Origin: Gammaproteobacteria bacterium | GTDB taxonomy: Bacteria > Pseudomonadota > Gammaproteobacteria > Natronospirales > JAJUFS01 | Reading direction: 5' to 3' | Assembly: GCA_036381715.1 (NCBI GenBank) | Contig: DASVCH010000069.1 | Coordinates: 2,208-66,207 of the forward strand | DNA: 64,000 nucleotides | In this document: in pieces, positions 1-64,000 of the stretch | How the letters are laid out: each line of letters starts with the position of its first letter | Numbering within the stretch: position 1 is the stretch's first letter | Translations under genes and position numbers: made by a program | The notes under the pieces: model-generated | Seen by the model: only the letters and a program-made list of their open reading frames with translations | Database searches by the model: none | What the model was told of the DNA's origin: nothing

Positions 1-11
1 GTCGTTTTCCG

Positions 12-836
12 GTGACTGGCGCGGGCCTGGGCCTGCGGCGCGCGCTGCTGAACCCGCTCGCCGAACACCCCGCCGGCCTCGACTTCATGGAAGTCGCGCC
101 GGAAAACTGGATGCGGGTCGGCGGAAAGCTCGGACGGCAGTTCCGCGCTTTCACCGAGCGCTACCCTTTCACCTGTCATGGCCTTTCACTGTCGCTCGGC
201 GGCCCCGCGCCGCTGGACGAGGATTTCGTGCGCGAGGTCGGCACGTTTCTCGACACGCACCGCATCCGCTGCTACACGGAGCACCTCAGCTACTGTTCCG
301 ATGACGGGCATCTCTACGACCTGATGCCGATTCCGTTCACTGCGGAAGCCGTCGATTACGTTGCGGCGCGCATCCGCCGCGTGCAGGACATTCTTCAGCG
401 CCGCATCGCCATCGAAAACGTTTCCTATTACGCCGCACCCGGCGCCGAAATGACCGAAACCGAATTCGTCAACGCCGTGCTCGAGCGCGCCGATTGCGAC
501 CTGCTGCTGGACGTCAACAACATCTACGTCAACAGCATCAACCATCGGTACGATCCGCTCGAGTTCCTGCACGCGCTGCCCGCCGAACGCGTCGCGTATT
601 TCCACGTCGCGGGACATTACGAGGAAGCCGAGGACCTGCGCGTGGACACGCACGGCGCGGATGTCATCGACCCGGTCTGGGAACTGCTTGACGCGGCGTA
701 CGCGCATTGCGGCGTTGTGCCGACATTGCTGGAGCGCGACTTCAACATTCCGCCGCTGCCCGAGCTGCTCGCCGAGATCGAAACCATTCGCCGCTTTCAG
801 GCGAAGCATGCGGAACAGGAGGCGGCGCATGGCTGA
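12..836 (+). CDS. MNIO-family (DUF692/UPF0276) RiPP maturase, HvfB/BufB-like
   Basis: 274-aa ORF from GTG at 12. Motifs [32 protein letters not shown] and the ERD near the C-terminus are typical of DUF692 TIM-barrel proteins. It overlaps the following DUF2063 gene by 8 nt (ATGGCTGA). Confidence 0.8.
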
Positions 837-1584
837 TTTTCGCAAGCAGCAATACGCTTTCGCCGCGCATCTTCGAAACCCCGGCGTCAACGGCATGCCG
901 GAGGGCGTCGAAGACCGGCGCATGAAGATCTACCGCGATCTTTTCTTCAACAACATCCAGTCGCTGCTGGCGGGAACGTTCCCGGTGCTCCACCGCGTTC
1001 TCGGCCAAAGGCGCTGGGCGGTCCTGGTGCGCGACTTCTATCATCGCCATGTTTCGCACACGCCGCTGTTCACGGAAGTGCCGCGGGAGTTTCTCGGCTG
1101 GCTGGCGGAGGAATTCGGGAACGACGGTTCCTGGCCGGACTTCATTCAGGAACTCGCGCATTACGAGTGGGCGGAACTCGACGTGTCCATCGATCCGCGC
1201 GAAATCGAATCCGGAAATTTCGACGCGGACGGAAATCTTATGGACGGCGTGCCGGTCCTTTCTCCCGTGGCGCGATCGCTGGCCTACCGCTACCCGGTGC
1301 ATCGCATCGGGCCGGATTTCCAGCCGGATGCGCCCGGCGAGACGCCGACGTTCCTGGTGGTTCATCGCAAGCGCAACGACGAGGTCGGTTTCACGGAGAT
1401 CAACGGCGTGACCGCCCGCCTGCTGGAATTGCTGCGACAGAACGACACCGCAAGCGGACGCGAACTGCTGGAGCGCGTCGCCCGGGAAATCGGCCACCCG
1501 CAACCGGAAGTCGTGGTGACGGGCGGCAGGGAAATTCTCGACAACCTGAAAGAACAGGACATCATCCTGGGCGCCCGCCGCTGA
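829..1584 (+). CDS. DUF2063-domain partner protein of MNIO enzymes (HvfC/BufC-like)
   Basis: ATG at 829 inside ORF 661..1584 ([18 protein letters not shown]...[10 protein letters not shown]...). Length and N-terminal pattern fit DUF2063. It is translationally coupled to the DUF692 gene. Confidence 0.75.
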
Positions 1585-1625
1585 GCCCGACCTCGCCGGC
1601 GACCGCCGGACAAGAGGTAACAACA

Positions 1626-2240
1626 ATGAAGACGCTTCTCGACTGGGGAAACCGCTTCCAGGACGGCCTGGACTTCACCCGCAAGCTCGATTTTCTCGGC
1701 CCGCTCGCGCTGCGGCTCTATCTTGTGCCCGTGTTCTGGGTCGCGGGCACGAACAAGACCGCCGGCTTTGAAGACGTCGTCGCCTGGTTCGGCAACCCGG
1801 ACTGGGGGCTAGGCCTGCCGTTTCCCGCCGTGATGGCGGCGCTCGCCATCGGTGCGGAAATCGGCGGCAGTATCGCGCTGCTGACCGGATTCATGACGCG
1901 CTGGTTCAGCCTTCCGCTGATGATCACCATGCTGGTTGCGGCACTCGGCGTGCACTGGGAAAACGGCTGGCAGGCGGTCGCGGATCCGCAAAGCCCCTTT
2001 CCTCCGGGAAACATCGACGGAACCCTCGAACGCCTCGACCGCGCGAAAGACATCCTGCGCGAACACGGCAACTACGACTGGCTGACCGGGAACGGAAACT
2101 TCGTCGTCTCCAACAACGGCATCGAATGGGCGGCAACCTACTTCGTGATGCTGCTGGCGCTCTTCTTCCTGGGCGGCGGACGGTACGTGAGCGCCGACTA
2201 CTGGATCGCGAAGCGGTTTCGCAACGGCAATCCGCGTTGA
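1626..2240 (+). CDS. DoxX-family membrane protein (HvfX-like third member of the cluster)
   Basis: ATG at 1626 inside ORF 1167..2240 (MKTLLDWGNRF...LRLYLVPVFWVAGTNK...). Several hydrophobic helices. It lies 41 nt downstream of the DUF2063 gene on the same strand. Confidence 0.75.
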   Translation: MKTLLDWGNRFQDGLDFTRKLDFLGPLALRLYLVPVFWVAGTNKTAGFEDVVAWFGNPDWGLGLPFPAVMAALAIGAEIGGSIALLTGFMTRWFSLPLMITMLVAALGVHWENGWQAVADPQSPFPPGNIDGTLERLDRAKDILREHGNYDWLTGNGNFVVSNNGIEWAATYFVMLLALFFLGGGRYVSADYWIAKRFRNGNPR

Positions 2241-2259
2241 GGCGAAGGGCTGCGCGGCT

Positions 2260-3348
2260 TCAGTCCGCTTCGGGATCGGGAACGTCCTCGGGTCGCGCGG
2301 ATGTCTTCCGGATCTTTTCGCTCGCCTCGGCGTGATCGTCAGCGCTCGCCTCCGGTGCGTCCTGCATGGCGTCCGCCGACGGCTCGTACTGCAGCCGGTA
2401 CCAGATGGGCAGGTGGTCGGACCCGAAACGCGGCAGGACGTCGATATCCACCAGGGTGAAGTCGTCGCTGTGAAAGACATGATCCAGCGGCCAGCGCAGC
2501 AGGGGCATGTGCGCGTGAAAGGTGTTGAACATGCCGCGGCCGACGCGCGGGTCCAGCAGGCGGGAAATCTTGCGGAACAGCCGCGTGGTCGGCGACCACG
2601 CCACGTCGTTGAAATCGCCCGTCACGATGACGCGGCAGCGATCTTCCGAAACCGCGCGGCCGATGACGAGCACCTCGGCGTCGCGCTCGCGGCTCGTGGG
2701 GTTTTCCGTCGGGCTCGGCGGCGTCGGATGGAGCGCGTGGAAGCGGACACAATCCCCCGATGGCAGCCTCACGCCGGCGTGCATCGACGGCACGTCTTCG
2801 TCGACGAGGAATTCCAGCGAAGGGTTCTCGAGCGCGAGCCGGGAATAGAGCTGCATGCCGTAGCGGTTGTCGAGCGGGCAGTCCAGGCCGTGCGGGTGTG
2901 TTTCGCGCAAGTACTGCATGCGTCCTTGCCACCAGCGATCCGTTTCCAGCAACAGGACAAGATCCGGATCGCGTTCGGCAATGAGATCGCGCAGGCGTTC
3001 GTCATCGCGGTTGGACATCAGCACGTTGGCCACGAGAACCGAAATGCGTCGCCCATCATCGCCTGGCTCGCTCGCGTTCATGACTTCGCACGGAAAGAAC
3101 GGCGTGTACGGTGCGATCCACACCAGCTGGTAAACCAGGCAGGTAAACAGGACGAGGTGCAGCGGCCAGTAACCGGCCGGCAACACGACGGCCTGGGCAA
3201 GCAGCAGAATCGCCATTGCGGAGGCGATCTGCAGGCGCGGGAATTCGCCGGCGCGCGACCACCAGCTCTGCGCGGGCAGGAGCGGCAGCAGGGTGACAAT
3301 CGCCGCCAGCAGATCGATGACAATGAAAATGCCGGCGGCGACGTTCAC
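2260..3348 (-). CDS. Endonuclease/exonuclease/phosphatase (EEP) family protein with N-terminal membrane helices
   Basis: 362 aa. Hydrophobic N-terminus, then an EEP pattern (ISVLVANVLMSN...PDLVLLLETD...TPPSPTEN...VTGDFNDVAWS...GSDHLPI). Confidence 0.75.
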   Translation of the reverse strand: MNVAAGIFIVIDLLAAIVTLLPLLPAQSWWSRAGEFPRLQIASAMAILLLAQAVVLPAGYWPLHLVLFTCLVYQLVWIAPYTPFFPCEVMNASEPGDDGRRISVLVANVLMSNRDDERLRDLIAERDPDLVLLLETDRWWQGRMQYLRETHPHGLDCPLDNRYGMQLYSRLALENPSLEFLVDEDVPSMHAGVRLPSGDCVRFHALHPTPPSPTENPTSRERDAEVLVIGRAVSEDRCRVIVTGDFNDVAWSPTTRLFRKISRLLDPRVGRGMFNTFHAHMPLLRWPLDHVFHSDDFTLVDIDVLPRFGSDHLPIWYRLQYEPSADAMQDAPEASADDHAEASEKIRKTSARPEDVPDPEAD

Positions 3349-3369
3349 GCGCCGGCACCGGATTCGCGG

Positions 3370-3822
3370 TCAGCCTTTCGCCTTGCTGCTGGCAATGACT
3401 TCGAAGTCGTCGGTACGCGGCAGCTTCTCGAACGCAAGCCGCAACTCGTCCGGCGGCGCCGTGATCCGGCGCGCCTTGAGATCCAGCCAGGCGCCGTCCA
3501 TGTCGAGCACCGCGCACAACTCGTCGCCGCGGCGAATATTGTGAGCAATCCGCCACTTGCGGCCATCTTCCGACAATCCCGCAACCAGGAAGTCAATCGC
3601 GATCTCCTCCGACATGTGCAGTTCACGCAGGAATTTCGCCTGCTCGCGAAACAGCACCGGGCCGACCAGGTTCTTCGCCATCCACTTGAGCCCCAGGCCG
3701 CTCTGCTCGAGCAGCGCGACGCGCGCCTGCGCGCCATAGTCGTAATAGACGGAGTGGCGCACGTGGCCGTTCGGGTCGAGGTCGGCCCAGCGTACGGTGA
3801 TCTTCTGCGTAAAGGGTTCCAT
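3370..3822 (-). CDS. Hotdog-fold acyl-CoA thioesterase (4HBT/YbgC-like)
   Basis: 150 aa. The opening ITVRWADLDPNGHVRHSVYYDY is typical of 4HBT thioesterases. Confidence 0.7.
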   Translation of the reverse strand: MEPFTQKITVRWADLDPNGHVRHSVYYDYGAQARVALLEQSGLGLKWMAKNLVGPVLFREQAKFLRELHMSEEIAIDFLVAGLSEDGRKWRIAHNIRRGDELCAVLDMDGAWLDLKARRITAPPDELRLAFEKLPRTDDFEVIASSKAKG

Positions 3823-3862
3823 TCAAGACTTCTCCTGTCGATCAGCGAATATCAGTAAACGT

Positions 3863-4933
3863 TCACGGCCGCGGCGCCCACGCAAACCCGACGTGGAAAC
3901 CGAGATCCGCCGTGTTGTTGAAGTTGACCAGGTTTTCGGTCAGGGCGTAGCTCCAGACAAGATCGCCGTGACGCTGCCGCAGGCCGATCGATGCCTGGAA
4001 GACATTGGCGGTCAGTTCCGGATCGGCGCCGTCCTCGAACACGCTGCGCGCGCCGTTCAATTGCAGGACGAGGTTGAGATTTTCCGCCAGCCGGTTCTCC
4101 CAGGCAATGTTCACGGACGGTGCAAGACGGCGCGTGTGCTCGGGAAAGGGTTCGGCGCGGCCCGAATGAACCAGCGCAAGGCTCAGGTAAAGGCTGTTCC
4201 TTTCTCCATGCGCATGCCAGGACGCCTGAACGCCCGTGTCGGAGCTGCCTGTCGACCTGAAGCTGTTCGTGCCGTGAACCGATACCTTGTGCGCGAGCTC
4301 GAATGTCAGCGCGGAATGTTCCGGCAAGGGATGATAGTAGCGCACGCCGACGACCGGATCGCCGAACCCGCCTTGCACCGGCCGCTCCAGCAGGTAGAAC
4401 GTGTCGCCATCGAGAATCGCGACCGCCTGGAAATCGTTGCGGCTGATGAACTCGCGGCCGAAGGTGTCGAAACCGAACGACTCGTGAAAACTCTCGATCG
4501 TGCTGTCCAGGAAACCGCCACCGTAATAATGCACGGGCACCGAGAGGTACGCAGACCAGCGATCCGAGAAACCGTAGTGGCCGGTGAACTGGAAATAGCC
4601 GAGCGCGCCGTCGAACAGGAAGGCGTCCTCGGAAAGCTCGCGCAGGTTTCGTACGTCGTCGACGCTCAACTCGCCGCGCCGGCCGCGGGCCTGCAGGTAG
4701 TCCAGGACGTCTTCGTCCGCTGCGAAGGTGTTCGATTGCGACAGGTGCATTTCGACGGCGTATCGGCCGGGCGCGGGCGCAACGGCATGGTCCGGCAGCA
4801 TGTTCAGGCGCAACATCTGGAACGGGCCCATGTCGCGAATGCGAAGCGGCCCGTAGAATTCCTCGGCAAGGGCCTGCAGGCTGGCGAACGCCAGGGACAA
4901 CGCAATGATGACGATGCGAAACCCGTCCCCCAT
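3863..4933 (-). CDS. Exported hypothetical protein, possibly an outer-membrane beta-barrel (DUF3187-like, tentative)
   Basis: 356 aa with a signal peptide (IVIIALSLAFASLQALAEE). Alternating hydrophobic pattern and an aromatic-rich C-terminus. The family assignment is from memory only. Confidence 0.55.
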   Translation of the reverse strand: MGDGFRIVIIALSLAFASLQALAEEFYGPLRIRDMGPFQMLRLNMLPDHAVAPAPGRYAVEMHLSQSNTFAADEDVLDYLQARGRRGELSVDDVRNLRELSEDAFLFDGALGYFQFTGHYGFSDRWSAYLSVPVHYYGGGFLDSTIESFHESFGFDTFGREFISRNDFQAVAILDGDTFYLLERPVQGGFGDPVVGVRYYHPLPEHSALTFELAHKVSVHGTNSFRSTGSSDTGVQASWHAHGERNSLYLSLALVHSGRAEPFPEHTRRLAPSVNIAWENRLAENLNLVLQLNGARSVFEDGADPELTANVFQASIGLRQRHGDLVWSYALTENLVNFNNTADLGFHVGFAWAPRP

Positions 4934-4954
4934 GGCCAGGCCTCCGTCGGTCCG

Positions 4955-4978
4955 GCGGAATGGCAGGCGCCATTCCGC
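4955..4978 (-). terminator. 10-bp GC-rich hairpin just after the lpd stop (no U-tract)
   Basis: GCGGAATGGC-AGGC-GCCATTCCGC, 7 nt downstream of the lpd stop on the minus strand. Confidence 0.45.
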
Positions 4979-4984
4979 TCGAAC

Positions 4985-6811
4985 TCAGTGTTTTCGTTTC
5001 TTCGGCAGATACAGATCCGTCAGCGTGCCTTCGAACGCTTCCGCGGCGAAACACACCGTTTCCGACAATGTCGGGTGCGGGTGAATCGTGAGGCCGATAT
5101 CGGCCGCGTCGCAGCCCATCTCGACCGCCAGCGCGACTTCCGCGATCAGCTCGCCCGCGTTCGGTCCGACCATCGCGCCGCCAAGCACGCGTTCGGTCTT
5201 CGGATCGAACAGCAGCTTGGTGAAACCTTCATCGCGGCCCAGCGACAGCGAGCGGCCGGATGCCGCCCACGGGAACTTGCCGACTTCGTACGCGACCCCG
5301 TCCTTCTTCGCCTGCTCTTCCGTCAGGCCGACCCACGCGACTTCCGGATCCGTGTAGGCGACGGAAGGAATCACGCGCGCATCGAAGAAACGCTTCTCGC
5401 CGGCGCACACTTCCGCCGCGACCTTGCCCTCGTGCGTCGCCTTGTGCGCGAGCATGGGCTGGCCGACGATGTCGCCGATCGCGAAGATGTGTTCGACATT
5501 CGTGCGCATCTGCTTGTCGACCTTGATGAAGCCGCGTTCGTCCGCGTCGATGCCCGCCTTGTCCGCGTCGATCCGCTTTCCGTTGGGTACGCGGCCAACT
5601 GCAACGAGCACGCGGTCGAACAACTGGTCGGAACCGGGCGCATTCTTCCCGTCGAACGACACCTTGATGCCGTTCTTCTGCGCCTTCATTTCCGTCACCT
5701 TCGTGCCGGTCATGATGTTCGCGTAGCGCGCCTTGATGCGTTTCTCCAGCGGTCGCACCAGGTCCTTGTCCGCGCCGGGCATCAATTGATCCGCGAGCTC
5801 GACGACGGTGACTTCCGAACCGAGCGCATCATAAACGCAAGCCATTTCGAGACCGATGATGCCGCCGCCGATCACGAGCAGTCTTTCCGGGACATCCTTC
5901 AGCTCCAGCGCGCCGGTGGAATCCATGACGCGCTCGTCGTCCGGCGCAAACGGCAGTTTCACCGGTTCGGAACCGGCCGCGATGATGCACTTCTCGAACC
6001 GGATGACCTGCCGGCTTCCTTCATTGTCGACTTCGAGGTGATGTGCACCGGCGAACTTTCCCGAACCGGTGACGACGTTCACCTTGCGCTGCTTCGCCAT
6101 GGTGGCAAGACCGCCGGTGAGCTTCTTCACCACGTCGCCTTTCCAGCCGACGAGCTTCTTCGCATCGATTCTCGGTTTGCCGAACTCGACGCCGAATTCC
6201 GACATGTGCGCGGCCTCGTCGATCACCTTGGCCGCGTGCAGCAAGGCCTTCGACGGAATGCAGCCGACATTCAGGCACACGCCGCCCAGCGAATCCCAGC
6301 GCTCGACCAGCGTCACTTTCAGGCCGAGATCCGCGGCGCGAAACGCCGCCGTGTAACCGCCCGGGCCGGCGCCCAGCACCAGTACCTCGGTTTCGAGATC
6401 GACCTTGCCCTGGTAATCATCGGCTTTCGGAGCAGAAACTTCCTTCTCCCCCTCACTCCGGCCCTCTCCCCGGGGGGGAGAGGGAGATTCTTCGCCAGCC
6501 CTTGCGGCGGTACTTGGCGCTTCGGCTTGCGGCTCTTCCTTCGACTTTCGACTTTCGACTTTCGACGCTTCCGTGGCTTCGACAATCGCGATCACGCTGC
6601 CTTCCGAAACCTTGTCGCCGACCTTGACCTTCATTTCCTTGATCGTGCCGGCCTGCGGCGCAGGAACGTCCATTGCCGCCTTGTCGGTTTCGAGCGTGAT
6701 CAGCGGCGTTTCCTTCTCGACCGCGTCACCCGCCTTCACGAGCACGTCGATGATTTCGACGTTCTCGAAGTCGCCGATGTCGGGAACCTTTATTTCGATT
6801 TCACTTGGCAT
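4985..6811 (-). CDS. lpdA: Dihydrolipoyl dehydrogenase (E3) with N-terminal lipoyl domain
   Basis: 608 aa. Lipoyl domain (LETDKAAMDVPAP), charged linker, then GAGPGGY and the redox disulfide GGVCLNVGCIPSKALL. Last gene of the aceE-aceF-lpd string. Confidence 0.95.
   Translation of the reverse strand: MPSEIEIKVPDIGDFENVEIIDVLVKAGDAVEKETPLITLETDKAAMDVPAPQAGTIKEMKVKVGDKVSEGSVIAIVEATEASKVESRKSKEEPQAEAPSTAARAGEESPSPPRGEGRSEGEKEVSAPKADDYQGKVDLETEVLVLGAGPGGYTAAFRAADLGLKVTLVERWDSLGGVCLNVGCIPSKALLHAAKVIDEAAHMSEFGVEFGKPRIDAKKLVGWKGDVVKKLTGGLATMAKQRKVNVVTGSGKFAGAHHLEVDNEGSRQVIRFEKCIIAAGSEPVKLPFAPDDERVMDSTGALELKDVPERLLVIGGGIIGLEMACVYDALGSEVTVVELADQLMPGADKDLVRPLEKRIKARYANIMTGTKVTEMKAQKNGIKVSFDGKNAPGSDQLFDRVLVAVGRVPNGKRIDADKAGIDADERGFIKVDKQMRTNVEHIFAIGDIVGQPMLAHKATHEGKVAAEVCAGEKRFFDARVIPSVAYTDPEVAWVGLTEEQAKKDGVAYEVGKFPWAASGRSLSLGRDEGFTKLLFDPKTERVLGGAMVGPNAGELIAEVALAVEMGCDAADIGLTIHPHPTLSETVCFAAEAFEGTLTDLYLPKKRKH
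6445..6486. repeat. GC palindrome element (CCCTCTCCCC-GGG-GGGGAGAGGG) inside the lpd linker coding region
   Basis: Perfect 10-bp arms at 6462..6484. Translated in frame as SPPRGEGRSEGE. Confidence 0.8.
6539..6566. repeat. Four heptamer units (CTTCGAC, TTTCGAC x3) inside the lpd linker
   Basis: Counted by hand. Translated on the minus strand as SKVESRKSK. Confidence 0.8.
6570..6811. repeat. Lipoyl-domain coding repeat, copy in lpd
   Basis: Direct repeat of 8010..8251 at an offset of 1440 nt. Positions 6731..6793 versus 8171..8233 show 63 nt with a single mismatch. Confidence 0.85.
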
Positions 6812-6854
6812 TCACGGAACTCCGAAGATTCATTCTTCGTCGAATAAAATGATG

Positions 6855-6911
6855 GTGAGAGGTAAGAAGTAAGAGGATGAAAGCCGCGTATTCCATCCTC
6901 TCACTTCTCAC
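6855..6911. repeat. Heptamer-based imperfect inverted repeat in the aceF-lpd spacer
   Basis: GTGAGAG GTAAGAA GTAAGAG GATG, then a 14-nt loop, then CATCCTCTCACTTCTCAC. It overlaps the aceF stop. Confidence 0.75.
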
Positions 6912-8251
6912 AACACGAGGTTACGCCGTTCTGCAAGCACTTCGGCCAGGAACGTCGTGAAGCGCGCCGCAGCGGCGCCGTCAATGATGCGGTGATCGTA
7001 GGACAGCGACAGCGGCAGCATGAGGCGCGGCATGAACTTCTTGCCGTTCCACACCGGTTTCATCTGCGCCTTCGAGACGCCAAGGATCGCGACTTCGGGC
7101 GCGTTCACGATCGGCGTGAAATACGTGCCGCCGATGGAGCCGAGCGAGGAAATCGAAAAGCACCCGCCCTGCATGTCGGCCGCTTTCAGCTTGCCGTTGC
7201 GCGCCTTCTCGGACAGATCGCCCAGCTCCTTGCCGATCTCGAAGATGTCCTTTTTGTCGGCGTCGCGCACCACCGGCACGACCAGGCCGCCCGGCGTATC
7301 GACGGCGAAGCCGATGTGAAAATATTTCTTGAATACCTGCTGCTCGCCATCCGGCGACAGCGAGCTGTTGAAGTTCGGGAACTCCTGCAGCGCCTGCACG
7401 CAGGCCTTGATGACGAAGGTCAGCGGCGTGAGCTTCGCGCCGACTTTCTCGGCGTCGGACTTCAGCGCCTTGCGCATGGATTCGAGTTCGGTGATGTCGG
7501 CCTCGTCGTGCTGGGTGACGTGCGGCACGTTCACCCACGCGGCGTGCAGGCGCGGGCCGGAAATCTTCTTGATGCGCGGCAGCGGTTTCGTTTCGATTTC
7601 GCCGAACTTGCCGAAATCGACTTCGTGGACCTGCGGCAGGCCGGCGCCTCCTGGCGCGCCTCCCGAACGCATGACGGATTTCACGAAACCCTTCACGTCC
7701 TCGTGCGTGATGCGCCCCTTGATGCCGGAACCGTTCACCTTGCCGAGATCGACGCCGAGCTCGCGCGCGAACTTGCGCACCGAGGGCGAGGCGTGCGCCT
7801 TCGAGAAGGATTCCTCGTTCACTGCAGGCAGGTCGGCAGAAGGACGAACGGCTTCCTGCGTGCCTTCCCCCTCACCCCGGCCCTCTCCCCGGAGGGGAGA
7901 GGGAGGCGCTTCGTTGACCTCTGCAACAGGTTTCGGCGCTTCGACTTGCGGTTCTTCTTCCTTCTCCCTTATCCCTTCTTCCTGTTCCTTGTCCTTCGAC
8001 TTCGACTCGTCCCCGGCTTCCAGCACCGCGATCACCGTCCCTTCGGACACCTTGTCGCCGTTACCGACCTTCATCTCCACGATCTTCCCGGCCGCCGGCG
8101 ACGGCACGTCCATCGCGGCCTTGTCGGTTTCCAGCGTGATGAGCGGCGTTTCCTTTTCGACAGTGTCGCCCGCCTTCACGAGCACGTCGATGATCTCGAC
8201 GTTCTCGAAGTCGCCGATGTCGGGAACCTTTATCTCAAACTTGTCAGCCAT
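6908..8251 (-). CDS. aceF: Dihydrolipoamide acetyltransferase (pyruvate dehydrogenase E2)
   Basis: ORF 6908..8269 trimmed to the ATG at 8251 (MADKFEIKVPDIG, GGAG RBS). One lipoyl domain, an E3-binding domain (ASPSVRKFARELGVDL) and a catalytic SYDHRIIDGA motif. Confidence 0.95.
   Translation of the reverse strand: MADKFEIKVPDIGDFENVEIIDVLVKAGDTVEKETPLITLETDKAAMDVPSPAAGKIVEMKVGNGDKVSEGTVIAVLEAGDESKSKDKEQEEGIREKEEEPQVEAPKPVAEVNEAPPSPLRGEGRGEGEGTQEAVRPSADLPAVNEESFSKAHASPSVRKFARELGVDLGKVNGSGIKGRITHEDVKGFVKSVMRSGGAPGGAGLPQVHEVDFGKFGEIETKPLPRIKKISGPRLHAAWVNVPHVTQHDEADITELESMRKALKSDAEKVGAKLTPLTFVIKACVQALQEFPNFNSSLSPDGEQQVFKKYFHIGFAVDTPGGLVVPVVRDADKKDIFEIGKELGDLSEKARNGKLKAADMQGGCFSISSLGSIGGTYFTPIVNAPEVAILGVSKAQMKPVWNGKKFMPRLMLPLSLSYDHRIIDGAAAARFTTFLAEVLAERRNLVL
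7865..7905. repeat. Second copy of the GC palindrome element (CCCTCTCCCC-GGA-GGGGAGAGGG) inside the aceF linker coding region
   Basis: Perfect 10-bp arms at 7881..7903. Translated in frame as SPLRGEGRGEGEG. Confidence 0.8.
7954..8007. repeat. Degenerate pyrimidine heptamer run (CTTCTTC CTTCTCC CTTATCC CTTCTTC CTGTTCC ...TTCGAC TTCGAC) inside the aceF linker
   Basis: Read directly. Translated on the minus strand as ESKSKDKEQEEGIREKEEE. Confidence 0.7.
8010..8251. repeat. Lipoyl-domain coding repeat, copy in aceF
   Basis: See the copy at 6570..6811. The protein N-termini are nearly identical (E/IKVPDIGDFENVEIIDVLVKAGD.VEKETPLITLETDKAAMDVP). Confidence 0.85.
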
Positions 8252-8296
8252 TCGTGGGCTCCGAAGCATTTCGTTTTGCCGAGTATTTTTTGCTTC

Positions 8297-8369
8297 GTGA
8301 GAGGTGAGAAGTAAGAGGTGAGAGGACTAAAGCGGCCTGCCCTCTCACTGCTCACCTCTTACCTCTCAC
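8297..8369. repeat. Heptamer-based inverted repeat in the aceE-aceF spacer
   Basis: GTGAGAG GTGAGAA GTAAGAG GTGAGAG, then a 16-nt loop, then CCTCTCA CTGCTCA CCTCTTA CCTCTCA. Confidence 0.8.
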
Positions 8370-8374
8370 TTTTC

Positions 8375-11071
8375 TTATGCCAGCCACGGATGCGGCTTGT
8401 CCGCATCGATGCCGAGCTTCTTCATGGCGTCCTTGACGGTCTTCATTTCGATCGCGCCATCATCCGCCAGCGCCCTGAGCGCGGCGAACGCCACATGCCT
8501 GCGATCGACTTCGAAGAAGCGGCGCAACTGTTCGCGCGAATCCGAGCGACCGAAACCGTCCGTGCCCAGTGCGACGTAGCGGCGCGGCACCCAGGGCCGG
8601 ATCTTGTCCGCGAAGGCGCGCATGTAATCGCTCGCGGCGATGACGGGGCCTTCAGTCTTCTCGAGCTGTTGCGTGACCCAGGGCAGTTTCGGTTTCTTGT
8701 CGGGGTTCAGCAGGTTCCAGCGGTCCGCGTTCATGCCGTCGCGGCGCAGCTCCGTGAAACTGGTCGCGCTCCACACGTCGGCGGCAATGCCGAAATCCTT
8801 CTCGAGGATTTCGGCCGCGGCCTCGACCTCGCGAAGAATGGTGCCGGAACCCAGCAGCTGCACGCGCGCCTTTGCCTTCTTCTGCGCGGAAGTCCTCAAG
8901 GAATACATGCCCTTGAGAATGCCTTCGTCGGCACCTTCCGGTTTCGCCGGATGACGGTAGTTCTCGTTCATCAGCGTGATGTAATAGAAGACGTCTTCGT
9001 GGTCTTCGTACATCCGCTTCAGGCCGTCGCGCAGGATCACGGCAAGCTCGTAGGAATACGTCGGATCGTAGGCGACGCAATTCGGAATCGTCGCGGCGAG
9101 AATGTGGCTGTGGCCGTCCTCGTGCTGCAGGCCTTCGCCATTCAGCGTGGTCCGTCCCGCCGTCGCGCCCAGCAGGAAGCCGCGCGCGCGCATGTCGCCG
9201 GCCGCCCAGGCGAGATCTCCTATGCGCTGGAAGCCGAACATGGAATAGAAGATATAGAAAGGAATCGTCGTGACACCGTGGTTCGCGTACGACGTCGCCG
9301 CCGCGATCCAGGACGACATCGAACCCGCCTCGGTGATGCCCTCTTCCAGCATCTGGCCCTGCTTGTCCTCGCGGTAGAACATCAGCTGGTCCGCGTCCTG
9401 CGGTTCGTAGAGCTGGCCTTTCGAGGAATAGATGCCGTACTGGCGGAACAGGCTTTCCATGCCGAAGGTGCGCGCCTCGTCCGGCACGATCGGCACGATG
9501 CGCTTGCCGATGTCCTTGTTCCTGAGCAGCGCGGTCAGCATGCGCACGAAGGCCATGGTCGTGGAGATTTCGCGCTCGCCCGTGTCTTCGAGCTGCTGTT
9601 TGAACGCATCGAGTCCGGGAATGGCGAGCTTTTCGTTGTTCGGCAGGCGCTTCGGCAGGTAGCCGCCCAGCTTCTCGCGGTGCTCCTGCAGGTACTGGTA
9701 CTCGCGGCTGTCCTTCTCGAAGGTCAGGAACGGCACCTTGCCGGAATCGATGTCCTCGTCGGAGACCGGCAGGTTGAAACGATCGCGCACCCACTTGAGA
9801 TCGTCGGCGTCGAGTTTCTTCTTCTGGTGCGCGCCCATCGTGCCCTGCACGGACGCGCCAAGGCCGAAACCTTTCACGGTCTTGGCGAGAATCACCGTCG
9901 GCTGGCCGTGGTTGCCGTTCACCGCGCGGTCGTACGCCGCATAGACCTTGCGCGCATCGTTGCCGCCGCGGTTGAGTTTCCAGATTTCCTCGTCGGACAT
10001 GTGCGCGACCATTTCCTTGAGTTCCGGGTAACGGCCGAAGAAATGTTCGCGCACGTACGCGCCGTCGCGCGACTTGAAGGTCTGGTATTCGCCATCGACG
10101 CATTCTTCCATCACGCGGCGCAGCAGGCCTTTCCGGTCCTGCGCCAGCAGCGGATCCCAGCGCGAACCCCACAGCACCTTGAGCACGTGCCAGCCCGTGC
10201 CGCGGAAGTCGGATTCCAGTTCCTGGATGACCTTGCCGTTGCCGCGCACCGGGCCGTCGAGCCGCTGCAGGTTGCAGTTGATGACGAACACGAGGTTGTC
10301 GAGTTTCTCGCGCACGGCGAGCGAGATGGCGCCGCGCGATTCCGGTTCGTCCATTTCGCCGTCGCCGAGGAAGGCCCAGACCTTGCGGCTGTTCGGTTCT
10401 ATCAAGCCACGCGCTTCAAGATATTTCATGAAGCGTGCGTGGTAGATCGCCATGATCGGGCCGAGGCCCATGGAGACGGTCGGGAACTGCCAGTATTCCG
10501 GCATCAGCCAGGGATGCGGGTACGACGAGAGTCCCTTGCCATCGACTTCCTCGCGGAAGTTGTTCAGCTGCTCTTCCGTCAGGCGGCCTTCCAGGAAGGA
10601 GCGCGCGTAGATGCCCGGCGAGGAATGACCCTGGATGTAGATGAGATCGCCGCGATTTTCTGCCGACGCGCCCTTCCAGAAATGATTGAAGCCGACTTCA
10701 TACAACTGCGCGGCGGAGGCGTAGGTCGCGATGTGTCCGCCGAGTTCCGTGCCCTTGCGGTTCGCGTTGACCACCATGGCCACCGAATTCCAGCGGATGT
10801 ACGCCTCGATGCGCTTCTCGATCTCGCGATCGCCGGGGTATTGCGGCTCCTGGTGATTCGGGATCGTGTTGAGGTACGCGGTTTCGGCGGAATACGGCAG
10901 GTAGGCGCCCTGGCGGCGCGCATGATCGACAAGCTGCTCAAGGAGAAAATGCGCGCGCTCCGCGCCGTGCACGCTCAGGGTCGCATCGAGCGACTCCAGC
11001 CATTCCTGCGTCTCCTGGGGGTCCACGTCGTGACGTTCGTGCGCGTCCTGGACGTTTTTCTTGTCGGCCAT
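8375..11071 (-). CDS. aceE: Pyruvate dehydrogenase E1 component (homodimeric type)
   Basis: 898 aa. The opening MADKKNVQDAHERHDVDPQETQEWLESL and the overall length match AceE. It sits upstream of aceF. Confidence 0.95.
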   Translation of the reverse strand: MADKKNVQDAHERHDVDPQETQEWLESLDATLSVHGAERAHFLLEQLVDHARRQGAYLPYSAETAYLNTIPNHQEPQYPGDREIEKRIEAYIRWNSVAMVVNANRKGTELGGHIATYASAAQLYEVGFNHFWKGASAENRGDLIYIQGHSSPGIYARSFLEGRLTEEQLNNFREEVDGKGLSSYPHPWLMPEYWQFPTVSMGLGPIMAIYHARFMKYLEARGLIEPNSRKVWAFLGDGEMDEPESRGAISLAVREKLDNLVFVINCNLQRLDGPVRGNGKVIQELESDFRGTGWHVLKVLWGSRWDPLLAQDRKGLLRRVMEECVDGEYQTFKSRDGAYVREHFFGRYPELKEMVAHMSDEEIWKLNRGGNDARKVYAAYDRAVNGNHGQPTVILAKTVKGFGLGASVQGTMGAHQKKKLDADDLKWVRDRFNLPVSDEDIDSGKVPFLTFEKDSREYQYLQEHREKLGGYLPKRLPNNEKLAIPGLDAFKQQLEDTGEREISTTMAFVRMLTALLRNKDIGKRIVPIVPDEARTFGMESLFRQYGIYSSKGQLYEPQDADQLMFYREDKQGQMLEEGITEAGSMSSWIAAATSYANHGVTTIPFYIFYSMFGFQRIGDLAWAAGDMRARGFLLGATAGRTTLNGEGLQHEDGHSHILAATIPNCVAYDPTYSYELAVILRDGLKRMYEDHEDVFYYITLMNENYRHPAKPEGADEGILKGMYSLRTSAQKKAKARVQLLGSGTILREVEAAAEILEKDFGIAADVWSATSFTELRRDGMNADRWNLLNPDKKPKLPWVTQQLEKTEGPVIAASDYMRAFADKIRPWVPRRYVALGTDGFGRSDSREQLRRFFEVDRRHVAFAALRALADDGAIEMKTVKDAMKKLGIDADKPHPWLA

Positions 11072-11103
11072 GCGTAATCCTTGCGAGAGATGCTTTCATA
11101 ACA

Positions 11104-11126
11104 ATGCCGACGTCAGCCGTCGGCAT
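11104..11126. promoter_or_regulatory. 9-5-9 palindrome ATGCCGACG-TCAGC-CGTCGGCAT in the aceE / aminopeptidase divergent region
   Basis: Read directly. No known regulator assigned; it does not match the PdhR box. Confidence 0.3.
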
Positions 11127-11235
11127 GTGATCGGATTATTCTTTCGGGGGCCGGACGGCCCCGGAAGGTGTCGTTTGAACCTGATATGATCGGCGTTTGC
11201 ACACTACCGGTCAAGGCAACAGGAGTCTCTCCTTC

Positions 11236-12708
11236 ATGTTCCCCGCCCTCCCCGCGCCCGCAAAAGTCAAGTTGGTTCAGCAACCCGGTCCACTTTCCGG
11301 CATCCCGGCGTCGCCGGATCACCTGCTGGTCGTCGCGACCAGGGGCGATGCGAAAGCCTTCGACAACGCCGCCGCATTCGCCGGACTCGCAAAGCGGGCG
11401 AAGGGCCGCGAGAAGGAAACGGTCACACTTCCCGCCGGCGAACAATTCATCACCATCGGCCGGCTCGCCGCCGACGCCACGCCATTCGAAATGCTGGAAG
11501 CGGCGCGCAAGTGGGTTGCCGCGATTCGTGGTCACAAGGCGAAAACCCTCGGGCTCGCGTTTGCCGGCATCGACGGCGACCGGGCCGGCGCCATCGCCGA
11601 GGCGGTGCTTGCCGCGCTGCTGGCGGCGGAATTCGAGATGCCGAAAATTGCCGCGAAAAAGGCAGCCGCGAAACCCGTCGTTCGCGAGCTGCACGTTTTC
11701 GGACTCGGCGAAAAACGCGATTTTGCGCGCACGCTGGCTGCCGCCGAAGGCACCAACCTCGCGCGCTGGTTCGCGACCCTGCCCGGCAATTACCTCACGC
11801 CCGGCAAATACCGGAAATATGTCGAAACACTGGCGAAGGAATTCGGCTGGGACGCGGAATTCCTCGATGAGGCCGCGCTGAAGAAGAGAAAGGCCGGCGC
11901 ATTCCTCGCCGTCGTCCAGGGCAGCGCGGATCGCGATGCCGGCATCCTGCACCTGCGCTACACGCCGGCGAAAGCGAAGAAGAACGCGGAAAAAATCGCG
12001 CTCGTCGGCAAGGGCATCTGCTTCGACACCGGCGGCAACAATCTCAAGACCGGCAAGAGCATGTTCGGCATGCACGGCGATATGCAGGGCTCGGCCGTCG
12101 CACTCGGCACGTTGGTCGCGCTCACGCGCATGAAGGCCGGTTTCCCGGTCGATTGCTGGATGGCGCTGGCGCAGAATCACATCGGCCCGAAGGCCTACAA
12201 GATGAACGACGTCGTGACGGCGTCGGACGGAACGACAATAGAAATCCTGCACACCGATGCCGAAGGCCGCATGGTGCTCGCCGACACGCTCGCCATTGCC
12301 AGCGAGTCAAGGCCGTCCTTCATCATGGATTTCGCCACGCTCACCGGCACCTGCGTGTATTCGCTCGGCACGCGCTACTCGGGCGCGTTCACGAACCGTG
12401 AGGATCTCGCGCAGAAACTGATCGACGCCGGCAGGCGCTCCGGCGAACGCGTCTGGCCGTTCCCGCAGGACCGCGATTACGACGAGCTGCTGGAAAGCAA
12501 GGTCGCGGACGTGAAGCAATGCCTGATCGAAGGCGAAGCGGACCACATTCTCGCCGGACGGTTCCTCAACCGTTTCGTCAAGCACGACACGCCGTGGGTG
12601 CACGTCGACCTGTCGGCATCCGAGGCAAAGGGCGGGCTCGCGCACGTGCCGTCGGATTTCACGGGCTTCGGCGTGCGTTTCGCGACACACTACCTGCTCG
12701 ACAGGTAA
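11236..12708 (+). CDS. M17 leucyl-aminopeptidase family protein
   Basis: ORF 11197..12708 trimmed to the ATG at 11236 (AGGAG 11 nt upstream). Motifs VGKGICFDTGGNNLK and HTDAEGRMVLADTL. Confidence 0.85.
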   Translation: MFPALPAPAKVKLVQQPGPLSGIPASPDHLLVVATRGDAKAFDNAAAFAGLAKRAKGREKETVTLPAGEQFITIGRLAADATPFEMLEAARKWVAAIRGHKAKTLGLAFAGIDGDRAGAIAEAVLAALLAAEFEMPKIAAKKAAAKPVVRELHVFGLGEKRDFARTLAAAEGTNLARWFATLPGNYLTPGKYRKYVETLAKEFGWDAEFLDEAALKKRKAGAFLAVVQGSADRDAGILHLRYTPAKAKKNAEKIALVGKGICFDTGGNNLKTGKSMFGMHGDMQGSAVALGTLVALTRMKAGFPVDCWMALAQNHIGPKAYKMNDVVTASDGTTIEILHTDAEGRMVLADTLAIASESRPSFIMDFATLTGTCVYSLGTRYSGAFTNREDLAQKLIDAGRRSGERVWPFPQDRDYDELLESKVADVKQCLIEGEADHILAGRFLNRFVKHDTPWVHVDLSASEAKGGLAHVPSDFTGFGVRFATHYLLDR

Positions 12709-12740
12709 ACCGCGGTCGCCCGCGGGCGGCCGCATCCCGC

Positions 12741-13157
12741 TCAGTGCGCCATGGTTTCAAGCTCGGCGCGCGTTACGCGTCCCGGCGTGATCCGGACATG
12801 CACGACATCGCCATCGCCGGTGGTGAACATGGTTTCCGCCTGCCGCTCCCAGGACATCATCCAGCGATGCGTGCGGACATGCGCGAGCGCATCTTCCGGA
12901 CCGAAATCCATATCGACGAAAACCTCGGTTCCGTCCTCGCCGGCATGCGTGGAATGGAATACCAGCTTCAATTTCCGCTCGCCAGGCAGGCCTTGTATGA
13001 CCGAGCCGTCACTGGCGGGTTCAAGTGCGATACGCGGGTTTGAAAGTTCCTCGCCGTTCACGTGAACGACAACATCCAGCAGGATCAGCTCGTCATCCGC
13101 GCCGGACGCGAGAGGCGTCAGGACCAGCGCCGCAATCATCAGCAAGCCTTTCGACAT
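12741..13157 (-). CDS. Small exported hypothetical protein
   Basis: ORF 12741..13199. The ATG at 13157 has a GGAGA 7 nt upstream. Signal peptide MSKGLLMIAALVLTPLASG. Lies directly downstream of the ToxR-like regulator gene. Confidence 0.55.
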   Translation of the reverse strand: MSKGLLMIAALVLTPLASGADDELILLDVVVHVNGEELSNPRIALEPASDGSVIQGLPGERKLKLVFHSTHAGEDGTEVFVDMDFGPEDALAHVRTHRWMMSWERQAETMFTTGDGDVVHVRITPGRVTRAELETMAH

Positions 13158-13242
13158 TTTCATTCTCCGTTTCGACGTCGCGCTTTGCGACGGCGCCATC
13201 CTGGCCGCTGCGGCGCGCGCGGTCCTGCGGATTCCCTGCGAT

Positions 13243-14010
13243 TTATCTTGGTTTTTCCTGCAGGTCGGCTTGCGAAAGGCGCGAGGCGGTAAAACGGATG
13301 TCGTACGCGGAACCCGGCGCTTCGCCGCGCAGCACCAGGCGGCTTTCCGTGTCGAGACCGATGGCCTGGTCGTAACCGACCCAGTGCGCGCCGCTGCTCG
13401 CCTCGACGCGCAAACGCAACAGCCCGTCCAGGGTCAGCGCGGGCACGAAACGTATGGCGAGCGGACGCTCGCCCGACACGCGGATTTCGCCCGGACGGTT
13501 GTCCTTGAGCCAGATGACGGGATTCGACGTTTCGCCGTCCGGCCGGATGATGTGGAAGGCAAGCTGCACGCCGTCCAGTGTCGCCAATCGCTGCCCGGAA
13601 TCCTCCGGCAGGAACAGCGTGATCGCTGCAATCAGCAGCAAGGCAACGACGCCGCCCGCAGCAAGCCTGGCGCGTTTCCGGCGGCAAACCGAATCGACAA
13701 CAAGCCGCGCCACCGGGTGCTGCAGGACATAACCCCGCTTGCTGCGCGTCTCGATGACCACGTCCGTGACGCCGGCATCCGCGAGCGCCCGCCGCAGGCG
13801 GCTGATCACGCCCGTCAGCGTCGCGTCGGATACCACGCGCCCGGTCCAGGCACGATCAAGCAGCTCGTCGCGCGACCAGACGCGGTCCGGTTCGCCGGCG
13901 AGCAGTTCCAGCACCGTCACCGCCTGCGGTTCGAGCCGCTGGCAGCCGGCGGGGCCCGCGATTTCGTTCAATTCGGCGTGGATTTCGAGTTGTCCGAGTC
14001 GTATCGGCAT
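13243..14010 (-). CDS. Membrane-anchored winged-helix (OmpR/PhoB-type, ToxR/CadC-like) transcriptional regulator
   Basis: 255 aa. N-terminal Trans_reg_C pattern (LEPQAVTVLELLA...SRDELLDRAWTGRVVSDATLTGVISRLRRAL...IETRSKRGY). One TM helix (GGVVALLLIAAITLFL), then a roughly 110-aa extracytoplasmic tail. No receiver domain. Confidence 0.7.
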   Translation of the reverse strand: MPIRLGQLEIHAELNEIAGPAGCQRLEPQAVTVLELLAGEPDRVWSRDELLDRAWTGRVVSDATLTGVISRLRRALADAGVTDVVIETRSKRGYVLQHPVARLVVDSVCRRKRARLAAGGVVALLLIAAITLFLPEDSGQRLATLDGVQLAFHIIRPDGETSNPVIWLKDNRPGEIRVSGERPLAIRFVPALTLDGLLRLRVEASSGAHWVGYDQAIGLDTESRLVLRGEAPGSAYDIRFTASRLSQADLQEKPR

Positions 14011-14096
14011 TACTGGGAAGTCTCAATCCTTTAGAATGTGCCGTTCCGAATGACCGGCAAACTATAAACGCCGCCTCCGGCTATCGAAAGGCTCGA

Positions 14097-15128
14097 ATGG
14101 AAACGCTCACCCTCACCCGCCCCGACGACTGGCACCTTCACCTGCGCGACGGCGCGCAGATGGCCGCCGTGCTGCCATTCACCGCGAAGCAGTTCGCGCG
14201 CGCGCTGGTGATGCCGAACCTGCGCCCGCCCGTGACGACAACCGAACAGGCGCTGGAATATCGCGGGCGAATTCTCGCGGCGCTGCCGGAAGGCGCGGCG
14301 TTCGATCCGCGGATGGCGCTGTATCTCACCGACAACACGCAACCGGAAGAAATCGAACGCGCGAAGGCATCCGGCGCCGTGCTCGCCGTGAAACTGTACC
14401 CGGCCGGCGCGACGACCAACTCGGACGCGGGCGTGACGGATATTGCGAACACGTACGCGACGCTGGAAAAAATGGCGGAGCTTGGCATGCCGCTTTGCGT
14501 GCACGGCGAGGTGACGCGGGAAGCCGTCGATGTCTTCGATCGCGAAGCGGTGTTCATCGACGAAGTGCTTGCGCCGCTGCACGCGCGCCTGCCGGAACTG
14601 AAGATCGTCTTCGAGCACATCACGACCGCAAGCGCGGCGGATTTCGTGCGCGACGCCGGCAGCAAGGTCGCGGCCACCATCACGCCGCAGCACCTGCTGC
14701 ACAATCGCAACGCGATCTTCCAGGGCGGCATACGGCCGCACTACTACTGCCTGCCGGTGCTGAAGACCGAACCGGACCGGGAAGCCTTGATCGCGGCCGC
14801 CACCGGCGGCAATCCGAAATTCTTTCTCGGCACCGACAGCGCGCCGCACGCGCGGCACGCGAAGGAAACCGGCTGCGGCTGCGCGGGCTGTTTCACGGCG
14901 CATGCAGCGCTGGAACTTTATGCCGAAGCCTTCGACACCGCGAACGCGCTCGACCGGCTCGAGGCGTTCGCCAGCCACTACGGCGCGGATTTCTACGGCC
15001 TGCCGCGCAACACGGGAACCGTGACCTTGCGCCGTGAAGCGTGGACGCCGCCCTCGCGCATGCCGTTTGCGGACGCCGAGATCGTGCCGTTCCGCGCGGA
15101 CGAAACCGTCGCCTGGCGCTGCTGCTGA
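14097..15128 (+). CDS. pyrC: Dihydroorotase (class II)
   Basis: 343 aa. The opening LTRPDDWHLHLRDG...VMPNLRPPV is typical of PyrC. Confidence 0.9.
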   Translation: METLTLTRPDDWHLHLRDGAQMAAVLPFTAKQFARALVMPNLRPPVTTTEQALEYRGRILAALPEGAAFDPRMALYLTDNTQPEEIERAKASGAVLAVKLYPAGATTNSDAGVTDIANTYATLEKMAELGMPLCVHGEVTREAVDVFDREAVFIDEVLAPLHARLPELKIVFEHITTASAADFVRDAGSKVAATITPQHLLHNRNAIFQGGIRPHYYCLPVLKTEPDREALIAAATGGNPKFFLGTDSAPHARHAKETGCGCAGCFTAHAALELYAEAFDTANALDRLEAFASHYGADFYGLPRNTGTVTLRREAWTPPSRMPFADAEIVPFRADETVAWRCC

Positions 15129-15142
15129 ATCACTGGAGCGAA

Positions 15143-15805
15143 ATGAACAACCCGAACGCCATTGCCGAGGAACAGGCACGCATGATGTCCAGCCGCTTTC
15201 GCGGCTTCCTGCCCGTCGTCGTGGACATCGAAACCGGCGGCTTCAACTCGAGCACCGATGCCGTGCTGGAAATCGCCGCCGTGCTGCTGCGCTTCGACGA
15301 GAACGGCGATCTTCACAGGCATTCCTCGCACTGGTATCACGTCGCGCCCTTCGAGGGCGCGAACATCGAGCAGGCATCGCTGGACATCACCGGCATCGAT
15401 CCGGATCACCCGCTGCGCCCCTCGCTGCCGGAACGCGAAGCCCTGCGCCGCCTGTTTCGCGAAGTGCGCACCGAAGTGAAGGCACAGCTTTGCAATCGTG
15501 CGGTGCTGGTCGGTCACAATGCATGGTTCGATCTCAGTTTCCTGAACGCCGCGATCCAGCGCTCGGAAATCAAGCGCAATCCGTTTCATCCGTTTTCGAG
15601 TTTCGACACGGCAACGCTCGGCGGCGTCGCGTTCGGACAGACGGTGCTCGCGCGCGCCGTCGAAGCGGCGGATCTCGGCTGGGACGGCAACGAAGCGCAT
15701 TCCGCGGTTTACGACGCGGAGAAGACCGCCGACCTTTTCTGCGGCATCGTCAATCGCTTCAAGCCGATGTACGAAAACAGCCTGCGCGAACGCCAGTCGC
15801 TGTGA
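15143..15805 (+). CDS. rnt: Ribonuclease T
   Basis: ATG at 15143 (GGAG RBS) inside ORF 15041..15805. Motifs RFRGFLPVVVDIETGGFN and HSAVYDAEKTADLF (DEDDh exonuclease). Confidence 0.9.
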   Translation: MNNPNAIAEEQARMMSSRFRGFLPVVVDIETGGFNSSTDAVLEIAAVLLRFDENGDLHRHSSHWYHVAPFEGANIEQASLDITGIDPDHPLRPSLPEREALRRLFREVRTEVKAQLCNRAVLVGHNAWFDLSFLNAAIQRSEIKRNPFHPFSSFDTATLGGVAFGQTVLARAVEAADLGWDGNEAHSAVYDAEKTADLFCGIVNRFKPMYENSLRERQSL

Positions 15806-16917
15806 TGCAGGGCCTGCCCGAAAGACTGCAGGACCTGCTTCGCCAGGCGGAAGCCGCGCGCGACGGCTATCTCGGCTACCCCGTCGCGAAGGATTTCGAT
15901 TATTCGGCACTGGCGGATTTTCTCGGCGTCCCGCTGAACAATCTCGGCGACCCGTTTACGGACAGCACCTGGAAGGTCGACAGCCGTCCGATCGAGCGTG
16001 AAGTCGTGGAGTTTTTCGCAAGCCTCATGCGTGCGCCCGAAAACGACTGGTGGGGTTACGTCACGAACGGCGGCAGCGAAGGCAACCTTTACGGCCTTTA
16101 TCTCGCACGCGAGCTGTATCCGCAGGGCGTCGTTTACTTTTCCGAGGAAACGCACTACAGCGTTTCGAAGAATCTCCATCTCCTGAACATGCGGCACATC
16201 ATGATCCGTGCGCAGGCAAGCGGCGAGATCGACTACGACGACCTTCACGAAACGCTGAAGCTGAACCGCGACAAGCCGCCGATCCTGTTCATGAACATCG
16301 GCACGACCATGACCGAGGGCAAGGATGACGTCGCGAAGGTGCGCGGCATGCTGGAGAAGCTCGCGATCCACAACTACTACATCCACAGCGATGCCGCGCT
16401 GTGCGGGCCGATGGCGCCGTTTCTCGATCCGCGTCCCGCCTTCGATTTCGCCGATGGCGCGGATTCCATCGCGATTTCCGGCCACAAGTTCATCGGCTCG
16501 CCGATCCCCTGCGGCGTCGTGCTCGCGCGCAAGCGGCACGTCGATCGCATCGCGCGCTCGATCGCCTACATCGGCTGTCTCGACACGACGGTGACCGGAT
16601 CGCGCAACGGCTTGACGCCCGTCATCTTGTGGGCAGCCATCCAGCGTTTCGGCATTGACGGATTGCGCCTGCGCGTCGATGAAAGCCTTGAACTCGCCGC
16701 GTACGCCGAGAAACGGCTGAAGGAAAACAGCATCCAGGCCTGGCGCAACCCGAACGCAATCACCGTGGTCTTTCCCGCCGTACCCGAAGCGGTGAAGCAA
16801 CGCTGGCAACTCGCCACGGCGCGGGGACGTTCGCACCTCATCACCGTCCCCGGCACGAAACGCGAAACCATCGATCGTTTCGTCGAAGACCTGGTGCGAA
16901 ACGGAGAAGCGGCATGA
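15805..16917 (+). CDS. PLP-dependent group II decarboxylase, histidine-decarboxylase-like
   Basis: ATG at 15805 overlaps the rnt stop (TGATG) inside ORF 15034..16917. The motif SGHKFIGSPIPCGVV contains the PLP lysine as in Gram-negative HDC. TNGGSEGNLYG is also present. Confidence 0.8.
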   Translation: MQGLPERLQDLLRQAEAARDGYLGYPVAKDFDYSALADFLGVPLNNLGDPFTDSTWKVDSRPIEREVVEFFASLMRAPENDWWGYVTNGGSEGNLYGLYLARELYPQGVVYFSEETHYSVSKNLHLLNMRHIMIRAQASGEIDYDDLHETLKLNRDKPPILFMNIGTTMTEGKDDVAKVRGMLEKLAIHNYYIHSDAALCGPMAPFLDPRPAFDFADGADSIAISGHKFIGSPIPCGVVLARKRHVDRIARSIAYIGCLDTTVTGSRNGLTPVILWAAIQRFGIDGLRLRVDESLELAAYAEKRLKENSIQAWRNPNAITVVFPAVPEAVKQRWQLATARGRSHLITVPGTKRETIDRFVEDLVRNGEAA

Positions 16918-17315
16918 AACGCATCATGGTTGTCGTCGCGGACCGGAAAGGACTGATCGCCGATCTCAGCGAACTGCTGGAGCGTCACGGCGTGAACATC
17001 AACGCCATCGATGCCGCCGACGAAAACGGCACCGCATACATCACGCTCGAAGTGGACCGTTACGACGAAACGCTGAACCTGCTGCGGGATTCCGAATACC
17101 AGGCCGTGCCCGAAGAAGTGGTGGTCATCCGCATCGAGGACCGGCCCGGCGGACTGGCGCGCATCGCGCGGCGCCTGGCGGAAAACGACGTCGCGATCCG
17201 CGGCATGACCATGCTGCAGCGGGCGAACGGCTGGTGCGCGGTTGCGGTGGCGACGGATGACAACGGCCGGTGCCGGGAAGTGCTGGCGGATTGCGTGATC
17301 GAGTCGAAGGCCTGA
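16914..17315 (+). CDS. Tandem ACT-domain protein
   Basis: 133 aa. ATGA overlap with the decarboxylase gene. Two ACT-like halves (IMVVVADRKGLIADLSELLERHGVNI; VVIRIEDRPGGLARIARRLAENDVAI). Confidence 0.75.
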   Translation: MKRIMVVVADRKGLIADLSELLERHGVNINAIDAADENGTAYITLEVDRYDETLNLLRDSEYQAVPEEVVVIRIEDRPGGLARIARRLAENDVAIRGMTMLQRANGWCAVAVATDDNGRCREVLADCVIESKA

Positions 17316-17322
17316 AGTGAAG

Positions 17323-17357
17323 GTCGAAGGTCGAAGGTCGAAGGTCGAAAGTCGAAA
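17323..17357. repeat. Purine heptamer arm: GTCGAAG x3, GTCGAAA x2
   Basis: Starts 8 nt after the ACT-gene stop and runs into the terminator hairpin. Confidence 0.85.
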
Positions 17358-17359
17358 GC

Positions 17360-17386
17360 AAAAAGGCCGGCGATGCCGGCTTTTTT
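17360..17386. terminator. Bidirectional intrinsic terminator between the ACT-domain gene and grxD
   Basis: AAAAA-GGCCGGC-GAT-GCCGGC-TTTTTT, flanked by heptamer arms. Confidence 0.65.
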
Positions 17387-17469
17387 CTTTCGCCTTTTCG
17401 CCACAAAAGCGAAAGCAATGGACAGGATTAACAGGATTTCATTTCATCAGGGCGGGCTTTGCCCGCCGC
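17387..17469. repeat. Mosaic module with AATGGACAGGATTAACAGGATTT and a GGCGGGC-TTT-GCCCGCC hairpin
   Basis: Alignable by eye with 41632..41711 and, more loosely, 62948..63036. Confidence 0.7.
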
Positions 17470-17504
17470 CTTTCGCCTTTCGCCTTTCGCCTTTCGCCTT
17501 TCGA
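17470..17504. repeat. Pyrimidine heptamer array: CTTTCGC x4, CTTTCGA x1
   Basis: Ends 2 nt before the grxD stop codon. Reads as GCGAAAG-type purine units in the grxD sense. Confidence 0.85.
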
Positions 17505-17506
17505 CC

Positions 17507-17821
17507 TTACTTGACGGATTCCGCCAGCAGTTTCCTGAGCTCCCCCGACTCGTACATCTCTATCACGATGTCGCTGCCGCCGATGAGTTCGCCGTTCACG
17601 TAAAGCTGCGGAATGGTCGGCCAGTTGGAATACTGCTTGATGCCTTCGCGGATTTCCTGGTCGTCCAGCACATTCACGTAACCGAACGGCGTGCCGCAGG
17701 CGTTCAACGCGGCCACGGCGCGCGCGGAGAATCCGCACTGCGGAAAATCCGGCGTGCCTTTCATGTAAAGCAGGACGGGATTGTCGCCAACCTGCTGCCT
17801 GATGCGTTCCTGTACATTCAT
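17507..17821 (-). CDS. grxD: Monothiol glutaredoxin (Grx4 family)
   Basis: ATG at 17821 (MNVQERI...). CGFS active site (PQCGFS) and the WPTIPQLYV motif. Confidence 0.9.
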   Translation of the reverse strand: MNVQERIRQQVGDNPVLLYMKGTPDFPQCGFSARAVAALNACGTPFGYVNVLDDQEIREGIKQYSNWPTIPQLYVNGELIGGSDIVIEMYESGELRKLLAESVK

Positions 17822-17832
17822 TGCATGACCTC

Positions 17833-18171
17833 TCATTGCCCGATCTCTCGGGGCGTGTCGTTCACGCGCAATTCGATGTTGACGGCGCGCACGCCGGCGA
17901 CGCTTTCGGCGATCGACAGCGCGCGGCCGAGTTCCTCGCCGCTGTTCACCTTGCCGCGCAAGGTCACCACGCCGTTCCGCGTGGAAACCTGGATGCGCGT
18001 ATCGGCGAGCAGCGCGTCCCGGTAGATGAGCGTCCTGACGCTGCGGGTGATGCGCGCCTCGTCCGCGGATGCGACGTCATCCGCGCCCGCGCCGCTCAGC
18101 ACGGCTGTCGCGCAACCGCTCGCCAAAAGCACGGCGGCGAACAACGGCAGGAACCGGGAGGCGTATTTCAT
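17833..18171 (-). CDS. BON-domain lipoprotein
   Basis: ATG at 18171. Lipobox LLASGC. BON pattern (VSTRNGVVTLRGKVNSGEE...AESVAGVRAV). Confidence 0.75.
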   Translation of the reverse strand: MKYASRFLPLFAAVLLASGCATAVLSGAGADDVASADEARITRSVRTLIYRDALLADTRIQVSTRNGVVTLRGKVNSGEELGRALSIAESVAGVRAVNIELRVNDTPREIGQ

Positions 18172-18192
18172 CCCGTCATTATAACCGGGGGC

Positions 18193-18220
18193 CAAAGAAA
18201 AGGCCCGGCATTGCCGGGCC
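18193..18220 (-). terminator. Intrinsic terminator of sodB
   Basis: GGCCCGGC-AAT-GCCGGGCC followed by TTTTCTTT on the minus strand, 10 nt after the sodB stop. Confidence 0.7.
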
Positions 18221-18229
18221 CTGTTCGCA

Positions 18230-18820
18230 TCACGCCGCGAAGTTCTTCTCCGCGAACTCCCAGTTCAGCACTTCGTCGAACCAGGCCTCGAGGTACTTCG
18301 GCCGCGCGTTGCGGTAGTCGATGTAGTACGCGTGCTCCCAGACGTCGCAGGTGAACAGCGGCGTGCCCATCTCGGCGTGCGCGATCGGCGTGTCGGCGTC
18401 GTCGGTCTGCACGATGCCGACCGTGCCGTCCGGCTTCTTCACCAGCCAGCCCCAGCCGGAGGCGAAGTTGCCGGTCGAGGTTTCGATGAACTTCGTGCGG
18501 AAATCATCGAAGGAGCCGAAGGCCTTGTCGATGGCCGCGGCGAGATCGCCACTCGGCCTGCCGCCGCCGTTCGGGCTCATCGAGTTCCAGTAGAAGGTGT
18601 GGTTCCAGACCTGCGCGGACTGGTTGAACAGGCCGCCCTTCGATTTCCGGATGATCTCTTCCAGCGGCATGTCCTCGAATTCCGTGCCGGCGATCAGCGC
18701 GTTGGTCTTGTCCACGTAAGCCTTGTGATGCTTGCCGTGATGAAATTCCAGCGTTTCCCTCGAGACGTGCGGCGCAAGCGCGTCCAGCGCGTAGGGAAGT
18801 TCGGGCAACTCGTGCTTCAT
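18230..18820 (-). CDS. sodB: Iron superoxide dismutase
   Basis: 196 aa. Motifs LPELPYALDALAPHVSRETLEFHHGKHH and DVWEHAYYIDYRN. Confidence 0.9.
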   Translation of the reverse strand: MKHELPELPYALDALAPHVSRETLEFHHGKHHKAYVDKTNALIAGTEFEDMPLEEIIRKSKGGLFNQSAQVWNHTFYWNSMSPNGGGRPSGDLAAAIDKAFGSFDDFRTKFIETSTGNFASGWGWLVKKPDGTVGIVQTDDADTPIAHAEMGTPLFTCDVWEHAYYIDYRNARPKYLEAWFDEVLNWEFAEKNFAA

Positions 18821-18998
18821 GGCGGTCTCCTTGAGTCAACGCGCCGCGGAAGAACTCCCGCCGGCGGCGTCATTTGGGTAAACTTGCGGGCCGGATGCGA
18901 ATCGCGGAAGTCTAAAGCCGCGCAGGCGCGCAGACAACCGCGCCGCAACACGCAAGGTAATTCCTTTACTGCCTCTCATCGAATTCACGGAACACCTC

Positions 18999-19850
18999 AT
19001 GCCCACGCTGCCCGCCGATCTTGCCGAACAGGTACGTCGCGCACTTGCCGAGGACACCGGACCCGATGACGGTCGCGGCGACCTCACCGCGCAATTGATT
19101 CCCGCCGAACGCAAGGCAAGCGCAACCGTCATTTCCCGTGAAGCCGCGGTGATCTGCGGCCAGGCGTGGGTGGAAGAAACCTTCCGGCAGATCGACCCGG
19201 CGGTCCGCGTCGAATGGACCGTCGGCGAAGGCGCGCGCATCGAGGAAAACGCGCTGCTGTGCCGTTTGCACGGGCCGGCGCGCGCGCTGCTGACCGGCGA
19301 GCGCACCGCGCTGAATTTCCTGCAGACGCTGTCGGGCACCGCGACCGCCGCAAGGCATTACGCCGGCCTTGTCGCCAGCACGAACTGCACCGTGCTCGAT
19401 ACGCGCAAGACGCTGCCGGGATTGCGCACGGCGCAGAAATACGCCGTCGCAACGGGCGGCGGCGGCAATCACCGCATGGGCCTGTTCGACGCCATCCTCA
19501 TCAAGGAAAACCATATCGCCGCCTGCGGCTCCATCGCCGCGGCCGTGACGCGCGCCCGCGAGATCGCGCCGGAGGTGACCGTGGAAGTCGAGGTGGAGAA
19601 CTTCGATGAACTCGACCAGGCGGTGGTGGCGGGCGCGGACGTCATCATGCTCGACGAGTTCGACCTCGACGCCACGCGCCGCGCCGTCGCCCGCGTCGCG
19701 GGCCGCGCGAAGCTGGAAGCGTCCGGCGGCATCGACGACGCGACGCTTCGTGCGATCGCGGCAACCGGCGTGGATTTCATTTCGGTCGGCGCGCTCACCA
19801 AGCACGTTCGCGCGGTGGACCTGTCATTGCGCCTTGCGATGGACGCCTGA
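18999..19850 (+). CDS. nadC: Nicotinate-nucleotide pyrophosphorylase (carboxylating)
   Basis: 283 aa. Motifs [25 protein letters not shown] and TRKT.PGLR. Confidence 0.9.
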
Positions 19851-19892
19851 CTACACATTATATTGTCCGGATCGTGGTATCCTGACCCGTCT

Positions 19893-19906
19893 CAAACGGA
19901 CGTTTG
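19893..19906. promoter_or_regulatory. CAAAC-GGAC-GTTTG palindrome, PsrA-type fatty-acid regulator box candidate
   Basis: Read directly, 37 nt upstream of the fadE ATG. It fits the published PsrA motif (C/G)AAAC-N2-4-GTTT(G/C). Confidence 0.4.
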
Positions 19907-19942
19907 AATCCGTTTCCGGAGACCGTATCAAAGGAGCTTCGC

Positions 19943-22402
19943 ATGTCTGTCTTCCTGGCCATCCTCGCGGTCGTCGTCATCGCCATGGCGCTCGCGTACT
20001 TCGCCGCCCCGCTGTGGCTGTGGTCCGCGGCCGTCATCGCCGGCCTCGGCGCACTCAGCCTCGACGGCAACCTGCCGTGGGCCGGCATCATCATTGCCGC
20101 CCCCATGCTGCTGGTGCTGAACCTGCCGCCGCTGCGCCGCGCGCTGGTTTCCAACCGCCTGCTCACCTGGTTCCGTTCCGTGCTGCCGCCGCTGTCCGAG
20201 ACCGAGAAGGTTGCACTCGACGCCGGCAATCCCTGGTGGGACGCCGAGCTTTTCACCGGCAAGCCGGACTGGAACAAGCTGCTGGAAGCGCCGGCCGCGC
20301 GCCTTTCGGAAGAAGAACAGGCCTTCATCGACGGTCCCGTCGACGAATTCTGCAAGCTGCTGGACGACTGGAAGATCACGGCCGAGGACAAGGACCTGCC
20401 GCCGGAAGCCTGGGAGTTCATCGCGAAGCACAAGCTGTTCGGCATGATCATCCCGAAAGAATACGGCGGGCTGGAATTCTCCGCGCTCGCGAACTCTTCC
20501 GTCGTGATGAAGATCGCCACGCGTTCGCTGAGCGCGGGCGTGACAGTGATGGTGCCGAACTCGCTCGGGCCGGGCGAACTGCTTTTGCATTACGGCACCG
20601 AGGAACAGAAGAATCACTACCTGCCGCGGCTCGCGAGCGCGGAGGACATTCCCTGCTTCGCATTGACGAGCCCGTGGGCGGGTTCGGACGCGGGCGCGAT
20701 CCCGGACACCGGTATCGTCTGTGAGGGCGAATACAACGGGAAGAAGACGCTCGGTTTCCGCGTCACCTGGGACAAGCGCTACATCACGCTTGCGCCGGTC
20801 GCGACGATTCTCGGCATGGCGTTCAAGGCCTACGACCCGGACGGGCTGCTTGGTGACAGGAAGAACCTCGGCATCACGCTCGCGCTGATTCCGACGAACA
20901 TGCCGGGCGTCGAGATCGGCAACCGCGCCAACCCGCTGGACGCCGCGTTCATGAACGGCACCACGCGCGGCAAGGACGTGTTCATCCCGATGGACATGCT
21001 CATCGGCGGCCAGGAATACATCGGCCAGGGCTGGAAGATGCTGATGAACTGCCTCTCCGCCGGCCGCGCGATCTCGCTGCCGGCGCTTGGCACGGGCGCG
21101 GGCAAGATTTCCTCGCGCATGACCGGCGCGTACGCGCGCGTTCGAAAGCAGTTCCGCGTGCCCATCGGCAAGTTCGAGGGCGTGGAAGAAGCGCTGACGC
21201 GCATCGCGGGCCTCACCTACCGCATGGACGCCATGCGGCGCGTGACGGCAGGCGCGATCGACGCCGGCAACAAGCCCTCGGTGCTGTCCGCGATCCTGAA
21301 GTTCCACGGCACCGAAGGCATGCGCCAGGTGCTGAACGACGCCATGGACATCCACGGCGGGCGCGGCGTCATGCTCGGCCCCCGCAACTATCTCGCGCGC
21401 GCCTACCAGGGCATTCCGATCGCGATCACCGTCGAAGGCGCGAACATTCTCACGCGTTCGATGATCATCTTCGGCCAGGGCGCGATCCGCTGCCATCCCT
21501 GGCTGCTGAAGGAACTCGAAGCGGCGTACGACGACGATGCGCAGCGCGCGCGCATCGTGTTCGACAAGGCGCTGTTCAGCCACATCGGCTTCACGATCTC
21601 CAACGAGGTGCGTGCTTTCGTCATGGGCATCACCGGCGCGAATTTCGTGAGCGCGCCGGCGGCCGGTCCGTTGACGAAATACTATCGCCAGGTCACGCGC
21701 ATGAGCGCGGCGTTCACCTTCCTCGCCGATCTCACGCTGCTGATTCTCGGCGGCGAACTGAAGCGCAAGGAAAAACTGTCCGCGCGCTTCGGCGACGTGC
21801 TGAGCCACCTGTACATGGCGTCAACCGTGCTGAAGACCTTCGAGGACACGGGACGCCCGGCGGCGGACCTGCCGCTCGCCGAATGGGCATTGCAGGATTC
21901 ACTTTTCCACTGCCAGGAAGCGCTGGAAGACATTCTCGCGAACTTCCCCGTCACGTGGATGGCGCCGCTGCTGAAACGCGTCGTGCTGCCGTTCGGCCGG
22001 CCGTACCGGCGCCCCAACGACCGTCTCGGGCACAAGGTCGCGAAGGTCCTGCTCGAACCGTCCGAAGCGCGCGACCGTCTCACGCGCGGCGCTTACTGGA
22101 ACCGCGATCCGAACGATCCCATCGGCCGCATGGAAGTCGCGCTCGACAAGGTGCTCGCCGCCGAGCCGGTGGAAGCGAAGCTGCAGAAGGCGCTGGGCGT
22201 GAAACTGGGCGCGGCCAACTACGAGGAAGCCGTGGCGCGCGGCGTAAGCGAAGGCGTCATTTCGGCGGAAGAAGCCAACCTGCTGCGCGAGGGCGCGGCC
22301 GCGACGCTGGAGGCGATTCTCACCGACGAGTTCACGCCGGAGGAATACGCGCGCTACATCGCTGCCAGGAAGGCGCCGGAGAAGAAGGCGGCAACGGGGT
22401 AA
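19943..22402 (+). CDS. fadE: Large membrane-associated acyl-CoA dehydrogenase
   Basis: ATG at 19943 (AAGGAG RBS) inside ORF 19904..22402. About 820 aa with N-terminal TM helices and an ACAD core, typical of FadE. Confidence 0.9.
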   Translation: MSVFLAILAVVVIAMALAYFAAPLWLWSAAVIAGLGALSLDGNLPWAGIIIAAPMLLVLNLPPLRRALVSNRLLTWFRSVLPPLSETEKVALDAGNPWWDAELFTGKPDWNKLLEAPAARLSEEEQAFIDGPVDEFCKLLDDWKITAEDKDLPPEAWEFIAKHKLFGMIIPKEYGGLEFSALANSSVVMKIATRSLSAGVTVMVPNSLGPGELLLHYGTEEQKNHYLPRLASAEDIPCFALTSPWAGSDAGAIPDTGIVCEGEYNGKKTLGFRVTWDKRYITLAPVATILGMAFKAYDPDGLLGDRKNLGITLALIPTNMPGVEIGNRANPLDAAFMNGTTRGKDVFIPMDMLIGGQEYIGQGWKMLMNCLSAGRAISLPALGTGAGKISSRMTGAYARVRKQFRVPIGKFEGVEEALTRIAGLTYRMDAMRRVTAGAIDAGNKPSVLSAILKFHGTEGMRQVLNDAMDIHGGRGVMLGPRNYLARAYQGIPIAITVEGANILTRSMIIFGQGAIRCHPWLLKELEAAYDDDAQRARIVFDKALFSHIGFTISNEVRAFVMGITGANFVSAPAAGPLTKYYRQVTRMSAAFTFLADLTLLILGGELKRKEKLSARFGDVLSHLYMASTVLKTFEDTGRPAADLPLAEWALQDSLFHCQEALEDILANFPVTWMAPLLKRVVLPFGRPYRRPNDRLGHKVAKVLLEPSEARDRLTRGAYWNRDPNDPIGRMEVALDKVLAAEPVEAKLQKALGVKLGAANYEEAVARGVSEGVISAEEANLLREGAAATLEAILTDEFTPEEYARYIAARKAPEKKAATG

Positions 22403-22406
22403 CAGA

Positions 22407-22523
22407 GTCGAAAGTCGAAGGTCCAAAGTCGAAAGTAAAAAAGCCGCGCGTTGCGCGGCTTTTTTTTGACCTTCGACCTTCAGCTCTCAACCTTCGACTT
22501 TCGATTTTCGATTTTCGACTTCC
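22407..22523. repeat. Complete heptamer hairpin element: 5 purine units, terminator core, 8 pyrimidine units
   Basis: GTCGAAA GTCGAAG GTCCAAA GTCGAAA GTAAAAA, then the core, then GACCTTC GACCTTC AGCTCTC AACCTTC GACTTTC GATTTTC GATTTTC GACTTCC. Confidence 0.85.
22436..22467. terminator. Bidirectional intrinsic terminator between fadE and the GGDEF-EAL gene
   Basis: AAAAAA-AGCCGCGC-GTT-GCGCGGCT-TTTTTTT. It forms the core of the 22407..22523 heptamer hairpin element. Confidence 0.7.
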
Positions 22524-25038
22524 CCTCGAGCGCCAGCCAATCGCCGCATTCGTCCGCCGTCATCGGCCGGCTGAACAGGAAGCCTTGCATCAGCCAGCAG
22601 CCTTCGTCCTGCAGCCAGCGCAGCTGCGCTTCGTCCTCGACACCCTCGGCGATGACGTCCAGCCCCAATGAGCGCGCAAGACCGATCGTCGCGCGCGCGA
22701 TCGCGGCGTCGTGCGCGTCCTTGCGAAGATCGTGCACGAACGAACGGTCGATCTTGATGATGTCGACAGGAAAGCGTTTCAGGTAACTCAGCGAGGAATT
22801 CCCGGTGCCGAAATCGTCGAGCGCAAGCTTGCAGCCCATCGCCTTGAGATCCTCCAGCAGCACCAGGGTCGATTCACCTTCGCCGAGCGCAAGCGTTTCG
22901 GTGATTTCCAGCAGCAGTGCGTTCGCCGGCAGGCCGGTTTCCGCCAGCACCACGTCAACCAGCGCGGGCACATTGCGGATGATGAACTGGCCGACGGAAA
23001 GATTGACGGCCATGTGAAACCCGTGGTGGTACTGCTCGCGCCAGCGACAGGCCTGGCGGCAGGCTTCGCGCAGCACCCATTCGCCGATCTGCGGGATAAG
23101 GCCGGTTTCCTCGGCGAGCGGAATGAACTCCTGCGGCGAAACCAGTCCGCGCAGCGGGTGTCGCCAGCGCACGAGCGCTTCGATACCGACCGTCTCGCCC
23201 GTGGCGGTGTCGACCTGCGGCTGGTAGACCAGCATGAACTCGTCACGCTGCAAGGCCCTGCGGAGATCGTTCTCGCGCTCAAGACGCTCCATCGCCTGAA
23301 CGTGCATGTCGTGGGTGAAGAAGCGGTAATGATTGCGGCCGCCCTGCTTTACCCGGTACATCGCCGTGTCCGCATTCTGGAGCAGCATCTCGGCGTCAAC
23401 GCCGTCGTTCGGATACAGCGCGATGCCGATGGAACATGTCAGCGCGATGTCGTTTTCCGCCAGTACCAGAGGTTCGGAAACGGTTTCGAGAATGCGTTCG
23501 CAGACGGCGATGACGACATCGATATCTTCCAGTTCGTCGAGTATCACCGTGAACTCGTCGCCGCCGAGGCGGGCCACGGTGTCGGACTTGCGTACGCAGC
23601 GCATCAGGCGCTTGGCGATCGCGCGCAGCACGCGGTCGCCGACATGATGGCCGAGCGAGTCGTTGACGCTCTTGAAGCGGTCGACGTCCACGAACAGCAA
23701 GGCGATCTCGCGATTCGAACGCTGCGCCTTTGTCAGCGCATGCGAAAGCCGGTCATGAAACATCGAGCGATTCGGCAGCGAGGTCAGGCGATCGAAATTT
23801 GCGAGGTGCTGCAGTTGTTCCTGCGCCTGCTGTCTTCCCGACGCCGCCATCGCCAGCGACAGGAAATCCGCCAGCGAGCTTGCGAACATGCGCTCGTCGC
23901 GCGACCAGTGACGCGGCAAGCCGACATGCTCCATCACGATGAGGCCGCGCACCTTGCCGTCGTGGCGAAACGGTGCGCCGAGGAGCGCACTGACCCGGTA
24001 TGGCGCGAGATAATTCATCATGAACGGCTGTACGCGCCTGTCCGACTGCACGTCGGCCACGGCGAAGGTGCGCATGCGCTCCAGCCGGCGTGTCGCATGC
24101 GCCTGCGGCGCGTTGCCGAGCACGATGCCGGGCGCGGCATCGTGATAGCCGTTGTCGTAAAGATGCACGCAACGAAATTCGGCGAACGCGGAATCGCAGA
24201 ACCAGATGCTGACACGGGTGCACTGTATCGCCTGCGCCGCCTTTTCCGTCACGACGTTCAGCGCGCGCGACAGGTCGCCCGACGCGATCGCTTCTTCCTT
24301 GGCAAGATCGAGCAATACGTAACTTTGCTTGCGGCCCCGCCGCTCGCCGCGCCGGAGGGTCTTCTCCGCGTTGATGCGCGTGGTGACCTGCGCGTCGAAC
24401 TCTTCCGCCATGTCGGCGTAGGCGAATTGCGTTCGAAAGGCCTCCTGCATGTCGCCGCCCACGCGCCGCGCGACCACGGCGAGCATCGCAGCCACCGCGA
24501 GGCTCGCCACGCCGGCGACCATCGCAATGGCGGTGGACTGCAACAACAGCATGAACGCGACGGGAAGAATGCAGAACAACGCCGCGATGACGTAGCTGCG
24601 GTAATCGGCGGCGAGCAGCGGCACGGCCATCGCGGCCGTGCCCGCCAGCACTACCGCGAGCAATACCTGGTGAATGGCCGAGCCGTGCGGAAACAGGACG
24701 ACACCCGCCGCGCCCCAGCCCGCCGCGGACAGCACGTTGCCCGCCCGGAACAGCTGCAACCACCGCGGCGCGCGTTCGACAGCGACAGGGATGGCATGAA
24801 AACGTGCCGCGACGGCAAGCCGCACCGCTTCGACGCCGATGAACGCCGCGGCCCAGGCGTCCAGGTAACGTGCACCGGCATGCTCGCGGAACAAGGCCGC
24901 GAGCAGGACTATGACACCGATGGTGGTGAGGTGCGCGCCACGGGAATGCCGGAAAAGCCGGTTGACCAGCGCCGCGAGCGCCTTGGCTTCGATCGCCGGG
25001 TTGCTGACCCGGGGGTTGTTGACGGTCACGATGGCCAT
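22480..25038 (-). CDS. Membrane sensor with GAF, GGDEF and EAL domains
   Basis: ORF 22480..25077. The ATG at 25038 has GGAGGA upstream. Multi-TM N-terminus, GAF region, GGDEF site (RLGGDEFTV), EAL domain (EALVRW...DDFGTGNSSLSYL). The last 13 codons lie inside the heptamer repeat. Confidence 0.85.
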   Translation of the reverse strand: MAIVTVNNPRVSNPAIEAKALAALVNRLFRHSRGAHLTTIGVIVLLAALFREHAGARYLDAWAAAFIGVEAVRLAVAARFHAIPVAVERAPRWLQLFRAGNVLSAAGWGAAGVVLFPHGSAIHQVLLAVVLAGTAAMAVPLLAADYRSYVIAALFCILPVAFMLLLQSTAIAMVAGVASLAVAAMLAVVARRVGGDMQEAFRTQFAYADMAEEFDAQVTTRINAEKTLRRGERRGRKQSYVLLDLAKEEAIASGDLSRALNVVTEKAAQAIQCTRVSIWFCDSAFAEFRCVHLYDNGYHDAAPGIVLGNAPQAHATRRLERMRTFAVADVQSDRRVQPFMMNYLAPYRVSALLGAPFRHDGKVRGLIVMEHVGLPRHWSRDERMFASSLADFLSLAMAASGRQQAQEQLQHLANFDRLTSLPNRSMFHDRLSHALTKAQRSNREIALLFVDVDRFKSVNDSLGHHVGDRVLRAIAKRLMRCVRKSDTVARLGGDEFTVILDELEDIDVVIAVCERILETVSEPLVLAENDIALTCSIGIALYPNDGVDAEMLLQNADTAMYRVKQGGRNHYRFFTHDMHVQAMERLERENDLRRALQRDEFMLVYQPQVDTATGETVGIEALVRWRHPLRGLVSPQEFIPLAEETGLIPQIGEWVLREACRQACRWREQYHHGFHMAVNLSVGQFIIRNVPALVDVVLAETGLPANALLLEITETLALGEGESTLVLLEDLKAMGCKLALDDFGTGNSSLSYLKRFPVDIIKIDRSFVHDLRKDAHDAAIARATIGLARSLGLDVIAEGVEDEAQLRWLQDEGCWLMQGFLFSRPMTADECGDWLALEGKSKIENRKSKVES

Positions 25039-25198
25039 GCCGGACAGCGTCCTCCGTGAAGCCCGGGGACGCCGCAACGCGTCGGTGCGCTGCGTCAGGA
25101 GCTCCCCCCGGTGCCCTGCAGATTTATGTCAAGTCTAGCCGATTCACCCGTCGCAGCCACACTTGTCGCGCATTTTTTTCGACGGTACCGTGAAACGC

Positions 25199-25564
25199 AT
25201 GAAATCCCGATTCCCGATGGCTCTCCTTTGTCTTCCGCTGCTCGCGGCCTGCCAGTGGCTGGCGAGGCTCGACGGCGACCGCAACGCCGAGGTCGCCCGT
25301 CTCGACCACCGTGCCTGCGAGGAGCGCGGCTATACCTGGCCCGGCAAGGCCTACATCGATTGCCGCCGCTTCCGCGCGGACGACCGGCAGCGCGAACAAT
25401 GGATGGAGCTGCAGATGACGCGGCAACAACAGCAGCCGCGCGCCGGCATTCAGCCGCAGAGTCCGCTGGAAGCGTATCGCCCCATCGACGAAGAAAGTTT
25501 CGATTGCGTGATGGCCGGCAAAGGCGCTGACGCTTATATCGACTGCCGGGAAGGCGAGCCGTAA
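25199..25564 (+). CDS. Hypothetical lipoprotein
   Basis: ATG at 25199 inside ORF 25163..25564. Lipobox LPLLAAC. Strong third-position GC. An AYIDCR motif occurs twice. Confidence 0.6.
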   Translation: MKSRFPMALLCLPLLAACQWLARLDGDRNAEVARLDHRACEERGYTWPGKAYIDCRRFRADDRQREQWMELQMTRQQQQPRAGIQPQSPLEAYRPIDEESFDCVMAGKGADAYIDCREGEP

Positions 25565-25567
25565 CAG

Positions 25568-25682
25568 GTCGAAAGTCGAAAGGCGAAAGGCGAAAGGCGA
25601 AAGGCGAAAAAAAAAGAAGCGAAAAGCGGAAAGTGAAAAGCCGCGCTTCGCGCGGTTTTCACTTTCGACCTTCGACTTCGCC
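25568..25682. repeat. Heptamer element: GTCGAAA x2, GGCGAAA x4, A-run, hairpin core, short CTTTCGA/CCTTCGA arm
   Basis: Starts 3 nt after the lipoprotein stop. The arms are asymmetric. Confidence 0.8.
25633..25662 (+). terminator. Hairpin terminator after the lipoprotein gene
   Basis: GTGAAAAGCCGCGC-TTC-GCGCGGTTTTCAC. Near-identical core to 22442..22460 and 62923..62941. Confidence 0.55.
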
Positions 25683-25687
25683 CCCCG

Positions 25688-26671
25688 TCACTCCCGGACA
25701 ATACCCAGGATCGCGTCGCGCCCTTCCCTGGCGATCACCTCGGCGACCTGCTCGCGGAACCGCGTTTCCGCGGTTCCCGCATCCGTCGCGCTGGCCTTGA
25801 CGTTCCAGCGCTGCTGTCCCAGCGAACGCCCGTCCGGTCCCGTCACATCCAGCGCTGCGGTCCCCCGCAGCCAGTGCCAGCCGTCGCGCTTCATCGCGTT
25901 GTCGTCGACGATCAGCCGCACCGCGTAGTCACCCGATCCGTTCACGGTAAAACCCGAATCCGCCAGCTGGCCGGCGAGCAGCGTGCGCCACGCATCGTCG
26001 CCTTCCGCGCGCAGGACGATCCGCGACAACGCGACGTCGAGGTCCGCTTCGAGTTCAGCGAGCGGCCAGCGCGGCGGAACGCCGCGGCCGCCGGCATCCA
26101 CGGCGCGCAGCATGTCCTGCAAGGCGCCGCGCTGCCGCTGGTTCTCGACGGTTTCCAGCGCAAGTTTCGCGCGCGTGAATGCGTCGTCCGCCGCGCGTGC
26201 GCGGTTCATGAGCGTTTCCGCCGCGGCGTCGAGACCGCCGATGTCCTCGCGCAGGCGCGTCGCGGCGTGCGCGCGATTCAGGACCGCCAGCGCGTGGTAG
26301 CGCCGCGTTTCCGGATCCTGCCAGGATGCCGGCAGCGTCACACCTTCCAGCACCTGCCGCGTGTGCACCGTGAGGTCGCGCTGGATCTCCGCGGAGTATT
26401 CGGTCTCGGCGCCGGCGCCGTTCTGTTGCGTCCGGTAGTGTTCCGCATCGGTCGAGCGCGCGTCGATGCTGACGCGGAATGTCTTGGCGAGATCCGCCCG
26501 CGCGCGATCGCGTGCGGTCGAAAGTTCGTCGGCGCTGCCGATGCCGATCACGTAAAGGCGCGCCGGGAATTCCTCGCTGCTGCCATCCAGCCAGTCCGGC
26601 CGCGCATCCCGATCCGTGCTCGCGCAGGCGGCGAGCGACAGTGCAAGAAGGAAAGTCAGGTAACGGTTCAT
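25688..26671 (-). CDS. LPP20-domain lipoprotein
   Basis: 327 aa. Lipobox LSLAAC. LPP20-like pattern PDWL...LYVIGIGSA...ARDRARADLAKTFRVSI. Last gene of the four-lipoprotein string. Confidence 0.6.
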   Translation of the reverse strand: MNRYLTFLLALSLAACASTDRDARPDWLDGSSEEFPARLYVIGIGSADELSTARDRARADLAKTFRVSIDARSTDAEHYRTQQNGAGAETEYSAEIQRDLTVHTRQVLEGVTLPASWQDPETRRYHALAVLNRAHAATRLREDIGGLDAAAETLMNRARAADDAFTRAKLALETVENQRQRGALQDMLRAVDAGGRGVPPRWPLAELEADLDVALSRIVLRAEGDDAWRTLLAGQLADSGFTVNGSGDYAVRLIVDDNAMKRDGWHWLRGTAALDVTGPDGRSLGQQRWNVKASATDAGTAETRFREQVAEVIAREGRDAILGIVRE

Positions 26672-26698
26672 GATGTTGCCCCTGATGGTTTTTCGGAA

Positions 26699-27989
26699 TC
26701 ACTGAATCCAGTGCAGGCCGACGACAACCGGCCGCCATGCGGAAATGTTGACCGGACCGATGTCGCGGCTGCCCAGCACGCCGCCGTGCGCGCTTTCGAT
26801 CCTGACTTTCACGCGATGCTCGCCGGCCGGTAGCGGCACCCGGAGCAGGTGAATGGTGTCGGGCAGCGTGCTCCAGCTTCTGACGTCGGCATTCTCGAGC
26901 ACGGCGGACGCGAAGTTGACCAGGAACTCGAGGCCCGCGCTCTCCTCGCCCGCTTCGTTGGCGACGCGATTCTTCACCACGTTGCGTGCGATCGCGCGCG
27001 CGATCAGTCCGGGCATCTCGTCCTGCAGCGCGCGCTCTGCCGCCACGGACAGGTCTTCCACCGGTTCGCTGCGGCCTGCATCCCGTCCATCTTCCACCAG
27101 CACGAAGCCTTGCGCGCTGCCGCCGCGTTCGTGCAGCGCCGGCAGCGAGATGCGATAGAACTTTCCCGACGTGATGTCCTGGTGCACGCTGGAAACCTCG
27201 TAGCGCCGCGCGACGAGCCCGCTGGTCGCGACCAGCACCAGTTCGCCGCCGTCGTGTTCTTCCAGCGCTTTCGCGCGCGCCGGCAGCGTCGCCAAAGCGT
27301 TCGAGGTATTCCTCGTGTTCGTTGTTCAATCCCAGCCGGTACGTGAGCAGCAACAGGCGGTGTTGCAGGTCGCCGGGCACGCGGCTCACCGTCCCGTTGC
27401 CGTCGTAAGCCTGCAGGGCCTTGCGATACGCGATCAGCGCCTCGTCGTATTCCTGCAACCCTTCGAAAATGATGCCGGACAGGTAGCGCGCGAAGGCGCT
27501 GGCGCCGTTCGGCGCTTCGCCGCCGTGCAGGCGCCGCAGCAACACGTCGATCTGCAGCGCCTCGACGCGCGCCTCGTCCCAGTGGCCCGCCTGCAGATGA
27601 TTGAGCGCCTGCAGGACGTGCAGTTGCAGCCGCTCGAAAGGACGCGGCTGGTAGCTCGACGTGCTTTCGGCGAGCGCAAGCTGTCCCGCGGTTTCGCTGA
27701 CGCTCGTCGCCTCCTGGAATGTCATCAGCGGCTTGGCGGCTTCGAAGGCCGCAATGCTGCCGGCGATGTCGCCGTTCATGCGCAACAGCATCCCCTTGTT
27801 GATGTAATAAAGCACTTCATTGCGCGCACCGCCGTCCAGCAGCTCCAGCTTCGCGAGCGCATCGGCCGGACGGCCCTGGCGCAGCGCCATGTCCACCTCG
27901 CGCAGCGCGTGGCCGTAGGTGGCGCATCCGCCGAGAAGCATGCACGCCGCGACGACCGCGGCGCGGCCGGTTGTCAGCCGATGACGCAT
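26699..27989 (-). pseudogene. TPR-containing lipoprotein (COG3014-like), interrupted by a 1-nt frameshift near 27285-27295
   Basis: The frame of ORF 26055..27989 reads sensibly for about 232 aa (lipobox MLLGGC, TPR-like repeats) and then turns Arg-rich. The sensible continuation is ORF 26699..27295 in another frame (ATLPARAKALEEHDGGELVLVATSG...). The joined length would be about 430 aa. Confidence 0.6.
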
Positions 27990-28006
27990 TCAGCCCGCCG
28001 CTTGCG

Positions 28007-28618
28007 TCACGGCCGGAAGCTGCCGCGCGAAATGTCCTTCTTGATCTCCTTCTGGCCGATCCACACCTTGCGGTTGTCCGCCATGCTGATCAGCTCGAGA
28101 TCGACCTGGTAATAGACCACCTGGCGATCGCCTTCGGCGTCGACGATCGCGTTGATGTTGCCGGAGAGCATGTAGTCGGCGCCGAGTTCGCGGCCCATCT
28201 CGTTGCGCGTCGGCTCGCGGGCATGCACGTCCTGGTCGGCGCGCTCTTCACGCACCGCTTCACGCTCGACACGATTGGCGACGAAGTCCACGCGGCCCGA
28301 ATTGATCAGCGCGCGCTCGATGTCGTTGATGAACGTGCGCGTATTGATATGTTCATGCGTGAGGTTGTCGATGTCGCCGACGATCACCGCGGGACGGTTG
28401 CCTTCGTCGAGACGGTGTTGCTCGATCCACGGCCGCGCGAGCATGTCCGCGATCATCTCCTCGGAAACGAGGCGCGAATCGGTGTCGTTCCAGTGCCCGC
28501 TGAGATCGGTGGTGGAATCGGGATCGATGCGTTCGACCTTCGTCGACGCGCAACCGGCGAGGAGCGCCGCTGCAAGCAGGATGGCGAGATAACGGAACGT
28601 GCGGTGCGGCATCTTCAT
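28007..28618 (-). CDS. LpoB-like (COG3417) lipoprotein
   Basis: 203 aa. Lipobox LLAGC. The C-terminal domain pattern (VIVGDIDNLTHEHINTRTFINDIERALINSGRVDFV...GADYMLSGNI...YYQVDLELI...KVWIG) resembles penicillin-binding-protein activator LpoB. ATGA overlap with the upstream gene. Confidence 0.7.
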   Translation of the reverse strand: MKMPHRTFRYLAILLAAALLAGCASTKVERIDPDSTTDLSGHWNDTDSRLVSEEMIADMLARPWIEQHRLDEGNRPAVIVGDIDNLTHEHINTRTFINDIERALINSGRVDFVANRVEREAVREERADQDVHAREPTRNEMGRELGADYMLSGNINAIVDAEGDRQVVYYQVDLELISMADNRKVWIGQKEIKKDISRGSFRP

Positions 28619-29178
28619 TTCTCCTCCGCGAATTCGTCGAACAGGGTTTCGCCGTGCTCGGCGAGATGATTGCGCAGGCCGCCATGCATGTCGTTGGCGG
28701 AGCCGACCAGCTTCTTCACGCGATCGAGATCAAGCTCGGCGAGCGCGTAGATCGTGCCGGTTTCCGGATCGCGCCAGTGGCCGATGATTTCCGCGCCGCT
28801 CATGTTCAGCCGCGTCACGTTCTCGACCGAGCGCGAAATCGCCTGCTCGTCCATGACGTCGTCGCCCGTGCCCATCGTCGCGACGTAATCCTGCGACACG
28901 ACATTCATGAACGACGACAGCACGCGCGCCACTTCCGCGCGGGCGCGGTTGTCGGCGGAGGAAATCTGCAGGGACTGGCTGCTCATCTTCGGCGCCGAAC
29001 CCATGCCGTGGATCAGCCGGCCGTCATCGTTGTTCAGCGCCTGCGAGCCTTCGTTGACCCAGTCGGGCGCGTCCTCGATGCCAAGATCGCTTTCGATTTC
29101 CGTGCGGCCTCCCGCGCAGGCCGCAAGACCGGCGCCGAGCAGCACAAGGAACAACACATGCACAATGCGTGTTTTCAT
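28615..29178 (-). CDS. LPP20-like lipoprotein
   Basis: 187 aa. Lipobox GLAAC. Pattern APDWVNEG...GMGSA...ADNRARAEVARVL. First gene of the lipoprotein string. Confidence 0.6.
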   Translation of the reverse strand: MKTRIVHVLFLVLLGAGLAACAGGRTEIESDLGIEDAPDWVNEGSQALNNDDGRLIHGMGSAPKMSSQSLQISSADNRARAEVARVLSSFMNVVSQDYVATMGTGDDVMDEQAISRSVENVTRLNMSGAEIIGHWRDPETGTIYALAELDLDRVKKLVGSANDMHGGLRNHLAEHGETLFDEFAEEK

Positions 29179-29276
29179 GGATTTCTCCTCAGGAGCTTTG
29201 CCGGCGGGCGAAAGCGCCCGCCGTTAAAAATTATGTTGATTCGAGTTTACGCTGTCGCGGTCGCGCTGGCATCCGC

Positions 29277-29621
29277 TCAATCGGGCCCCCACAGGGCCTC
29301 GTCGAGCGCAATGTCGCGCCAGGCAAAGAATCGCGCCGGCACCCTGCCGCCCGGCAGTTCCACGCCCTCGCGCGCCAGCCGCCGGCGCTGCTCGGCGTGC
29401 GGTTCGGAGCCTTCGGGAAACGCAAGGCTTCCGTTCGATCGCAGGACGCGATGCCACGGCAACTTCAACGAGGACGGGGAATCGCGCAGCACCCGGCCGA
29501 CCAGCCGGGCGCGTCCGGGCAGGCCGGCCCGGCGTGCGACCTCGCCGTAGGCGGCGACGCGGCCGCGTGGAATGGCGCGAATGGCCCGGAAAATCGCCTG
29601 TTGTGCCTGCTCGGGTGTCAT
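29277..29621 (-). CDS. Alkyltransferase-like (ATL) protein, MGMT DNA-binding domain without the catalytic Cys
   Basis: 114 aa. YGEVARRAG...LPWHRVLRSNG: the PCHRV active-site Cys is replaced by Trp (PWHRV), as in ATL proteins. Confidence 0.8.
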   Translation of the reverse strand: MTPEQAQQAIFRAIRAIPRGRVAAYGEVARRAGLPGRARLVGRVLRDSPSSLKLPWHRVLRSNGSLAFPEGSEPHAEQRRRLAREGVELPGGRVPARFFAWRDIALDEALWGPD

Positions 29622-29645
29622 GGCGGAAGATTACCGCAGAAAAAC

Positions 29646-29665
29646 ATTCAACCCGATGGTTGAAT
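29646..29665. promoter_or_regulatory. Perfect 8-4-8 inverted repeat ATTCAACC-CGAT-GGTTGAAT, candidate ArsR-family operator
   Basis: Read directly. Lies in the 74-nt divergent region between the ATL gene and the ArsR gene. Confidence 0.55.
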
Positions 29666-29685
29666 CATGTCAGGCGCACCGCTAT

Positions 29686-29705
29686 ATTCAACCACATGGT
29701 TGAGC
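29686..29705. promoter_or_regulatory. Second, imperfect copy of the operator (ATTCAACC-ACAT-GGTTGAGC) overlapping the ArsR start codon
   Basis: Same half-site 40 nt downstream of the first. It covers the ATG at 29696. Confidence 0.45.
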
Positions 29706-30025
29706 AAAATTCCGGGCACCTCGACAAGGTCTTCCGCGCGCTGGCGGATCCCACCCGGCGCGCCATGCTGCGCGAACTCAGCGCACGCGAACTTAGCGTC
29801 AGCGAGCTCGCGGCGCCGCACGCGATGTCGCTGGCCGCGGCATCCAAGCACCTGAAAGTGCTGGAAAACGCCGGTCTCGTTGACCGGCGCATTGCCGGAC
29901 GCAGGCACCGCGTCCGGCTCGCGCCCGCGCGACTCGCCGAGGCGCACGAATGGCTGCACTTCTACGAACGCTTCTGGAACGAACGGCTCGACGCGCTGGC
30001 GCGCGCGTTGAAGGAACCCGAATGA
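29696..30025 (+). CDS. ArsR/SmtB-family transcriptional regulator
   Basis: ATG at 29696 inside ORF 29534..30025. Contains FRALADPTRRAMLRELSARELSVSELAAPHAMSLAAASKHLKVLENAGLV. Confidence 0.85.
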   Translation: MVEQNSGHLDKVFRALADPTRRAMLRELSARELSVSELAAPHAMSLAAASKHLKVLENAGLVDRRIAGRRHRVRLAPARLAEAHEWLHFYERFWNERLDALARALKEPE

Positions 30026-30035
30026 GGACATCGAC

Positions 30036-30599
30036 ATGAACGAGCACGGCGTCATCACCGAACCCGACACACTTGTCTTCCGGCGCACGCTGCCCGGCCC
30101 CATCGAAAGAGTCTGGGCGTATCTCACGGAATCCGAAAAACGCGCGACGTGGTTCGCGGGCGGAAAGACCGAACTGAAAGCGGGCGGCAAGGCGGAATTC
30201 CATTTCCTGCACAGGAACCTTTCATCCGAACCGACCCCGGAGCGCTTCAAGGACATGGAGAACGGCGTTTCCTTCCAGGGCCGCGTCACCGCCTGCGATC
30301 CGCCGCGGCTGCTCGCGTTCAGCTGGCCGGAATCCGATGGCGGCGACAATTCCGAAGTGACGTTCGAGCTGACGCCGCGAGGCGGCGAGGTGCTGCTCGT
30401 GCTCACGCATCGCCGGCTCACGCGCAAGGACATGCCCGGCACGGGCGCCGGCTGGCACGCGCATCTCGCCGTCCTGGAAGACGTGCTCGGCGGCCGGCCG
30501 CCGCGCGGTTTCTGGAGCGTGCATGAAAAAGCGGAAGCCGATTACGCGCGCATGATCGTGGAACAGGCGGAACAGGAAACACGGGGAGAAAACGGATGA
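30036..30599 (+). CDS. SRPBCC/AHSA1-domain protein
   Basis: 187 aa. Motifs RTLPGPIERVWAYLTE and LLAFSW. A typical partner of ArsR regulators. Confidence 0.8.
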   Translation: MNEHGVITEPDTLVFRRTLPGPIERVWAYLTESEKRATWFAGGKTELKAGGKAEFHFLHRNLSSEPTPERFKDMENGVSFQGRVTACDPPRLLAFSWPESDGGDNSEVTFELTPRGGEVLLVLTHRRLTRKDMPGTGAGWHAHLAVLEDVLGGRPPRGFWSVHEKAEADYARMIVEQAEQETRGENG

Positions 30600-31036
30600 C
30601 CGGAAAACCGCCCGTCGAAGTCCGCGTCGTGCAACGCTTCGACGCGTCACCGGAACGCGTCTTCGACGCCTGGCTCGATACCGCCATGCTCGGGCGCTGG
30701 ATGTTCGGACCGGGGGTTCGCGACGAAGAGATCGTGCGGCTTGCGCTCGACGCGCGCGTCGGCGAACGGTTTTCCTTCGTCGTGCGCCGTGACGGTGAGG
30801 AAATCGACCACGTCGGCGAATACCTGGAAATCGACCGCCCGCGGCGGCTCGCATTCACCTGGGGAATCGCCGGCGTGTCCGTCGACGAATCGCGCGTCAC
30901 CATCGACATCACACCGCACGACACCGGCACGGAACTCGTGCTTCGGCACGAACTCGATCCCGACTGGGCGGACTACGCCGATCGCACGCAGGCGGGTTGG
31001 ACCCACATGCTCGATGCGCTCGCCCGGGCGCTGTAA
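30596..31036 (+). CDS. SRPBCC/AHSA1-domain protein (second copy)
   Basis: 146 aa. Motifs RFDASPERVFDAWLD, YLEIDRPRRLAFTW and GWTHMLDAL. ATGA overlap with the previous gene. Confidence 0.8.
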   Translation: MTGKPPVEVRVVQRFDASPERVFDAWLDTAMLGRWMFGPGVRDEEIVRLALDARVGERFSFVVRRDGEEIDHVGEYLEIDRPRRLAFTWGIAGVSVDESRVTIDITPHDTGTELVLRHELDPDWADYADRTQAGWTHMLDALARAL

Positions 31037-32503
31037 TCAGTTCACGGCGCGCGAAGCAACCAGTGTTTGCGCGATCTGCCGGCGCCGGCGAAACGAATCG
31101 CGCAACAGCCAGGCAGCGACGAGCGACAGGCTGACGCTGACCCCCCACGCCGCGGGCGAATCGAACGCGGACGCGTTGCGCGCCGCGTGCACGAGCAACG
31201 CCACGATCAGCATCACGCCGGTCACGCCGCGAAACGCAAACGCCGCCGGAAACCGCTTTGCCAGGACGGAAAACGCGATGGCGGAAACCAGCGTCGTCCA
31301 GAACACGCCGACCAGCCAGCCGATCGACGCGATGCCTGACGACGCCAGCAGCATCACCAGCGCCATCGCCGCCGGCGTGCCCCAGATTGTCGCCGCCCAT
31401 GCGCGCTCCAGTGCGGGCGCCGCGCGCCCGCGCTGGCGGCGTTTCAGCAGCCAGATGTTGAAACCGCTGGCGATCATCACGCAGGCAAGGATCCCCAGCA
31501 CGCCGTACGCGAATTTCACCCACAGTCCGCCGAACGAGCCGAAATGCAGCGGGTACAGCGCAGCCGCGATCTGCTGGCCGGCGGGCCCGTCGGACAATCC
31601 CGTGTTGTCCGCGAGTTCGCCGTTTGCATTGAACGGATAGTAATCGCCGTAGATCAGGCGGCGCGGGTGCTGCGCGAGAATGTTCGCGCTCTGCCCCTTC
31701 GTCGCGGGATCGTGGAAACTGACGTACCACGGCACAAGACCGGGATACTGCGCGTCGAATGCGCGCAAGGCCGAATCGATGTCCGCGAGCGGCGCCGCGC
31801 TCTTGTCGCCCTCGACTTCCGCGCCGAAGATCGGCGCGTAAAAGCCTTCAACATCGTCCGGCGACAGCGTCACCGCGACCAGGCTCGCGAGCCCCAGCGC
31901 CGCGCCGGTGAACGCGACGACGAGATGAAACGGCGCGGCCCACACGCCAAGCCGGTTGTGCGTATCGGTTTCACGCAAGCGGTCCGTGCCCTTGCGGCGC
32001 AGCTTGAACGCATCGCGAAACAGTTTCGGATGCGAAAGCACGCCGGAAATCACCAGCGCCGTCATCAGCATGCCGAGAATGCCGACCAGCGTCAGCCCGA
32101 AGAAACCCGGCAGCGTGAGGTAGTAATGCAGCTCGGTCAGGAAATCCGTCCAGGGATGACTGACGGATGCAAGCAATTCACCGCCGGCGTTCGCATACCA
32201 GCCGGTTTCGTCCGCCGTCACCGTCATGCGCGGCATGCTTTCGACGGGCATGGCGATATCGAAATGATGCGGCTGATCGACGCGCTCAAGCGCGTTCCGC
32301 GCGGCGCGCTCGACGGACGCGGGTTTCGCTTCGGAAAATTCCGGCACCCCCGGCTGTTCCCAGCGCGCGAATTCCTCATGAAAGACCATGGCCGTGCCGC
32401 TCAGGCACAGCACGTACAGCAGCGCGCTTGCGGCAAGCCCGACAACGGTATGCCCGGACAGCATGCGTGCCACGAAACGCGGCGGCAGTTTCGACCACAT
32501 CAT
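31037..32503 (-). CDS. PepSY-associated TM-helix protein (PiuB-like, iron-regulated membrane protein)
   Basis: 488 aa. Opens RMLSGHTVVGLAASALLYVLCLSGTAMVFHEE, with several TM helices. Sits downstream of a TonB-dependent receptor. Confidence 0.8.
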   Translation of the reverse strand: MMWSKLPPRFVARMLSGHTVVGLAASALLYVLCLSGTAMVFHEEFARWEQPGVPEFSEAKPASVERAARNALERVDQPHHFDIAMPVESMPRMTVTADETGWYANAGGELLASVSHPWTDFLTELHYYLTLPGFFGLTLVGILGMLMTALVISGVLSHPKLFRDAFKLRRKGTDRLRETDTHNRLGVWAAPFHLVVAFTGAALGLASLVAVTLSPDDVEGFYAPIFGAEVEGDKSAAPLADIDSALRAFDAQYPGLVPWYVSFHDPATKGQSANILAQHPRRLIYGDYYPFNANGELADNTGLSDGPAGQQIAAALYPLHFGSFGGLWVKFAYGVLGILACVMIASGFNIWLLKRRQRGRAAPALERAWAATIWGTPAAMALVMLLASSGIASIGWLVGVFWTTLVSAIAFSVLAKRFPAAFAFRGVTGVMLIVALLVHAARNASAFDSPAAWGVSVSLSLVAAWLLRDSFRRRRQIAQTLVASRAVN

Positions 32504-33102
32504 GAAATCTCCGGCGCCAGCATCAGGCCGGCGACACTCACGAGCGCGACGCCTGCCATGACCAGCGAACGGCGGCGCAGCGGAACGTCATAGGTCGTCC
32601 AGATGGCGAGCAGCGCCCAGGCGAACGGCATCAGCAGCAAGGCGGCGGCAAGACGGTTCGCCGCCGAACCGGTTTCGACATTCCACCACGCGAACGCGGC
32701 CGCGGTGATCGAGAGCGCGATCGCGGCGGACACGGGACCGGCGAGCAGGAACACCCAGATTCGCCGCAGCAGCAGGCGCGCGCCGGATTGTTCATTGCCG
32801 TTTCCATTCGTGCGCGGCTCGCGCACCAAGCGCTTGCGCGAACCGTTGCCTTCCCGGCCGGCAAGCAGCACCAGCACGAACCCCGCGAGCATGAAAGCGA
32901 TGATGGCGAACGCAACGCCGCGATCCGCGCCGGACGCCGCGGTCCAGGGAACGAACGACAGCAGCAGCAGGGTCCACGCCGACAGCATGAACGCGAGACG
33001 CCGTTGCGGGCGACCTGCGCGGCGCGCGCGCCAGCCCTGCCGCAAAAGCAGGGCGGCGGCAATGGGCATTGCCGCCGCGATGACGAGAATCAACAGGTTC
33101 AT
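32500..33102 (-). CDS. Integral membrane protein of the receptor operon (DUF3325/DUF3649-like, tentative)
   Basis: 200 aa, mostly hydrophobic helices. ATGA overlap with the PepSY gene. Confidence 0.55.
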   Translation of the reverse strand: MNLLILVIAAAMPIAAALLLRQGWRARRAGRPQRRLAFMLSAWTLLLLSFVPWTAASGADRGVAFAIIAFMLAGFVLVLLAGREGNGSRKRLVREPRTNGNGNEQSGARLLLRRIWVFLLAGPVSAAIALSITAAAFAWWNVETGSAANRLAAALLLMPFAWALLAIWTTYDVPLRRRSLVMAGVALVSVAGLMLAPEIS

Positions 33103-33178
33103 GCGCTTGCTTCGCCTCCTGGTTGGCGATGTTGCAGGAGCGGTCTCCTGAACGGCCTCGCCAACCGCTCTTTCGCCT

Positions 33179-33263
33179 TCCTTCCCGGGCGCGGCGACCA
33201 GCCATCGGCCGCGGAGCGGCCTCCTACAAGATTTCGCGTATCTTGAAGTGCGAGGCTCGACCG
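33179..33263. repeat. REP-like element, copy 1 (core hairpin GGCCGC-GGA-GCGGCC at 33207..33221)
   Basis: Alignable over about 80 nt with 41546..41631 and 63037..63119 (...CGGGCGCG-N-ATCGGCCGCGGAGCGGCCTCCTACRAGATTTCGCGT...GCGAGGC.CGA.CG). Confidence 0.8.
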
Positions 33264-33312
33264 CTTTCGCCTTTCGCCTTTCGCCTTTCGCCTTTCGCCT
33301 TTCGCCTTTCGA
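33264..33312. repeat. Pyrimidine heptamer array: CTTTCGC x6, CTTTCGA x1
   Basis: Ends 2 nt before the TonB-receptor stop. Lies inside the receptor operon spacer. Confidence 0.9.
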
Positions 33313-33314
33313 GA

Positions 33315-35498
33315 TCAGTCGAACCGGTACGCCACCGTACCGACCACCGTCCGGCGTTCGCCCCAGAAACAGTCGCCGCGCGCAAGGCAGGTCGCAAGGT
33401 ATTCCTTGTCCGCGGCGTTGCGCACGTTCAGGCGAAAGTCCCAGTCGCGCATCTCGTAACCGATCATGAAGTCCGCAAGCGTATAGGACGGCGTGCGGAT
33501 GTCATCGGCGCCATCGAAACTTTCGCCGACGTAGCGTACGCCGAGACCCGTCTTGAATCCCGGCCAGAAATGCGGACGGTAACCCAGCCACGCGGACGCC
33601 TGGTTTTCCGGCACCGATGCAAACTGGAAACCGTTCGCATTTTCGGTGTCGAGCCTGCTCGCATTCACCTCGAGCGCGAAATCGCCGAACTGCGTTTTCG
33701 ATTCGACTTCGACGCCACGAATGTTCGCAATGCCTTCCTGCTGCGAGGGCGCGTCGGGAAGCGCGAACGGATTCGCGAGGTTCGACTGCTCGATGTCGAA
33801 CGCGGCCACGGTGATGAAGGTGTGCGACCCGATCGGCTGGAACTTGATGCCGATTTCCGTCTGCTCGCCTTCCTGCGGCTTGAGCGGTTCCTGGGTGACG
33901 TTGTCGACGCCGATCACCGGTTCGAAGGATTCCGCGTAGCTCACGTACGGCGCGATGCCGTTGTCGAACCAGTACAGCGCGCCGACGCTGGCGCTTACCG
34001 CGTCGTCTTCCTGCACGGCGGCACCCGTGTCGGTGCTCACGTCGTCGAAACGCACGCCGGCAGTGAAACGCCAGCTTTTCCAGGAAATCTGATCGTTGAT
34101 GTACAGGCCGGTGTCCTGCGTGTTCGCTTCCGGTCCATCGATGAAGAACTGGTCGAGAATGTCCTGCGACGGAAACGCGCCGTACTCGGGATCGAACAGG
34201 TTGATCCAGAACTGATCGCCGTAAACGGCGTCCGGCTGGCCGGTGGCAAGGTCGTATCCCAGCGCGTAGGCGTTCGCGAGATCGTTCTCGGTCGTCACGT
34301 CCTGGTATTGAAGGCCGATCATCAGCTCGTGGTCGAGTGCGCCGGTCGAGAACTCCGCGCGCAGGCGCGTGTCCATCGCAAGCTGTTCCGAGGTCGCGTC
34401 GCTGGCGTAGAACGTCCGCGGCACCATGCCGTCGCGATACAGCGAACCGTCAGCGTTGAAAACGTAGCGCGTGCCGCCGATGAACGCCGGCCACGCCTGG
34501 TTGTAGTCCGCCGCGCCGTCCGTCCAGCGCGCGGTCGCTTCGATCGACCAGGTCGCGTTGATCATGTGATCGGCGAGCAACGTCAGCGATTGGGTTTCGG
34601 TGTTGTAGTGATCGAACGCCGGGTCGCCGTAAAAGCTTTCGATATCGAGGAATTCGCCATTCGGTGCCGGATACAGGGTGCCGTAAAGGGGAACGAACTG
34701 CTCGCCGGTGGCGCCGCTGGATTCCTGGAAGTTCGCAAGCAGGGTGAGATTCGTGCGCGCGCTCGGGCTCCACGTCACCGACGGCGCGAACACCCAGGCG
34801 TCGTTCTCGACGAAATCCACCTGCGTGCCCGCGTCGCGATACACCGCGGTCACGCGGTACAGCAGGCTGCCGGATTCGTTCATCGCGCCGCCGAAATCCG
34901 TCGCCAGCTGCATGTGATCGAAGTTGCCGAGCTGCATCACGACTTCGGAACGCAGGTTCGCGCGCGGACGCTTGCTGACCACGTTCACCAGGCCGCCGGG
35001 CGAACCCTGCCCGTACAGCACGGACGCGGGACCTTTCAGGATCTCGACCTGCTCAAGCGTGTAAACGTGCGGGCGGGTGTTGTTGTAGTTGCCGAACAGC
35101 GCCTGCAGCGAGTCGCGGTATTCCGGCACGTCCAGGCCGCGCACTTTCACCCAGTCGCCGCGCGTCGCGAAACCGTAGGCCTCGCCGAACACGCCGGCGG
35201 AATACAGGTAGGCGTCGGCAAGCTCCAGCGCGCCGCGCGCTTCGAGCGTGTCGGCTGTCTCGATGGAGACCGAGCGTGCCGTTTCCATGATGGGCGTATC
35301 GGATTTCAGCGCCGAATAGCGCGACATCTCGCCGGTGACGGTGACCTCGGCGAGACGCGCGGCCTCCTCGTCCTGCCGGTTCGAAACGTCCTCCGCCGTT
35401 GCCGATTCCGGCGCCCGGGACTCCTCTTCTTCTGCCGCCGCGACCATCGTCGCGCCAAGTCCCATGAAAAGCGCCAGAAGCCATGTCCCGTACCGCAT
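33315..35498 (-). CDS. TonB-dependent siderophore receptor
   Basis: 727 aa. Signal peptide, plug-domain motifs (EVTVTGE..., IEILKGPASVLYGQGSPGGLVN) and a beta-barrel. A Fur-box-like palindrome lies 47 nt upstream. Confidence 0.9.
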   Translation of the reverse strand: MRYGTWLLALFMGLGATMVAAAEEEESRAPESATAEDVSNRQDEEAARLAEVTVTGEMSRYSALKSDTPIMETARSVSIETADTLEARGALELADAYLYSAGVFGEAYGFATRGDWVKVRGLDVPEYRDSLQALFGNYNNTRPHVYTLEQVEILKGPASVLYGQGSPGGLVNVVSKRPRANLRSEVVMQLGNFDHMQLATDFGGAMNESGSLLYRVTAVYRDAGTQVDFVENDAWVFAPSVTWSPSARTNLTLLANFQESSGATGEQFVPLYGTLYPAPNGEFLDIESFYGDPAFDHYNTETQSLTLLADHMINATWSIEATARWTDGAADYNQAWPAFIGGTRYVFNADGSLYRDGMVPRTFYASDATSEQLAMDTRLRAEFSTGALDHELMIGLQYQDVTTENDLANAYALGYDLATGQPDAVYGDQFWINLFDPEYGAFPSQDILDQFFIDGPEANTQDTGLYINDQISWKSWRFTAGVRFDDVSTDTGAAVQEDDAVSASVGALYWFDNGIAPYVSYAESFEPVIGVDNVTQEPLKPQEGEQTEIGIKFQPIGSHTFITVAAFDIEQSNLANPFALPDAPSQQEGIANIRGVEVESKTQFGDFALEVNASRLDTENANGFQFASVPENQASAWLGYRPHFWPGFKTGLGVRYVGESFDGADDIRTPSYTLADFMIGYEMRDWDFRLNVRNAADKEYLATCLARGDCFWGERRTVVGTVAYRFD

Positions 35499-35544
35499 TT
35501 GTTCGTCTCCCGTGAGTTGTTCGCTTGCAGCAGGCGCGGATATT

Positions 35545-35563
35545 AATAAGAATCATTCTTATT
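35545..35563. promoter_or_regulatory. Fur-box-like palindrome AATAAGAAT-C-ATTCTTATT
   Basis: Perfect 9-1-9 palindrome in an AT-rich patch 47 nt upstream of the TonB-dependent receptor start. By hand it matches the 19-bp Fur consensus GATAATGATAATCATTATC at about 12 of 19 positions. Confidence 0.55.
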
Positions 35564-35735
35564 ATCAATAAGGAAAAAGCAAGTGCGCAAGTTATGTAAA
35601 ATCGGGGAAACTTCCATTATGCTTTTACAGACGCCGGAAAATCTTTCCGGACAGTACGGAAAAGGATGTCCGGTCTCCCCTGATCCCTCGCCAACCATGA
35701 GTCCTGGACGTTCCCGTCAGTATCGGAGAGCAAGA

Positions 35736-38700
35736 ATGACGTGCCTGGCCCTTCGCCGCGCTGCAGCCCGCCTCCCGGCGGCCGCCCTGTTCCTCGCATT
35801 GCTGCTTCCTGCCGCCAATGCGGCGGAATCCGGCGCGCGCGCGGAATTGCGCTTCGACACCCTCGACATCAGCGACGGCCTGTCGCAGAACTCGGTCTAC
35901 GCCATCGCCCAGGGGAGTCTCGGCCTGATCTGGCTTGGCACGGACGACGGCCTGCACCGCTTCGACGGCTATGAATTCACCGCCTATCGCAAGTCCGGAT
36001 CGCCGGACCGCGGCCTGCAGTCCAGCTCGATTCTCGCGCTGCTGGCGGACAGCCGCGGCGACCTGTGGATCGGCACGCACAGCGGCCTGCATCGCATGAA
36101 CACGCAGACGGGCGACATCACGCCGCTGCGCGCCCCGCCGGACCTCCCGCCGGCGATCATCTGGGACATCACGGAGGATTCGACGGGCCGCATCTGGTTC
36201 GGCGGCAGCAACGGCGCGGGCTACGTGGACGGCGACCGGCTGCACCTGCTGCAGCCGCCCGAAAGCGCGGCCGCCGCGCCGGCCGACGTATGGATGGTGC
36301 GGCAGGATGCCGAGGGCACGTGGTGGGCATTCGGCGAAAACCTTGCCGCGCACTTCGAAACCCCGGGCGGAGAATGGCGGCAGCTTGACGTCCGCGCCGC
36401 GCTCGGCCTTGCACCCGGCGAGGACTTTGCCGTCGATGCCGCCGGCCGCGACGGCGACGGACAACTGGTGCTCGCGGTGGCCGGCCGCCTGCTGACACTC
36501 GGTGCGGACAACACGGTCGCAGGCGTCGCCGTGCTGCCGCCCGCCGCTGCGGAAAGCGCGCCGCGCGACATCCTAGCCGACGACCAGGGCAACCTCTGGA
36601 TCGCGCTGAACGATGGCGGCCTGCTGCGCCGTTCCGCGGACGGCGGCTTCGCACACTACCGTCACGATCCCTTTTTCGAGCAAAGCCTGGCCGCCGACCG
36701 CCTCACCGACCTGTTCCTTGACCGCAACGGGCTGCTGTGGATCGGGACCGCGGTTGCCGGCGTGGACCGATTCGACCCGGCAACGGTCGCCATCCGCCAC
36801 TACCGGCATCATCCGGCGCGCGAGAACAGTCTCGGCAACGACAACGTCTGGAGTTTCGCGCGCGCACCCGGCGGTCCGCTGTGGGTTTCGACCGAAGGCG
36901 GCCTGGACCGCATCGATCCCGGCACCGGCGAGGTCACGCACTACCGCCACGATGACGACGATCCCGCGTCGATCGCGTCCGGCAGCGGCGCCGTGCTGCG
37001 TTTCGACGGCGCCGGCCGGCTGTGGATCGGCGCCGGTGCGAGCCTCGACCGCCACGACCCCGAAACCGGCGGCTTCGTGCATCACGTCATCCCCCGGGAG
37101 GACATCTGGGTCGTGAATTTCCTGCCGCTCGGCGGCAGCCGCTTCCTGGTCGGTACACAGGAATCGTTCGGCGTTTTCGACGTCACCGGCAACGCGTTCG
37201 CGCCACTGTCCGTCGACACGTCCATCCACTCCGGCCTTGCCTACGCCTATGCCCTGGCGCTCGCGCGCGCGCCGGACGGCACGGTCTGGATCGGCACCAA
37301 TCTCGGACTGCTTGCCTGGGACGGCGAATCGACAGCGGTGAGGGACGTCATGCACGGCGCGTGGAGCGCGCTTTACGGCGTGAACGTGCAGGACGTGATC
37401 CCCCGCGCCGGCGGCGGACTTGCGCTCGCCACCGCCGCGGGTCTCGCGCTGCTCGGCGAGCCCGGCTCGGCGATCACCTGGTACACGGCGGCGGACGGCC
37501 TGCCGGAAGGCACGCTCTACGCGGTGCGCGAGGACCTCGCGGGCAAGCTGTGGGTGAGCAGCAACGACGGCCTGCTGCGCATCGATCCCGCCACCCGCGA
37601 GATCGATCATTTCGATCGCCGCGACGGCCTGCAGAGCAACGAGTTCAACGGCGGCGCCGCGCTGCGCGACGCGCAGGGCCGGTTGTACTTCGGCGGCATC
37701 AACGGTTTCAACGTCTTCGATCCGCGCGAACTTGCACCGAGGGCGGCGGCGCCGGAGGCCATCATCACGCGCGTCACGCACTTCGACGGCACGCTCGCGC
37801 CGGCCGCGGACGACGACGGCGTCATCGAAATCGACTGGCGGCACAACGGCGTCACGTTCGACTTCATGGCGGCCGACTTCAGCGCGCCGCGCGGCAACCG
37901 TTTCCAGTTCCGCCTGCTGCCGCTGCACGAGGAGTGGATGCTCGTCGAGGACGATCACCGCGCCGCCTACGCGGACCTCTCGGGCGGCAGCTACACCTTC
38001 GAGGTACGCGCCGCCACGCAGCGCGGCGACTGGGGCGCGCCCGCCCGGCTCTCGCTTGCGGTCGCATCGAAGCCGTGGCGCACCTGGTGGGCGTGGACGC
38101 TGTACATCCTTGCGGCGCTGGGACTGCTTGGCGCGATCCTGCGCTACCAGGCGCAGCGGCTCGCCGCACAACAGACCGCGGAATACGAAATGCGGCAGCG
38201 GCAGCGCGTGCAATCCTGGCACGAGCTTGCAACCAGCCTGTCACGCACGCTGGACGTCGCCGAAATTTTCGCGCTGCTGTTCAAGCACGTGAAGCGCAGC
38301 GTGCAGGCCGGGTTCATCGCGCTGTTCGAGGAACGCGACGGTCGCGTCGAGCTTGTGCAGTTCCAGGGGGAAGCGAAAAGAACCGGGCTGCGCGCGTTCG
38401 CCACGCAGCAGCCTGCGTTTATCGACAGCCTCAAGCGCACGATGCGGATGCACGCGCTGCCGGGCACGGAACTCGACGGCGATGACGCCGGCCTGCGCGA
38501 CATGCAGTTGCTCGTGATTCCCGCGCACGACAACACGGGCCGCCTGCGCTTCCTGCTCGCGGGCCGGCACGGCGCGGCATTCGATGACGAGGACGTTTCG
38601 CGCGTCGCCGGTTATGCCAGCCAGGCGCTGATCGCGATCGACAAGGCGCGCCTGTTCGCGGACGTGCAGGCGCTCGCGACGAAAGACGAACTCACCGGGC

Positions 38701-39182
38701 TGGCCAACCGCCGCCACCTGTCCGAGCGCGCGGAGCTGGAATTCCAGCGCTGCGTCCGCTACCGGCGTCCGTTCGCCGTGCTGATGATCGACTTCGACCA
38801 TTTCAAGACCATCAACGACCGTCACGGCCACGACATCGGCGACCGCGTGCTGCGCGAAGCCGGCCGGTTGTTCGCCGACCAGCTTCGCAAGTTCGACGTC
38901 GTGGCGCGCTACGGCGGCGAGGAATTCATCATGTGCCTGCCCGAAACCACGCTCGCGCAGGCGGAACTCGTCGCGGAACGCCTGCGGCAACAGGTCGAGC
39001 GCCTTGGCGTCCCGCTGGACGACGGACTGCTGCAGGTCACCGTGAGCATCGGTGCCGCGTCATCGGAACCGGCTGACGGCAAGCTGCAGGACGTCATTCA
39101 CGCGGCCGACAACGCCCTTTACACCGCGAAGTCGGAAGGAAGAAATCGCGTGCATGCGGGAGAACGGCTGACCGCGGAGTGA
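35736..39182 (+). CDS. Periplasmic beta-propeller/Y_Y_Y sensor fused to GAF-like and GGDEF domains (diguanylate cyclase)
   Basis: ORF 35583..39182. The ATG at 35736 has GGAGAG upstream. Signal/TM region, repeated propeller motifs (LWIGT..GL.R), a Y_Y_Y-like segment (YTFEVRAA), a TM helix, and RYGGEEF. Confidence 0.85.
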   Translation: MTCLALRRAAARLPAAALFLALLLPAANAAESGARAELRFDTLDISDGLSQNSVYAIAQGSLGLIWLGTDDGLHRFDGYEFTAYRKSGSPDRGLQSSSILALLADSRGDLWIGTHSGLHRMNTQTGDITPLRAPPDLPPAIIWDITEDSTGRIWFGGSNGAGYVDGDRLHLLQPPESAAAAPADVWMVRQDAEGTWWAFGENLAAHFETPGGEWRQLDVRAALGLAPGEDFAVDAAGRDGDGQLVLAVAGRLLTLGADNTVAGVAVLPPAAAESAPRDILADDQGNLWIALNDGGLLRRSADGGFAHYRHDPFFEQSLAADRLTDLFLDRNGLLWIGTAVAGVDRFDPATVAIRHYRHHPARENSLGNDNVWSFARAPGGPLWVSTEGGLDRIDPGTGEVTHYRHDDDDPASIASGSGAVLRFDGAGRLWIGAGASLDRHDPETGGFVHHVIPREDIWVVNFLPLGGSRFLVGTQESFGVFDVTGNAFAPLSVDTSIHSGLAYAYALALARAPDGTVWIGTNLGLLAWDGESTAVRDVMHGAWSALYGVNVQDVIPRAGGGLALATAAGLALLGEPGSAITWYTAADGLPEGTLYAVREDLAGKLWVSSNDGLLRIDPATREIDHFDRRDGLQSNEFNGGAALRDAQGRLYFGGINGFNVFDPRELAPRAAAPEAIITRVTHFDGTLAPAADDDGVIEIDWRHNGVTFDFMAADFSAPRGNRFQFRLLPLHEEWMLVEDDHRAAYADLSGGSYTFEVRAATQRGDWGAPARLSLAVASKPWRTWWAWTLYILAALGLLGAILRYQAQRLAAQQTAEYEMRQRQRVQSWHELATSLSRTLDVAEIFALLFKHVKRSVQAGFIALFEERDGRVELVQFQGEAKRTGLRAFATQQPAFIDSLKRTMRMHALPGTELDGDDAGLRDMQLLVIPAHDNTGRLRFLLAGRHGAAFDDEDVSRVAGYASQALIAIDKARLFADVQALATKDELTGLANRRHLSERAELEFQRCVRYRRPFAVLMIDFDHFKTINDRHGHDIGDRVLREAGRLFADQLRKFDVVARYGGEEFIMCLPETTLAQAELVAERLRQQVERLGVPLDDGLLQVTVSIGAASSEPADGKLQDVIHAADNALYTAKSEGRNRVHAGERLTAE

Positions 39183-39184
39183 CG

Positions 39185-39209
39185 GACGCGGTATTCCGGA
39201 AACCGCGTC
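39185..39209. terminator. Small 8-bp hairpin between the convergent DGC and DUF1028 genes
   Basis: GACGCGGT-N9-ACCGCGTC. No T-tract; overlaps the DUF1028 stop codon. Confidence 0.3.
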
Positions 39210-40212
39210 AGCCACCGGCCATTCCCTTGCGCAAACGCGACATCAATCCTTCGTCATCCGGCAGCAGCTTCGCTTCCGGCAGGCGCTCCAGAAGTTCCAG
39301 CCATTGCGGATTCTCGGCGTAGGCGCGTTGCAGGTACGGCAAGGCTTCGTCGACGCGTCCGACGCTCGCCAGCGACACGCCGACCCAGAACGGCGCCTCG
39401 CCATCCGTTGCGCTGTCCGGCACGAGTTCCATCGCCGCGGAATAGGCCTGCAAGGCCTTGTCGATGTCGCCGTCCGCGACGTGCACGTCGCCTTCGTTGA
39501 GCTTGTGGTACGCGCGCTGCAGGGTGACCAGCCGTTTCAGTTCCGCGACGGGCGTGGCGTGGTCCTCCACGCGCAGATCGAACAGCCGGTCCTGCCAGGC
39601 AATCCCCGTCGGTTCGCCGGAGACAACCAGCAAGGCCGCCGACTGCTTGCCGCGCACGTCACCGCCGGCCCGTTGCGCGGCTTCAAGCGCCGCCACCAGT
39701 TTCGCGGCAAGGTCGCCGCCGCTTTCCCGGAACGCCTTCGCCATTGCCTGCGGCACGCCGGCGTCCGCCATCATGTTCGCCTGCGCGGAAAAGTTTTCGC
39801 CGACGACGTGTCCGGCATGAATGATCGCGTCCTCGCCCGTGAACGCCTCGACGCGGCCTTCGGCATCGATCATCGCCACCTGCCGCACGCTCGCGTTCTC
39901 GTCGGTGCTGACCAGCGCCTTCAACGCCTCGGGCGCGGAACGTCCGGCGCGCATCAGCTCCAGGCCGAGCGGCCCGTAGTTCGGATCGGTGAACGATTGT
40001 GTCGCCACCGCGCCCACGCCGGCCTCGGCCCAGGGCACGACCTGCCCCACCGAAAACCAGTGCGATTGCACGGCCACGCCGAGCTGGCCCGTCGCGGGAT
40101 CGCGCGCGACGATCGAGTACGTCGCGACCGGACGGCGGATCGCATCGAAATCCGCTGCGAGCACCGGCAGCGTCATGAACAGCATCACCAAAGCAAGCAA
40201 AGTTCTGCGCAT
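39208..40212 (-). CDS. Secreted DUF1028 (Ntn-hydrolase fold) protein with C-terminal TPR-like extension
   Basis: ATG at 40212 (MRRTLLALVMLFMTLPVLA). Motifs TYSIVARDPATGQLGVAVQSH, GAVATQS and GGDVRGKQSAALLV. Confidence 0.7.
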   Translation of the reverse strand: MRRTLLALVMLFMTLPVLAADFDAIRRPVATYSIVARDPATGQLGVAVQSHWFSVGQVVPWAEAGVGAVATQSFTDPNYGPLGLELMRAGRSAPEALKALVSTDENASVRQVAMIDAEGRVEAFTGEDAIIHAGHVVGENFSAQANMMADAGVPQAMAKAFRESGGDLAAKLVAALEAAQRAGGDVRGKQSAALLVVSGEPTGIAWQDRLFDLRVEDHATPVAELKRLVTLQRAYHKLNEGDVHVADGDIDKALQAYSAAMELVPDSATDGEAPFWVGVSLASVGRVDEALPYLQRAYAENPQWLELLERLPEAKLLPDDEGLMSRLRKGMAGG

Positions 40213-40358
40213 TGGAATTCCTCCCGGGATCATGTCGGTGTTTTTCTGCGCCAGGCATGCAGCATGACGCTCCTGTATCGGATTCTGCCCTTAGTTCGCC
40301 ATTCGATCACCCCGGAGTCGCGTTCGACGCGAGCGGCGGCAAACGCTAGCATGCGCTC

Positions 40359-41537
40359 ATGAAAATTCTCATCTCCGGCGCGGGCATCGCCGGCCCCACC
40401 CTTGCCTGGTGGCTGCTGGAACACGGTTTCGAACCCGTGCTGGTCGAACGCGCGCCGCGGCTGCGCACCGGCGGCTACATCATCGATTTCTGGGGATCGG
40501 GATTCGATGTCGCGGAACGCATGGGCCTCGTGCCGGAGCTGATGCACGCCGGCTACAAGGTCAGGGAAGTCCGCATGGTGAATCGTGCAAGCCGCAAGGT
40601 CGCCGGATTTTCCGCGGAGGTGTTCGACCGCCTGACGGACGGCCGTTACGTCAGCCTGCCGCGCGGCGAGTTGGGCGCGATGATCCACGCGCGCATCCAG
40701 GACCGCGCCGAAACACTCTTCGACGATGAAATCCTTGCGCTCGACGACACCGGCGATGGCGTGAACGTCACGTTCCGGAACGCCGCCCCGCGCAGGTTCG
40801 ATCTCGTGATCGGGGCGGACGGCCTGCACTCCAGGGTGCGCGAGCTCGTGTTCGGCGCGGAAGGCGAATTCGAGAAATATCTCGGCTACCAGGTGGCGGC
40901 CTTCGAAACGCGCGGCTACCGGCCGCGCGACGAGGACGTGTACGTCATGTTCACGCAGGTCGGCCGGCAGATCTCGCGGTTCTCCCTGCGCGACGACCGC
41001 ACCCTCTTCCTGTTCGTGCTGGCCGACGAGGCCGGCCGCGAAGCGCATGACGCAAGGCGCCTCCTGCATCGGCGTTTCGACGCCGCCGGCTGGGAATCCG
41101 ACGGGATTCTGGCGGCGATGGATGCGACGGACGATCTTTACTTCGACCGCGTCAGCCAGATCCGCATGAACACCTGGAGCCGCGGCCGCGTTGCATTGAT
41201 CGGCGATGCCGCTTTCTGCGTGTCCTTGCTCGCGGGCCAGGGTTCGGCGCTGGCAATGACCGCGGGCTATGTGCTCGCGGGCGAACTTCGCCGCGCGCAG
41301 GGCGACTACCGCGAAGCCTTCCGGCGCTACCAGGAGCGGCTTGGCCCGTTTATCGCGAAAAAGCAGCAGGCCGCCGAAAAGTTCGCCGGCGCGTTTGCGC
41401 CGCGCACCGCGGTCGGCCTTTTCTTCCGGAACCAGGTGACCCGGCTGCTGGACATCCCCTGGATCGCGGACCTTGCCATCGGCCGTGACCTGAAAGACAA
41501 CATCGCGTTGCCGGATTACGGAAACCCCGGCTGCTAG
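40359..41537 (+). CDS. FAD-dependent monooxygenase
   Basis: 392 aa. Motifs MKILISGAGIAGPTLAWWL, GADGLHSRVR and GDAAFCVSLLAGQG. Confidence 0.85.
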   Translation: MKILISGAGIAGPTLAWWLLEHGFEPVLVERAPRLRTGGYIIDFWGSGFDVAERMGLVPELMHAGYKVREVRMVNRASRKVAGFSAEVFDRLTDGRYVSLPRGELGAMIHARIQDRAETLFDDEILALDDTGDGVNVTFRNAAPRRFDLVIGADGLHSRVRELVFGAEGEFEKYLGYQVAAFETRGYRPRDEDVYVMFTQVGRQISRFSLRDDRTLFLFVLADEAGREAHDARRLLHRRFDAAGWESDGILAAMDATDDLYFDRVSQIRMNTWSRGRVALIGDAAFCVSLLAGQGSALAMTAGYVLAGELRRAQGDYREAFRRYQERLGPFIAKKQQAAEKFAGAFAPRTAVGLFFRNQVTRLLDIPWIADLAIGRDLKDNIALPDYGNPGC

Positions 41538-41545
41538 TCTTTCGT

Positions 41546-41631
41546 CTTCCTTCCGGGGCGCGACGACCAACAATCGGCCGCGGAGCGGCCTCCTACGAGA
41601 TTTCGCGTGTCCGGGGATGCGAGGCGCGAAC
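41546..41631. repeat. REP-like element, copy 2 (core hairpin at 41576..41590)
   Basis: Begins 9 nt after the monooxygenase stop. See 33179..33263. Confidence 0.8.
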
Positions 41632-41711
41632 GCTTTCGCCTTTCGCCACAAAAGCAATAGACAGGATTAACAGGATTTTTCAGGGTTCCTCAGCGCGGGC
41701 TTCGCCCGCCG
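41632..41711. repeat. Mosaic module: CTTTCGC x2, ACAAAAGC, AATAGACAGGATTAACAGGATTTTTCAGG, GCGGGC-TTC-GCCCGC hairpin
   Basis: Alignable with 17387..17469. Confidence 0.75.
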
Positions 41712-41837
41712 CTTTCGCCTTTCGCCTTTCGCCTTTCGCCTTTCGCCTTTCGCCTTTCGCCTTTCGCCTTTCGCCTTTCGCCTTTCGCCTTTCGCCTTTC
41801 GCCTTTCGACTTTCGACTTTCGACTTTCGACTTTCGA
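41712..41837. repeat. 18-unit pyrimidine heptamer array: CTTTCGC x13, CTTTCGA x5
   Basis: Counted unit by unit. All 18 units are perfect. Ends 9 nt before the stop of the GDPD-like gene. Confidence 0.95.
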
Positions 41838-41846
41838 CTGTCGTCT

Positions 41847-42890
41847 TCACCCTTCCCCGCACGCATTGACCGCGTACCGGTCCGCACCGTGATCGTGATC
41901 CAGCAGCACGCGTACTTCGGGTATCGCCGACAACTCCCGCAACAGTTGCACGTCATCCGGAATGTGATAGATGAACACCGGGACGCCGCCAAGCAGCTCG
42001 CGCGTCACCGGTCCGTAGATCGGTTCCCCGCGGTAGTAATAATTCATTCCGAGCACGTCAAAGTCGCCGAAATGAAAGAGCGCCTTGTAAAGGTTGATGA
42101 CGAACGGCGTCATGAAATGCCCGTCCGCCAGCGGCTGGATATCGAAAATGGTGCGAAAGCCGGCATCCCTGAAATGCGCGAGATGAAACGGCGTCGCGCC
42201 CTCGACGTAAATGCGGTTCTTCGCCATGCCGAGACCGTCCGCAATCTCGACCAGCCGCGCCGCGGCATCGGCGATCGCCTCGTCGCCGAGATGCCGCATG
42301 TGCTTGAAGTCCAGCCAGTAGAAATGTTCGCCGCCGACTTCGCGAAACAGTTTTTCCAGTGACAGGAGTTCGCCGTCCTTCAGGTCGTAGGGGAAGTTGT
42401 GCGACACGACGTATCGCGCAAGCTCGGGGTCGTAGAAGACGTCGATTTCCGCGCCCCGCGCGCCACGCTCGAACGCGAGCCTCACGGTAGCGATGCTGTT
42501 GCCGGCGGTGTGGTCGTTCACCGCCGCATCCAGCACCAGCCCGCGCGTCGCCCAGACCTTGTGGCAGTCCTTGTAGATTCCTTCGTAAGTCCTGGCCTGC
42601 AAGCCGCGATCCAGGAGCGCAACCGACGCATGCCAGGCGAACACAAGCAGCGCAACGGTCGAAACCGCGGCCAGCGGCAGCCGCCAGCGCGACTCCGCGT
42701 AAAGCGATGCGAAACAGGACAGAACAAAGAGCGGCACCAGCAACAGCACGACCAGCACATCAAGGAGGATGAGAGTCGCATCCGCGCTCAGTTGGACAAG
42801 TGCGACGAGAACAAGCAACGCCGCGGCAAGCAGCGCGAAAATCGCGGCAGGCTTCCGGAGATATTTCATTTTCACTCGCGAGCGAATCAT
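41847..42890 (-). CDS. Membrane-anchored glycerophosphodiester-phosphodiesterase-like protein
   Basis: 347 aa. N-terminal TM helices, then a GDPD/PI-PLC-X-like segment (WATRGL...[21 protein letters not shown]). ATGA overlap with the upstream LtaS-like gene. An alternative start exists at 42869. Confidence 0.6.
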
Positions 42891-44929
42891 TCCGGCGCGC
42901 CCGCCGTGACGGAAGGCGCAGTCGCAACCTTTTCCTGTCCGGCGGGCGGTTCAGGCAGGCGGTACCACTTGTGCTTGTACGCGAGGCGCGGCCACTCCGT
43001 GTGCGACAGGGCAAGCTCGAGCAACTGCGCGTCGAGCGCTGCCGGGACCAGCGTCTCGTTCTCGTAACGGAACTGCGACGGTTCGCGGCCTTCCTGGAAG
43101 ATGATGACGTCGTCGTTCCGGCCGTCGCGCTGGCGATAGGCGATGTTGTTGCCGTACTGCATGACCGCGTGCGGCGGAACGGCGTCGATGCCGTCGCCCA
43201 GCAGGTTGATGCCGGTGGTCGGCAGCAGTACGTCCCGGCCGAGCGACAGCAGCGGCAGCACCGTCGGAATCAGGTCGACCTGGCTCGCAAGCCGGTCGAC
43301 GACCTGCGGTTCGATCCCCGCGCCGAGAATCAGCGCCGGCACGCGGTAATGGCGGATCGGCACGAGCTCCGCGCCCAGTACGCGCGAGTCGTGATCCGCA
43401 ACGATCAGGAACACCGTGTCTTTCCAGTACTCCGACTGCTCGGCGAGCTCGAGAAAGACCCCGAGCGCGTGGTCCGCGTACTTGATCGCGTTCTCGCGGG
43501 TTTTCGCCGGCTGGTTGTACGGCTCGATGCTGCCTGCCGGATACTCGAACGGCGTGTGATTCGACGAGGTGAACACGAGACTGAAAAACGGCTCGCCGCC
43601 GGACAGGCTGTCGAAGTATTCGTCCGCCTTGCGGAACAGGTCCTCGTCCGACACGCCCCAGGAACCTTCGAATTGCGGGTTTTCATAGTTCGCGCGGTCG
43701 ATCACGGTCTCGAAGCCGTTGTTCACGAAGAAGCGCCGCATGTTGTCGAATTGCGCGGAGCCGCCGTAGATGAAAGAGGTGCGGTAACCGTGGCGCGCGA
43801 GCAGCCCGGCGATGGTGAAGAAGCCGCGCTGCGTGCCGCCGAGCTTGACCACGCTTTCCGTCGTGGTCGGCAGGAACCCGGTAATGACCGCTTCGATGCC
43901 GCGCACCGACCGTGTTCCCGTCGCGTGCATCTGCGTGAACCAGATGCCCTTCTCGCTGTAGCGATCCAGGTTCGGCGTCAACGGCAGGCCGCCAAGGCTG
44001 CCGACAAAGCGCGCGCCCATGCTTTCTTCCAGCACGATGACAAGGTTTTTCGGCCGGCCGTCCGTTGCCGGGAAACTCACGCGATGAAGGGTCGGCAAGG
44101 CCTCGCTTTCGAAGACGTCCGCCTGCAGGCCGGTCATGCGGCGCATGTTCGCGATCACTTTTTCCTGCGCGATGTCGCCGAACCTGATGCCGTCATCTTC
44201 GTGACGCATCTCGTAGGCGCCATAGAGAACCGAGTACGCGGAACTCAGCGGCAGCATGTTGACCAGGGGATCGGTGGATATTGCGATATTGCTCGGGTTC
44301 GCGGGGCGGTGACCGAAACTCGAGCGGATCGCCACCGCCGAGACCAGTACCAGCAGCGGCACGACGACAAGCGCCGGCAGAATGCCGTTGCGTTGCATTC
44401 CGCGGCTCGCGCTCCGGCAAGCGCGAAAGGCGAACCATGCCAGCAGGGGGACGGTGACGGCCGCGATGAAGATCGGCAGCTTGTAGCCGCTCCACAGCAT
44501 CGCCATGACTTCATCCGGATAGGTCAGGTACTTCACGAACAGGATGTTCGGCCGCAAGCCGTATTCGTCGATGAACCAGGGCGTGGCCAGTTCCATGAAG
44601 AAAATGAAAACCGTGCACAGGGCGAGCCACGCCGGCAGCAGCCAGCTCCAGGCCCGGCGCGGCCACGCGAAAACGCAGGCGAGCGGCGTCAGGGCCAGGG
44701 GAAACACAAGCAGCATGCCCTGCACGATCAGGTCGTAGCGAAGGCCCTGGACCAGGACAAAGATCCAGCCGGAGGCCGCGGCAACGCGATCGGAGAACCA
44801 GAAACCGAGCGCGACGCGCGCGAGCAGCATGATGCCGAGCGTAATCGCGAGATAGGCGGCGAACGGTTTGAGATTTGCGGCAACCGGGCGGAACGCGTCC
44901 AGCGGTTTTCTGGCCTGCATCATTTTCAC
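42887..44929 (-). CDS. LTA-synthase/phosphoglycerol-transferase family sulfatase-fold membrane protein
   Basis: 680 aa. Five or so N-terminal TM helices and an extracytoplasmic sulfatase domain (NLVIVLEESMGARF...THATGTRSVRG...). Confidence 0.8.
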   Translation of the reverse strand: MKMMQARKPLDAFRPVAANLKPFAAYLAITLGIMLLARVALGFWFSDRVAAASGWIFVLVQGLRYDLIVQGMLLVFPLALTPLACVFAWPRRAWSWLLPAWLALCTVFIFFMELATPWFIDEYGLRPNILFVKYLTYPDEVMAMLWSGYKLPIFIAAVTVPLLAWFAFRACRSASRGMQRNGILPALVVVPLLVLVSAVAIRSSFGHRPANPSNIAISTDPLVNMLPLSSAYSVLYGAYEMRHEDDGIRFGDIAQEKVIANMRRMTGLQADVFESEALPTLHRVSFPATDGRPKNLVIVLEESMGARFVGSLGGLPLTPNLDRYSEKGIWFTQMHATGTRSVRGIEAVITGFLPTTTESVVKLGGTQRGFFTIAGLLARHGYRTSFIYGGSAQFDNMRRFFVNNGFETVIDRANYENPQFEGSWGVSDEDLFRKADEYFDSLSGGEPFFSLVFTSSNHTPFEYPAGSIEPYNQPAKTRENAIKYADHALGVFLELAEQSEYWKDTVFLIVADHDSRVLGAELVPIRHYRVPALILGAGIEPQVVDRLASQVDLIPTVLPLLSLGRDVLLPTTGINLLGDGIDAVPPHAVMQYGNNIAYRQRDGRNDDVIIFQEGREPSQFRYENETLVPAALDAQLLELALSHTEWPRLAYKHKWYRLPEPPAGQEKVATAPSVTAGAPE

Positions 44930-45034
44930 GCTTGTGTCGGAAAAACTGCTGGCCAGTATATGTAATGCCGGTCGGCAATCAAGGAACGGGACGGGAGATG
45001 CCCGCTTGCCGGTCCCGCCGCTGTCGCACGCAGC

Positions 45035-46381
45035 CTACAACTTTGCCGCGAGGAGGCGTTCGTTGGTCTTCGCCAGGCGCTCGATCAGCGTGCGCACGAA
45101 CACCCGGTGAAACTTCAGCTGCACGTCCTTCGGCGCGCGCTCGATGGCGGCCGCGCTCAGCACCAGCAGGTCGACCGTGCCGCGCGCCCGGATTGTCGCG
45201 GTCCGCTTGATGTGATTGAAGAAACCCATTTCGCCGAAGCAGTCGCCCTCGCGCAGCACGCCAAGCTCGGTGTCGCCCTTCCAGACGGAAACCTCGCCGG
45301 AAACCAGCACGAAGAAGCTGTCGTCCAGTTCGCCTTCGGTCACGATGTTGCGGCCGCTGGCGAGATTGCGCCATTGCCCCGCGCGAACGACTTCGCGCAG
45401 TTCCCCGTCATTGAAGCCGTCGAAGAACGCCAGCCGGCGCGACAGTTTCACCCGTGCATCTTCGTCAAGCTCCTGCGTCGCTGCGTTGATCTCGTCGAAG
45501 ATGTAGGCGAGGTCGCCGGCGATGTCGAGTCCGCTGCGGTAACGCCGGCGCGGCTCCTTGCGCAGGCAGCGCATGATCACGCGGTCGAGAATCCCGGGCA
45601 CATCGACCCGGTAGCGGCTTGGCGGCACCGGCTCTGCGTGCATGATCCGGTGCGTGAGATCTTTCAGCGACTCGGCGAAGAATGGCGACATGCCCGTCAG
45701 GAGTTCGTAGACCGTCACGCCAAGGGAATAGAGATCGGTCTGATGGTTGACGTCCTCGCCGCGCACCTGCTCGGGCGACATGTAACGCGGCGTGCCGATG
45801 GAACCGGCCAGCTCGTCGTCCGGCCGCCTCGCGGACTTGGCAATGCCGAAATCCACGATCAGCGTATGACCGCGCGCGTTCATCAGGATGTTGGCGGGCT
45901 TGATGTCGCGGTGAACGACGCCGCTGCGGTGCGCGTATTCCAGCGCCTTTGCCGTCGAGAAGAAAATTTCGACGACCTTGCTCATCGGCAGGAGGCTGTC
46001 GGCGCGCGCGTATTTCGACAGCGCCACCGAATCCGGCAGGAATTCCATCACCACGTAGCGCCGGCCGTCCTCTTCGCCGGCGTCGTGGATCGGCAGGATG
46101 TTCGGGTGCTTTAGCTGGCCGGCGAGGTGCGCTTCGTTGAAAAACAGCCGCGACTGCAATGCCGCCTGCTGGCCTTCGAGCTGATCGTCCCGGTAGTAGA
46201 CCTTGATCGCGACGTCGCGATTCTCGAAGGGATCGTGACCGAGATAGACGATTCCGGAACTGCCGCGGCCGAGTTCGCGCTGCAGGGCGTACTTGCCGAG
46301 TCTTGCCGGCGCCGGCCCTGCCGGCGCAACCGCTGCGGCTTCTGCCATGCCAAGCGGTGTCGTCGATCCATGACGTTTCAT
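45035..46381 (-). CDS. Hanks-type Ser/Thr protein kinase fused to a C-terminal cyclic-nucleotide-binding domain (copy 2)
   Basis: ORF 45035..46720 trimmed to the ATG at 46381, which overlaps the upstream stop (TAATG). Kinase motifs GRGSSGIVY, VAIK, HRDIKPANIL, DFG, TPRYMSPE. CNB motif FGEMG...RTATI. Confidence 0.85.
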   Translation of the reverse strand: MKRHGSTTPLGMAEAAAVAPAGPAPARLGKYALQRELGRGSSGIVYLGHDPFENRDVAIKVYYRDDQLEGQQAALQSRLFFNEAHLAGQLKHPNILPIHDAGEEDGRRYVVMEFLPDSVALSKYARADSLLPMSKVVEIFFSTAKALEYAHRSGVVHRDIKPANILMNARGHTLIVDFGIAKSARRPDDELAGSIGTPRYMSPEQVRGEDVNHQTDLYSLGVTVYELLTGMSPFFAESLKDLTHRIMHAEPVPPSRYRVDVPGILDRVIMRCLRKEPRRRYRSGLDIAGDLAYIFDEINAATQELDEDARVKLSRRLAFFDGFNDGELREVVRAGQWRNLASGRNIVTEGELDDSFFVLVSGEVSVWKGDTELGVLREGDCFGEMGFFNHIKRTATIRARGTVDLLVLSAAAIERAPKDVQLKFHRVFVRTLIERLAKTNERLLAAKL

Positions 46382-47661
46382 TACCTGTCGTCCTTTACCA
46401 CCCGCTCGCTCGTCCTTGTCAGGCGCTCGATCAATGTGCGCAGGAACACCTTGTGAAACCGCAGCTGGCAGGCCATCGACGCCTGCTCGATCAGCGTGGA
46501 ATTCACGCGCATCACCGCGACGCCCTTTTCCGAGGTGACGGTCGCCGTTCTTTCGGTCTTGTTGAGATAGCCCATTTCGCCGAAGCAGTCGCCTTCCTGG
46601 AGTTTTCCCAGCGACTTGCCGCCCTTGGTCACGACGACCTCGCCGGAGACGATGATGAAGAAGCTTTCGTCGATCTCGCCTTCGACGACGATCGAATCGC
46701 CGGTGTCGTAGGTCTCCCATTTGCTGGCGTTCAGCACCTCCCAGACTTCCGGGTAGCTGAACTCCCGGAAGAAGCTCAGGCGCCGCACCATGTTGAAGCG
46801 CTCCTGCTCCGCGACTTCGCGCGCCATCCGGCCGAGGTCGTTGAACGCCGTTGTCAGCGCGACGGAAAGTTCCAGCGCGGACCTGTAGCGCCTGGCGGGA
46901 TCCTTGTTCATCGCCCGATCGACGATCTGCTCCAGCATTTCAGTGACTTCCGAGCGCAGGCGATGCACGGGAATCGGCGTGGCGTAAAGCACCTGGTGCA
47001 CCAGCGCGGAAAGGTTTTCGCCGTAGAACGGCCGCTTGCCCGTGAGCAGTTCGTACATCAATACACCCAGCGCATAGATGTCCGTCTGGTTGGTGATGCT
47101 TTCTTCGCGCACCTGCTCCGGTGCCATGTAGCTCGGGCTGCCGACCAGGCCCGACATCGGCGTCAGGTCGGCGACGGGATTGTGCGCGATGCCGAAATCC
47201 ACGATGCGAACATCGCCATCGGCGGTCATCAGGATATTGCTCGGCTTGATGTCGCGGTGAACGACGCCCTTGCGGTGCGCGTAATCCAGCGCCTTCGCGC
47301 ACTTGAAGACGATCTCGACGATCTTCCTGACCGGCAGCAGGTTCTGCGGCTGGCAGAAGGCCGACAGCGGCTTGCCGCCGCGCACGTACTCCATGACGAT
47401 GTAGCACTTGCCGTCTTCCTCGCCGGCATCGTAGATCGGCAGCACATTCGGATGCTGCAGCATCCCGGCCAGGTGCGCCTCGTTGAAGAACAGGCGCTTT
47501 CTCACGCGCTGCTGTTCCTCGGAAAGGCCCGCGTCGCTCGCAAAAAGCTTCAGCGCCACGTCGCGCTGGTGATACGGATCGTGGCAGAGATAGACGGTGC
47601 CCGAGCCGCCCTTGCCGAGTTCGCGCGTGATGACGTATTTGCCGAGCTTTTCGATCTTCAT
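46381..47661 (-). CDS. Hanks-type Ser/Thr protein kinase fused to a C-terminal cyclic-nucleotide-binding domain (copy 1)
   Basis: 426 aa. Kinase motifs GKGGSGTVY, VALK, HRDIKPSNIL, DFG, SPSYMAPE. CNB motif FGEMG...RTATV. The start overlaps the pgpA stop (ATGA). Confidence 0.9.
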   Translation of the reverse strand: MKIEKLGKYVITRELGKGGSGTVYLCHDPYHQRDVALKLFASDAGLSEEQQRVRKRLFFNEAHLAGMLQHPNVLPIYDAGEEDGKCYIVMEYVRGGKPLSAFCQPQNLLPVRKIVEIVFKCAKALDYAHRKGVVHRDIKPSNILMTADGDVRIVDFGIAHNPVADLTPMSGLVGSPSYMAPEQVREESITNQTDIYALGVLMYELLTGKRPFYGENLSALVHQVLYATPIPVHRLRSEVTEMLEQIVDRAMNKDPARRYRSALELSVALTTAFNDLGRMAREVAEQERFNMVRRLSFFREFSYPEVWEVLNASKWETYDTGDSIVVEGEIDESFFIIVSGEVVVTKGGKSLGKLQEGDCFGEMGYLNKTERTATVTSEKGVAVMRVNSTLIEQASMACQLRFHKVFLRTLIERLTRTSERVVKDDR

Positions 47662-48143
47662 GAAAAATATGTCCAGGCGAAGTGCGCGAGCCGCAGGCTT
47701 GCCGCCGCGAACAGTCCGGCGACGAGGTCGTCGGCCATGATACCGGCTCCGCCGCCGAGGCGGCGATCAAGCCAGCCGATCGGCCACGGTTTCACGATGT
47801 CGAAAAACCGGAACGCGACGAACGCCGCCAGCATCCACCACCAGCCCGCCGGCAGCAACAGCATGGCGAGATAGAAACCCGCGATCTCGTCGATGACGAT
47901 GCCGCCGTGATCGTGCACGCCGAGCTTGCGCGCGCTTGCGCCGCCCGCCCAGGTGCCGGCAAGAATCAGGAAAAGACAGATTCCCGCGCGCAACGCCAGC
48001 GGCAGCTGCCACGTCGCCCAGACGAGTGGAATCGCCGCGAGCGTGCCGGCCGTGCCCGGCGCGACCGGCGCGAGCCCCGCGCCCGAGCCGAAGGCCAGCC
48101 AGTGCGCGGGATCGGAAAAGATGTCGCGCGGCGAGGGTTTCAT
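47658..48143 (-). CDS. pgpA: Phosphatidylglycerophosphatase A
   Basis: 161 aa. Motifs GSGAGLAPVAPGTAGTL, IDEIAGF and FRFFDIVKPWPI. Confidence 0.9.
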   Translation of the reverse strand: MKPSPRDIFSDPAHWLAFGSGAGLAPVAPGTAGTLAAIPLVWATWQLPLALRAGICLFLILAGTWAGGASARKLGVHDHGGIVIDEIAGFYLAMLLLPAGWWWMLAAFVAFRFFDIVKPWPIGWLDRRLGGGAGIMADDLVAGLFAAASLRLAHFAWTYFS

Positions 48144-49075
48144 GTCCGGAAGTGCTCCCAGCCGCGGCGCGCGGGTTCGTATCGCGCGCCATTGGAGTCG
48201 ACGATCATCAGTCCCGGTTCCGCGACAATCTCCCCGACGGCCGTGATTTCGCAGCCATTGTCCCTAGCGCGCAATTCGGCCAGTTTTTCGGGGCGCAGGC
48301 AAAAGCACAGTTCGTAGTCGTCGCCACCCGCGAGCACGAAATCCTGCGCGTCTTTCGAATATTCGCGCAGTTCCTCCGAAATCGGCAGGCGGTCGAGTTC
48401 GATGCGCCCGCCCGCGCCGCTTGCCTTCAATACGTGGCCGAGATCCGCGAGCAGGCCGTCCGAGATGTCGATGGCCGCGGTCGCGCATTCGCGCAGGTTC
48501 GCCCCGAGCCCGAGGCGCGGAACGGGGCGGCGAAAGCGCGCCGCCAGCGGATGTTCCGGCGCGTCCTGCCACAGCTCGAGGCCGGCGGCCGCCTCGCCCG
48601 GCATGCCGCTGACGCAGATGACGTCGCCCGGTTGCGCGCCGCCGCGCGCGATCGCCTGGCCTGCCGGAACCTCGCCGATCACAGTGACTGTGACGGACAA
48701 CGGTCCCTGCGTCGTGTCGCCGCCGGCGAGAAGTGTCGCGGACATTTCCGCGAGCGCGAAGAATCCGTCCGCGAAATCGCGGAGCCACGCCGGCCCGGGT
48801 TCGGGCAAGGTGAGGTTCAGAAACGCGAAGCGCGGCGTCGCGCCCATCGCGGCGACGTCGGAAAGATTCACGGCCAGCGCGCGCCAGCCGATGTCTTCCG
48901 CGGGAAAGCCTTCCGGGAAATGCCGGCCTTCGATGATGGTGTCGGTGACGACGACCTGGTCGAAACCTGCGCGCGGCCGCAGCACCGCGCCATCGTCGCC
49001 GATGCCGAGCACGAGGTCATCGGTGGACGCGTTGCGCCGGAAGTATTCGTCGATGATCTGGAATTCGCCAGGCAT
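48140..49075 (-). CDS. thiL: Thiamine-monophosphate kinase
   Basis: 311 aa. Motifs GIGDDGAVL, TDTIIEGRHF and WRALAVNLSDVAAMGA. Confidence 0.9.
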   Translation of the reverse strand: MPGEFQIIDEYFRRNASTDDLVLGIGDDGAVLRPRAGFDQVVVTDTIIEGRHFPEGFPAEDIGWRALAVNLSDVAAMGATPRFAFLNLTLPEPGPAWLRDFADGFFALAEMSATLLAGGDTTQGPLSVTVTVIGEVPAGQAIARGGAQPGDVICVSGMPGEAAAGLELWQDAPEHPLAARFRRPVPRLGLGANLRECATAAIDISDGLLADLGHVLKASGAGGRIELDRLPISEELREYSKDAQDFVLAGGDDYELCFCLRPEKLAELRARDNGCEITAVGEIVAEPGLMIVDSNGARYEPARRGWEHFRT

Positions 49076-49088
49076 GGCTTTCCGGGCT

Positions 49089-49553
49089 TCAGCCGCGCCG
49101 CGCCGCGATCTCGACCTTGCGCAGTTCCGCGGCCGTGCGGTCGAGAATCGCGTTGACGTAGCGATGCCCTTCCTCGGCGCCGAAGCGCTTGGCGAGCTCC
49201 ACGCCTTCGTTGATGACCACGCGGTAGGGAATGTCGAGCCGTTCCTTCAACTCGTAGCACCCTATTAAAAGAATGGCGCGCTCGACGGGATCGATCTGGT
49301 CCGCCGGACGGTCGAAGTTCGGTGCGAGCACGGCGGCGAATTCCTCCTCGCGCTCGACGCATTGCTCCAGCAGTTCGTCGAAGTACTCCGGATCGACGCG
49401 GTCGAATTCGGGGTTCTCGTGGAACTGGGCGCGCAGCGTCTTCCAGTGATCGTCGCCGATCTGATGCTGGTAGAGCGCCTGCATGGCCAGCCTTCTGGCA
49501 TTGCTGCGGCGACGATTCGCGTTGCCGCTGCCTTTCGCGGGGGAATCGTTCAC
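49089..49553 (-). CDS. nusB: Transcription antitermination factor NusB
   Basis: GTG at 49553 overlaps the ribH stop (GTGA) inside ORF 49089..50183. Motifs [23 protein letters not shown] and [14 protein letters not shown]. Confidence 0.85.
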
Positions 49554-50023
49554 GGCAGGTCGCGCATCAGGTTGGCCATTTCGATCGCGGTCGCGGCCGC
49601 ATCCATTCCCTTGTTGCCGGCCTTGGTGCCGGCACGTTCGATGGCCTGCTCGATGGTGTCCGTCGTCAGCACGCCGAAAGCGACCGGCACGCCGGTTTCG
49701 CTCGCGGCCGAGCCACAGGCGCGCGCGCATTCGCCGGCGACAAAATCGAAATGTGGCGTCGCCCCACGGATCACCGCGCCGAGCGCGATCACCGCCGCGT
49801 AATTGCCGGAACGGCACAGGCGATGCACCACGGGGCCCATCTCGAAGGCGCCCGGAACGCGCACGATGTGCACGCGGCCGGCGTCCACCCCGTGCCGGCG
49901 CAGGGTGTCCAGCGCGCCGTTGACAAGGCTTTCCGTGATGAAGCCGTTGAAGCGCGCCGCCACGATCGCGAACTGCCCCTCCGCGCCGATCATGGTGCCT
50001 TCGAATGTTTTGATATCCGTCAT
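49550..50023 (-). CDS. ribH: 6,7-dimethyl-8-ribityllumazine synthase
   Basis: 157 aa. Motifs [17 protein letters not shown] and GVLT. Confidence 0.9.
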
Positions 50024-50088
50024 TTTCGAGCCCTAAGTCCTTCTTTCGCCGGGATTTTGCGGGCCGCCATTGTAGCAGCACGACAAAT

Positions 50089-50144
50089 CTTTCGCCTTTC
50101 GCCTTTCGCCTTTCGCCTTTCGCCTTTCGCCTTTCGCCTTTCGC
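50089..50144. repeat. 8-unit array CTTTCGC x8 in the ribBA-ribH spacer
   Basis: Counted unit by unit. Abuts the ribBA stop (1 nt gap). I found no complementary arm nearby. Confidence 0.95.
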
Positions 50145-50145
50145 C

Positions 50146-51240
50146 TCAATCGCAATCCACGTAATCCACCACCTCAAGACCAAAGCCCGAAATGCCGTGC
50201 ATCCGCTTCGGCGCCGACAGCACCCGCATGCGGCGTACGCCGAGATCGTTGAGAATCTGCGCGCCTACGCCGTAGGTCCGCAGCACGGTCGCGCCATCCA
50301 CCGCGTCCTCGCTTCGCGGCCTGTCGCCCTGGCGGAAGCGTTCGGCAATGTCGGCGGGCTTTTCCTCCGGCCGCAGGATCACCAGCACGCCGCCCTCTTC
50401 CGCGATTCGCCGCATGGCGTTTCGAAGCGGCCAGCCAAGCGTGTTCCAGCCGAGGTTCATGACATCCGACAGCGTGTTCTGCAGGTGCACGCGCACCAGC
50501 GTCGGCTCTTCCGGGTCGACGTCGCCGCGCACCAGCGCAAAGTGAACCGTGCGATGCACGTAATCCTCGAAGCACACGACGCGGAACTCGCCGAACTCGG
50601 TCTCGACAGTCTGCTCGCCGATGCGCTCGACCGATTGTTCCTTTTCCATCCGGTAGCGAATCAGATCGGCAATCGTGCCGATCTTGAGACCGTGCGTGTC
50701 CGCGAACTTCTCGAGATCCGGCAGGCGCGCCATGGAGCCGTCGTCGTTCAGGATTTCGACAATCACCGCGGCGGGTTCATGGCCCGCAAGCCGCGCAAGA
50801 TCGCAGCCGGCTTCGGTGTGTCCGGCGCGCGACAGCACGCCGCCCGGCTGCGCCATCAATGGAAAAATGTGGCCCGGCTGTTTCAGGTCTTCGGGGCGCG
50901 CGTCCTTCTTCACCGCGGTTCGCACGGTGTGCGCGCGGTCGTGCGCGGAAATGCCGGTGGTGACGCCCTCGGCGGCCTCGATCGACAGCGTGAAGTTCGT
51001 CGCCAGCTGTTCGTTGGTTTCCGTCACCATCAGCGGCAGGCGCAATTGCCGGCAGCGATCCTGCGTCACCGTCAGGCAGATCAGGCCGCGCCCGTTGCGC
51101 GCCATGAAGTTGATGTCTTCCGGCCGCACCATGGACGCCGCCATGATGAGATCGCCTTCGTTCTCGCGATCCTCGTCATCCATCATGATGACCATCTTGC
51201 CGTTACGGATGTCTTCGAGGATGTCTTCGATCTTGTGCAT
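50146..51240 (-). CDS. ribBA: Bifunctional 3,4-dihydroxy-2-butanone-4-phosphate synthase / GTP cyclohydrolase II
   Basis: 364 aa. Opens GKMVIMMDDEDRENEGDLIMAA, with a C-terminal RibA-like half. Confidence 0.9.
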   Translation of the reverse strand: MHKIEDILEDIRNGKMVIMMDDEDRENEGDLIMAASMVRPEDINFMARNGRGLICLTVTQDRCRQLRLPLMVTETNEQLATNFTLSIEAAEGVTTGISAHDRAHTVRTAVKKDARPEDLKQPGHIFPLMAQPGGVLSRAGHTEAGCDLARLAGHEPAAVIVEILNDDGSMARLPDLEKFADTHGLKIGTIADLIRYRMEKEQSVERIGEQTVETEFGEFRVVCFEDYVHRTVHFALVRGDVDPEEPTLVRVHLQNTLSDVMNLGWNTLGWPLRNAMRRIAEEGGVLVILRPEEKPADIAERFRQGDRPRSEDAVDGATVLRTYGVGAQILNDLGVRRMRVLSAPKRMHGISGFGLEVVDYVDCD

Positions 51241-51275
51241 CTTGCGCCTCGCATGCGCCTGTTGTGAAAGAGAAG

Positions 51276-51375
51276 AATGGACAGGATTTACAGGATTGAA
51301 GATGGATTGACAGGATTTAAAAGCAAACGCAAAAAATACTGTTAATCCTGAAAAATCCTGTCAATCCTGTCCATT
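51276..51375. repeat. AT-rich inverted repeat built from AATGGACAGGATT(T/G)ACAGGATT modules in the ribE-ribBA spacer
   Basis: Left arm 51276..51297. Right arm 51354..51375 (AATCCTGTCAATCCTGTCCATT) overlaps the last ribE codons. Further GGATTGACAGGATTT and AATCCTGAAAAATCCTG submodules lie between. Confidence 0.8.
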
Positions 51376-51975
51376 GCTCTTTGTTTGCTCCGACAAAAGT
51401 CGCTCCAGGTATCGTGCGACCACATCGACTTCCAGGTTCACCTTGTCGCCTGGCGAGCGCGAACCGAGGTTCGTCACCGCAAGCGTATGCGGCACGATGT
51501 TCACGTCGAAACGCGAACCATCGACGCCGTTGACAGTGAGACTGATGCCGTCGATGCAGATGGAGCCCTTGCGCGCGATGTATTTCGCGAGCGCTTGCGG
51601 CGCTTCGAACAGGAAACGCCAGGAGCGCGCGTCTTCCTTTCTTTCGATGAGCATTCCGACGCCGTCGACGTGACCGCTGACCAGGTGCCCGCCAAGGCGT
51701 TCGCCTGCAGCGAGCGCGGGTTCGAGATTCACGCGGTCGCCGGCTTTCAACGAACCGAGCGTCGTGTGCTCCAGCGTCTCGCGCGAGACGTCCGCGACAA
51801 GATGCGTTTTCGCCGGTTCGATCGCCGTCAGGCACACGCCATTCACCGCGATGCTTTCGCCGGTCGCGAAATCCTTTCCTGAGAGATCGCCAAGCGCGAC
51901 ACGAAGACGCATGTCCCCGTTGCGCGTTTCCACGTTTTCAACCGATCCCGTAGCCTGGATGATTCCGGTGAACAT
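51361..51975 (-). CDS. ribE: Riboflavin synthase
   Basis: 204 aa. Motifs MFTGIIQATG, GESIAVNGVCLT and GSICIDGISLTV. The last five codons and the stop lie in the AT-rich repeat module. Confidence 0.9.
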   Translation of the reverse strand: MFTGIIQATGSVENVETRNGDMRLRVALGDLSGKDFATGESIAVNGVCLTAIEPAKTHLVADVSRETLEHTTLGSLKAGDRVNLEPALAAGERLGGHLVSGHVDGVGMLIERKEDARSWRFLFEAPQALAKYIARKGSICIDGISLTVNGVDGSRFDVNIVPHTLAVTNLGSRSPGDKVNLEVDVVARYLERLLSEQTKSNGQD

Positions 51976-51986
51976 GTCTTCTCTCC

Positions 51987-52065
51987 AAGGGAGAAGAAAG
52001 AAGGGAGAAGAAAGAAGAGTTCCTTCGCCGACGTCCCCTTCTACCTTCTATCTTCTACCTTTCTT
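51987..52065. repeat. Purine (GGGAGAA GAAAGAA x2) and pyrimidine (CTTCTAC CTTCTAT CTTCTAC CTTTCTT) heptamer arms in the ribD-ribE spacer
   Basis: Read directly. Arms are only partly complementary. The pyrimidine arm overlaps the ribD 3' end. Confidence 0.75.
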
Positions 52066-53153
52066 GTCAGCATCAGGCGAATGTCCTCGCCAATCTGCCG
52101 TACGTCGCGTAACGTGAACTCAAGCCGGTCGGACAATTTTTCCATTCCCGGCAACGCCACCAGCGGCTGCGCTTCATGCCCCATCAGGACCGGCGCCTGA
52201 TAGACAATGAGTTCATCGGCAAGGCCGCGGTCGAGAAACTGACCCGCCAGTGTCGCGCCCGCTTCGACCAGCACGTCGTTGTGCTCGAGTTCGCCGAGCC
52301 GTACGAGTACGGCTTCCAGCAGCAGCGCGCCTGCGCCGTCGTCCTGGATCGTTTCGACCGTCGCGCCCGCCGCCTCCAGCGCCGCGCGACGTTCGATGTT
52401 GTCGTCGCAAGTGAAAATCCGCACTGTGCCCGGGCGCGACAGGATTCTCGCACCCGGCGGCGTGCGCAGTTCCGGATCCAGCACGATGCGTTCCGGCTGG
52501 CGTGCCGCATCCGGCAGCCGCACGTCGAGCCGCGGATCATCGGCAAGCACGGTGCCCATGCCGGTGACCAGCCCCGAGCATTCGGCGCGCAGGCGCTGCA
52601 CGTCGGCGCGCGCGGCATCGCCCGTGATCCATTTCGATTCCCCGCTGGCCATGGCGGTGCGGCCATCAAGGCTCGCGGCGAGTTTCACGCGCACGCGCGG
52701 CCGGCCTTCCGTCATGCGCTTGATGAAACCGAGGTTCAGTTCGCGCGCGGCGATGCCGAGCAGGCCTTCCTCGATGCGAACACCTTCGGCGCGCAGGCGT
52801 TCCAGCCCCTGCCCCGCCACGTGCGGGTTCGGGTCCACCATCGCCGCGACCACGCGCGCGATGCCCGCACGGACCAGCGCGTCGGCGCACGGCGGCGTGC
52901 GGCCGTGATGGCTGCACGGCTCCAGTGTCACGTAGGCCGTCGCATCGCGCGCGTTTTCACCCGCCATTTCGAGCGCGCGTACTTCCGCATGCGCCTCGCC
53001 TGCCCTGGCATGAAAACCTTCACCGACGATTTCGCCGTCCTTCACGATCACGCAACCGACGCGCGGATTCGGATGCGTGGTGTTCCAGCCGCGGCGCGCG
53101 AGTTCGATCGCGCGGGCCATGAAACGATGGTCGCCTGTTGAAAACATGGTCAT
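52041..53153 (-). CDS. ribD: Bifunctional riboflavin biosynthesis deaminase/reductase
   Basis: 370 aa. Motifs HAEVRAL, TLEPCSHHGRTPPC and a reductase half. The C-terminal RKVEDRR and the stop are encoded by heptamer units. Confidence 0.9.
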   Translation of the reverse strand: MTMFSTGDHRFMARAIELARRGWNTTHPNPRVGCVIVKDGEIVGEGFHARAGEAHAEVRALEMAGENARDATAYVTLEPCSHHGRTPPCADALVRAGIARVVAAMVDPNPHVAGQGLERLRAEGVRIEEGLLGIAARELNLGFIKRMTEGRPRVRVKLAASLDGRTAMASGESKWITGDAARADVQRLRAECSGLVTGMGTVLADDPRLDVRLPDAARQPERIVLDPELRTPPGARILSRPGTVRIFTCDDNIERRAALEAAGATVETIQDDGAGALLLEAVLVRLGELEHNDVLVEAGATLAGQFLDRGLADELIVYQAPVLMGHEAQPLVALPGMEKLSDRLEFTLRDVRQIGEDIRLMLTRKVEDRR

Positions 53154-53160
53154 GGTGTCA

Positions 53161-53233
53161 GGTAGTAAGGAAGAAGTGAGAAGGAGGAAGATGCGATGTC
53201 TTCTACCTTCTCACTTCTTTCTTCTCACTTCTT
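53161..53233. repeat. Heptamer-based hairpin in the nrdR-ribD spacer
   Basis: GTGAGAAGGAGGAAGA, then TGCGATG, then TCTTCTACCTTCTCAC: a 16-bp stem with one mismatch. Further heptamers sit on both sides. It contains the nrdR stop. Confidence 0.8.
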
Positions 53234-53734
53234 GTCATCCGGCAGCAACGAAATCTGATGTTTCTTCAACGCCTCTTCCAGCGGCCGTTTCTCCAGCCGC
53301 TCGATTTCCTCGCGGAAGGCGTTCACGTCCTCGAAGCTGCGATAGACGGATGCGAAGCGCACGTAGGCGACCTGGTCGAGTTCCTGCAATTCCTGCATCA
53401 CCCATTCGCCGATCTGCCGCGATTTCACTTCGCGTTCGCCGGCCGCGCGCAGCTTGTGCGTGATGCGAGCAATCGCCGCTTCCACGGCCTCCGTTCCGAC
53501 CGGCCGCTTTTCGAGCGCGCGCATCAGCCCCGAACGCAGCTTGTTTTCATCGAACGGCTGGCGCACGCCGCCGGACTTGATGACGCGCGGCATGACCAGT
53601 TCCGCGCTCTCGAAGGTGGTGAACCGTTCGCTGCAGCGGATGCACTCGCGGCGGCGGCGAACCTGGCTGCCCTCGCTCGCCAAACGCGAGTCGATGACCT
53701 TGGTCTCCTCGTGTTCGCAGAACGGGCAGTGCAT
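53225..53734 (-). CDS. nrdR: Transcriptional repressor NrdR
   Basis: 169 aa. The opening [17 protein letters not shown]...[16 protein letters not shown] is a zinc ribbon, followed by an ATP cone. Confidence 0.95.
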
Positions 53735-53741
53735 GCTTGCC

Positions 53742-55016
53742 TCAGATCGAGAACGTCATCGTTTCCGGGTACACGGGAAACCGCCTGCAAAGCTCAAGGA
53801 CCTTTTCGCGCGTCGCGTCGATCACGGATTCGTTGCCGATATCGTCCAGCACGTCCGCGATCCAGCCGGCGACTTCCGTGATTTCCCTTTCCTTGAAACC
53901 GCGCGTGGTCGCGGCCGGCGTGCCGATGCGAAGACCGGAGGTCACGAACGGCGACTGCGGATCGTTCGGCACGGTGTTCTTGTTCACGGTGATGTACGCG
54001 CGGCCGAGCGCGGCGTCGGCGTCCTTGCCCGTCATGCCCTTGTCGATCAGGTCGAGCAGGAAAAGATGATTGTCCGTGCCGCCGCAGACGATGCGGTAGC
54101 CGCGATCCTGCAACGCTTTCGCCATGGCGCGCGCATTCGCGACGACCTGCTTCTGGTATTCCCTGAACTCCGGCTGCAACGCTTCGGCGAAGGCGACGGC
54201 CTTCGCCGCGATGACGTGCATCAGCGGACCGCCCTGCGTGCCCGGAAACACCAGCGACTGGAATTTCTTTTCGATGTCCGGGTTCGACTTCGCGAGAATC
54301 ACGCCGCCGCGCGGGCCGCGCAGCGTCTTGTGCGTGGTGGAGGTGACGGCGTGCGCGTGCGGCACCGGGTTCGGGTACTCGCCCGCCGCGACCAGACCGG
54401 CAACGTGCGCCATGTCCACGACGAGGTAGGCATCGACATCATCCGCGATCGCGCGGAACTTCGCCCAGTCCATGATGCGCGAATACGCCGAGAAACCGGC
54501 GACGATGACTTTCGGCCTGTGTTCATTGGCCAGCTGCGCGATGCGGTCGTAATCCAGTTCGCCCGTTTCCGGATCAATGCCGTATTGGACGGCGTTGAAC
54601 AGTTTCCCGGAGAAATTCGGTTTCGCCCCATGCGTGAGGTGACCGCCGTGATCCAGGCTCATGCCGAGCAGGGTGTCGCCGGGCTTCATCAGCGCCATGA
54701 ACACCGCCGCGTTCGCCTGCGAGCCGGAGTGCGGCTGCACGTTGGCGTAGTCCGCGCCAAAGAGCTGCTTCACGCGCTCGATGGCGAGGTTTTCCGCCAC
54801 GTCCACGAACTCGCAGCCGCCGTAATAGCGCTTGCCGGGATAGCCTTCCGCGTACTTGTTGGTCAGCACCGAGCCTTGCGCGGCCAGCACTCTCGGGCTC
54901 GCGTAATTCTCGGAGGCGATCAGCTCGATGTGATCTTCCTGCCGGCGGCGCTCGGCCTGCATGGCGTCGAACAGGGCGTCGTCGAATCCCTGGATGGTCA
55001 TGTCCTGGCGGTACAT
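53742..55016 (-). CDS. glyA: Serine hydroxymethyltransferase
   Basis: ORF 53742..55136 trimmed to the ATG at 55016 ([47 protein letters not shown]). Contains the PLP motif [14 protein letters not shown]. Confidence 0.95.
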
Positions 55017-55214
55017 CTGGAGGCTCTCCTCGTCGGTTCCGGCCCGCCCCTGGTCAGGGTCCGGAAATGCCCCGGGACGCGCCCGGGAATGCGGGTGAAG
55101 AAGCGTCGCATTGTACCCGAATGCCCCGGGCGGCACAGGCCGCGCGCAATGCCGGCCGCGGTTTTCCGGGGGTATCCGCCGATGGCAAGCGGGGGGTCCG
55201 GCTGTTATTTCCTG

Positions 55215-55733
55215 ATGAAATCATGGCAGTGCGGGTGGCCGAAGGTGGCGCTGAAGGATATCGAGACGATCAAGCATTCGGTGGAACTGAAGGAGTTCCA
55301 CAAGTTCCACGTCTGGATCTGGCGCCTGCAATACCTGTTCATGGCGCTGGTCGTCGTCACCGCGATACTCACTGTCGCCGGACTGTTCGGCGACGGCTGG
55401 ATGAGCCGGACGCAGATCGTCGACGATGACGCCGCCGTCGTTTACCAGCGCTTTGCGCGTTACGGCAACGACACCGTGCTGGAAACCCGCCTGTCCGGCA
55501 ACAATGCCAGTGTCGAGGTGCCGCTCGAGTATTTCGAGCGCTTCAGGCTCGACAGCGTGGTTCCGGAACCGCGCGAACAGCGCGTGCGGGGAAACCGGAT
55601 CGTGTTCGAATTCAGCACGGGCGAGGCCATGACGGCGCGCTTCCACCTGGTACCGCGGCGGTCCGGCGCCTCGGAAACCACGATCGTCGTCGGGGGCGCG
55701 TCATTCCCCGTCGCCCAGTTCACCTGGCCCTGA
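55215..55733 (+). CDS. Hypothetical single-pass membrane protein
   Basis: ATG at 55215 in the frame of ORF 53454..55733. One TM helix ([18 protein letters not shown]). Strong third-position GC. The stop is 2 nt before the DUF421 gene start. The start codon is uncertain. Confidence 0.5.
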
Positions 55734-55735
55734 TC

Positions 55736-56197
55736 ATGGATCCCGTCTTCCGTGCGCTCGCCGTCTATTTCTTCCTGCTGCTGGTTTTCCGCATCATCGG
55801 CAAGCGCAGCCTTTCGCAGATCACCTCGTTCGATTTCCTGCTGTTGCTGATCGTCGGCGAAGCGACGCAGCAGGCGTTGCTGGGACAGGACTATTCCATC
55901 ACCAACGCGCTGCTGGTGATCATGGTGCTGGTCGGCGTCGACTACCTGCTGGCAATGCTGAAGGAACGTTCCCGCGCGGTCGAACGGATCCTGGAAGGCG
56001 CGCCGTTGATCGTGGTCGCGAACGGCAAGGTGCTGGAAACCCGCATCAAGCGCGCCGGCCTCGACGAGGACGACGTGCTCAAGGCGGCAAGGCTAAAGCA
56101 CGGCCTGGAACGCATGGAGCAGATCAAGTACGCCATCCAGGAACGCGACGGGAATATTTCGATCATTCCCTATTCGACCGAGCGCGATCCGGCCTAG
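55736..56197 (+). CDS. DUF421 (YetF-like) membrane protein
   Basis: 153 aa. Contains IIGKRSLSQITSFDFLLLLIVGEA and a C-terminal soluble half. Confidence 0.75.
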   Translation: MDPVFRALAVYFFLLLVFRIIGKRSLSQITSFDFLLLLIVGEATQQALLGQDYSITNALLVIMVLVGVDYLLAMLKERSRAVERILEGAPLIVVANGKVLETRIKRAGLDEDDVLKAARLKHGLERMEQIKYAIQERDGNISIIPYSTERDPA

Positions 56198-57150
56198 CCG
56201 GACAGCGCCGCGGTGACGGCACTCCACGCCGCGCCAAGGTTAGGCCGGCTGTAACCGCCGCCGCCCAGCGCCAGCAGGCGTCCGCCGGCATGCTTTTCTG
56301 CGAGCATGACGAGGCGTTCGGCGGCGAAGCCGTGGTCGTCCGCCGAAAGGCCCAGTGCGGTGAGCGGATCGCCGGCCAGTGAATCGGCGCCGCACTGGAA
56401 AATGACGAACTCCGGTTCCGCCGCGTCCACGAACGCCTCCGCCGCCTTCCATGCCTGGCGGAAATCGCTGCTGCCCGCGCCGGCCGGCAGCGGCAGGTTG
56501 AGCTTGGTTCCGGCCGCAGCGCCCTTGCCGGTTTCATCCGCATGGCCGGTTCCGGGATACAGCGTGCGCCCGTCCTGGTGAATGTCGGCAATGCAAATAT
56601 CCGGATCGTCCTCGTAGGCGTAGAACACGCCGTCGCCGTGATGCGCGTCGATGTCCACGTACGCGATGCGGCGAACGCCATGCCGCTGCCTGAGCATCTC
56701 GATGGCCAGGCCGATGTCGCTGAACACGCAGAAGCCCGCCGCATGATCGCGCGCCGCGTGATGCAGGCCGCCGATCGGCACGAAGGCGCGCGCAAGACGG
56801 CGCTCCATGACCGCTTCCGCCGCCGCGAGCGTCGCGCCGGCAACCGCCAGCGCCGCTTCGAAAATGTGCGCCTCGGCCGGCGTGTCGCCCATGTCCAGGT
56901 AACCGCCTTCGCGCGCGCAACGGTCGCGCACGAACCCGACGTAATACGCGTCATGGAAAAGCAGCAGATCCGCTTCGCGCGCCGGCGCGGCGTCGAGAAT
57001 CAGCACCTGCCGGTCGAGTTCGCGCTCGCGCAGCGCGCGCAGGAATGCATCCTGGCGGTCCTGTCCGAAAGGATGACCGCCGCTGAAACCGTAGTCCGCC
57101 GTGCCGGCACCGGCATAAACCGCGACGGGACGAATTGGGTCAATGGCCAT
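56194..57150 (-). CDS. Histone-deacetylase-family protein (AcuC/acetylpolyamine amidohydrolase-like)
   Basis: 318 aa. Motifs GGLHHAARDHAAGFCVF, DIDAHHGDG and GGGGY. Confidence 0.85.
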   Translation of the reverse strand: MAIDPIRPVAVYAGAGTADYGFSGGHPFGQDRQDAFLRALRERELDRQVLILDAAPAREADLLLFHDAYYVGFVRDRCAREGGYLDMGDTPAEAHIFEAALAVAGATLAAAEAVMERRLARAFVPIGGLHHAARDHAAGFCVFSDIGLAIEMLRQRHGVRRIAYVDIDAHHGDGVFYAYEDDPDICIADIHQDGRTLYPGTGHADETGKGAAAGTKLNLPLPAGAGSSDFRQAWKAAEAFVDAAEPEFVIFQCGADSLAGDPLTALGLSADDHGFAAERLVMLAEKHAGGRLLALGGGGYSRPNLGAAWSAVTAALSG

Positions 57151-57171
57151 GAGTAAAGACTAAGGGGAAAG

Positions 57172-57248
57172 GTCGAAAGTCTAAAGTCGAAGGTCGAAAG
57201 TGAAGAGCGCCGGGTTCGCCTTTCGACCTTCGACCTTCGACTTTCGAC
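57172..57248. repeat. 29-bp-stem heptamer hairpin in the divergent HDAC-family / rimB-like promoter region
   Basis: GTCGAAAGTCTAAAGTCGAAGGTCGAAAG, a 19-nt loop, then CTTTCGACCTTCGACCTTCGACTTTCGAC. Two mismatches by hand alignment. Confidence 0.85.
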
Positions 57249-57263
57249 CCGGTTCTTCCTGCT

Positions 57264-57776
57264 ATGCTTGCCGAAATCCGTCAGACGGAGCGGCCGTTGG
57301 ACAAGGCAGACACAAGAATGACCGTAGGCTGGCGCGAGTGGGTGAGCCTGCCGGAGCTGGGCATTCCGCGGATCAAGGCGAAGGTCGATTCCGGTGCGCG
57401 CACCTCCGCGCTGCACGCCTTCGACATCAAGGAATACGAACGCGACGGACAGCGGCGCGTGCTGTTCGGCATGCACCCGGTGCAGCAGAACACCGAAATC
57501 TCGGTGTTCTGCGACGCCGAGGTCGTCGACCAGCGCTGGGTGATGGATTCCGGCGGCCACCGCGAGGAACGCCTGGTCATCCGCACGCCGCTTCGCATCG
57601 GCGCGGAGGAATGGCCGGTCGAGATCACGCTGACCGGACGCGACAGCATGCGGTTCAGGATGCTCATCGGCCGCACGGCGATGAACGGCCGCCTGCTGGT
57701 TTTACCTGACAGTTCCTTCCTCGTGACGCCGGACGATTCGCCGGATCCGGAAGCGGACAACCTGGAAGAAGACTGA
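57264..57776 (+). CDS. ATP-dependent zinc protease / retropepsin-like protein of rimK clusters (RimB-like)
   Basis: 170 aa. Contains [32 protein letters not shown]. An alternative start exists at 57318. Confidence 0.7.
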
Positions 57777-57848
57777 GTAAGGGAGAAGGGAGAAGTCGGC
57801 GTATTTCCGCTTTTTTCTTCTACCTTCTTCCTTTTACCTTCTACCTTT
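57777..57848. repeat. Purine (GTAAGGG AGAAGGG AGAAG) and pyrimidine (CTTCTAC CTTCTTC CTTTTAC CTTCTAC CTTT) arms in the rimB-like / rimK spacer
   Basis: Starts 1 nt after the stop at 57776. A T-run lies between the arms. Confidence 0.75.
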
Positions 57849-57879
57849 GACAAGCAATCGCCGGACGCTGCGAGCACGA

Positions 57880-58788
57880 ATGAAAATCGCCATCCTTTCA
57901 AGGAACCCAAGGCTCTACTCCACCCGCCGGCTCGTGGAGGCCATCGAAGCGCACGGTCACACCCCGCGCGTGATCGATCCGCTGCGCTGCTACATGAACA
58001 TCGCCGCGCACAATCCCGAGATCCATTACAAGGGCGAAAAGCTCGAAGCCTTCGATGCCGTCATTCCGCGCATCGGCACGTCCGTCACCTTTTACGCGAC
58101 CTCGATCCTGCGCCAGTTCGAGATGATGGGCGTGTTTCCGCTGAACGAATCGGTCGCGATCAGCCGCTCCAAGGACAAGCTGCGTTCGCTGCAATTGCTC
58201 TCGCGCAAGGGTGTCGGCATGCCGGCGACCGGCTTCGCGCATTCGCCCGACGACACGCAGGACCTTTTGAAGCTTGTCGGCGGCGCGCCGGTCGTTATCA
58301 AGCTGCTGGAAGGCACGCAGGGCGTCGGCGTGGTGCTTGCCGAAACGCGCAAGGCGGCGGAATCCGTCATCGACGCCTTCCGCGGCCTCAACGCGCATTT
58401 CCTGGTGCAGGAATTCATCAAGGAAGCCGGCGGCACGGACATCCGCTGCTTCGTCATCGGCGAGAAGGTCGTGGCAAGCATGAAGCGCACGGCGAAGGAA
58501 GGCGAGTTCCGTTCCAACCTGCACCGCGGCGGTTCGGCGGAAGTCATCCGCATCACGCCGGACGAGCGTCTCATGGCGGTGCGCGCGGCGAAGATCATGG
58601 GCCTGAACGTCGCCGGCGTGGACATCCTGCGCTCCGGCAAGGGCCCGCTCATCATGGAAGTGAATTCCTCGCCCGGACTCGAGGGCATCGAAACCGCGAC
58701 CGGCAAGGACATCGCCGGACAGATCGTCACGTTCATCGAAAAGCACTACAAGCCGGGCAAGACGCGCACCAAGGGAAGCCGGGGCTGA
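57880..58788 (+). CDS. rimK: Ribosomal protein S6 L-glutamate ligase (ATP-grasp)
   Basis: ATG at 57880 inside ORF 57847..58788. Motifs [31 protein letters not shown] and [12 protein letters not shown]. Confidence 0.9.
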
Positions 58789-58794
58789 CGGCCG

Positions 58795-59853
58795 ATGATC
58801 ACTCGCCACCGCAACAAGACGCTGATCATCAACGGTCACGACATTCCGCCGGGTTCGCGCGCGAAACTGCAACTGCCGGTTTCGACGCTCTACACCAACT
58901 CGCCGGTCGAGGTGCCGCTGCGCGTCATCAACGGCCGCCAGCCGGGACCGACCCTGTTCATTTCCGCCGCCGTGCACGGCGACGAACTCAACGGCATCGA
59001 AATCATCCGCCGTCTCATGGCGACGCCCGCGGTGAAACGCCTCAAGGGCGCGCTGCTCGCCGCCCCCATGGTCAACGTGCTCGGCGTCATGCACAAGTCG
59101 CGCTACCTGCCCGACCGCCGCGATCTCAACCGCAGCTTTCCGGGTTCGCCGGAAGGCTCGATGGCCTCGCGGCTGGCGCATCTTTTCTGCGAGGAAGTGC
59201 TGACGCACGCGCAATACGGCATCGACCTGCATACCGCGGCGATTCACCGCGACAACTTTCCGCAGATCCGCGCCGACCTCGACGACGAGGAAACGCTTGC
59301 GCTTGCGAAAGCCTTCGGCGCGCCCGTGATGCTGAACGCGGGCACGCCGGAAGGCTCGCTGCGCGGCGCGGCCGTCGCGAAAAAAGTGAAAGTGATGGTG
59401 TACGAGGCGGGCGAAGCGCTGCGCTACGACGAAATCGCGATCAAGGTCGGCGTCAACGGCATTCTCAACGTCATGCGCGAACTCGGCATGCTGCCCGTCT
59501 CGCGCCGCCGGAAGAAACGGCACGAACCCATCATCGCGCGTTCCTCCACCTGGATTCGCGCCAACACTTCCGGCCTGCTGCGCGTTCAGGCCGCGCTCGG
59601 CAGCGTCGTGAAACGCGGCCAGGTGCTGGGCAACATCACGGGCCCGTTCCACGACGACGACCACGAAGTGAAAGCGCCGTTCGGCGGCATCATCATCGGC
59701 CGCAGCAACATCCCGCTCATCCACGAAGGCGAGGCGATGTTCCACATTGCGCGCTTCGAAAAGCCGGGCGAACTCGACAAGCGCCTGGAAAACCTCAAAT
59801 CCACCTTCGCGGACGACGATCCGCTCACCACCTCGGAACCGCCGATCGTCTGA
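58795..59853 (+). CDS. Succinylglutamate desuccinylase/aspartoacylase-family (M14-like) zinc hydrolase
   Basis: 352 aa. Motifs LFISAAVHGDELNG, NRSFPG and GIDLHT. Confidence 0.8.
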   Translation: MITRHRNKTLIINGHDIPPGSRAKLQLPVSTLYTNSPVEVPLRVINGRQPGPTLFISAAVHGDELNGIEIIRRLMATPAVKRLKGALLAAPMVNVLGVMHKSRYLPDRRDLNRSFPGSPEGSMASRLAHLFCEEVLTHAQYGIDLHTAAIHRDNFPQIRADLDDEETLALAKAFGAPVMLNAGTPEGSLRGAAVAKKVKVMVYEAGEALRYDEIAIKVGVNGILNVMRELGMLPVSRRRKKRHEPIIARSSTWIRANTSGLLRVQAALGSVVKRGQVLGNITGPFHDDDHEVKAPFGGIIIGRSNIPLIHEGEAMFHIARFEKPGELDKRLENLKSTFADDDPLTTSEPPIV

Positions 59854-61098
59854 TCACCGTTCCCTGAACGGCGAACGTTCCGGCGCTTCCTCGTACGGAA
59901 GATAGGGAAACAGCTGGCGCACGAACCAGTTCACCGCCGGCAGCCGGTGCCGTGCCCACAGCCAGGTATCGACAGGTTTCGCGCCCAGGTTCGCTTTCGG
60001 TTCCGTCGCCGTACGGCCGAAAGAAATCCTGTGGCAACTCAACGCCAGCGCGTCTTCAACCACCTGCTGCAGCAGGCGGAGATAGACGGGCAGCTCGGCA
60101 TTCACGCCGTAATCCATGCCGACGTAATACGCCAGCGCCGAGCCGTCGTTTTCACGAATCGTGGAAATGAATCCGACAAGCCTTTGTTGGTCGCGCAGCA
60201 CCGATATCCGCAGCTGCTCCGGGAAGCATTCGGCAAGCGCGGCAAAATATCCGCGCGGCAGGGCCGCCGTGCGCACGGCCGCACGCTGCTCGACCTGTGA
60301 GTAAAGCGCATGGATATGGGCATCGTACGGACGAACGTCGTCCAGCGTCTCTACGACGAGGCCAGCCGCCTCGATCTGGCGGCGAATGCGCTTCTGCCTG
60401 CCGCGATATTTCGTGTTCAGCAGCGCAAGGTAGTCGTCAAAGCTCGCGCATTCGGGGGGCAGCGTGAGCACCATGTCGGGTTCCGTCCGCACGCGCCGGT
60501 AACTGTAGTTTTGCAGCGCCGCGGCGGCGTCGACCCCGGCACCCTTGAAATCCTTCACCAGCAGAAAGTCCGATTCACCGGACAGTTTCTCGCCGCGCCG
60601 GATCCGGTACAGCGCCTCGGCAATGCCCGCCCAGGCGACGGAATGATCCGCGCCGCTGGCAAGACCGACACCATGCAGTCCGCTTGAAACCAGGTTGCCG
60701 CACACCAGCAGGCGTTGACCGAAACCCCTCAGCGCATGGCGTTGCGCCTGCCGCAATGCCATTCGGAAGCGATCAGCATCCTCATCCCCGGCCGCCTTGT
60801 CCAGCAGGCTTTCGGCGCGCCAGTCGAAAAGCTGTACGGCGACGCAGGCTACCGGCTCGTTGCCGGAATACACGAGCGCATAGCGGTGGGCCACGCCGTC
60901 CATACCTAGCGACTCGAGCAGGGAAAGATAGCGGCGGTCGAGAAAAAGCGACTGGCCCCTTGCAATGCCGTCCCAGCGGCCCGCATCAAGAAATCCGATG
61001 CTGTCGGCGAGCGCGAATTGCAGGCCCGTCGGCGTGTGCCGGATGCGATGCCGCTGCCAGGCGCCGGCTGCGCCATTCCCCGCGTGTTCGTCCTTCAT
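59854..61098 (-). CDS. GNAT/FemAB-like acyltransferase-fold protein (COG3146/DUF482-like, tentative)
   Basis: 414 aa. General layout (WDG...LFLDRRYLSLLESLG...FYLRLLQQVVEDA...FGRTATEPK) resembles FemAB-like N-acyltransferases. Assigned from memory only. Confidence 0.55.
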   Translation of the reverse strand: MKDEHAGNGAAGAWQRHRIRHTPTGLQFALADSIGFLDAGRWDGIARGQSLFLDRRYLSLLESLGMDGVAHRYALVYSGNEPVACVAVQLFDWRAESLLDKAAGDEDADRFRMALRQAQRHALRGFGQRLLVCGNLVSSGLHGVGLASGADHSVAWAGIAEALYRIRRGEKLSGESDFLLVKDFKGAGVDAAAALQNYSYRRVRTEPDMVLTLPPECASFDDYLALLNTKYRGRQKRIRRQIEAAGLVVETLDDVRPYDAHIHALYSQVEQRAAVRTAALPRGYFAALAECFPEQLRISVLRDQQRLVGFISTIRENDGSALAYYVGMDYGVNAELPVYLRLLQQVVEDALALSCHRISFGRTATEPKANLGAKPVDTWLWARHRLPAVNWFVRQLFPYLPYEEAPERSPFRER

Positions 61099-61226
61099 CG
61101 CCTCGCTCCCTTATCTTGCTTTTTCGCAGCATGCCGCATCATCCGTGACGAAGAAAGCGACGGCGTGTCGTCGCACTGCTCCAATCGTTATAATGCGCGT
61201 CCCTTCTCAACCTCCGGCAGTTCCCC

Positions 61227-62897
<1,671 letters not shown>

Positions 62898-62901
62898 AAG
62901 C

Positions 62902-62922
62902 GTCGAAGGTCGAAAGTGAAAA
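62902..62922. repeat. Three purine heptamers (GTCGAAG GTCGAAA GTGAAAA) leading into the ettA terminator
   Basis: Starts 5 nt after the ettA stop. Confidence 0.8.
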
Positions 62923-62947
62923 AGCCGCGCTTCGCGCGGCTTTTTTT
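62917..62947 (+). terminator. Intrinsic terminator of ettA
   Basis: AAAAAA-GCCGCGC-TTC-GCGCGGC-TTTTTTT, 20 nt after the ettA stop and preceded by three heptamer units. Confidence 0.7.
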
Positions 62948-63036
62948 CCTTTCGCAACAAAAGCGAAGAGCAATGGACGGGACTTCGCAGGATTTTTCAG
63001 GATTTGCAGGACGTCCGAATGTGCGTGCAGGAGCGC
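62948..63036. repeat. Degenerate mosaic module (CCTTTCGCAACAAAAGCGAAGAGCAATGGACGGGACTTCGCAGGATTTTTCAGGATTTGCAGGA...)
   Basis: Same order of submotifs as 17387..17469 and 41632..41711, but more diverged. Confidence 0.6.
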
Positions 63037-63119
63037 CCTCCCGGGCGCGATTATCAGCAATCGGCCGCGGAGCGGCCTCCTACGAGATTTCGCGTGTTTT
63101 GAAGTGCGATGCGCGACCG
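63037..63119. repeat. REP-like element, copy 3 (core hairpin at 63063..63077)
   Basis: See 33179..33263. Confidence 0.8.
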
Positions 63120-63273
63120 CTTTCGCCTTTCGCCTTTCGCCTTCTCCCTTCTCCCTTCTCCCTTCTCCCTTCTCCCTTCTCCCTTCGACCTTCGACCTTC
63201 TCCCTTCGACCTTCGACCTTCGACCTTCGACCTTCGACCTTCGACCTTCGACCTTCGACCTTCGACCTTCGAC
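63120..63273. repeat. 22-unit mosaic pyrimidine heptamer array: CTTTCGC x3, CTTCTCC x6, CTTCGAC x2, CTTCTCC x1, CTTCGAC x10
   Basis: Counted unit by unit: 154 nt with no phase break. Ends 22 nt upstream of the MASE1 gene ATG. Confidence 0.95.
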
Positions 63274-63295
63274 TCCCCCGTAGTACCATCCCGCC

Positions 63296-64000
63296 ATGAA
63301 TCCGCGCATCGCCATCATCTACCTGGCGTCCTATGTGTTCCTCGACTGGGTGAGCTACGTGCACCCGGTGCTGCCCATCGGCATCACGCCGTGGAATCCG
63401 CCGCCCGGCCTGAGCCTGTTTCTCCTGCTCGTCTTCGGCCTGCGTTACTGGCCGCTGCTGTTCGTGGCCGCACTCGCGGCGGACGTGATCGTGCGCGGCA
63501 TTCCGGCGCCGTGGCCGGTGCTGCTCGAAGCCGCGGGCCTGCTCACCGGCGCCTACACGCTGGCGGCTTTCCTGCTGAGAAAATTCTTTCGCAACGACAT
63601 GCGCTTCGATACCGCGCGGCACCTCGGTGTCTTCCTCGCCGTCGTGGTGCCGATCACACTGGTGGTTTCCACGACGTACGTCGCGTTGTTCATGTCGGTC
63701 GGCCGCGTTCCGGCCGGCGAGTTCCTGCCGAGCATGTACCGTCACTGGGTCGGCGACCTGAACGGCATCCTTGTGTTCACGCCTGCGCTGCTGACCTGGG
63801 CGGGCGCCGCGGCGATATGGCGCAAGGGCTGGACGGGCCTGGTGACGCTCGAAGCCGTCGCGCAGATGCTGAGCATCGCATTCACCCTGTGGGTGATTTT
63901 CGGGCTCACCACCACTGACGAATTCAAGTTCTTCTACCTGCTGTTCCTGCCGCTGATCTGGATCGCCGTGCGCTGGGGCATGCGCGGCGCCACGCTCGCG
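63296..64000 (+). CDS. MASE1-domain membrane sensor protein (5' part; continues beyond the window)
   Basis: Absent from the ORF track because no stop occurs in the window. My translation from the ATG at 63296 reads MNPRIAIIYLASYVFLDWVSYVHPVLPIGITPWNPPPGLSLFLLLVFGLRYWP...HWVGDLNGILVFTPALL. It stays open for 235 codons with strong third-position GC. Confidence 0.7.
   Translation, partial: MNPRIAIIYLASYVFLDWVSYVHPVLPIGITPWNPPPGLSLFLLLVFGLRYWPLLFVAALAADVIVRGIPAPWPVLLEAAGLLTGAYTLAAFLLRKFFRNDMRFDTARHLGVFLAVVVPITLVVSTTYVALFMSVGRVPAGEFLPSMYRHWVGDLNGILVFTPALLTWAGAAAIWRKGWTGLVTLEAVAQMLSIAFTLWVIFGLTTTDEFKFFYLLFLPLIWIAVRWGMRGATLA

Follow-up and report, generated by a model that had tools for sequence, protein, structure and literature searches.

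A tandem pair of PknB-like Ser/Thr kinases with C-terminal cyclic-nucleotide-binding domains behind pgpA in a gammaproteobacterium: candidates for cyclic-nucleotide gating

Introduction

In bacteria, cAMP acts mainly through transcription factors of the CRP type, and cyclic-nucleotide-dependent protein kinases are, to our knowledge, eukaryotic. A gammaproteobacterial contig, of which a 64,000-nucleotide stretch (hereafter the window) was analysed, encodes two adjacent Ser/Thr kinases, kin1 and kin2, each fused to a cyclic-nucleotide-binding (CNB) domain, and raises the question of what these proteins sense and why they stand at the end of a string of housekeeping genes. The reading that we prefer, with a probability of roughly 0.6, is that they are old paralogs, of groups A and B, respectively, and soluble PknB-type kinases gated by a cyclic nucleotide (cNMP) through their sole sensor, the C-terminal CNB domain. 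A literature search found no functional study of this family of kinase-CNB fusions.

Gene arrangement at the kinase locus

The coordinates given for the pair in the earlier note proved exact. The genes of the locus, from the upstream end of the string to the two genes that follow the kinases, are:

53225-55136, same-strand string: nrdR and glyA, further upstream of the rib genes
49550..53153 (-): ribD, ribE, ribBA and ribH, upstream part of the housekeeping string (Pfam, ORFs)
49089..49553 (-): nusB (tblastn orthologs in the relatives' loci L001-L006; start-codon scan)
48140..49075 (-): thiL, thiamine-phosphate kinase (TIGR01379, 319.6 bits against a cutoff of 184)
47658..48143 (-): pgpA, phosphatidylglycerophosphatase A (Pfam PgpA, 2e-40)
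46381..47661 (-): kin1, group A, 426-aa soluble Hanks-type Ser/Thr kinase with a C-terminal CNB domain (ORF, Pfam)
45035..46381 (-): kin2, group B, 448-aa paralog of the same architecture with a 22-aa N-terminal tail, MKRHGSTTPL... (translation, Pfam)
42887-44929 (-): 680-aa membrane LtaS/MdoB-like 'Sulfatase' protein, downstream of kin2 (Pfam Sulfatase, 2.5e-51)
41847-42890 (-): 347-aa membrane protein without a family match, downstream of kin2

The thiL stop and the pgpA start overlap by 4 nt, and the start-codon scan gave nusB a probable GTG start overlapping the ribH stop (GTGA). Both overlaps described earlier for the kinase genes were read in the sequence, namely the ATGA formed by the kin1 start and the pgpA stop, and the TAATG formed by the kin1 stop and the kin2 start. 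The NCBI annotation begins kin2 11 codons downstream (P0270, 437 aa), with which the TAATG overlap would vanish; the longer form is favoured by the N-terminal motif MK.HGSTTPL, kept in relatives of 71-87% identity, and by an AAGGA 9 nt 5' of the ATG at 46381. The order of the rib genes in the window is matched in relatives.

Profile searches and tblastn detected no PP2C, FHA or nucleotide cyclase domain in the genes called across the 64-kb window, in which three c-di-GMP-related proteins are encoded. Neither mobile-element genes nor a composition anomaly was found.

Kinase domains

The catalytic domains and the activation-loop codons compared below are located as follows:

46885..47637 (-): kin1 kinase domain, aa 9-259 (Pfam limits)
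45539..46291 (-): kin2 kinase domain, aa 31-281 (Pfam limits)
47161..47163 (-): kin1 Thr167 codon, activation loop (translation checked)
45815..45817 (-): kin2 Asp189 codon, equivalent of kin1 Thr167 (alignment, translation)

Pfam scanning of both proteins returned only Pkinase and cNMP_binding, each above its cutoff, and, as previously noted, neither protein has a TM, FHA or PASTA region. The Pkinase (PF00069) match reaches 185.5 bits (E=1.6e-54) in kin1 and 167.0 bits (7.1e-49) in kin2, where the cutoff is 31.7. An ungapped alignment of kin1 with kin2 spans 418 residues and shows 50% identity. The claim that both retain all Hanks motifs was borne out at every catalytic signature residue: the Gly loop (GKGGSG in kin1, GRGSSG in kin2), the Lys motif (VALK and VAIK, respectively), the alphaC Glu motif FFNEAH, the catalytic loop HRDIKP(S/A)NIL, the DFG, and the APE-type motif (SPSYMAPE and TPRYMSPE). 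None of the kin1 catalytic residues (K38, E61, H135-R136-D137, N142 and D155) varies across 106 family members, and kin2 keeps all catalytic residues. To judge from their sequences, both kinases look catalytically competent. Deviations of kin2 from family-invariant positions are few (S175T, E186G, W307R and I336V), which argues that it is not a dead pseudokinase; F289V and L276I occur in kin2 and L002 only.

Thr occupies the column of kin1 Thr167 in 90 of the 106 family members, and by analogy with RD-type Hanks kinases this residue is the predicted autophosphorylation site of kin1. The activation loop of kin2 (RRPDDELAG) is acidic and contains no Thr. At the Asp189 site, TTQ or STQ is retained by the deeper members of group B, the Thr having been lost in a recent B sub-lineage only.

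In the AF2 model of kin1 (monomer; pLDDT 86, pTM 0.70), a PknB-like kinase is joined through a long linker helix to a CNB beta-barrel, after which comes a long C-terminal helix. The catalytic part has the bilobal protein-kinase fold and superposes on PknB (TM 0.88, rmsd 2.2-2.8 Å), the M. tuberculosis enzyme being the best solved match in Foldseek (TM 0.88, target-normalised; 31-33% identity). Both kin1 and kin2 are soluble and of about 430 aa.

CNB domains and ligand gating

The regions that follow the kinase domains comprise:

46783..46878 (-): kin1 linker helix, aa 262-293, between kinase and CNB (AF2 helix H262-293)
46486..46755 (-): kin1 CNB domain, aa 303-392, N-terminal helix and beta-barrel
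46537..46584 (-): kin1 phosphate-binding cassette (PBC) FGEMGYLNKTERTATV, aa 360-375 (translation)
46390..46476 (-): kin1 C-terminal long helix, aa 396-424 (AF2 helix H396-424)
45137..45370 (-): kin2 CNB domain, aa 338-415 (Pfam)
45191-45238 (-): kin2 PBC FGEMGFFNHIKRTATI, inside the CNB domain (translation)

In kin1, PF00027 (cNMP_binding) covers aa 316-392 and the AF2 strands span 313-387; the profile scores 51.7 bits (8.5e-14) for kin1 and 58.4 bits (7.3e-16) for kin2, with a gathering score of 27.5. The C-terminal CNB domains had been described as having intact PBCs, and indeed both cassettes, FGEMGYLNKTERTATV and FGEMGFFNHIKRTATI, are canonical, fit the cNMP-binding motif FGE...R[ST]A (PMC2246266) and possess the ribose-contacting Glu and the phosphate-contacting Arg. 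Across the 106 family members, G361, E362 and R371 are invariant, while T/S372 and A373 are each kept in 103, and the full cassette is intact in 103. Constraint extends to both flanking helices: the hydrophobic positions 266, 269, 273 and 276 of the linker helix are conserved, and Q399, L400, F402, F406, R413 and L414 of the C-terminal helix, the equivalent of the B/C 'lid' helices of CNB domains, are invariant in an alignment of 89 sequences (A1). The best PDB sequence match of the kin1 CNB domain is Plasmodium PKG CNB-D (47.7 bits, E=1.3e-11), followed by PKA R subunits.

On the preferred reading, a 3',5'-cyclic nucleotide, which to judge from the sequence could be either cAMP or cGMP, would bind the PBC and reposition the C-terminal B/C helix and the linker helix of about 30 residues; the kinase domain would thereby be released or dimerised, and would then autophosphorylate its activation loop (at Thr167 in kin1). 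As the AF2 model is a monomer, the interdomain steps are drawn by analogy only. FHA-domain proteins would probably act as readers of the phospho-signal, and a PP2C phosphatase with its gene elsewhere in the genome would remove it. Genes of these kinds occur in cis in other members: CHASE2-PP2C and FHA genes lie immediately upstream of the kinase at four Nitrospirota loci, and a VWA-FHA gene lies downstream of it at three gammaproteobacterial loci. The earlier observation that no PP2C gene is nearby is accordingly valid for the window and does not extend to the family.

Alternatively, the CNB domain may not sense cyclic nucleotides at all, and may serve as a ligand-independent autoinhibitory or dimerisation module, bind another ligand (a nucleoside, cCMP/cUMP or c-di-GMP), or act as a redox sensor through Cys359, which immediately precedes FGE and is kept in 105 of the 106 members. 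We regard this as unlikely, with observations on both sides. A manual ungapped alignment of the beta2-beta3 loop, GEIDESFFII in kin1 against GDEGDNFYVI, which we take to be the PKA segment, places Asp331 rather than Gly at the equivalent of PKA Gly169; D331 is near-invariant (at least 90% conserved), and G328, with which the loop's Gly residues begin, shows no variation in alignment A1. In cAMP binders, Gly169 co-varies with the PBC Arg (PMC2246266). Several otherwise well-conserved group-A orthologs also have divergent cassettes (R-D-S in Natronospira, R-E-H in AB-CW1, R-P-I in L086_kA and a shifted Arg in L084), so that ligand dependence cannot be universal in the family. CNB folds are able to bind haem and chlorophenols (PMC2246266) and nucleosides (PMC10959531). 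The three c-di-GMP-related proteins and the missing cAMP/cGMP cyclase in the window point the same way, although cyclases need no linkage to kinase genes. What weighs against a non-cNMP role is the cassette itself, intact in nearly all members and with its Arg371 invariant, whereas CNB families with other ligands have exchanged the Arg (PMC2246266); moreover, genuine binders of cGMP and cAMP are the nearest CNB domains of solved structure.

Paralog groups and the A/B pair

The two kinases are members of a large unnamed kinase-CNB family in Gammaproteobacteria (including Usitatibacter) and Nitrospirota. Two protein searches each yielded more than 7,000 matches at E<=1e-10, many of them probably to the kinase domain alone, and a CNB-plus-linker query yielded 2,276 representatives at the same threshold, some of which are other multi-CNB proteins. 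Bootstrap support was 100% for group A (kin1), 100% for group B (kin2) and 97% for A+B; A and B are old paralogs. The duplicated, coupled pair proposed at the outset is thus a pair of paralogs, but of old clades rather than the product of a recent local duplication.

The A-B tandem is present at seven loci (the window, L002, L004, L006, L085, L086 and L087; kin1 identity 58-92%). In the closest relative, L001, whose kin1 is 96% identical, B is missing from the tandem slot as a clean 1.4-kb absence, and it is also missing from that slot in L005, L084, Natronospira and AB-CW1, so that A can stand without an adjacent B; in some genomes the B gene lies far from both A and pgpA. Another gammaproteobacterial clade retains a second, independent paralog pair in ~19 genomes. 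The PBC is canonical in every group-B member examined. With its activation-loop Thr lost, acidic residues in the loop and a canonical PBC retained, kin2 is likely a specialised accessory paralog with ligand-only activity.

A stronger dependence between the two proteins can be imagined, namely an obligate partnership as a heterodimer or a two-step relay, in which kin2 would sense the ligand and trans-phosphorylate Thr167 of kin1, and kin1 would signal to substrates. The sensor part would fall to kin2 because of its intact PBC and acidic, Thr-less loop. The conservation of the tandem across deep divergence, the overlap at the kin1/kin2 junction, the independent second pair of the other clade and the few consensus deviations of kin2 favour such a partnership, as does L086_kA, whose PBC is degenerate, yet whose adjacent B is canonical. 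It is nevertheless quite unlikely in view of the vacant slots, the distant B genes and the restriction of Thr loss to a recent B sub-lineage, deeper members having kept the residue. The most far-reaching version, in which kin1 and kin2 would be the first bacterial cNMP-dependent kinases, a PKA/PKG analogue that arose independently out of a PknB-type kinase, and would form an asymmetric pair where B, a cNMP sensor whose PBC is always canonical and whose loop is phosphomimetic in this lineage, activates A via Thr167, appears to us very doubtful.

Genomic context and selection

The nrdR-rib-nusB-thiL-pgpA string has the group-A gene attached to its 3' end, probably on the same transcript. Group A follows thiL-pgpA at no fewer than 16 loci, down to 47% identity: pgpA-kinase adjacency was recorded in the window, L001-L006, L081-L087 and L090, and thiL-kinase adjacency in L089. 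The linkage to pgpA, which the earlier note had proposed to check in relatives, extends for kin1 well beyond the close ones and breaks down for kin2, absent from the slot in L001 and others. Kin1 is vertically inherited in a fixed core-genome position, with synteny down to the same 47% identity. Both kinases are under purifying selection (dN/dS against orthologs of 0.04-0.13 for kin1 and 0.13-0.24 for kin2), and that on kin1 is stronger than that on thiL (0.17-0.30) or pgpA (0.13-0.33). By the same measure, the constraint on the kinases is as strong as that on the riboflavin biosynthesis genes.

Such linkage could also mean that the kinases are tied to envelope or phospholipid metabolism and regulate PgpA, the LtaS/MdoB-like phosphoglycerol transferase or related enzymes. 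Besides the adjacency at 15 or more loci and the pgpA/kin1 stop-start overlap, this explanation draws on the LtaS-like membrane enzyme encoded next on the same strand in the window and L001, and on a phosphatidylserine decarboxylase gene nearby in L015. We consider it highly improbable. L002, L004 and every more distant relative lack the LtaS-like gene and have folE2-dxs-ispA-xseB in its place; this gene and that for the 347-aa membrane protein probably lie outside the kinase system. The slot behind pgpA is a junction of two convergent core strings, rib-nusB-thiL-pgpA and xseB-ispA-dxs, and as such a permissive insertion site. Outside the A lineage the neighbours are entirely different (pgi, a rhodanese protein, ispF, an SLT transglycosylase, gshA-dsbA), and no functional neighbour of the kinase family is conserved across clades. 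If the kinases are gated by cNMP as we propose, the slot would most likely serve constitutive, housekeeping-level expression and not connect the kinases functionally with the metabolism of thiamine or phospholipids.

In some defence systems that use cyclic nucleotides, effectors are gated by CNB domains, and the kinase domains show sub-threshold NCBIfam similarity to those of MADS6 and PglW, both defence kinases; still, we give next to no credence to a mobile anti-phage module in which, on the model of Pycsar or CBASS-like systems, a cyclic-nucleotide alarm would switch on a kinase effector, given scores far under the cutoffs (MADS6, 166 against 460 bits; BREX PglW, 84 against 990), a vertically inherited core housekeeping context with very low dN/dS, and no cyclase partner, mobile-element genes or composition anomaly.

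Significance

Should the CNB domain gate the kinase, bacteria would have an independent and direct route from a cyclic nucleotide to protein phosphorylation. The stakes are raised by a family that is large, vertically inherited, strongly constrained and placed inside a core operon. Were the asymmetric A/B reading true, a second messenger would have a direct link to the Ser/Thr phosphorylation that acts on core physiology, in Gammaproteobacteria that are widespread in the environment. Two paralogs were retained repeatedly, after two independent duplications, which makes the family a natural system for the study of sensor-kinase specialisation.

Comparison with known systems

Bacterial kinase-CNB fusions already figured in the 2007 census of Kannan et al. 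(PMC2246266), and the kin1 and kin2 PBCs, GEMGYLNKTERTATV and GEMGFFNHIKRTATI, fit its 'Other_bacterial' CNB class; being a census, it defines no family and does not deal with the genomic setting, paralog relationships or function of these fusions. The closest catalytic domains are those of PknB, PknE and PknA, both by sequence (E 1e-46 to 1e-48) and by fold (TM 0.83-0.89, 30-33% identity), and these, like kin1, are RD kinases with an activation-loop Thr. Unlike mycobacterial PknB, kin1 and kin2 lack a TM helix and any extracellular sensor, whether PASTA or another, their own sensor being cytoplasmic and C-terminal. Assignment to the PASTA kinases (NF033483) fails on scores of 279.7 and 241.6 bits against a cutoff of 450, on a match confined to profile positions 7-281 of 563, and on the lack of TM and PASTA regions.

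In the cAMP-regulated Pat enzymes of the Mt-Pat/Rv0998 type, also bacterial, a catalytic domain that modifies proteins is placed under cyclic-nucleotide control by a CNB domain. The NCBIfam match to Pat is weak and lies over the CNB region (E=3.4e-5; 23 bits against a cutoff of 460), and Pat differs from kin1 and kin2 in its GNAT acetyltransferase output and its N-terminal CNB domain.

PKG, of which the Plasmodium enzyme (PDB 5DYK, 4RZ7 and 5EZR) and mammalian PKG I are examples, unites CNB sensing and a Ser/Thr kinase in one polypeptide, as kin1 and kin2 do, and PKA combines both as well. The PKG consensus R-T-A-T (PMC2246266, Table 1) reads likewise in the PBCs of kin1 and kin2. In contrast to PKA and PKG, the kinase comes first and the CNB domain last, there is one CNB domain instead of two to four, and no N-terminal dimerisation or autoinhibitory segment is present. 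The resemblance to PKA and PKG proposed in the earlier note stands for the CNB domain, whose best matches are PKG and PKA, and falls for the kinase, which is PknB-like (TM 0.88). The reversed order, the PknB/PknE-like catalytic domain and the lack of a Pfam match to Pkinase_C (the AGC tail) place kin1 and kin2 outside the AGC kinases, and the full-length PKG matches are the sum of separate domain matches. With a kinase that is PknB-like and not AGC, the likeness to PKA and PKG is one of logic, reached by analogy and not by kinase homology.

Gene organization and domain composition

The two kinase genes occupy exactly the coordinates that the earlier note had assigned to them in the window:

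46381-47661, minus strand, kin1 (426 aa; ORF and translation)
45035-46381, minus strand, kin2 (448 aa; ORF and translation)

Pfam searches recovered both expected domains above threshold in each protein, namely Pkinase (E=1.6e-54 in kin1 and 7.1e-49 in kin2) and cNMP_binding (51.7 and 58.4 bits, respectively, against a threshold of 27.5), and no other domain. [quoted passage not shown] The two proteins share 50% identity over 418 residues, gap-free.

The minus-strand gene order is glyA-nrdR-ribD-ribE-ribBA-ribH-nusB-thiL-pgpA-kin1-kin2. The string is tightly packed, with stop/start overlaps chaining ribH to nusB (GTGA, window 49550-49553), thiL to pgpA (4 nt, 48140-48143), pgpA to kin1 (ATGA, 47658-47661) and kin1 to kin2 (TAATG, 46381), the last two as originally described. 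No obvious Shine-Dalgarno sequence was found for kin1, whose translation may therefore be coupled to that of pgpA. The NCBI annotation of kin2 (protein P0270, 437 aa) begins 11 codons downstream of the 448-aa start; because the N-terminal MK.HGSTTPL is kept in relatives at 71-87% identity and AAGGA lies 9 nt 5' of the ATG, the longer form is better supported. A 561-aa form of kin2 (window 45035-46720, minus strand) is misleading, being an in-frame upstream extension across the end of kin1, as is a 759-aa ORF without family match (53454-55733, plus strand), a shadow of the minus-strand nrdR and glyA.

Genomic neighbourhood

Beyond kin2, a 105-nt gap is followed by genes for an LtaS/MdoB-like membrane 'Sulfatase' protein (Pfam) and a 347-aa membrane protein, next to which lies a divergent FAD monooxygenase gene:

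41847-44929, minus strand, LtaS/MdoB-like sulfatase-family and 347-aa membrane protein genes, downstream of kin2

Assignment of the 347-aa protein (41847-42890) as a glycerophosphodiester phosphodiesterase was dropped, as it had no Pfam match at E<=5 and no PDB sequence match with E<0.07. In relatives (loci L084-L086 and L081-L083) the next genes past the kinase form the convergent string folE2-dxs-ispA-xseB, so that the kinase sits at the junction of two core gene strings; in the window and in L001, the locus of the nearest relative, the sulfatase-family and 347-aa genes replace this string. The remaining window genes belong to core metabolism (PDH complex, sodB, nadC, rimK), and base composition is uniform along the window.

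Genes were called over the full 64 kb with a GC3 filter and scanned against Pfam. In agreement with the earlier note, none of them encodes a PP2C phosphatase; FHA and nucleotide cyclase domains were likewise absent from this set, and tblastn of the window with the PP2C and FHA proteins of relatives gave no match. Between 41.5 and 53.5 kb, predicted promoters (1 vs 1.8 in shuffled sequence) and terminators (13 vs 12.5) were at background level, and an Rfam scan of 40-56 kb detected neither riboswitches nor RNAs of any other kind.

Three window genes are c-di-GMP-related, encoding a 1199-aa Reg_prop/Y_Y_Y-GGDEF protein (35583-39182, plus strand), a GAF-GGDEF-EAL protein (22480-25077, minus strand) and a MASE1-domain protein (63296-64000, plus strand) cut by the window end. 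Intergenic heptanucleotide tandem arrays occur at 41712-41847, 50089-50146, 33264-33311, 25570-25641 and 17467-17508, with further arrays at 63136-63273, 17303-17356 and 6540-6566; one of them separates ribBA from ribH within the rib operon. CTTTCGC is repeated x19.4, x8.3 and x6.9, with more copies written in a different phase or on the opposite strand, and a second unit, TTCGACC/GTCGAAG, reaches x19.9. The arrays give rise to spurious ORFs.

Family extent and conserved residues

A protein search returned thousands of full-length two-domain relatives of kin1, annotated only as 'serine/threonine-protein kinase'. Carriers are mostly uncultured Gammaproteobacteria, the named ones being Natronospira proteinivora and strain AB-CW1. 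A species-level genome scan yielded 80 loci, including many Usitatibacter/Burkholderiales genomes and Nitrospirota (Dissulfurispiraceae), and a metagenome scan with kin2 only 8. With the linker plus CNB region as query, E<=1e-10 was reached by 2,276 cluster representatives; where the match was a single stretch, it mostly covered the C-terminus of a protein of ~430 aa. Four proteins of 900-1200 aa (P0166, P0171, P0205 and P0237) carry two C-terminal CNB domains close to that of the kinase-CNB family and no Pfam domain in the rest of their length; longer kinase-CNB variants (490-621 aa) contain Pkinase and cNMP_binding only, with no informative extra domain.

Among 106 aligned members (kin1 numbering), the catalytic residues K38, E61, HRD, N142 and D155 and the PBC residues G361, E362 and R371 are invariant, Thr/Ser372 and A373 are each kept in 103, and the activation-loop Thr (T167) in 90. 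Cys359 of kin1 (window 46585-46587), which has an equivalent in kin2 and stands directly before the FGE of the PBC (GDCFGEM), is kept in 105/106 members; this residue, unusual for CNB domains, might signal redox sensitivity.

A confident AlphaFold2 model of kin1 from an 89-sequence alignment (pLDDT 86, pTM 0.70) comprises:

aa 1-260, kinase domain
aa 262-293, 32-residue helix
aa 313-387, CNB beta-barrel, with the PBC loop as its least confident part
aa 396-424, 29-residue C-terminal helix

Paralog history and selection

Neighbour-joining trees with bootstrap supported group A (100%), group B (100%) and the A+B clade (97%), placing kin1 and kin2 as members of two old paralogous groups. Besides kin1 and the genes of Natronospira and AB-CW1, group A contains the kin1 orthologs of L001-L006 and L084-L086; N. 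proteinivora has just one group-A gene. The linkage to pgpA claimed for the pair held up in relatives for group A, down to 47% identity: pgpA is immediately followed by a group-A gene in the window, L001-L006, L081-L087 and L090, and in L089 thiL is the gene immediately before the group-A gene. It did not hold throughout for group B: the tandem with A is found in the window, L002, L004, L006, L085, L086 and L087, but in L001, L005 and L081-L084 the slot contains no B gene. In L001, where kin1 is 96% identical, the absence is clean, synteny jumping from window position 46360 to 44968. Deeper members of group B (P0317, P0325) are solitary, near gshA-dsbA and distant from pgpA, so that a B gene missing from the tandem slot is not necessarily lost from the genome. 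A second, independent duplication arose in a different clade of Gammaproteobacteria (joint support 100%), whose paralogs flank pgi in 16 loci. There, pgi is on the opposite strand to the kinase-CNB pair (L008, L012, L015, L010, L024 and others; about 8000-12800), and the pairs often adjoin SCO1/PCuAC and psd.

Computed against L001, L002 and L004, dN/dS was 0.04-0.13 for kin1, 0.13-0.24 for kin2, 0.07-0.14 for ribH, 0.17-0.30 for thiL and 0.13-0.33 for pgpA. Kin1 is among the most constrained genes at the locus, and both kin1 and kin2 are functional genes. Kin2 retains nearly all family-invariant residues. In its sub-lineage another residue takes the place of the activation-loop Thr, in an acidic loop (RRPDDELAG), deeper group-B members having TTQ or STQ at this site; the conserved N-terminal STTPL tail is a gain of the same sub-lineage. 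The PBC is canonical in all group-B members examined.

Functional interpretation

In the most likely reading, to which we assign a confidence of about 0.6, the binding of a 3',5'-cyclic nucleotide to the C-terminal CNB would gate the activity of kin1 and kin2 as soluble Ser/Thr kinases. Binding of the nucleotide would activate the kinase, by steps extrapolated from CNB allostery (PMC2246266) and PknB-type activation, and the housekeeping operon would provide constitutive expression. Against such gating stand the lack of a cyclase gene within the 64-kb window, the equivalent of PKA Gly169, apparently Asp in a manual alignment, and the divergent PBC of some group-A orthologs (R-D-S in Natronospira, R-E-H in AB-CW1, R-P-I in the group-A kinase of L086, and also L084). 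The heterodimer or relay that the earlier note proposed for the coupled pair is improbable, since group B varies in both presence and position. Synteny is what suggests a functional link with pgpA or with envelope lipids, which is somewhat more doubtful still, and a part in defence is very unlikely.

When neighbouring genes were clustered across clades, no neighbour proved to be shared by the whole kinase-CNB family. In four Nitrospirota loci, the kinase gene comes immediately after a CHASE2-PP2C phosphatase gene and the gene of a small FHA protein (740 and 241 aa, same strand, at 4988-9281 of the Dissulfurispiraceae locus L023; also L025, L027 and L028), a set that looks like a complete sensor-phosphatase/FHA/kinase module, and in three gammaproteobacterial loci a VWA-FHA protein gene follows it. 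Kinase, phosphatase and FHA protein form the classic trio of Hanks signalling, and its presence in some loci argues that the family signals via phospho-Thr recognition.

Comparison with known systems

The bacterial kinase-CNB fusion was listed in a 2007 CNB census under 'Other_bacterial ... kinases' (PMC2246266). Our literature search found no published study of the function, context or paralog structure of these bacterial proteins, and a preprint atlas of bacterial STKs does not mention cyclic nucleotides. Of the PKA/PKG-like logic with reversed domain order suggested earlier, the reversed order stands and kin1 and kin2 may work on logic of this type, but they are not PKA/PKG family members: apart from the order, the kinase is not AGC and the CNB is single. 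The kin1 kinase domain superposes best on Mycobacterium tuberculosis PknB (TM 0.88, 31-33% identity) and not on AGC kinases, whereas its CNB region is closest in sequence to Plasmodium PKG CNB-D and PKA regulatory subunits.

Follow-up and report, generated by a model that had tools for sequence, protein, structure and literature searches.

A 22-unit heptamer array upstream of a MASE1 sensor gene is probably the overgrown arm of a mosaic intergenic element

In this study, we analysed a 64,000-nt stretch of DNA (the window, 64 kb in full) in which a heptamer array lies between ettA and a MASE1 sensor gene. The first-pass annotation had described the array as 22 perfect units in one phase. Re-reading of the sequence and a strict repeat detector gave exactly this result, a single unbroken phase of 22 units and 154 nt at 63120-63273, with the unit count taken from a short-read metagenome-assembled genome and the exact number only as sound as that assembly. 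The 22-nt distance from the array end to the ATG at 63296 was also given correctly (TCCCCCGTAGTACCATCCCGCC, 63274-63295). On the + strand the array is pyrimidine-rich and is a mosaic of three unit types. The features of the locus are as follows.

61227-62897, + strand: ettA (ABC-F translational throttle), the gene upstream of the array; TAA stop at 62895-62897; Pfam ABC_tran twice and ABC_tran_Xtn
62902-62922, + strand: purine arm, GTCGAAG GTCGAAA GTGAAAA; repeat family D10, common to 17344, 22421 and 25618
62924-62947, no strand assigned: intrinsic terminator of ettA, probably bidirectional; GCCGCGC-TTC-GCGCGGC, then T7, with an A5 run upstream
62948-62955, + strand: short pyrimidine arm CCTTTCGC, immediately 3' of the T-run; base-paired to GTCGAAAG when folded
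62956-63012, + strand: copy of module A (AACAAAAGCGAAGAGCAATGGACGGGACTTCGCAGGATTTTTCAGGATTTGCAGGA), aligned with copies from 17403 and 41645
63036-63119, + strand: module B, a dispersed element of about 85 nt that a CTTTCGC array always follows
63120-63273, + strand: the 22-unit mosaic heptamer array
63120-63140, + strand: array block 1, CTTTCGC x3
63141-63182, + strand: array block 2, CTTCTCC x6
63183-63196, + strand: array block 3, CTTCGAC x2
63197-63203, + strand: array block 4, CTTCTCC x1
63204-63273, + strand: array block 5, CTTCGAC x10
63262-63267, + strand: -35-like hexamer TCGACC, 4/6 matches, spanning the junction of units 21 and 22
63284-63289, + strand: -10-like hexamer TACCAT, 16 nt after the -35 and 6 nt before the ATG
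63296-64000, + strand: 5' part of the MASE1 sensor gene, which runs off the window; Pfam MASE1; without an upstream Shine-Dalgarno motif

The element 3' of ettA is thus built, in order, of the purine arm, the GC-rich terminator hairpin with T7, the short CCTTTCGC, module A, the REP-like module B and the array. The tract at 63120-63273 gave TRF scores of 171 and 48, far above chance, and its perfect runs of 10 CTTCGAC and six CTTCTCC units are of slippage-prone length. Units 9-11 and units 12-14 are an identical 21-nt block, and the lone CTTCTCC unit is therefore accounted for by one duplication of three units. H-DNA was considered at (CTTCTCC)6 and rejected, as the unit has no mirror symmetry.

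The gene downstream of the array had been called a MASE1 gene, and this was borne out by Pfam (MASE1, E 3e-19). Its closest homologue aligns from residue 2 with the start at 63296, and the reading frame cannot begin further upstream because of an in-frame TAG at 63281. In the homologues, the MASE1 domain is combined with HisKA or PAS domains. Open reading frames across the array, such as 62869-63318 (- strand) and 63109-63918 (+ strand), were taken as frames generated by the repeat; the MASE1 frame has a GC3 of 0.89 and the Pfam match. For the upstream gene, a protein 100% identical to the EttA of the window carries this name in an NCBI metagenome-assembled genome.

It had been suggested that the array is not a simple terminator stem, since its nearest complementary arm is short and distant. 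We found the purine arm in place at 62902-62922, and the argument holds, with 3 units against 22 and a gap of 198 nt. The first unit of the arm, GTCGAAG, is the exact complement of CTTCGAC, and in the minimum-free-energy fold the arm was paired with the CTTCGAC units of the array. In the fold of 62898-62956, the 7-bp GC stem is lengthened by its flanks to 13 bp (-27.4 kcal/mol, z -3.4). The segment 62916-62947 has the build of a predicted intrinsic terminator, with a GC-rich stem-loop, T7 downstream and A5 upstream. A pattern-based promoter and terminator scanner returned 0 promoters and 0 terminators for 62700-63500, and since it overlooked the evident 13-bp stem with T7 at 62916-62947, its negatives are unreliable here. 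Across the whole 64-kb window, no Rfam family reached the gathering threshold; sub-threshold Rfam matches at 62850-63320 were to the terminator only and were rejected. The position of the array in the promoter or upstream region of the MASE1 gene, as the first-pass annotation had it, follows from the geometry.

The modules of the element downstream of ettA recur elsewhere in the window, at 17.3-17.5 kb with their order unchanged and at 41.5-41.8 kb in permuted form. Besides its recurrences at 17403 and 41645, module A (62956-63012) gave a BLAST match to a palindrome arm at 51344-51381. This palindrome of about 110 nt, at 51270-51400 between the ribBA start and the ribE stop, has module A as one of its arms, and each arm holds three GGACAGGATT-like motifs at a spacing of 9-10 nt; from its sequence it looks like a protein-binding or MITE-like element. 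Module B is present in three copies (33180, 41549 and 63036; repeat family D5, alignment A1), all on the + strand and all with a CTTTCGC array directly after them. Its core is exact in the three copies (33204-33227, 41573-41596 and 63060-63083), and none was found in 100 shuffles. On the - strand the core reads GTAGGAGGCCGCTCCGCGGCCGAT, that is GTAGGAG-GCCGC-TCC-GCGGC-CGAT, a GTAG head with a GC palindrome. Module B, and not the array, thereby has the form of a GTAG-type REP, an imperfect palindrome of 20-40 nt with an unpaired GTAG head. A consensus fold of the three copies gave a plausible structure with at most one compensatory pair and was rejected as evidence.

All three module B copies in the 64 kb are intergenic, and every gap that holds one is bordered by at least one gene 3' end. 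At 33180 and 41549 the following array reaches the stop codon of a minus-strand gene and no start codon. Given that these two arrays run into stop codons, lying next to a start is no general feature of the element. On this pattern, the three CTTTCGC units at 63120-63140 appear as the usual tail of module B, and the CTTCGAC block, the complement of the GTCGAAG arm, is best read as the original partner arm that was later expanded. The module B core had 0 matches in the scan of metagenome contigs, and neither module A nor module B had a match in plasmids. When 24 kb of the window were compared with plasmids by megablast, the matches were confined to conserved genes (71-78% identity). The 20 window ORFs that were scanned yielded no RAYT transposase gene.

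We then considered the array as a member of a family. Period-7 repeats made up 23 of the 62 rows in the TRF list of the 64-kb window, where the strict detector reported 10 tracts. By eye, about 19 period-7 tracts could be counted, in 13 intergenic regions and two coding linkers. They are built from one small unit family, namely CTTTCGC, CTTCGAC, CTTCTCC, CTTCTAC and CTTCTCA with their complements. The other long tracts are as follows.

41712-41847: 19 units
50089-50146: 8 units
33264-33311: 7 units
25570-25641: about 10 units

Most window arrays adjoin a stop codon or separate convergent genes (17315/17507, 22402/22480, 25564/25688, 33315, 41847 and 50146), and those that abut stop codons do so at 33315, 41847, 50146, 17315, 22402 and 25564. 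Others lie between cistrons of operons (aceE-aceF-lpd, ribBA-ribH, ribE-ribD, nrdR-ribD and rimB-rimK). Only one divergent intergenic region in the window (57150/57264) has arrays. Gene starts elsewhere in the window are rough calls from third-codon-position GC. The same strict detector found 3 tracts in 1.26 Mb of loci encoding MASE1 homologues and 1 tract in 71 kb of syntenic relatives, which indicates that the expansion of the tracts is restricted to a narrow lineage of uncultured bacteria, probably Burkholderiales in the older sense.

Heptamer-like tracts and a GC palindrome, CCCTCTCCCCGGGGGGGAGAGGG, were also observed within coding inter-domain linkers of - strand genes, in lpd (6534-6570 and 6462-6484) and in aceF (7954-8005 and 7881-7903); this lpd bears a lipoyl domain. 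They translate to stretches with SPSPPRGEGRSEGEKE and EEPQVEAPKP...PPSPLRGEGRGEGEG. At these flexible linkers, which can accommodate a tract, the heptamer family seems to have spread into coding sequence. As a separate observation, 45035-46720 and 46381-47661 (- strand) are adjacent paralogues with a Ser/Thr protein kinase and a cyclic-nucleotide-binding domain, 72-78% identical in DNA. Their longest-ORF coordinates overlap by about 340 nt, and the start of the downstream gene, 45035-46720, is probably over-extended.

The arrays of the window have a fixed polarity. On the top strand, the purine-rich array comes before the pyrimidine-rich one, about 10:0. Ten window elements fold into long hairpins, with z from -1.1 to -7.6 and 9 of the 10 at -2.8 or lower. 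Four of the elements have a canonical GC stem at the centre, an A-run before it and a T-run after it (repeat family D10); these four are probable bidirectional terminators with heptamer-extended arms. We also scanned metagenome contigs for (CTTYSRC)x4, which gave at least 120 loci. The polarity and pairing statistics that follow are drawn from loci picked by the search pattern itself, which is strand-symmetric. Among the matches listed, opposite-type arrays within 250 nt of each other in unrelated contigs were ordered purine-then-pyrimidine in 17 cases and in reverse in 0, and the pairing of the arms had z of -2.6 or lower against shuffled arms in 13 of these 17 pairs. With rough GC3 gene calls, and again among the matches listed, arrays beside starts were pyrimidine-rich in the sense of the gene by 24:11, and arrays beside stops were purine-rich by 19:8. 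Several of the listed pairs lie in divergent regions, where a pyrimidine array stands 2-20 nt before each start. A limited search of the literature found no description of a purine-to-pyrimidine polarity or of heptamer-armed palindromes.

Comparison with relatives pointed to turnover of the arrays. Between nrdR and ribD, a purine/pyrimidine hairpin is present in the window and in the relatives L081 and L082, where the unit sequences differ and the arms are still complementary; it is absent in L085. Between the HDAC-like gene and rimB, L081 has two-unit proto-arrays against 4-5 units per arm in the window. Between rimB and rimK, the arrays are found in the window only, among the compared relatives. 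Between ribE and ribD, L081 has a pair of GTAG REPs at about 745-825 (the inverted pair GTAGGTTGGGGTGAGCGTAGCGAACCCCAAC and its partner) where the window has a heptamer hairpin. Judged from these sites, related genomes seem to fill the same intergenic niche with different palindromic elements. A difference at their own array was also found between L157 and L170, which are 92-96% identical.

For the array upstream of MASE1, no orthologous locus that would allow a comparison of lengths was found; the best homologue was 57-59% identical and without synteny (best 59% in a genome scan and best 57% in a search of 5.8 billion proteins). The relatives L081-L085, which were found via EttA, are all syntenic up to ettA and then carry a CHASE3-HAMP-GGDEF gene instead of MASE1, so that the site of the array cannot be aligned with theirs. 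Their ettA DNA is 88-90% identical to that of the window, the downstream gene is different and arrays are almost absent. The junction downstream of ettA thus appears to be a site of gene replacement. Separately, L081 holds at 11672-11870 an exact 40-nt copy of the 3' end of the window's ettA, about 160 nt downstream of its own ettA stop, which suggests an insertion that duplicated or replaced the end of the gene.

We next examined the promoter geometry in front of MASE1. A relaxed scan of 62940-63300 gave as its best sigma-70-like site TCGACC, 16 nt, TACCAT, 6 nt and ATG, an 8/12 consensus match that was found post hoc. Sites as good as this occur at 4.7e-4 per nt and are so placed in only 2 of 51 called genes. 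Upstream of the array, neither the pattern scan of 62700-63500 nor the relaxed scan of 62940-63300 gave a promoter-like site, and a scan of the locus found no sigma-54 motif. Before the MASE1 ATG there is no Shine-Dalgarno motif. A TAnnnT exactly 6 nt upstream was found at 6 of the 32 called starts without such a motif and at 0 of the 18 starts with one; with a background of 0.0012 per position, about 0.04 would be expected among the 32. The six starts are as follows.

11197, + strand
29621, - strand
40359, + strand
57150, - strand
57847, + strand
63296, + strand (MASE1)

At the HDAC-like gene, TAG(C/G/T)CT at 6-7 nt before the ATG is kept in the window and in four relatives (five contigs), and the flanks have diverged. 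These patterns suggest that genes of this lineage are commonly transcribed without a leader and that MASE1 may be one of them, the A of its ATG being the predicted transcription start. Under this predicted start, the array spans about -176 to -23. A tract of 154 nt is too long for a -35/-10 spacer. As perfect periodicity extends over the proximal 70 nt and the boundary on that side does not move, gain or loss of units would leave the core promoter unaltered.

Repeats of this kind are known from several systems. According to PMC4679880 and PMC11868660, which summarise the LSSR5-11 survey of Mrazek, Guo and Shah (2007), heptamers are the commonest unit length in repeat-rich genomes, including Burkholderia and Xanthomonas. 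With its 7-nt unit, 154 nt and TRF score of 171, the array has the length of an LSSR5-11. As in the survey so summarised, it is a tandem heptanucleotide tract beyond chance length and one of many in a GC-rich environmental bacterium, and the tracts in the 64 kb are chiefly non-coding. However, the purine-then-pyrimidine pairs, complementary arms, small unit family and ties to terminators and dispersed modules seen here are not mentioned in those summaries.

The GTAG-type REP and BIME elements (PMC2817692, PMC3733652) offer a second comparison. The GTAG head and GC palindrome of module B have the same build as TGTAGGAGCGGATTCATCCGCGAT and GTAGGAGCGCGCTCGCGCGCGA in Table 1 of PMC2817692, and the class is defined in PMC3733652; in build, the core resembles the REPs of Pseudomonas and Xanthomonas. 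Like REP and BIME elements, the window elements lie downstream of ORFs in unidirectional and convergent gaps and are mosaics of several conserved motifs, and in the relative L081 a REP pair takes the place of one of the window's heptamer hairpins. Unlike them, the array itself is a tandem repeat, module B is visible in only three copies, all single and in one orientation, and no RAYT was found in the 20 ORFs scanned.

Two known heptamer repeats lie upstream of genes. The hmw1A and hmw2A promoters of H. influenzae carry 9-28 seven-bp repeats, and higher repeat numbers are accompanied by lower mRNA levels (PMC2424069). The pyrimidine-rich 7-bp unit, the range of about 9-28 copies and the position upstream of a coding sequence are similar. 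However, H. influenzae is a host-adapted pathogen, its hmwA repeats are tied to specific loci and the mRNA level follows their copy number, whereas here the tracts are genome-wide and the predicted promoter is at the proximal edge of the array. The TAACTGA repeats of marine Beggiatoaceae and cyanobacteria (PMC4679880) are likewise many intergenic heptamer arrays, often a few nt before starts without a ribosome-binding site. They repeat a single unit, which in the reference genome makes up sets of 2-6 copies, and they occur as direct repeats only (169 sets, with 1 indirect set), whereas the window arrays combine several types of unit, reach 22 copies, form inverted purine/pyrimidine pairs and are also found at 3' ends.

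The explanation that we prefer, at a probability of roughly 0.55, treats the array as a pyrimidine-rich arm that has overgrown within a mosaic intergenic element. The array would belong to a genome-wide heptamer family grown by slippage and would not be a switch dedicated to MASE1. The family would descend from the extended arms of bidirectional terminators or REP-like stem-loops and would largely still act as such; in these structures the 5' flank is rich in A and the 3' flank rich in U. The arrays would expand, contract and turn over fast by replication slippage. At the MASE1 locus, the CTTCGAC block may have grown to 10 units together with the one 21-nt (3-unit) duplication. The leaderless MASE1 mRNA would be transcribed from the predicted -10 TACCAT in the 22-nt spacer and a -35 TCGACC that the last two units provide. 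If copy number has an effect, this would probably be graded, through the distance or helical phase (about 240 degrees per 7 nt) to upstream sequences, or through insulation from ettA. Several observations stand against this explanation. Descent from terminators leaves unexplained the purine/pyrimidine pairs in divergent promoter regions (57155-57250 in the window; L130, L153 and L179 elsewhere). Since its 22 units face an arm of 3 at a distance of 198 nt, pairing into a stem cannot be the main role of the MASE1 array. Modules A and B could be seen in no more than 3-4 copies, and the 20 ORFs scanned yielded no RAYT. Moreover, ten perfect units beside a promoter are what a contingency locus would look like at this place.

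The first-pass annotation had gone further and read the array as a case of classical phase-variable expression, in which gain or loss of units shifts spacing in 7-nt steps. Its view of the array as an upstream sequence other than a plain terminator stem was confirmed, but this further step was not. Contingency promoters have tracts limited to a few specific genes, whereas the window has about 19 tracts of the same family in 64 kb, mostly at 3' ends, in convergent gaps and in operons, where for most of them promoter tuning is impossible. Phase variation of the spacing type is also disfavoured, as in the best promoter-like site the predicted -35 falls within the last units and the predicted -10 beyond the array, at an invariant spacing. 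Because the tract family is window-wide, the core promoter spacing is invariant and no orthologous locus allows lengths to be compared, the classical reading is unsupported. Given the spread of the tracts, a dedicated on/off switch for the MASE1 gene is unlikely; a graded effect of unit number is possible by analogy with the hmwA repeats of H. influenzae. Taking the array as a switch of the sensor gene would be an over-interpretation, and by itself it is an ordinary long heptanucleotide repeat in a repeat-rich genome.

A contingency locus or rheostat, which we consider unlikely, would place a promoter or activator site upstream of or within the array, so that slippage shifts distance or helical phase and MASE1 expression varies between cells. 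The ten perfect CTTCGAC and six CTTCTCC units directly upstream of the start are in line with it, and the 7-bp repeats of the hmw1A and hmw2A promoters are its closest precedent. Arrays at orthologous sites differ between close relatives, which indicates that heptamer tracts do change length, and a heptanucleotide tract has been evolved into a hypermutable locus in the laboratory, as outlined in bioRxiv 10.1101/2024.05.01.592015. However, the same arrays occur at 3' ends and between convergent genes, the scans found no promoter-like site upstream of the array, the best site at its proximal edge has a spacing independent of unit number, and the host is an uncultured soil bacterium rather than a host-adapted pathogen with a contingency gene set. 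Neutral slippage debris, a tract family without any role whose unit count may be distorted by short-read assembly, seems rather unlikely. It would fit the relatives that lack arrays at the same sites and the source of the sequence, a short-read metagenome-assembled genome. Undirected slippage, however, would hardly produce the strict 17:0 polarity (among the matches listed) together with retained complementarity of the arms, and the hairpin between nrdR and ribD holds its position and pairing despite sequence change. The mosaic blocks are also internally consistent and shorter than the typical 141-mer assembly word size.

The array may instead be an RNA leader. Its transcript would then form an unstructured 5' UTR, rich in pyrimidines, to which ribosomal protein S1 or another RNA-binding protein of this kind is recruited, and translation would thereby be driven or regulated without a Shine-Dalgarno motif. 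This reading is quite improbable. The MASE1 ATG and the starts of other array-preceded genes do lack the motif, the same role was proposed for the Beggiatoaceae TAACTGA repeats, which stand a few nt upstream of starts where ribosome-binding sites are rare (PMC4679880), and start-adjacent arrays among the metagenome loci listed favour the pyrimidine-rich sense (24:11). The missing Shine-Dalgarno motif is, however, better explained by leaderless transcription (TAnnnT at 6 nt in 6/32 starts against about 0.04 expected). No promoter was found upstream of the array, and the same arrays follow stop codons in the complementary purine-rich sense.

Returning to the preferred reading of the array as an overgrown arm, the strict polarity, kept complementarity, terminator sites, fast turnover and REP-like module suggest that, in large environmental genomes, some heptamer repeats taken to be "neutral" are REP-like elements with a structure of their own. 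A broader version, put forward here with low confidence, is that purine-then-pyrimidine heptamer palindromes are a widespread, selected and so far undescribed intergenic class in uncultured GC-rich bacteria. Evolving by slippage and able to pair their periodic arms in many different registers, these palindromes would serve as bidirectional terminators or insulators, and their pyrimidine arms (TTCGAC and TTTCGC units) would also supply -35 boxes for leaderless promoters. If this is true, array dynamics would create, move and tune terminators and promoters genome-wide, with the MASE1 array as an extreme case that is possibly tunable. If some heptamer repeats are indeed structured REP-like elements, they could guide the prediction of terminators and leaderless promoters in uncultured lineages and would offer a natural system for studying regulatory hairpins built by slippage.
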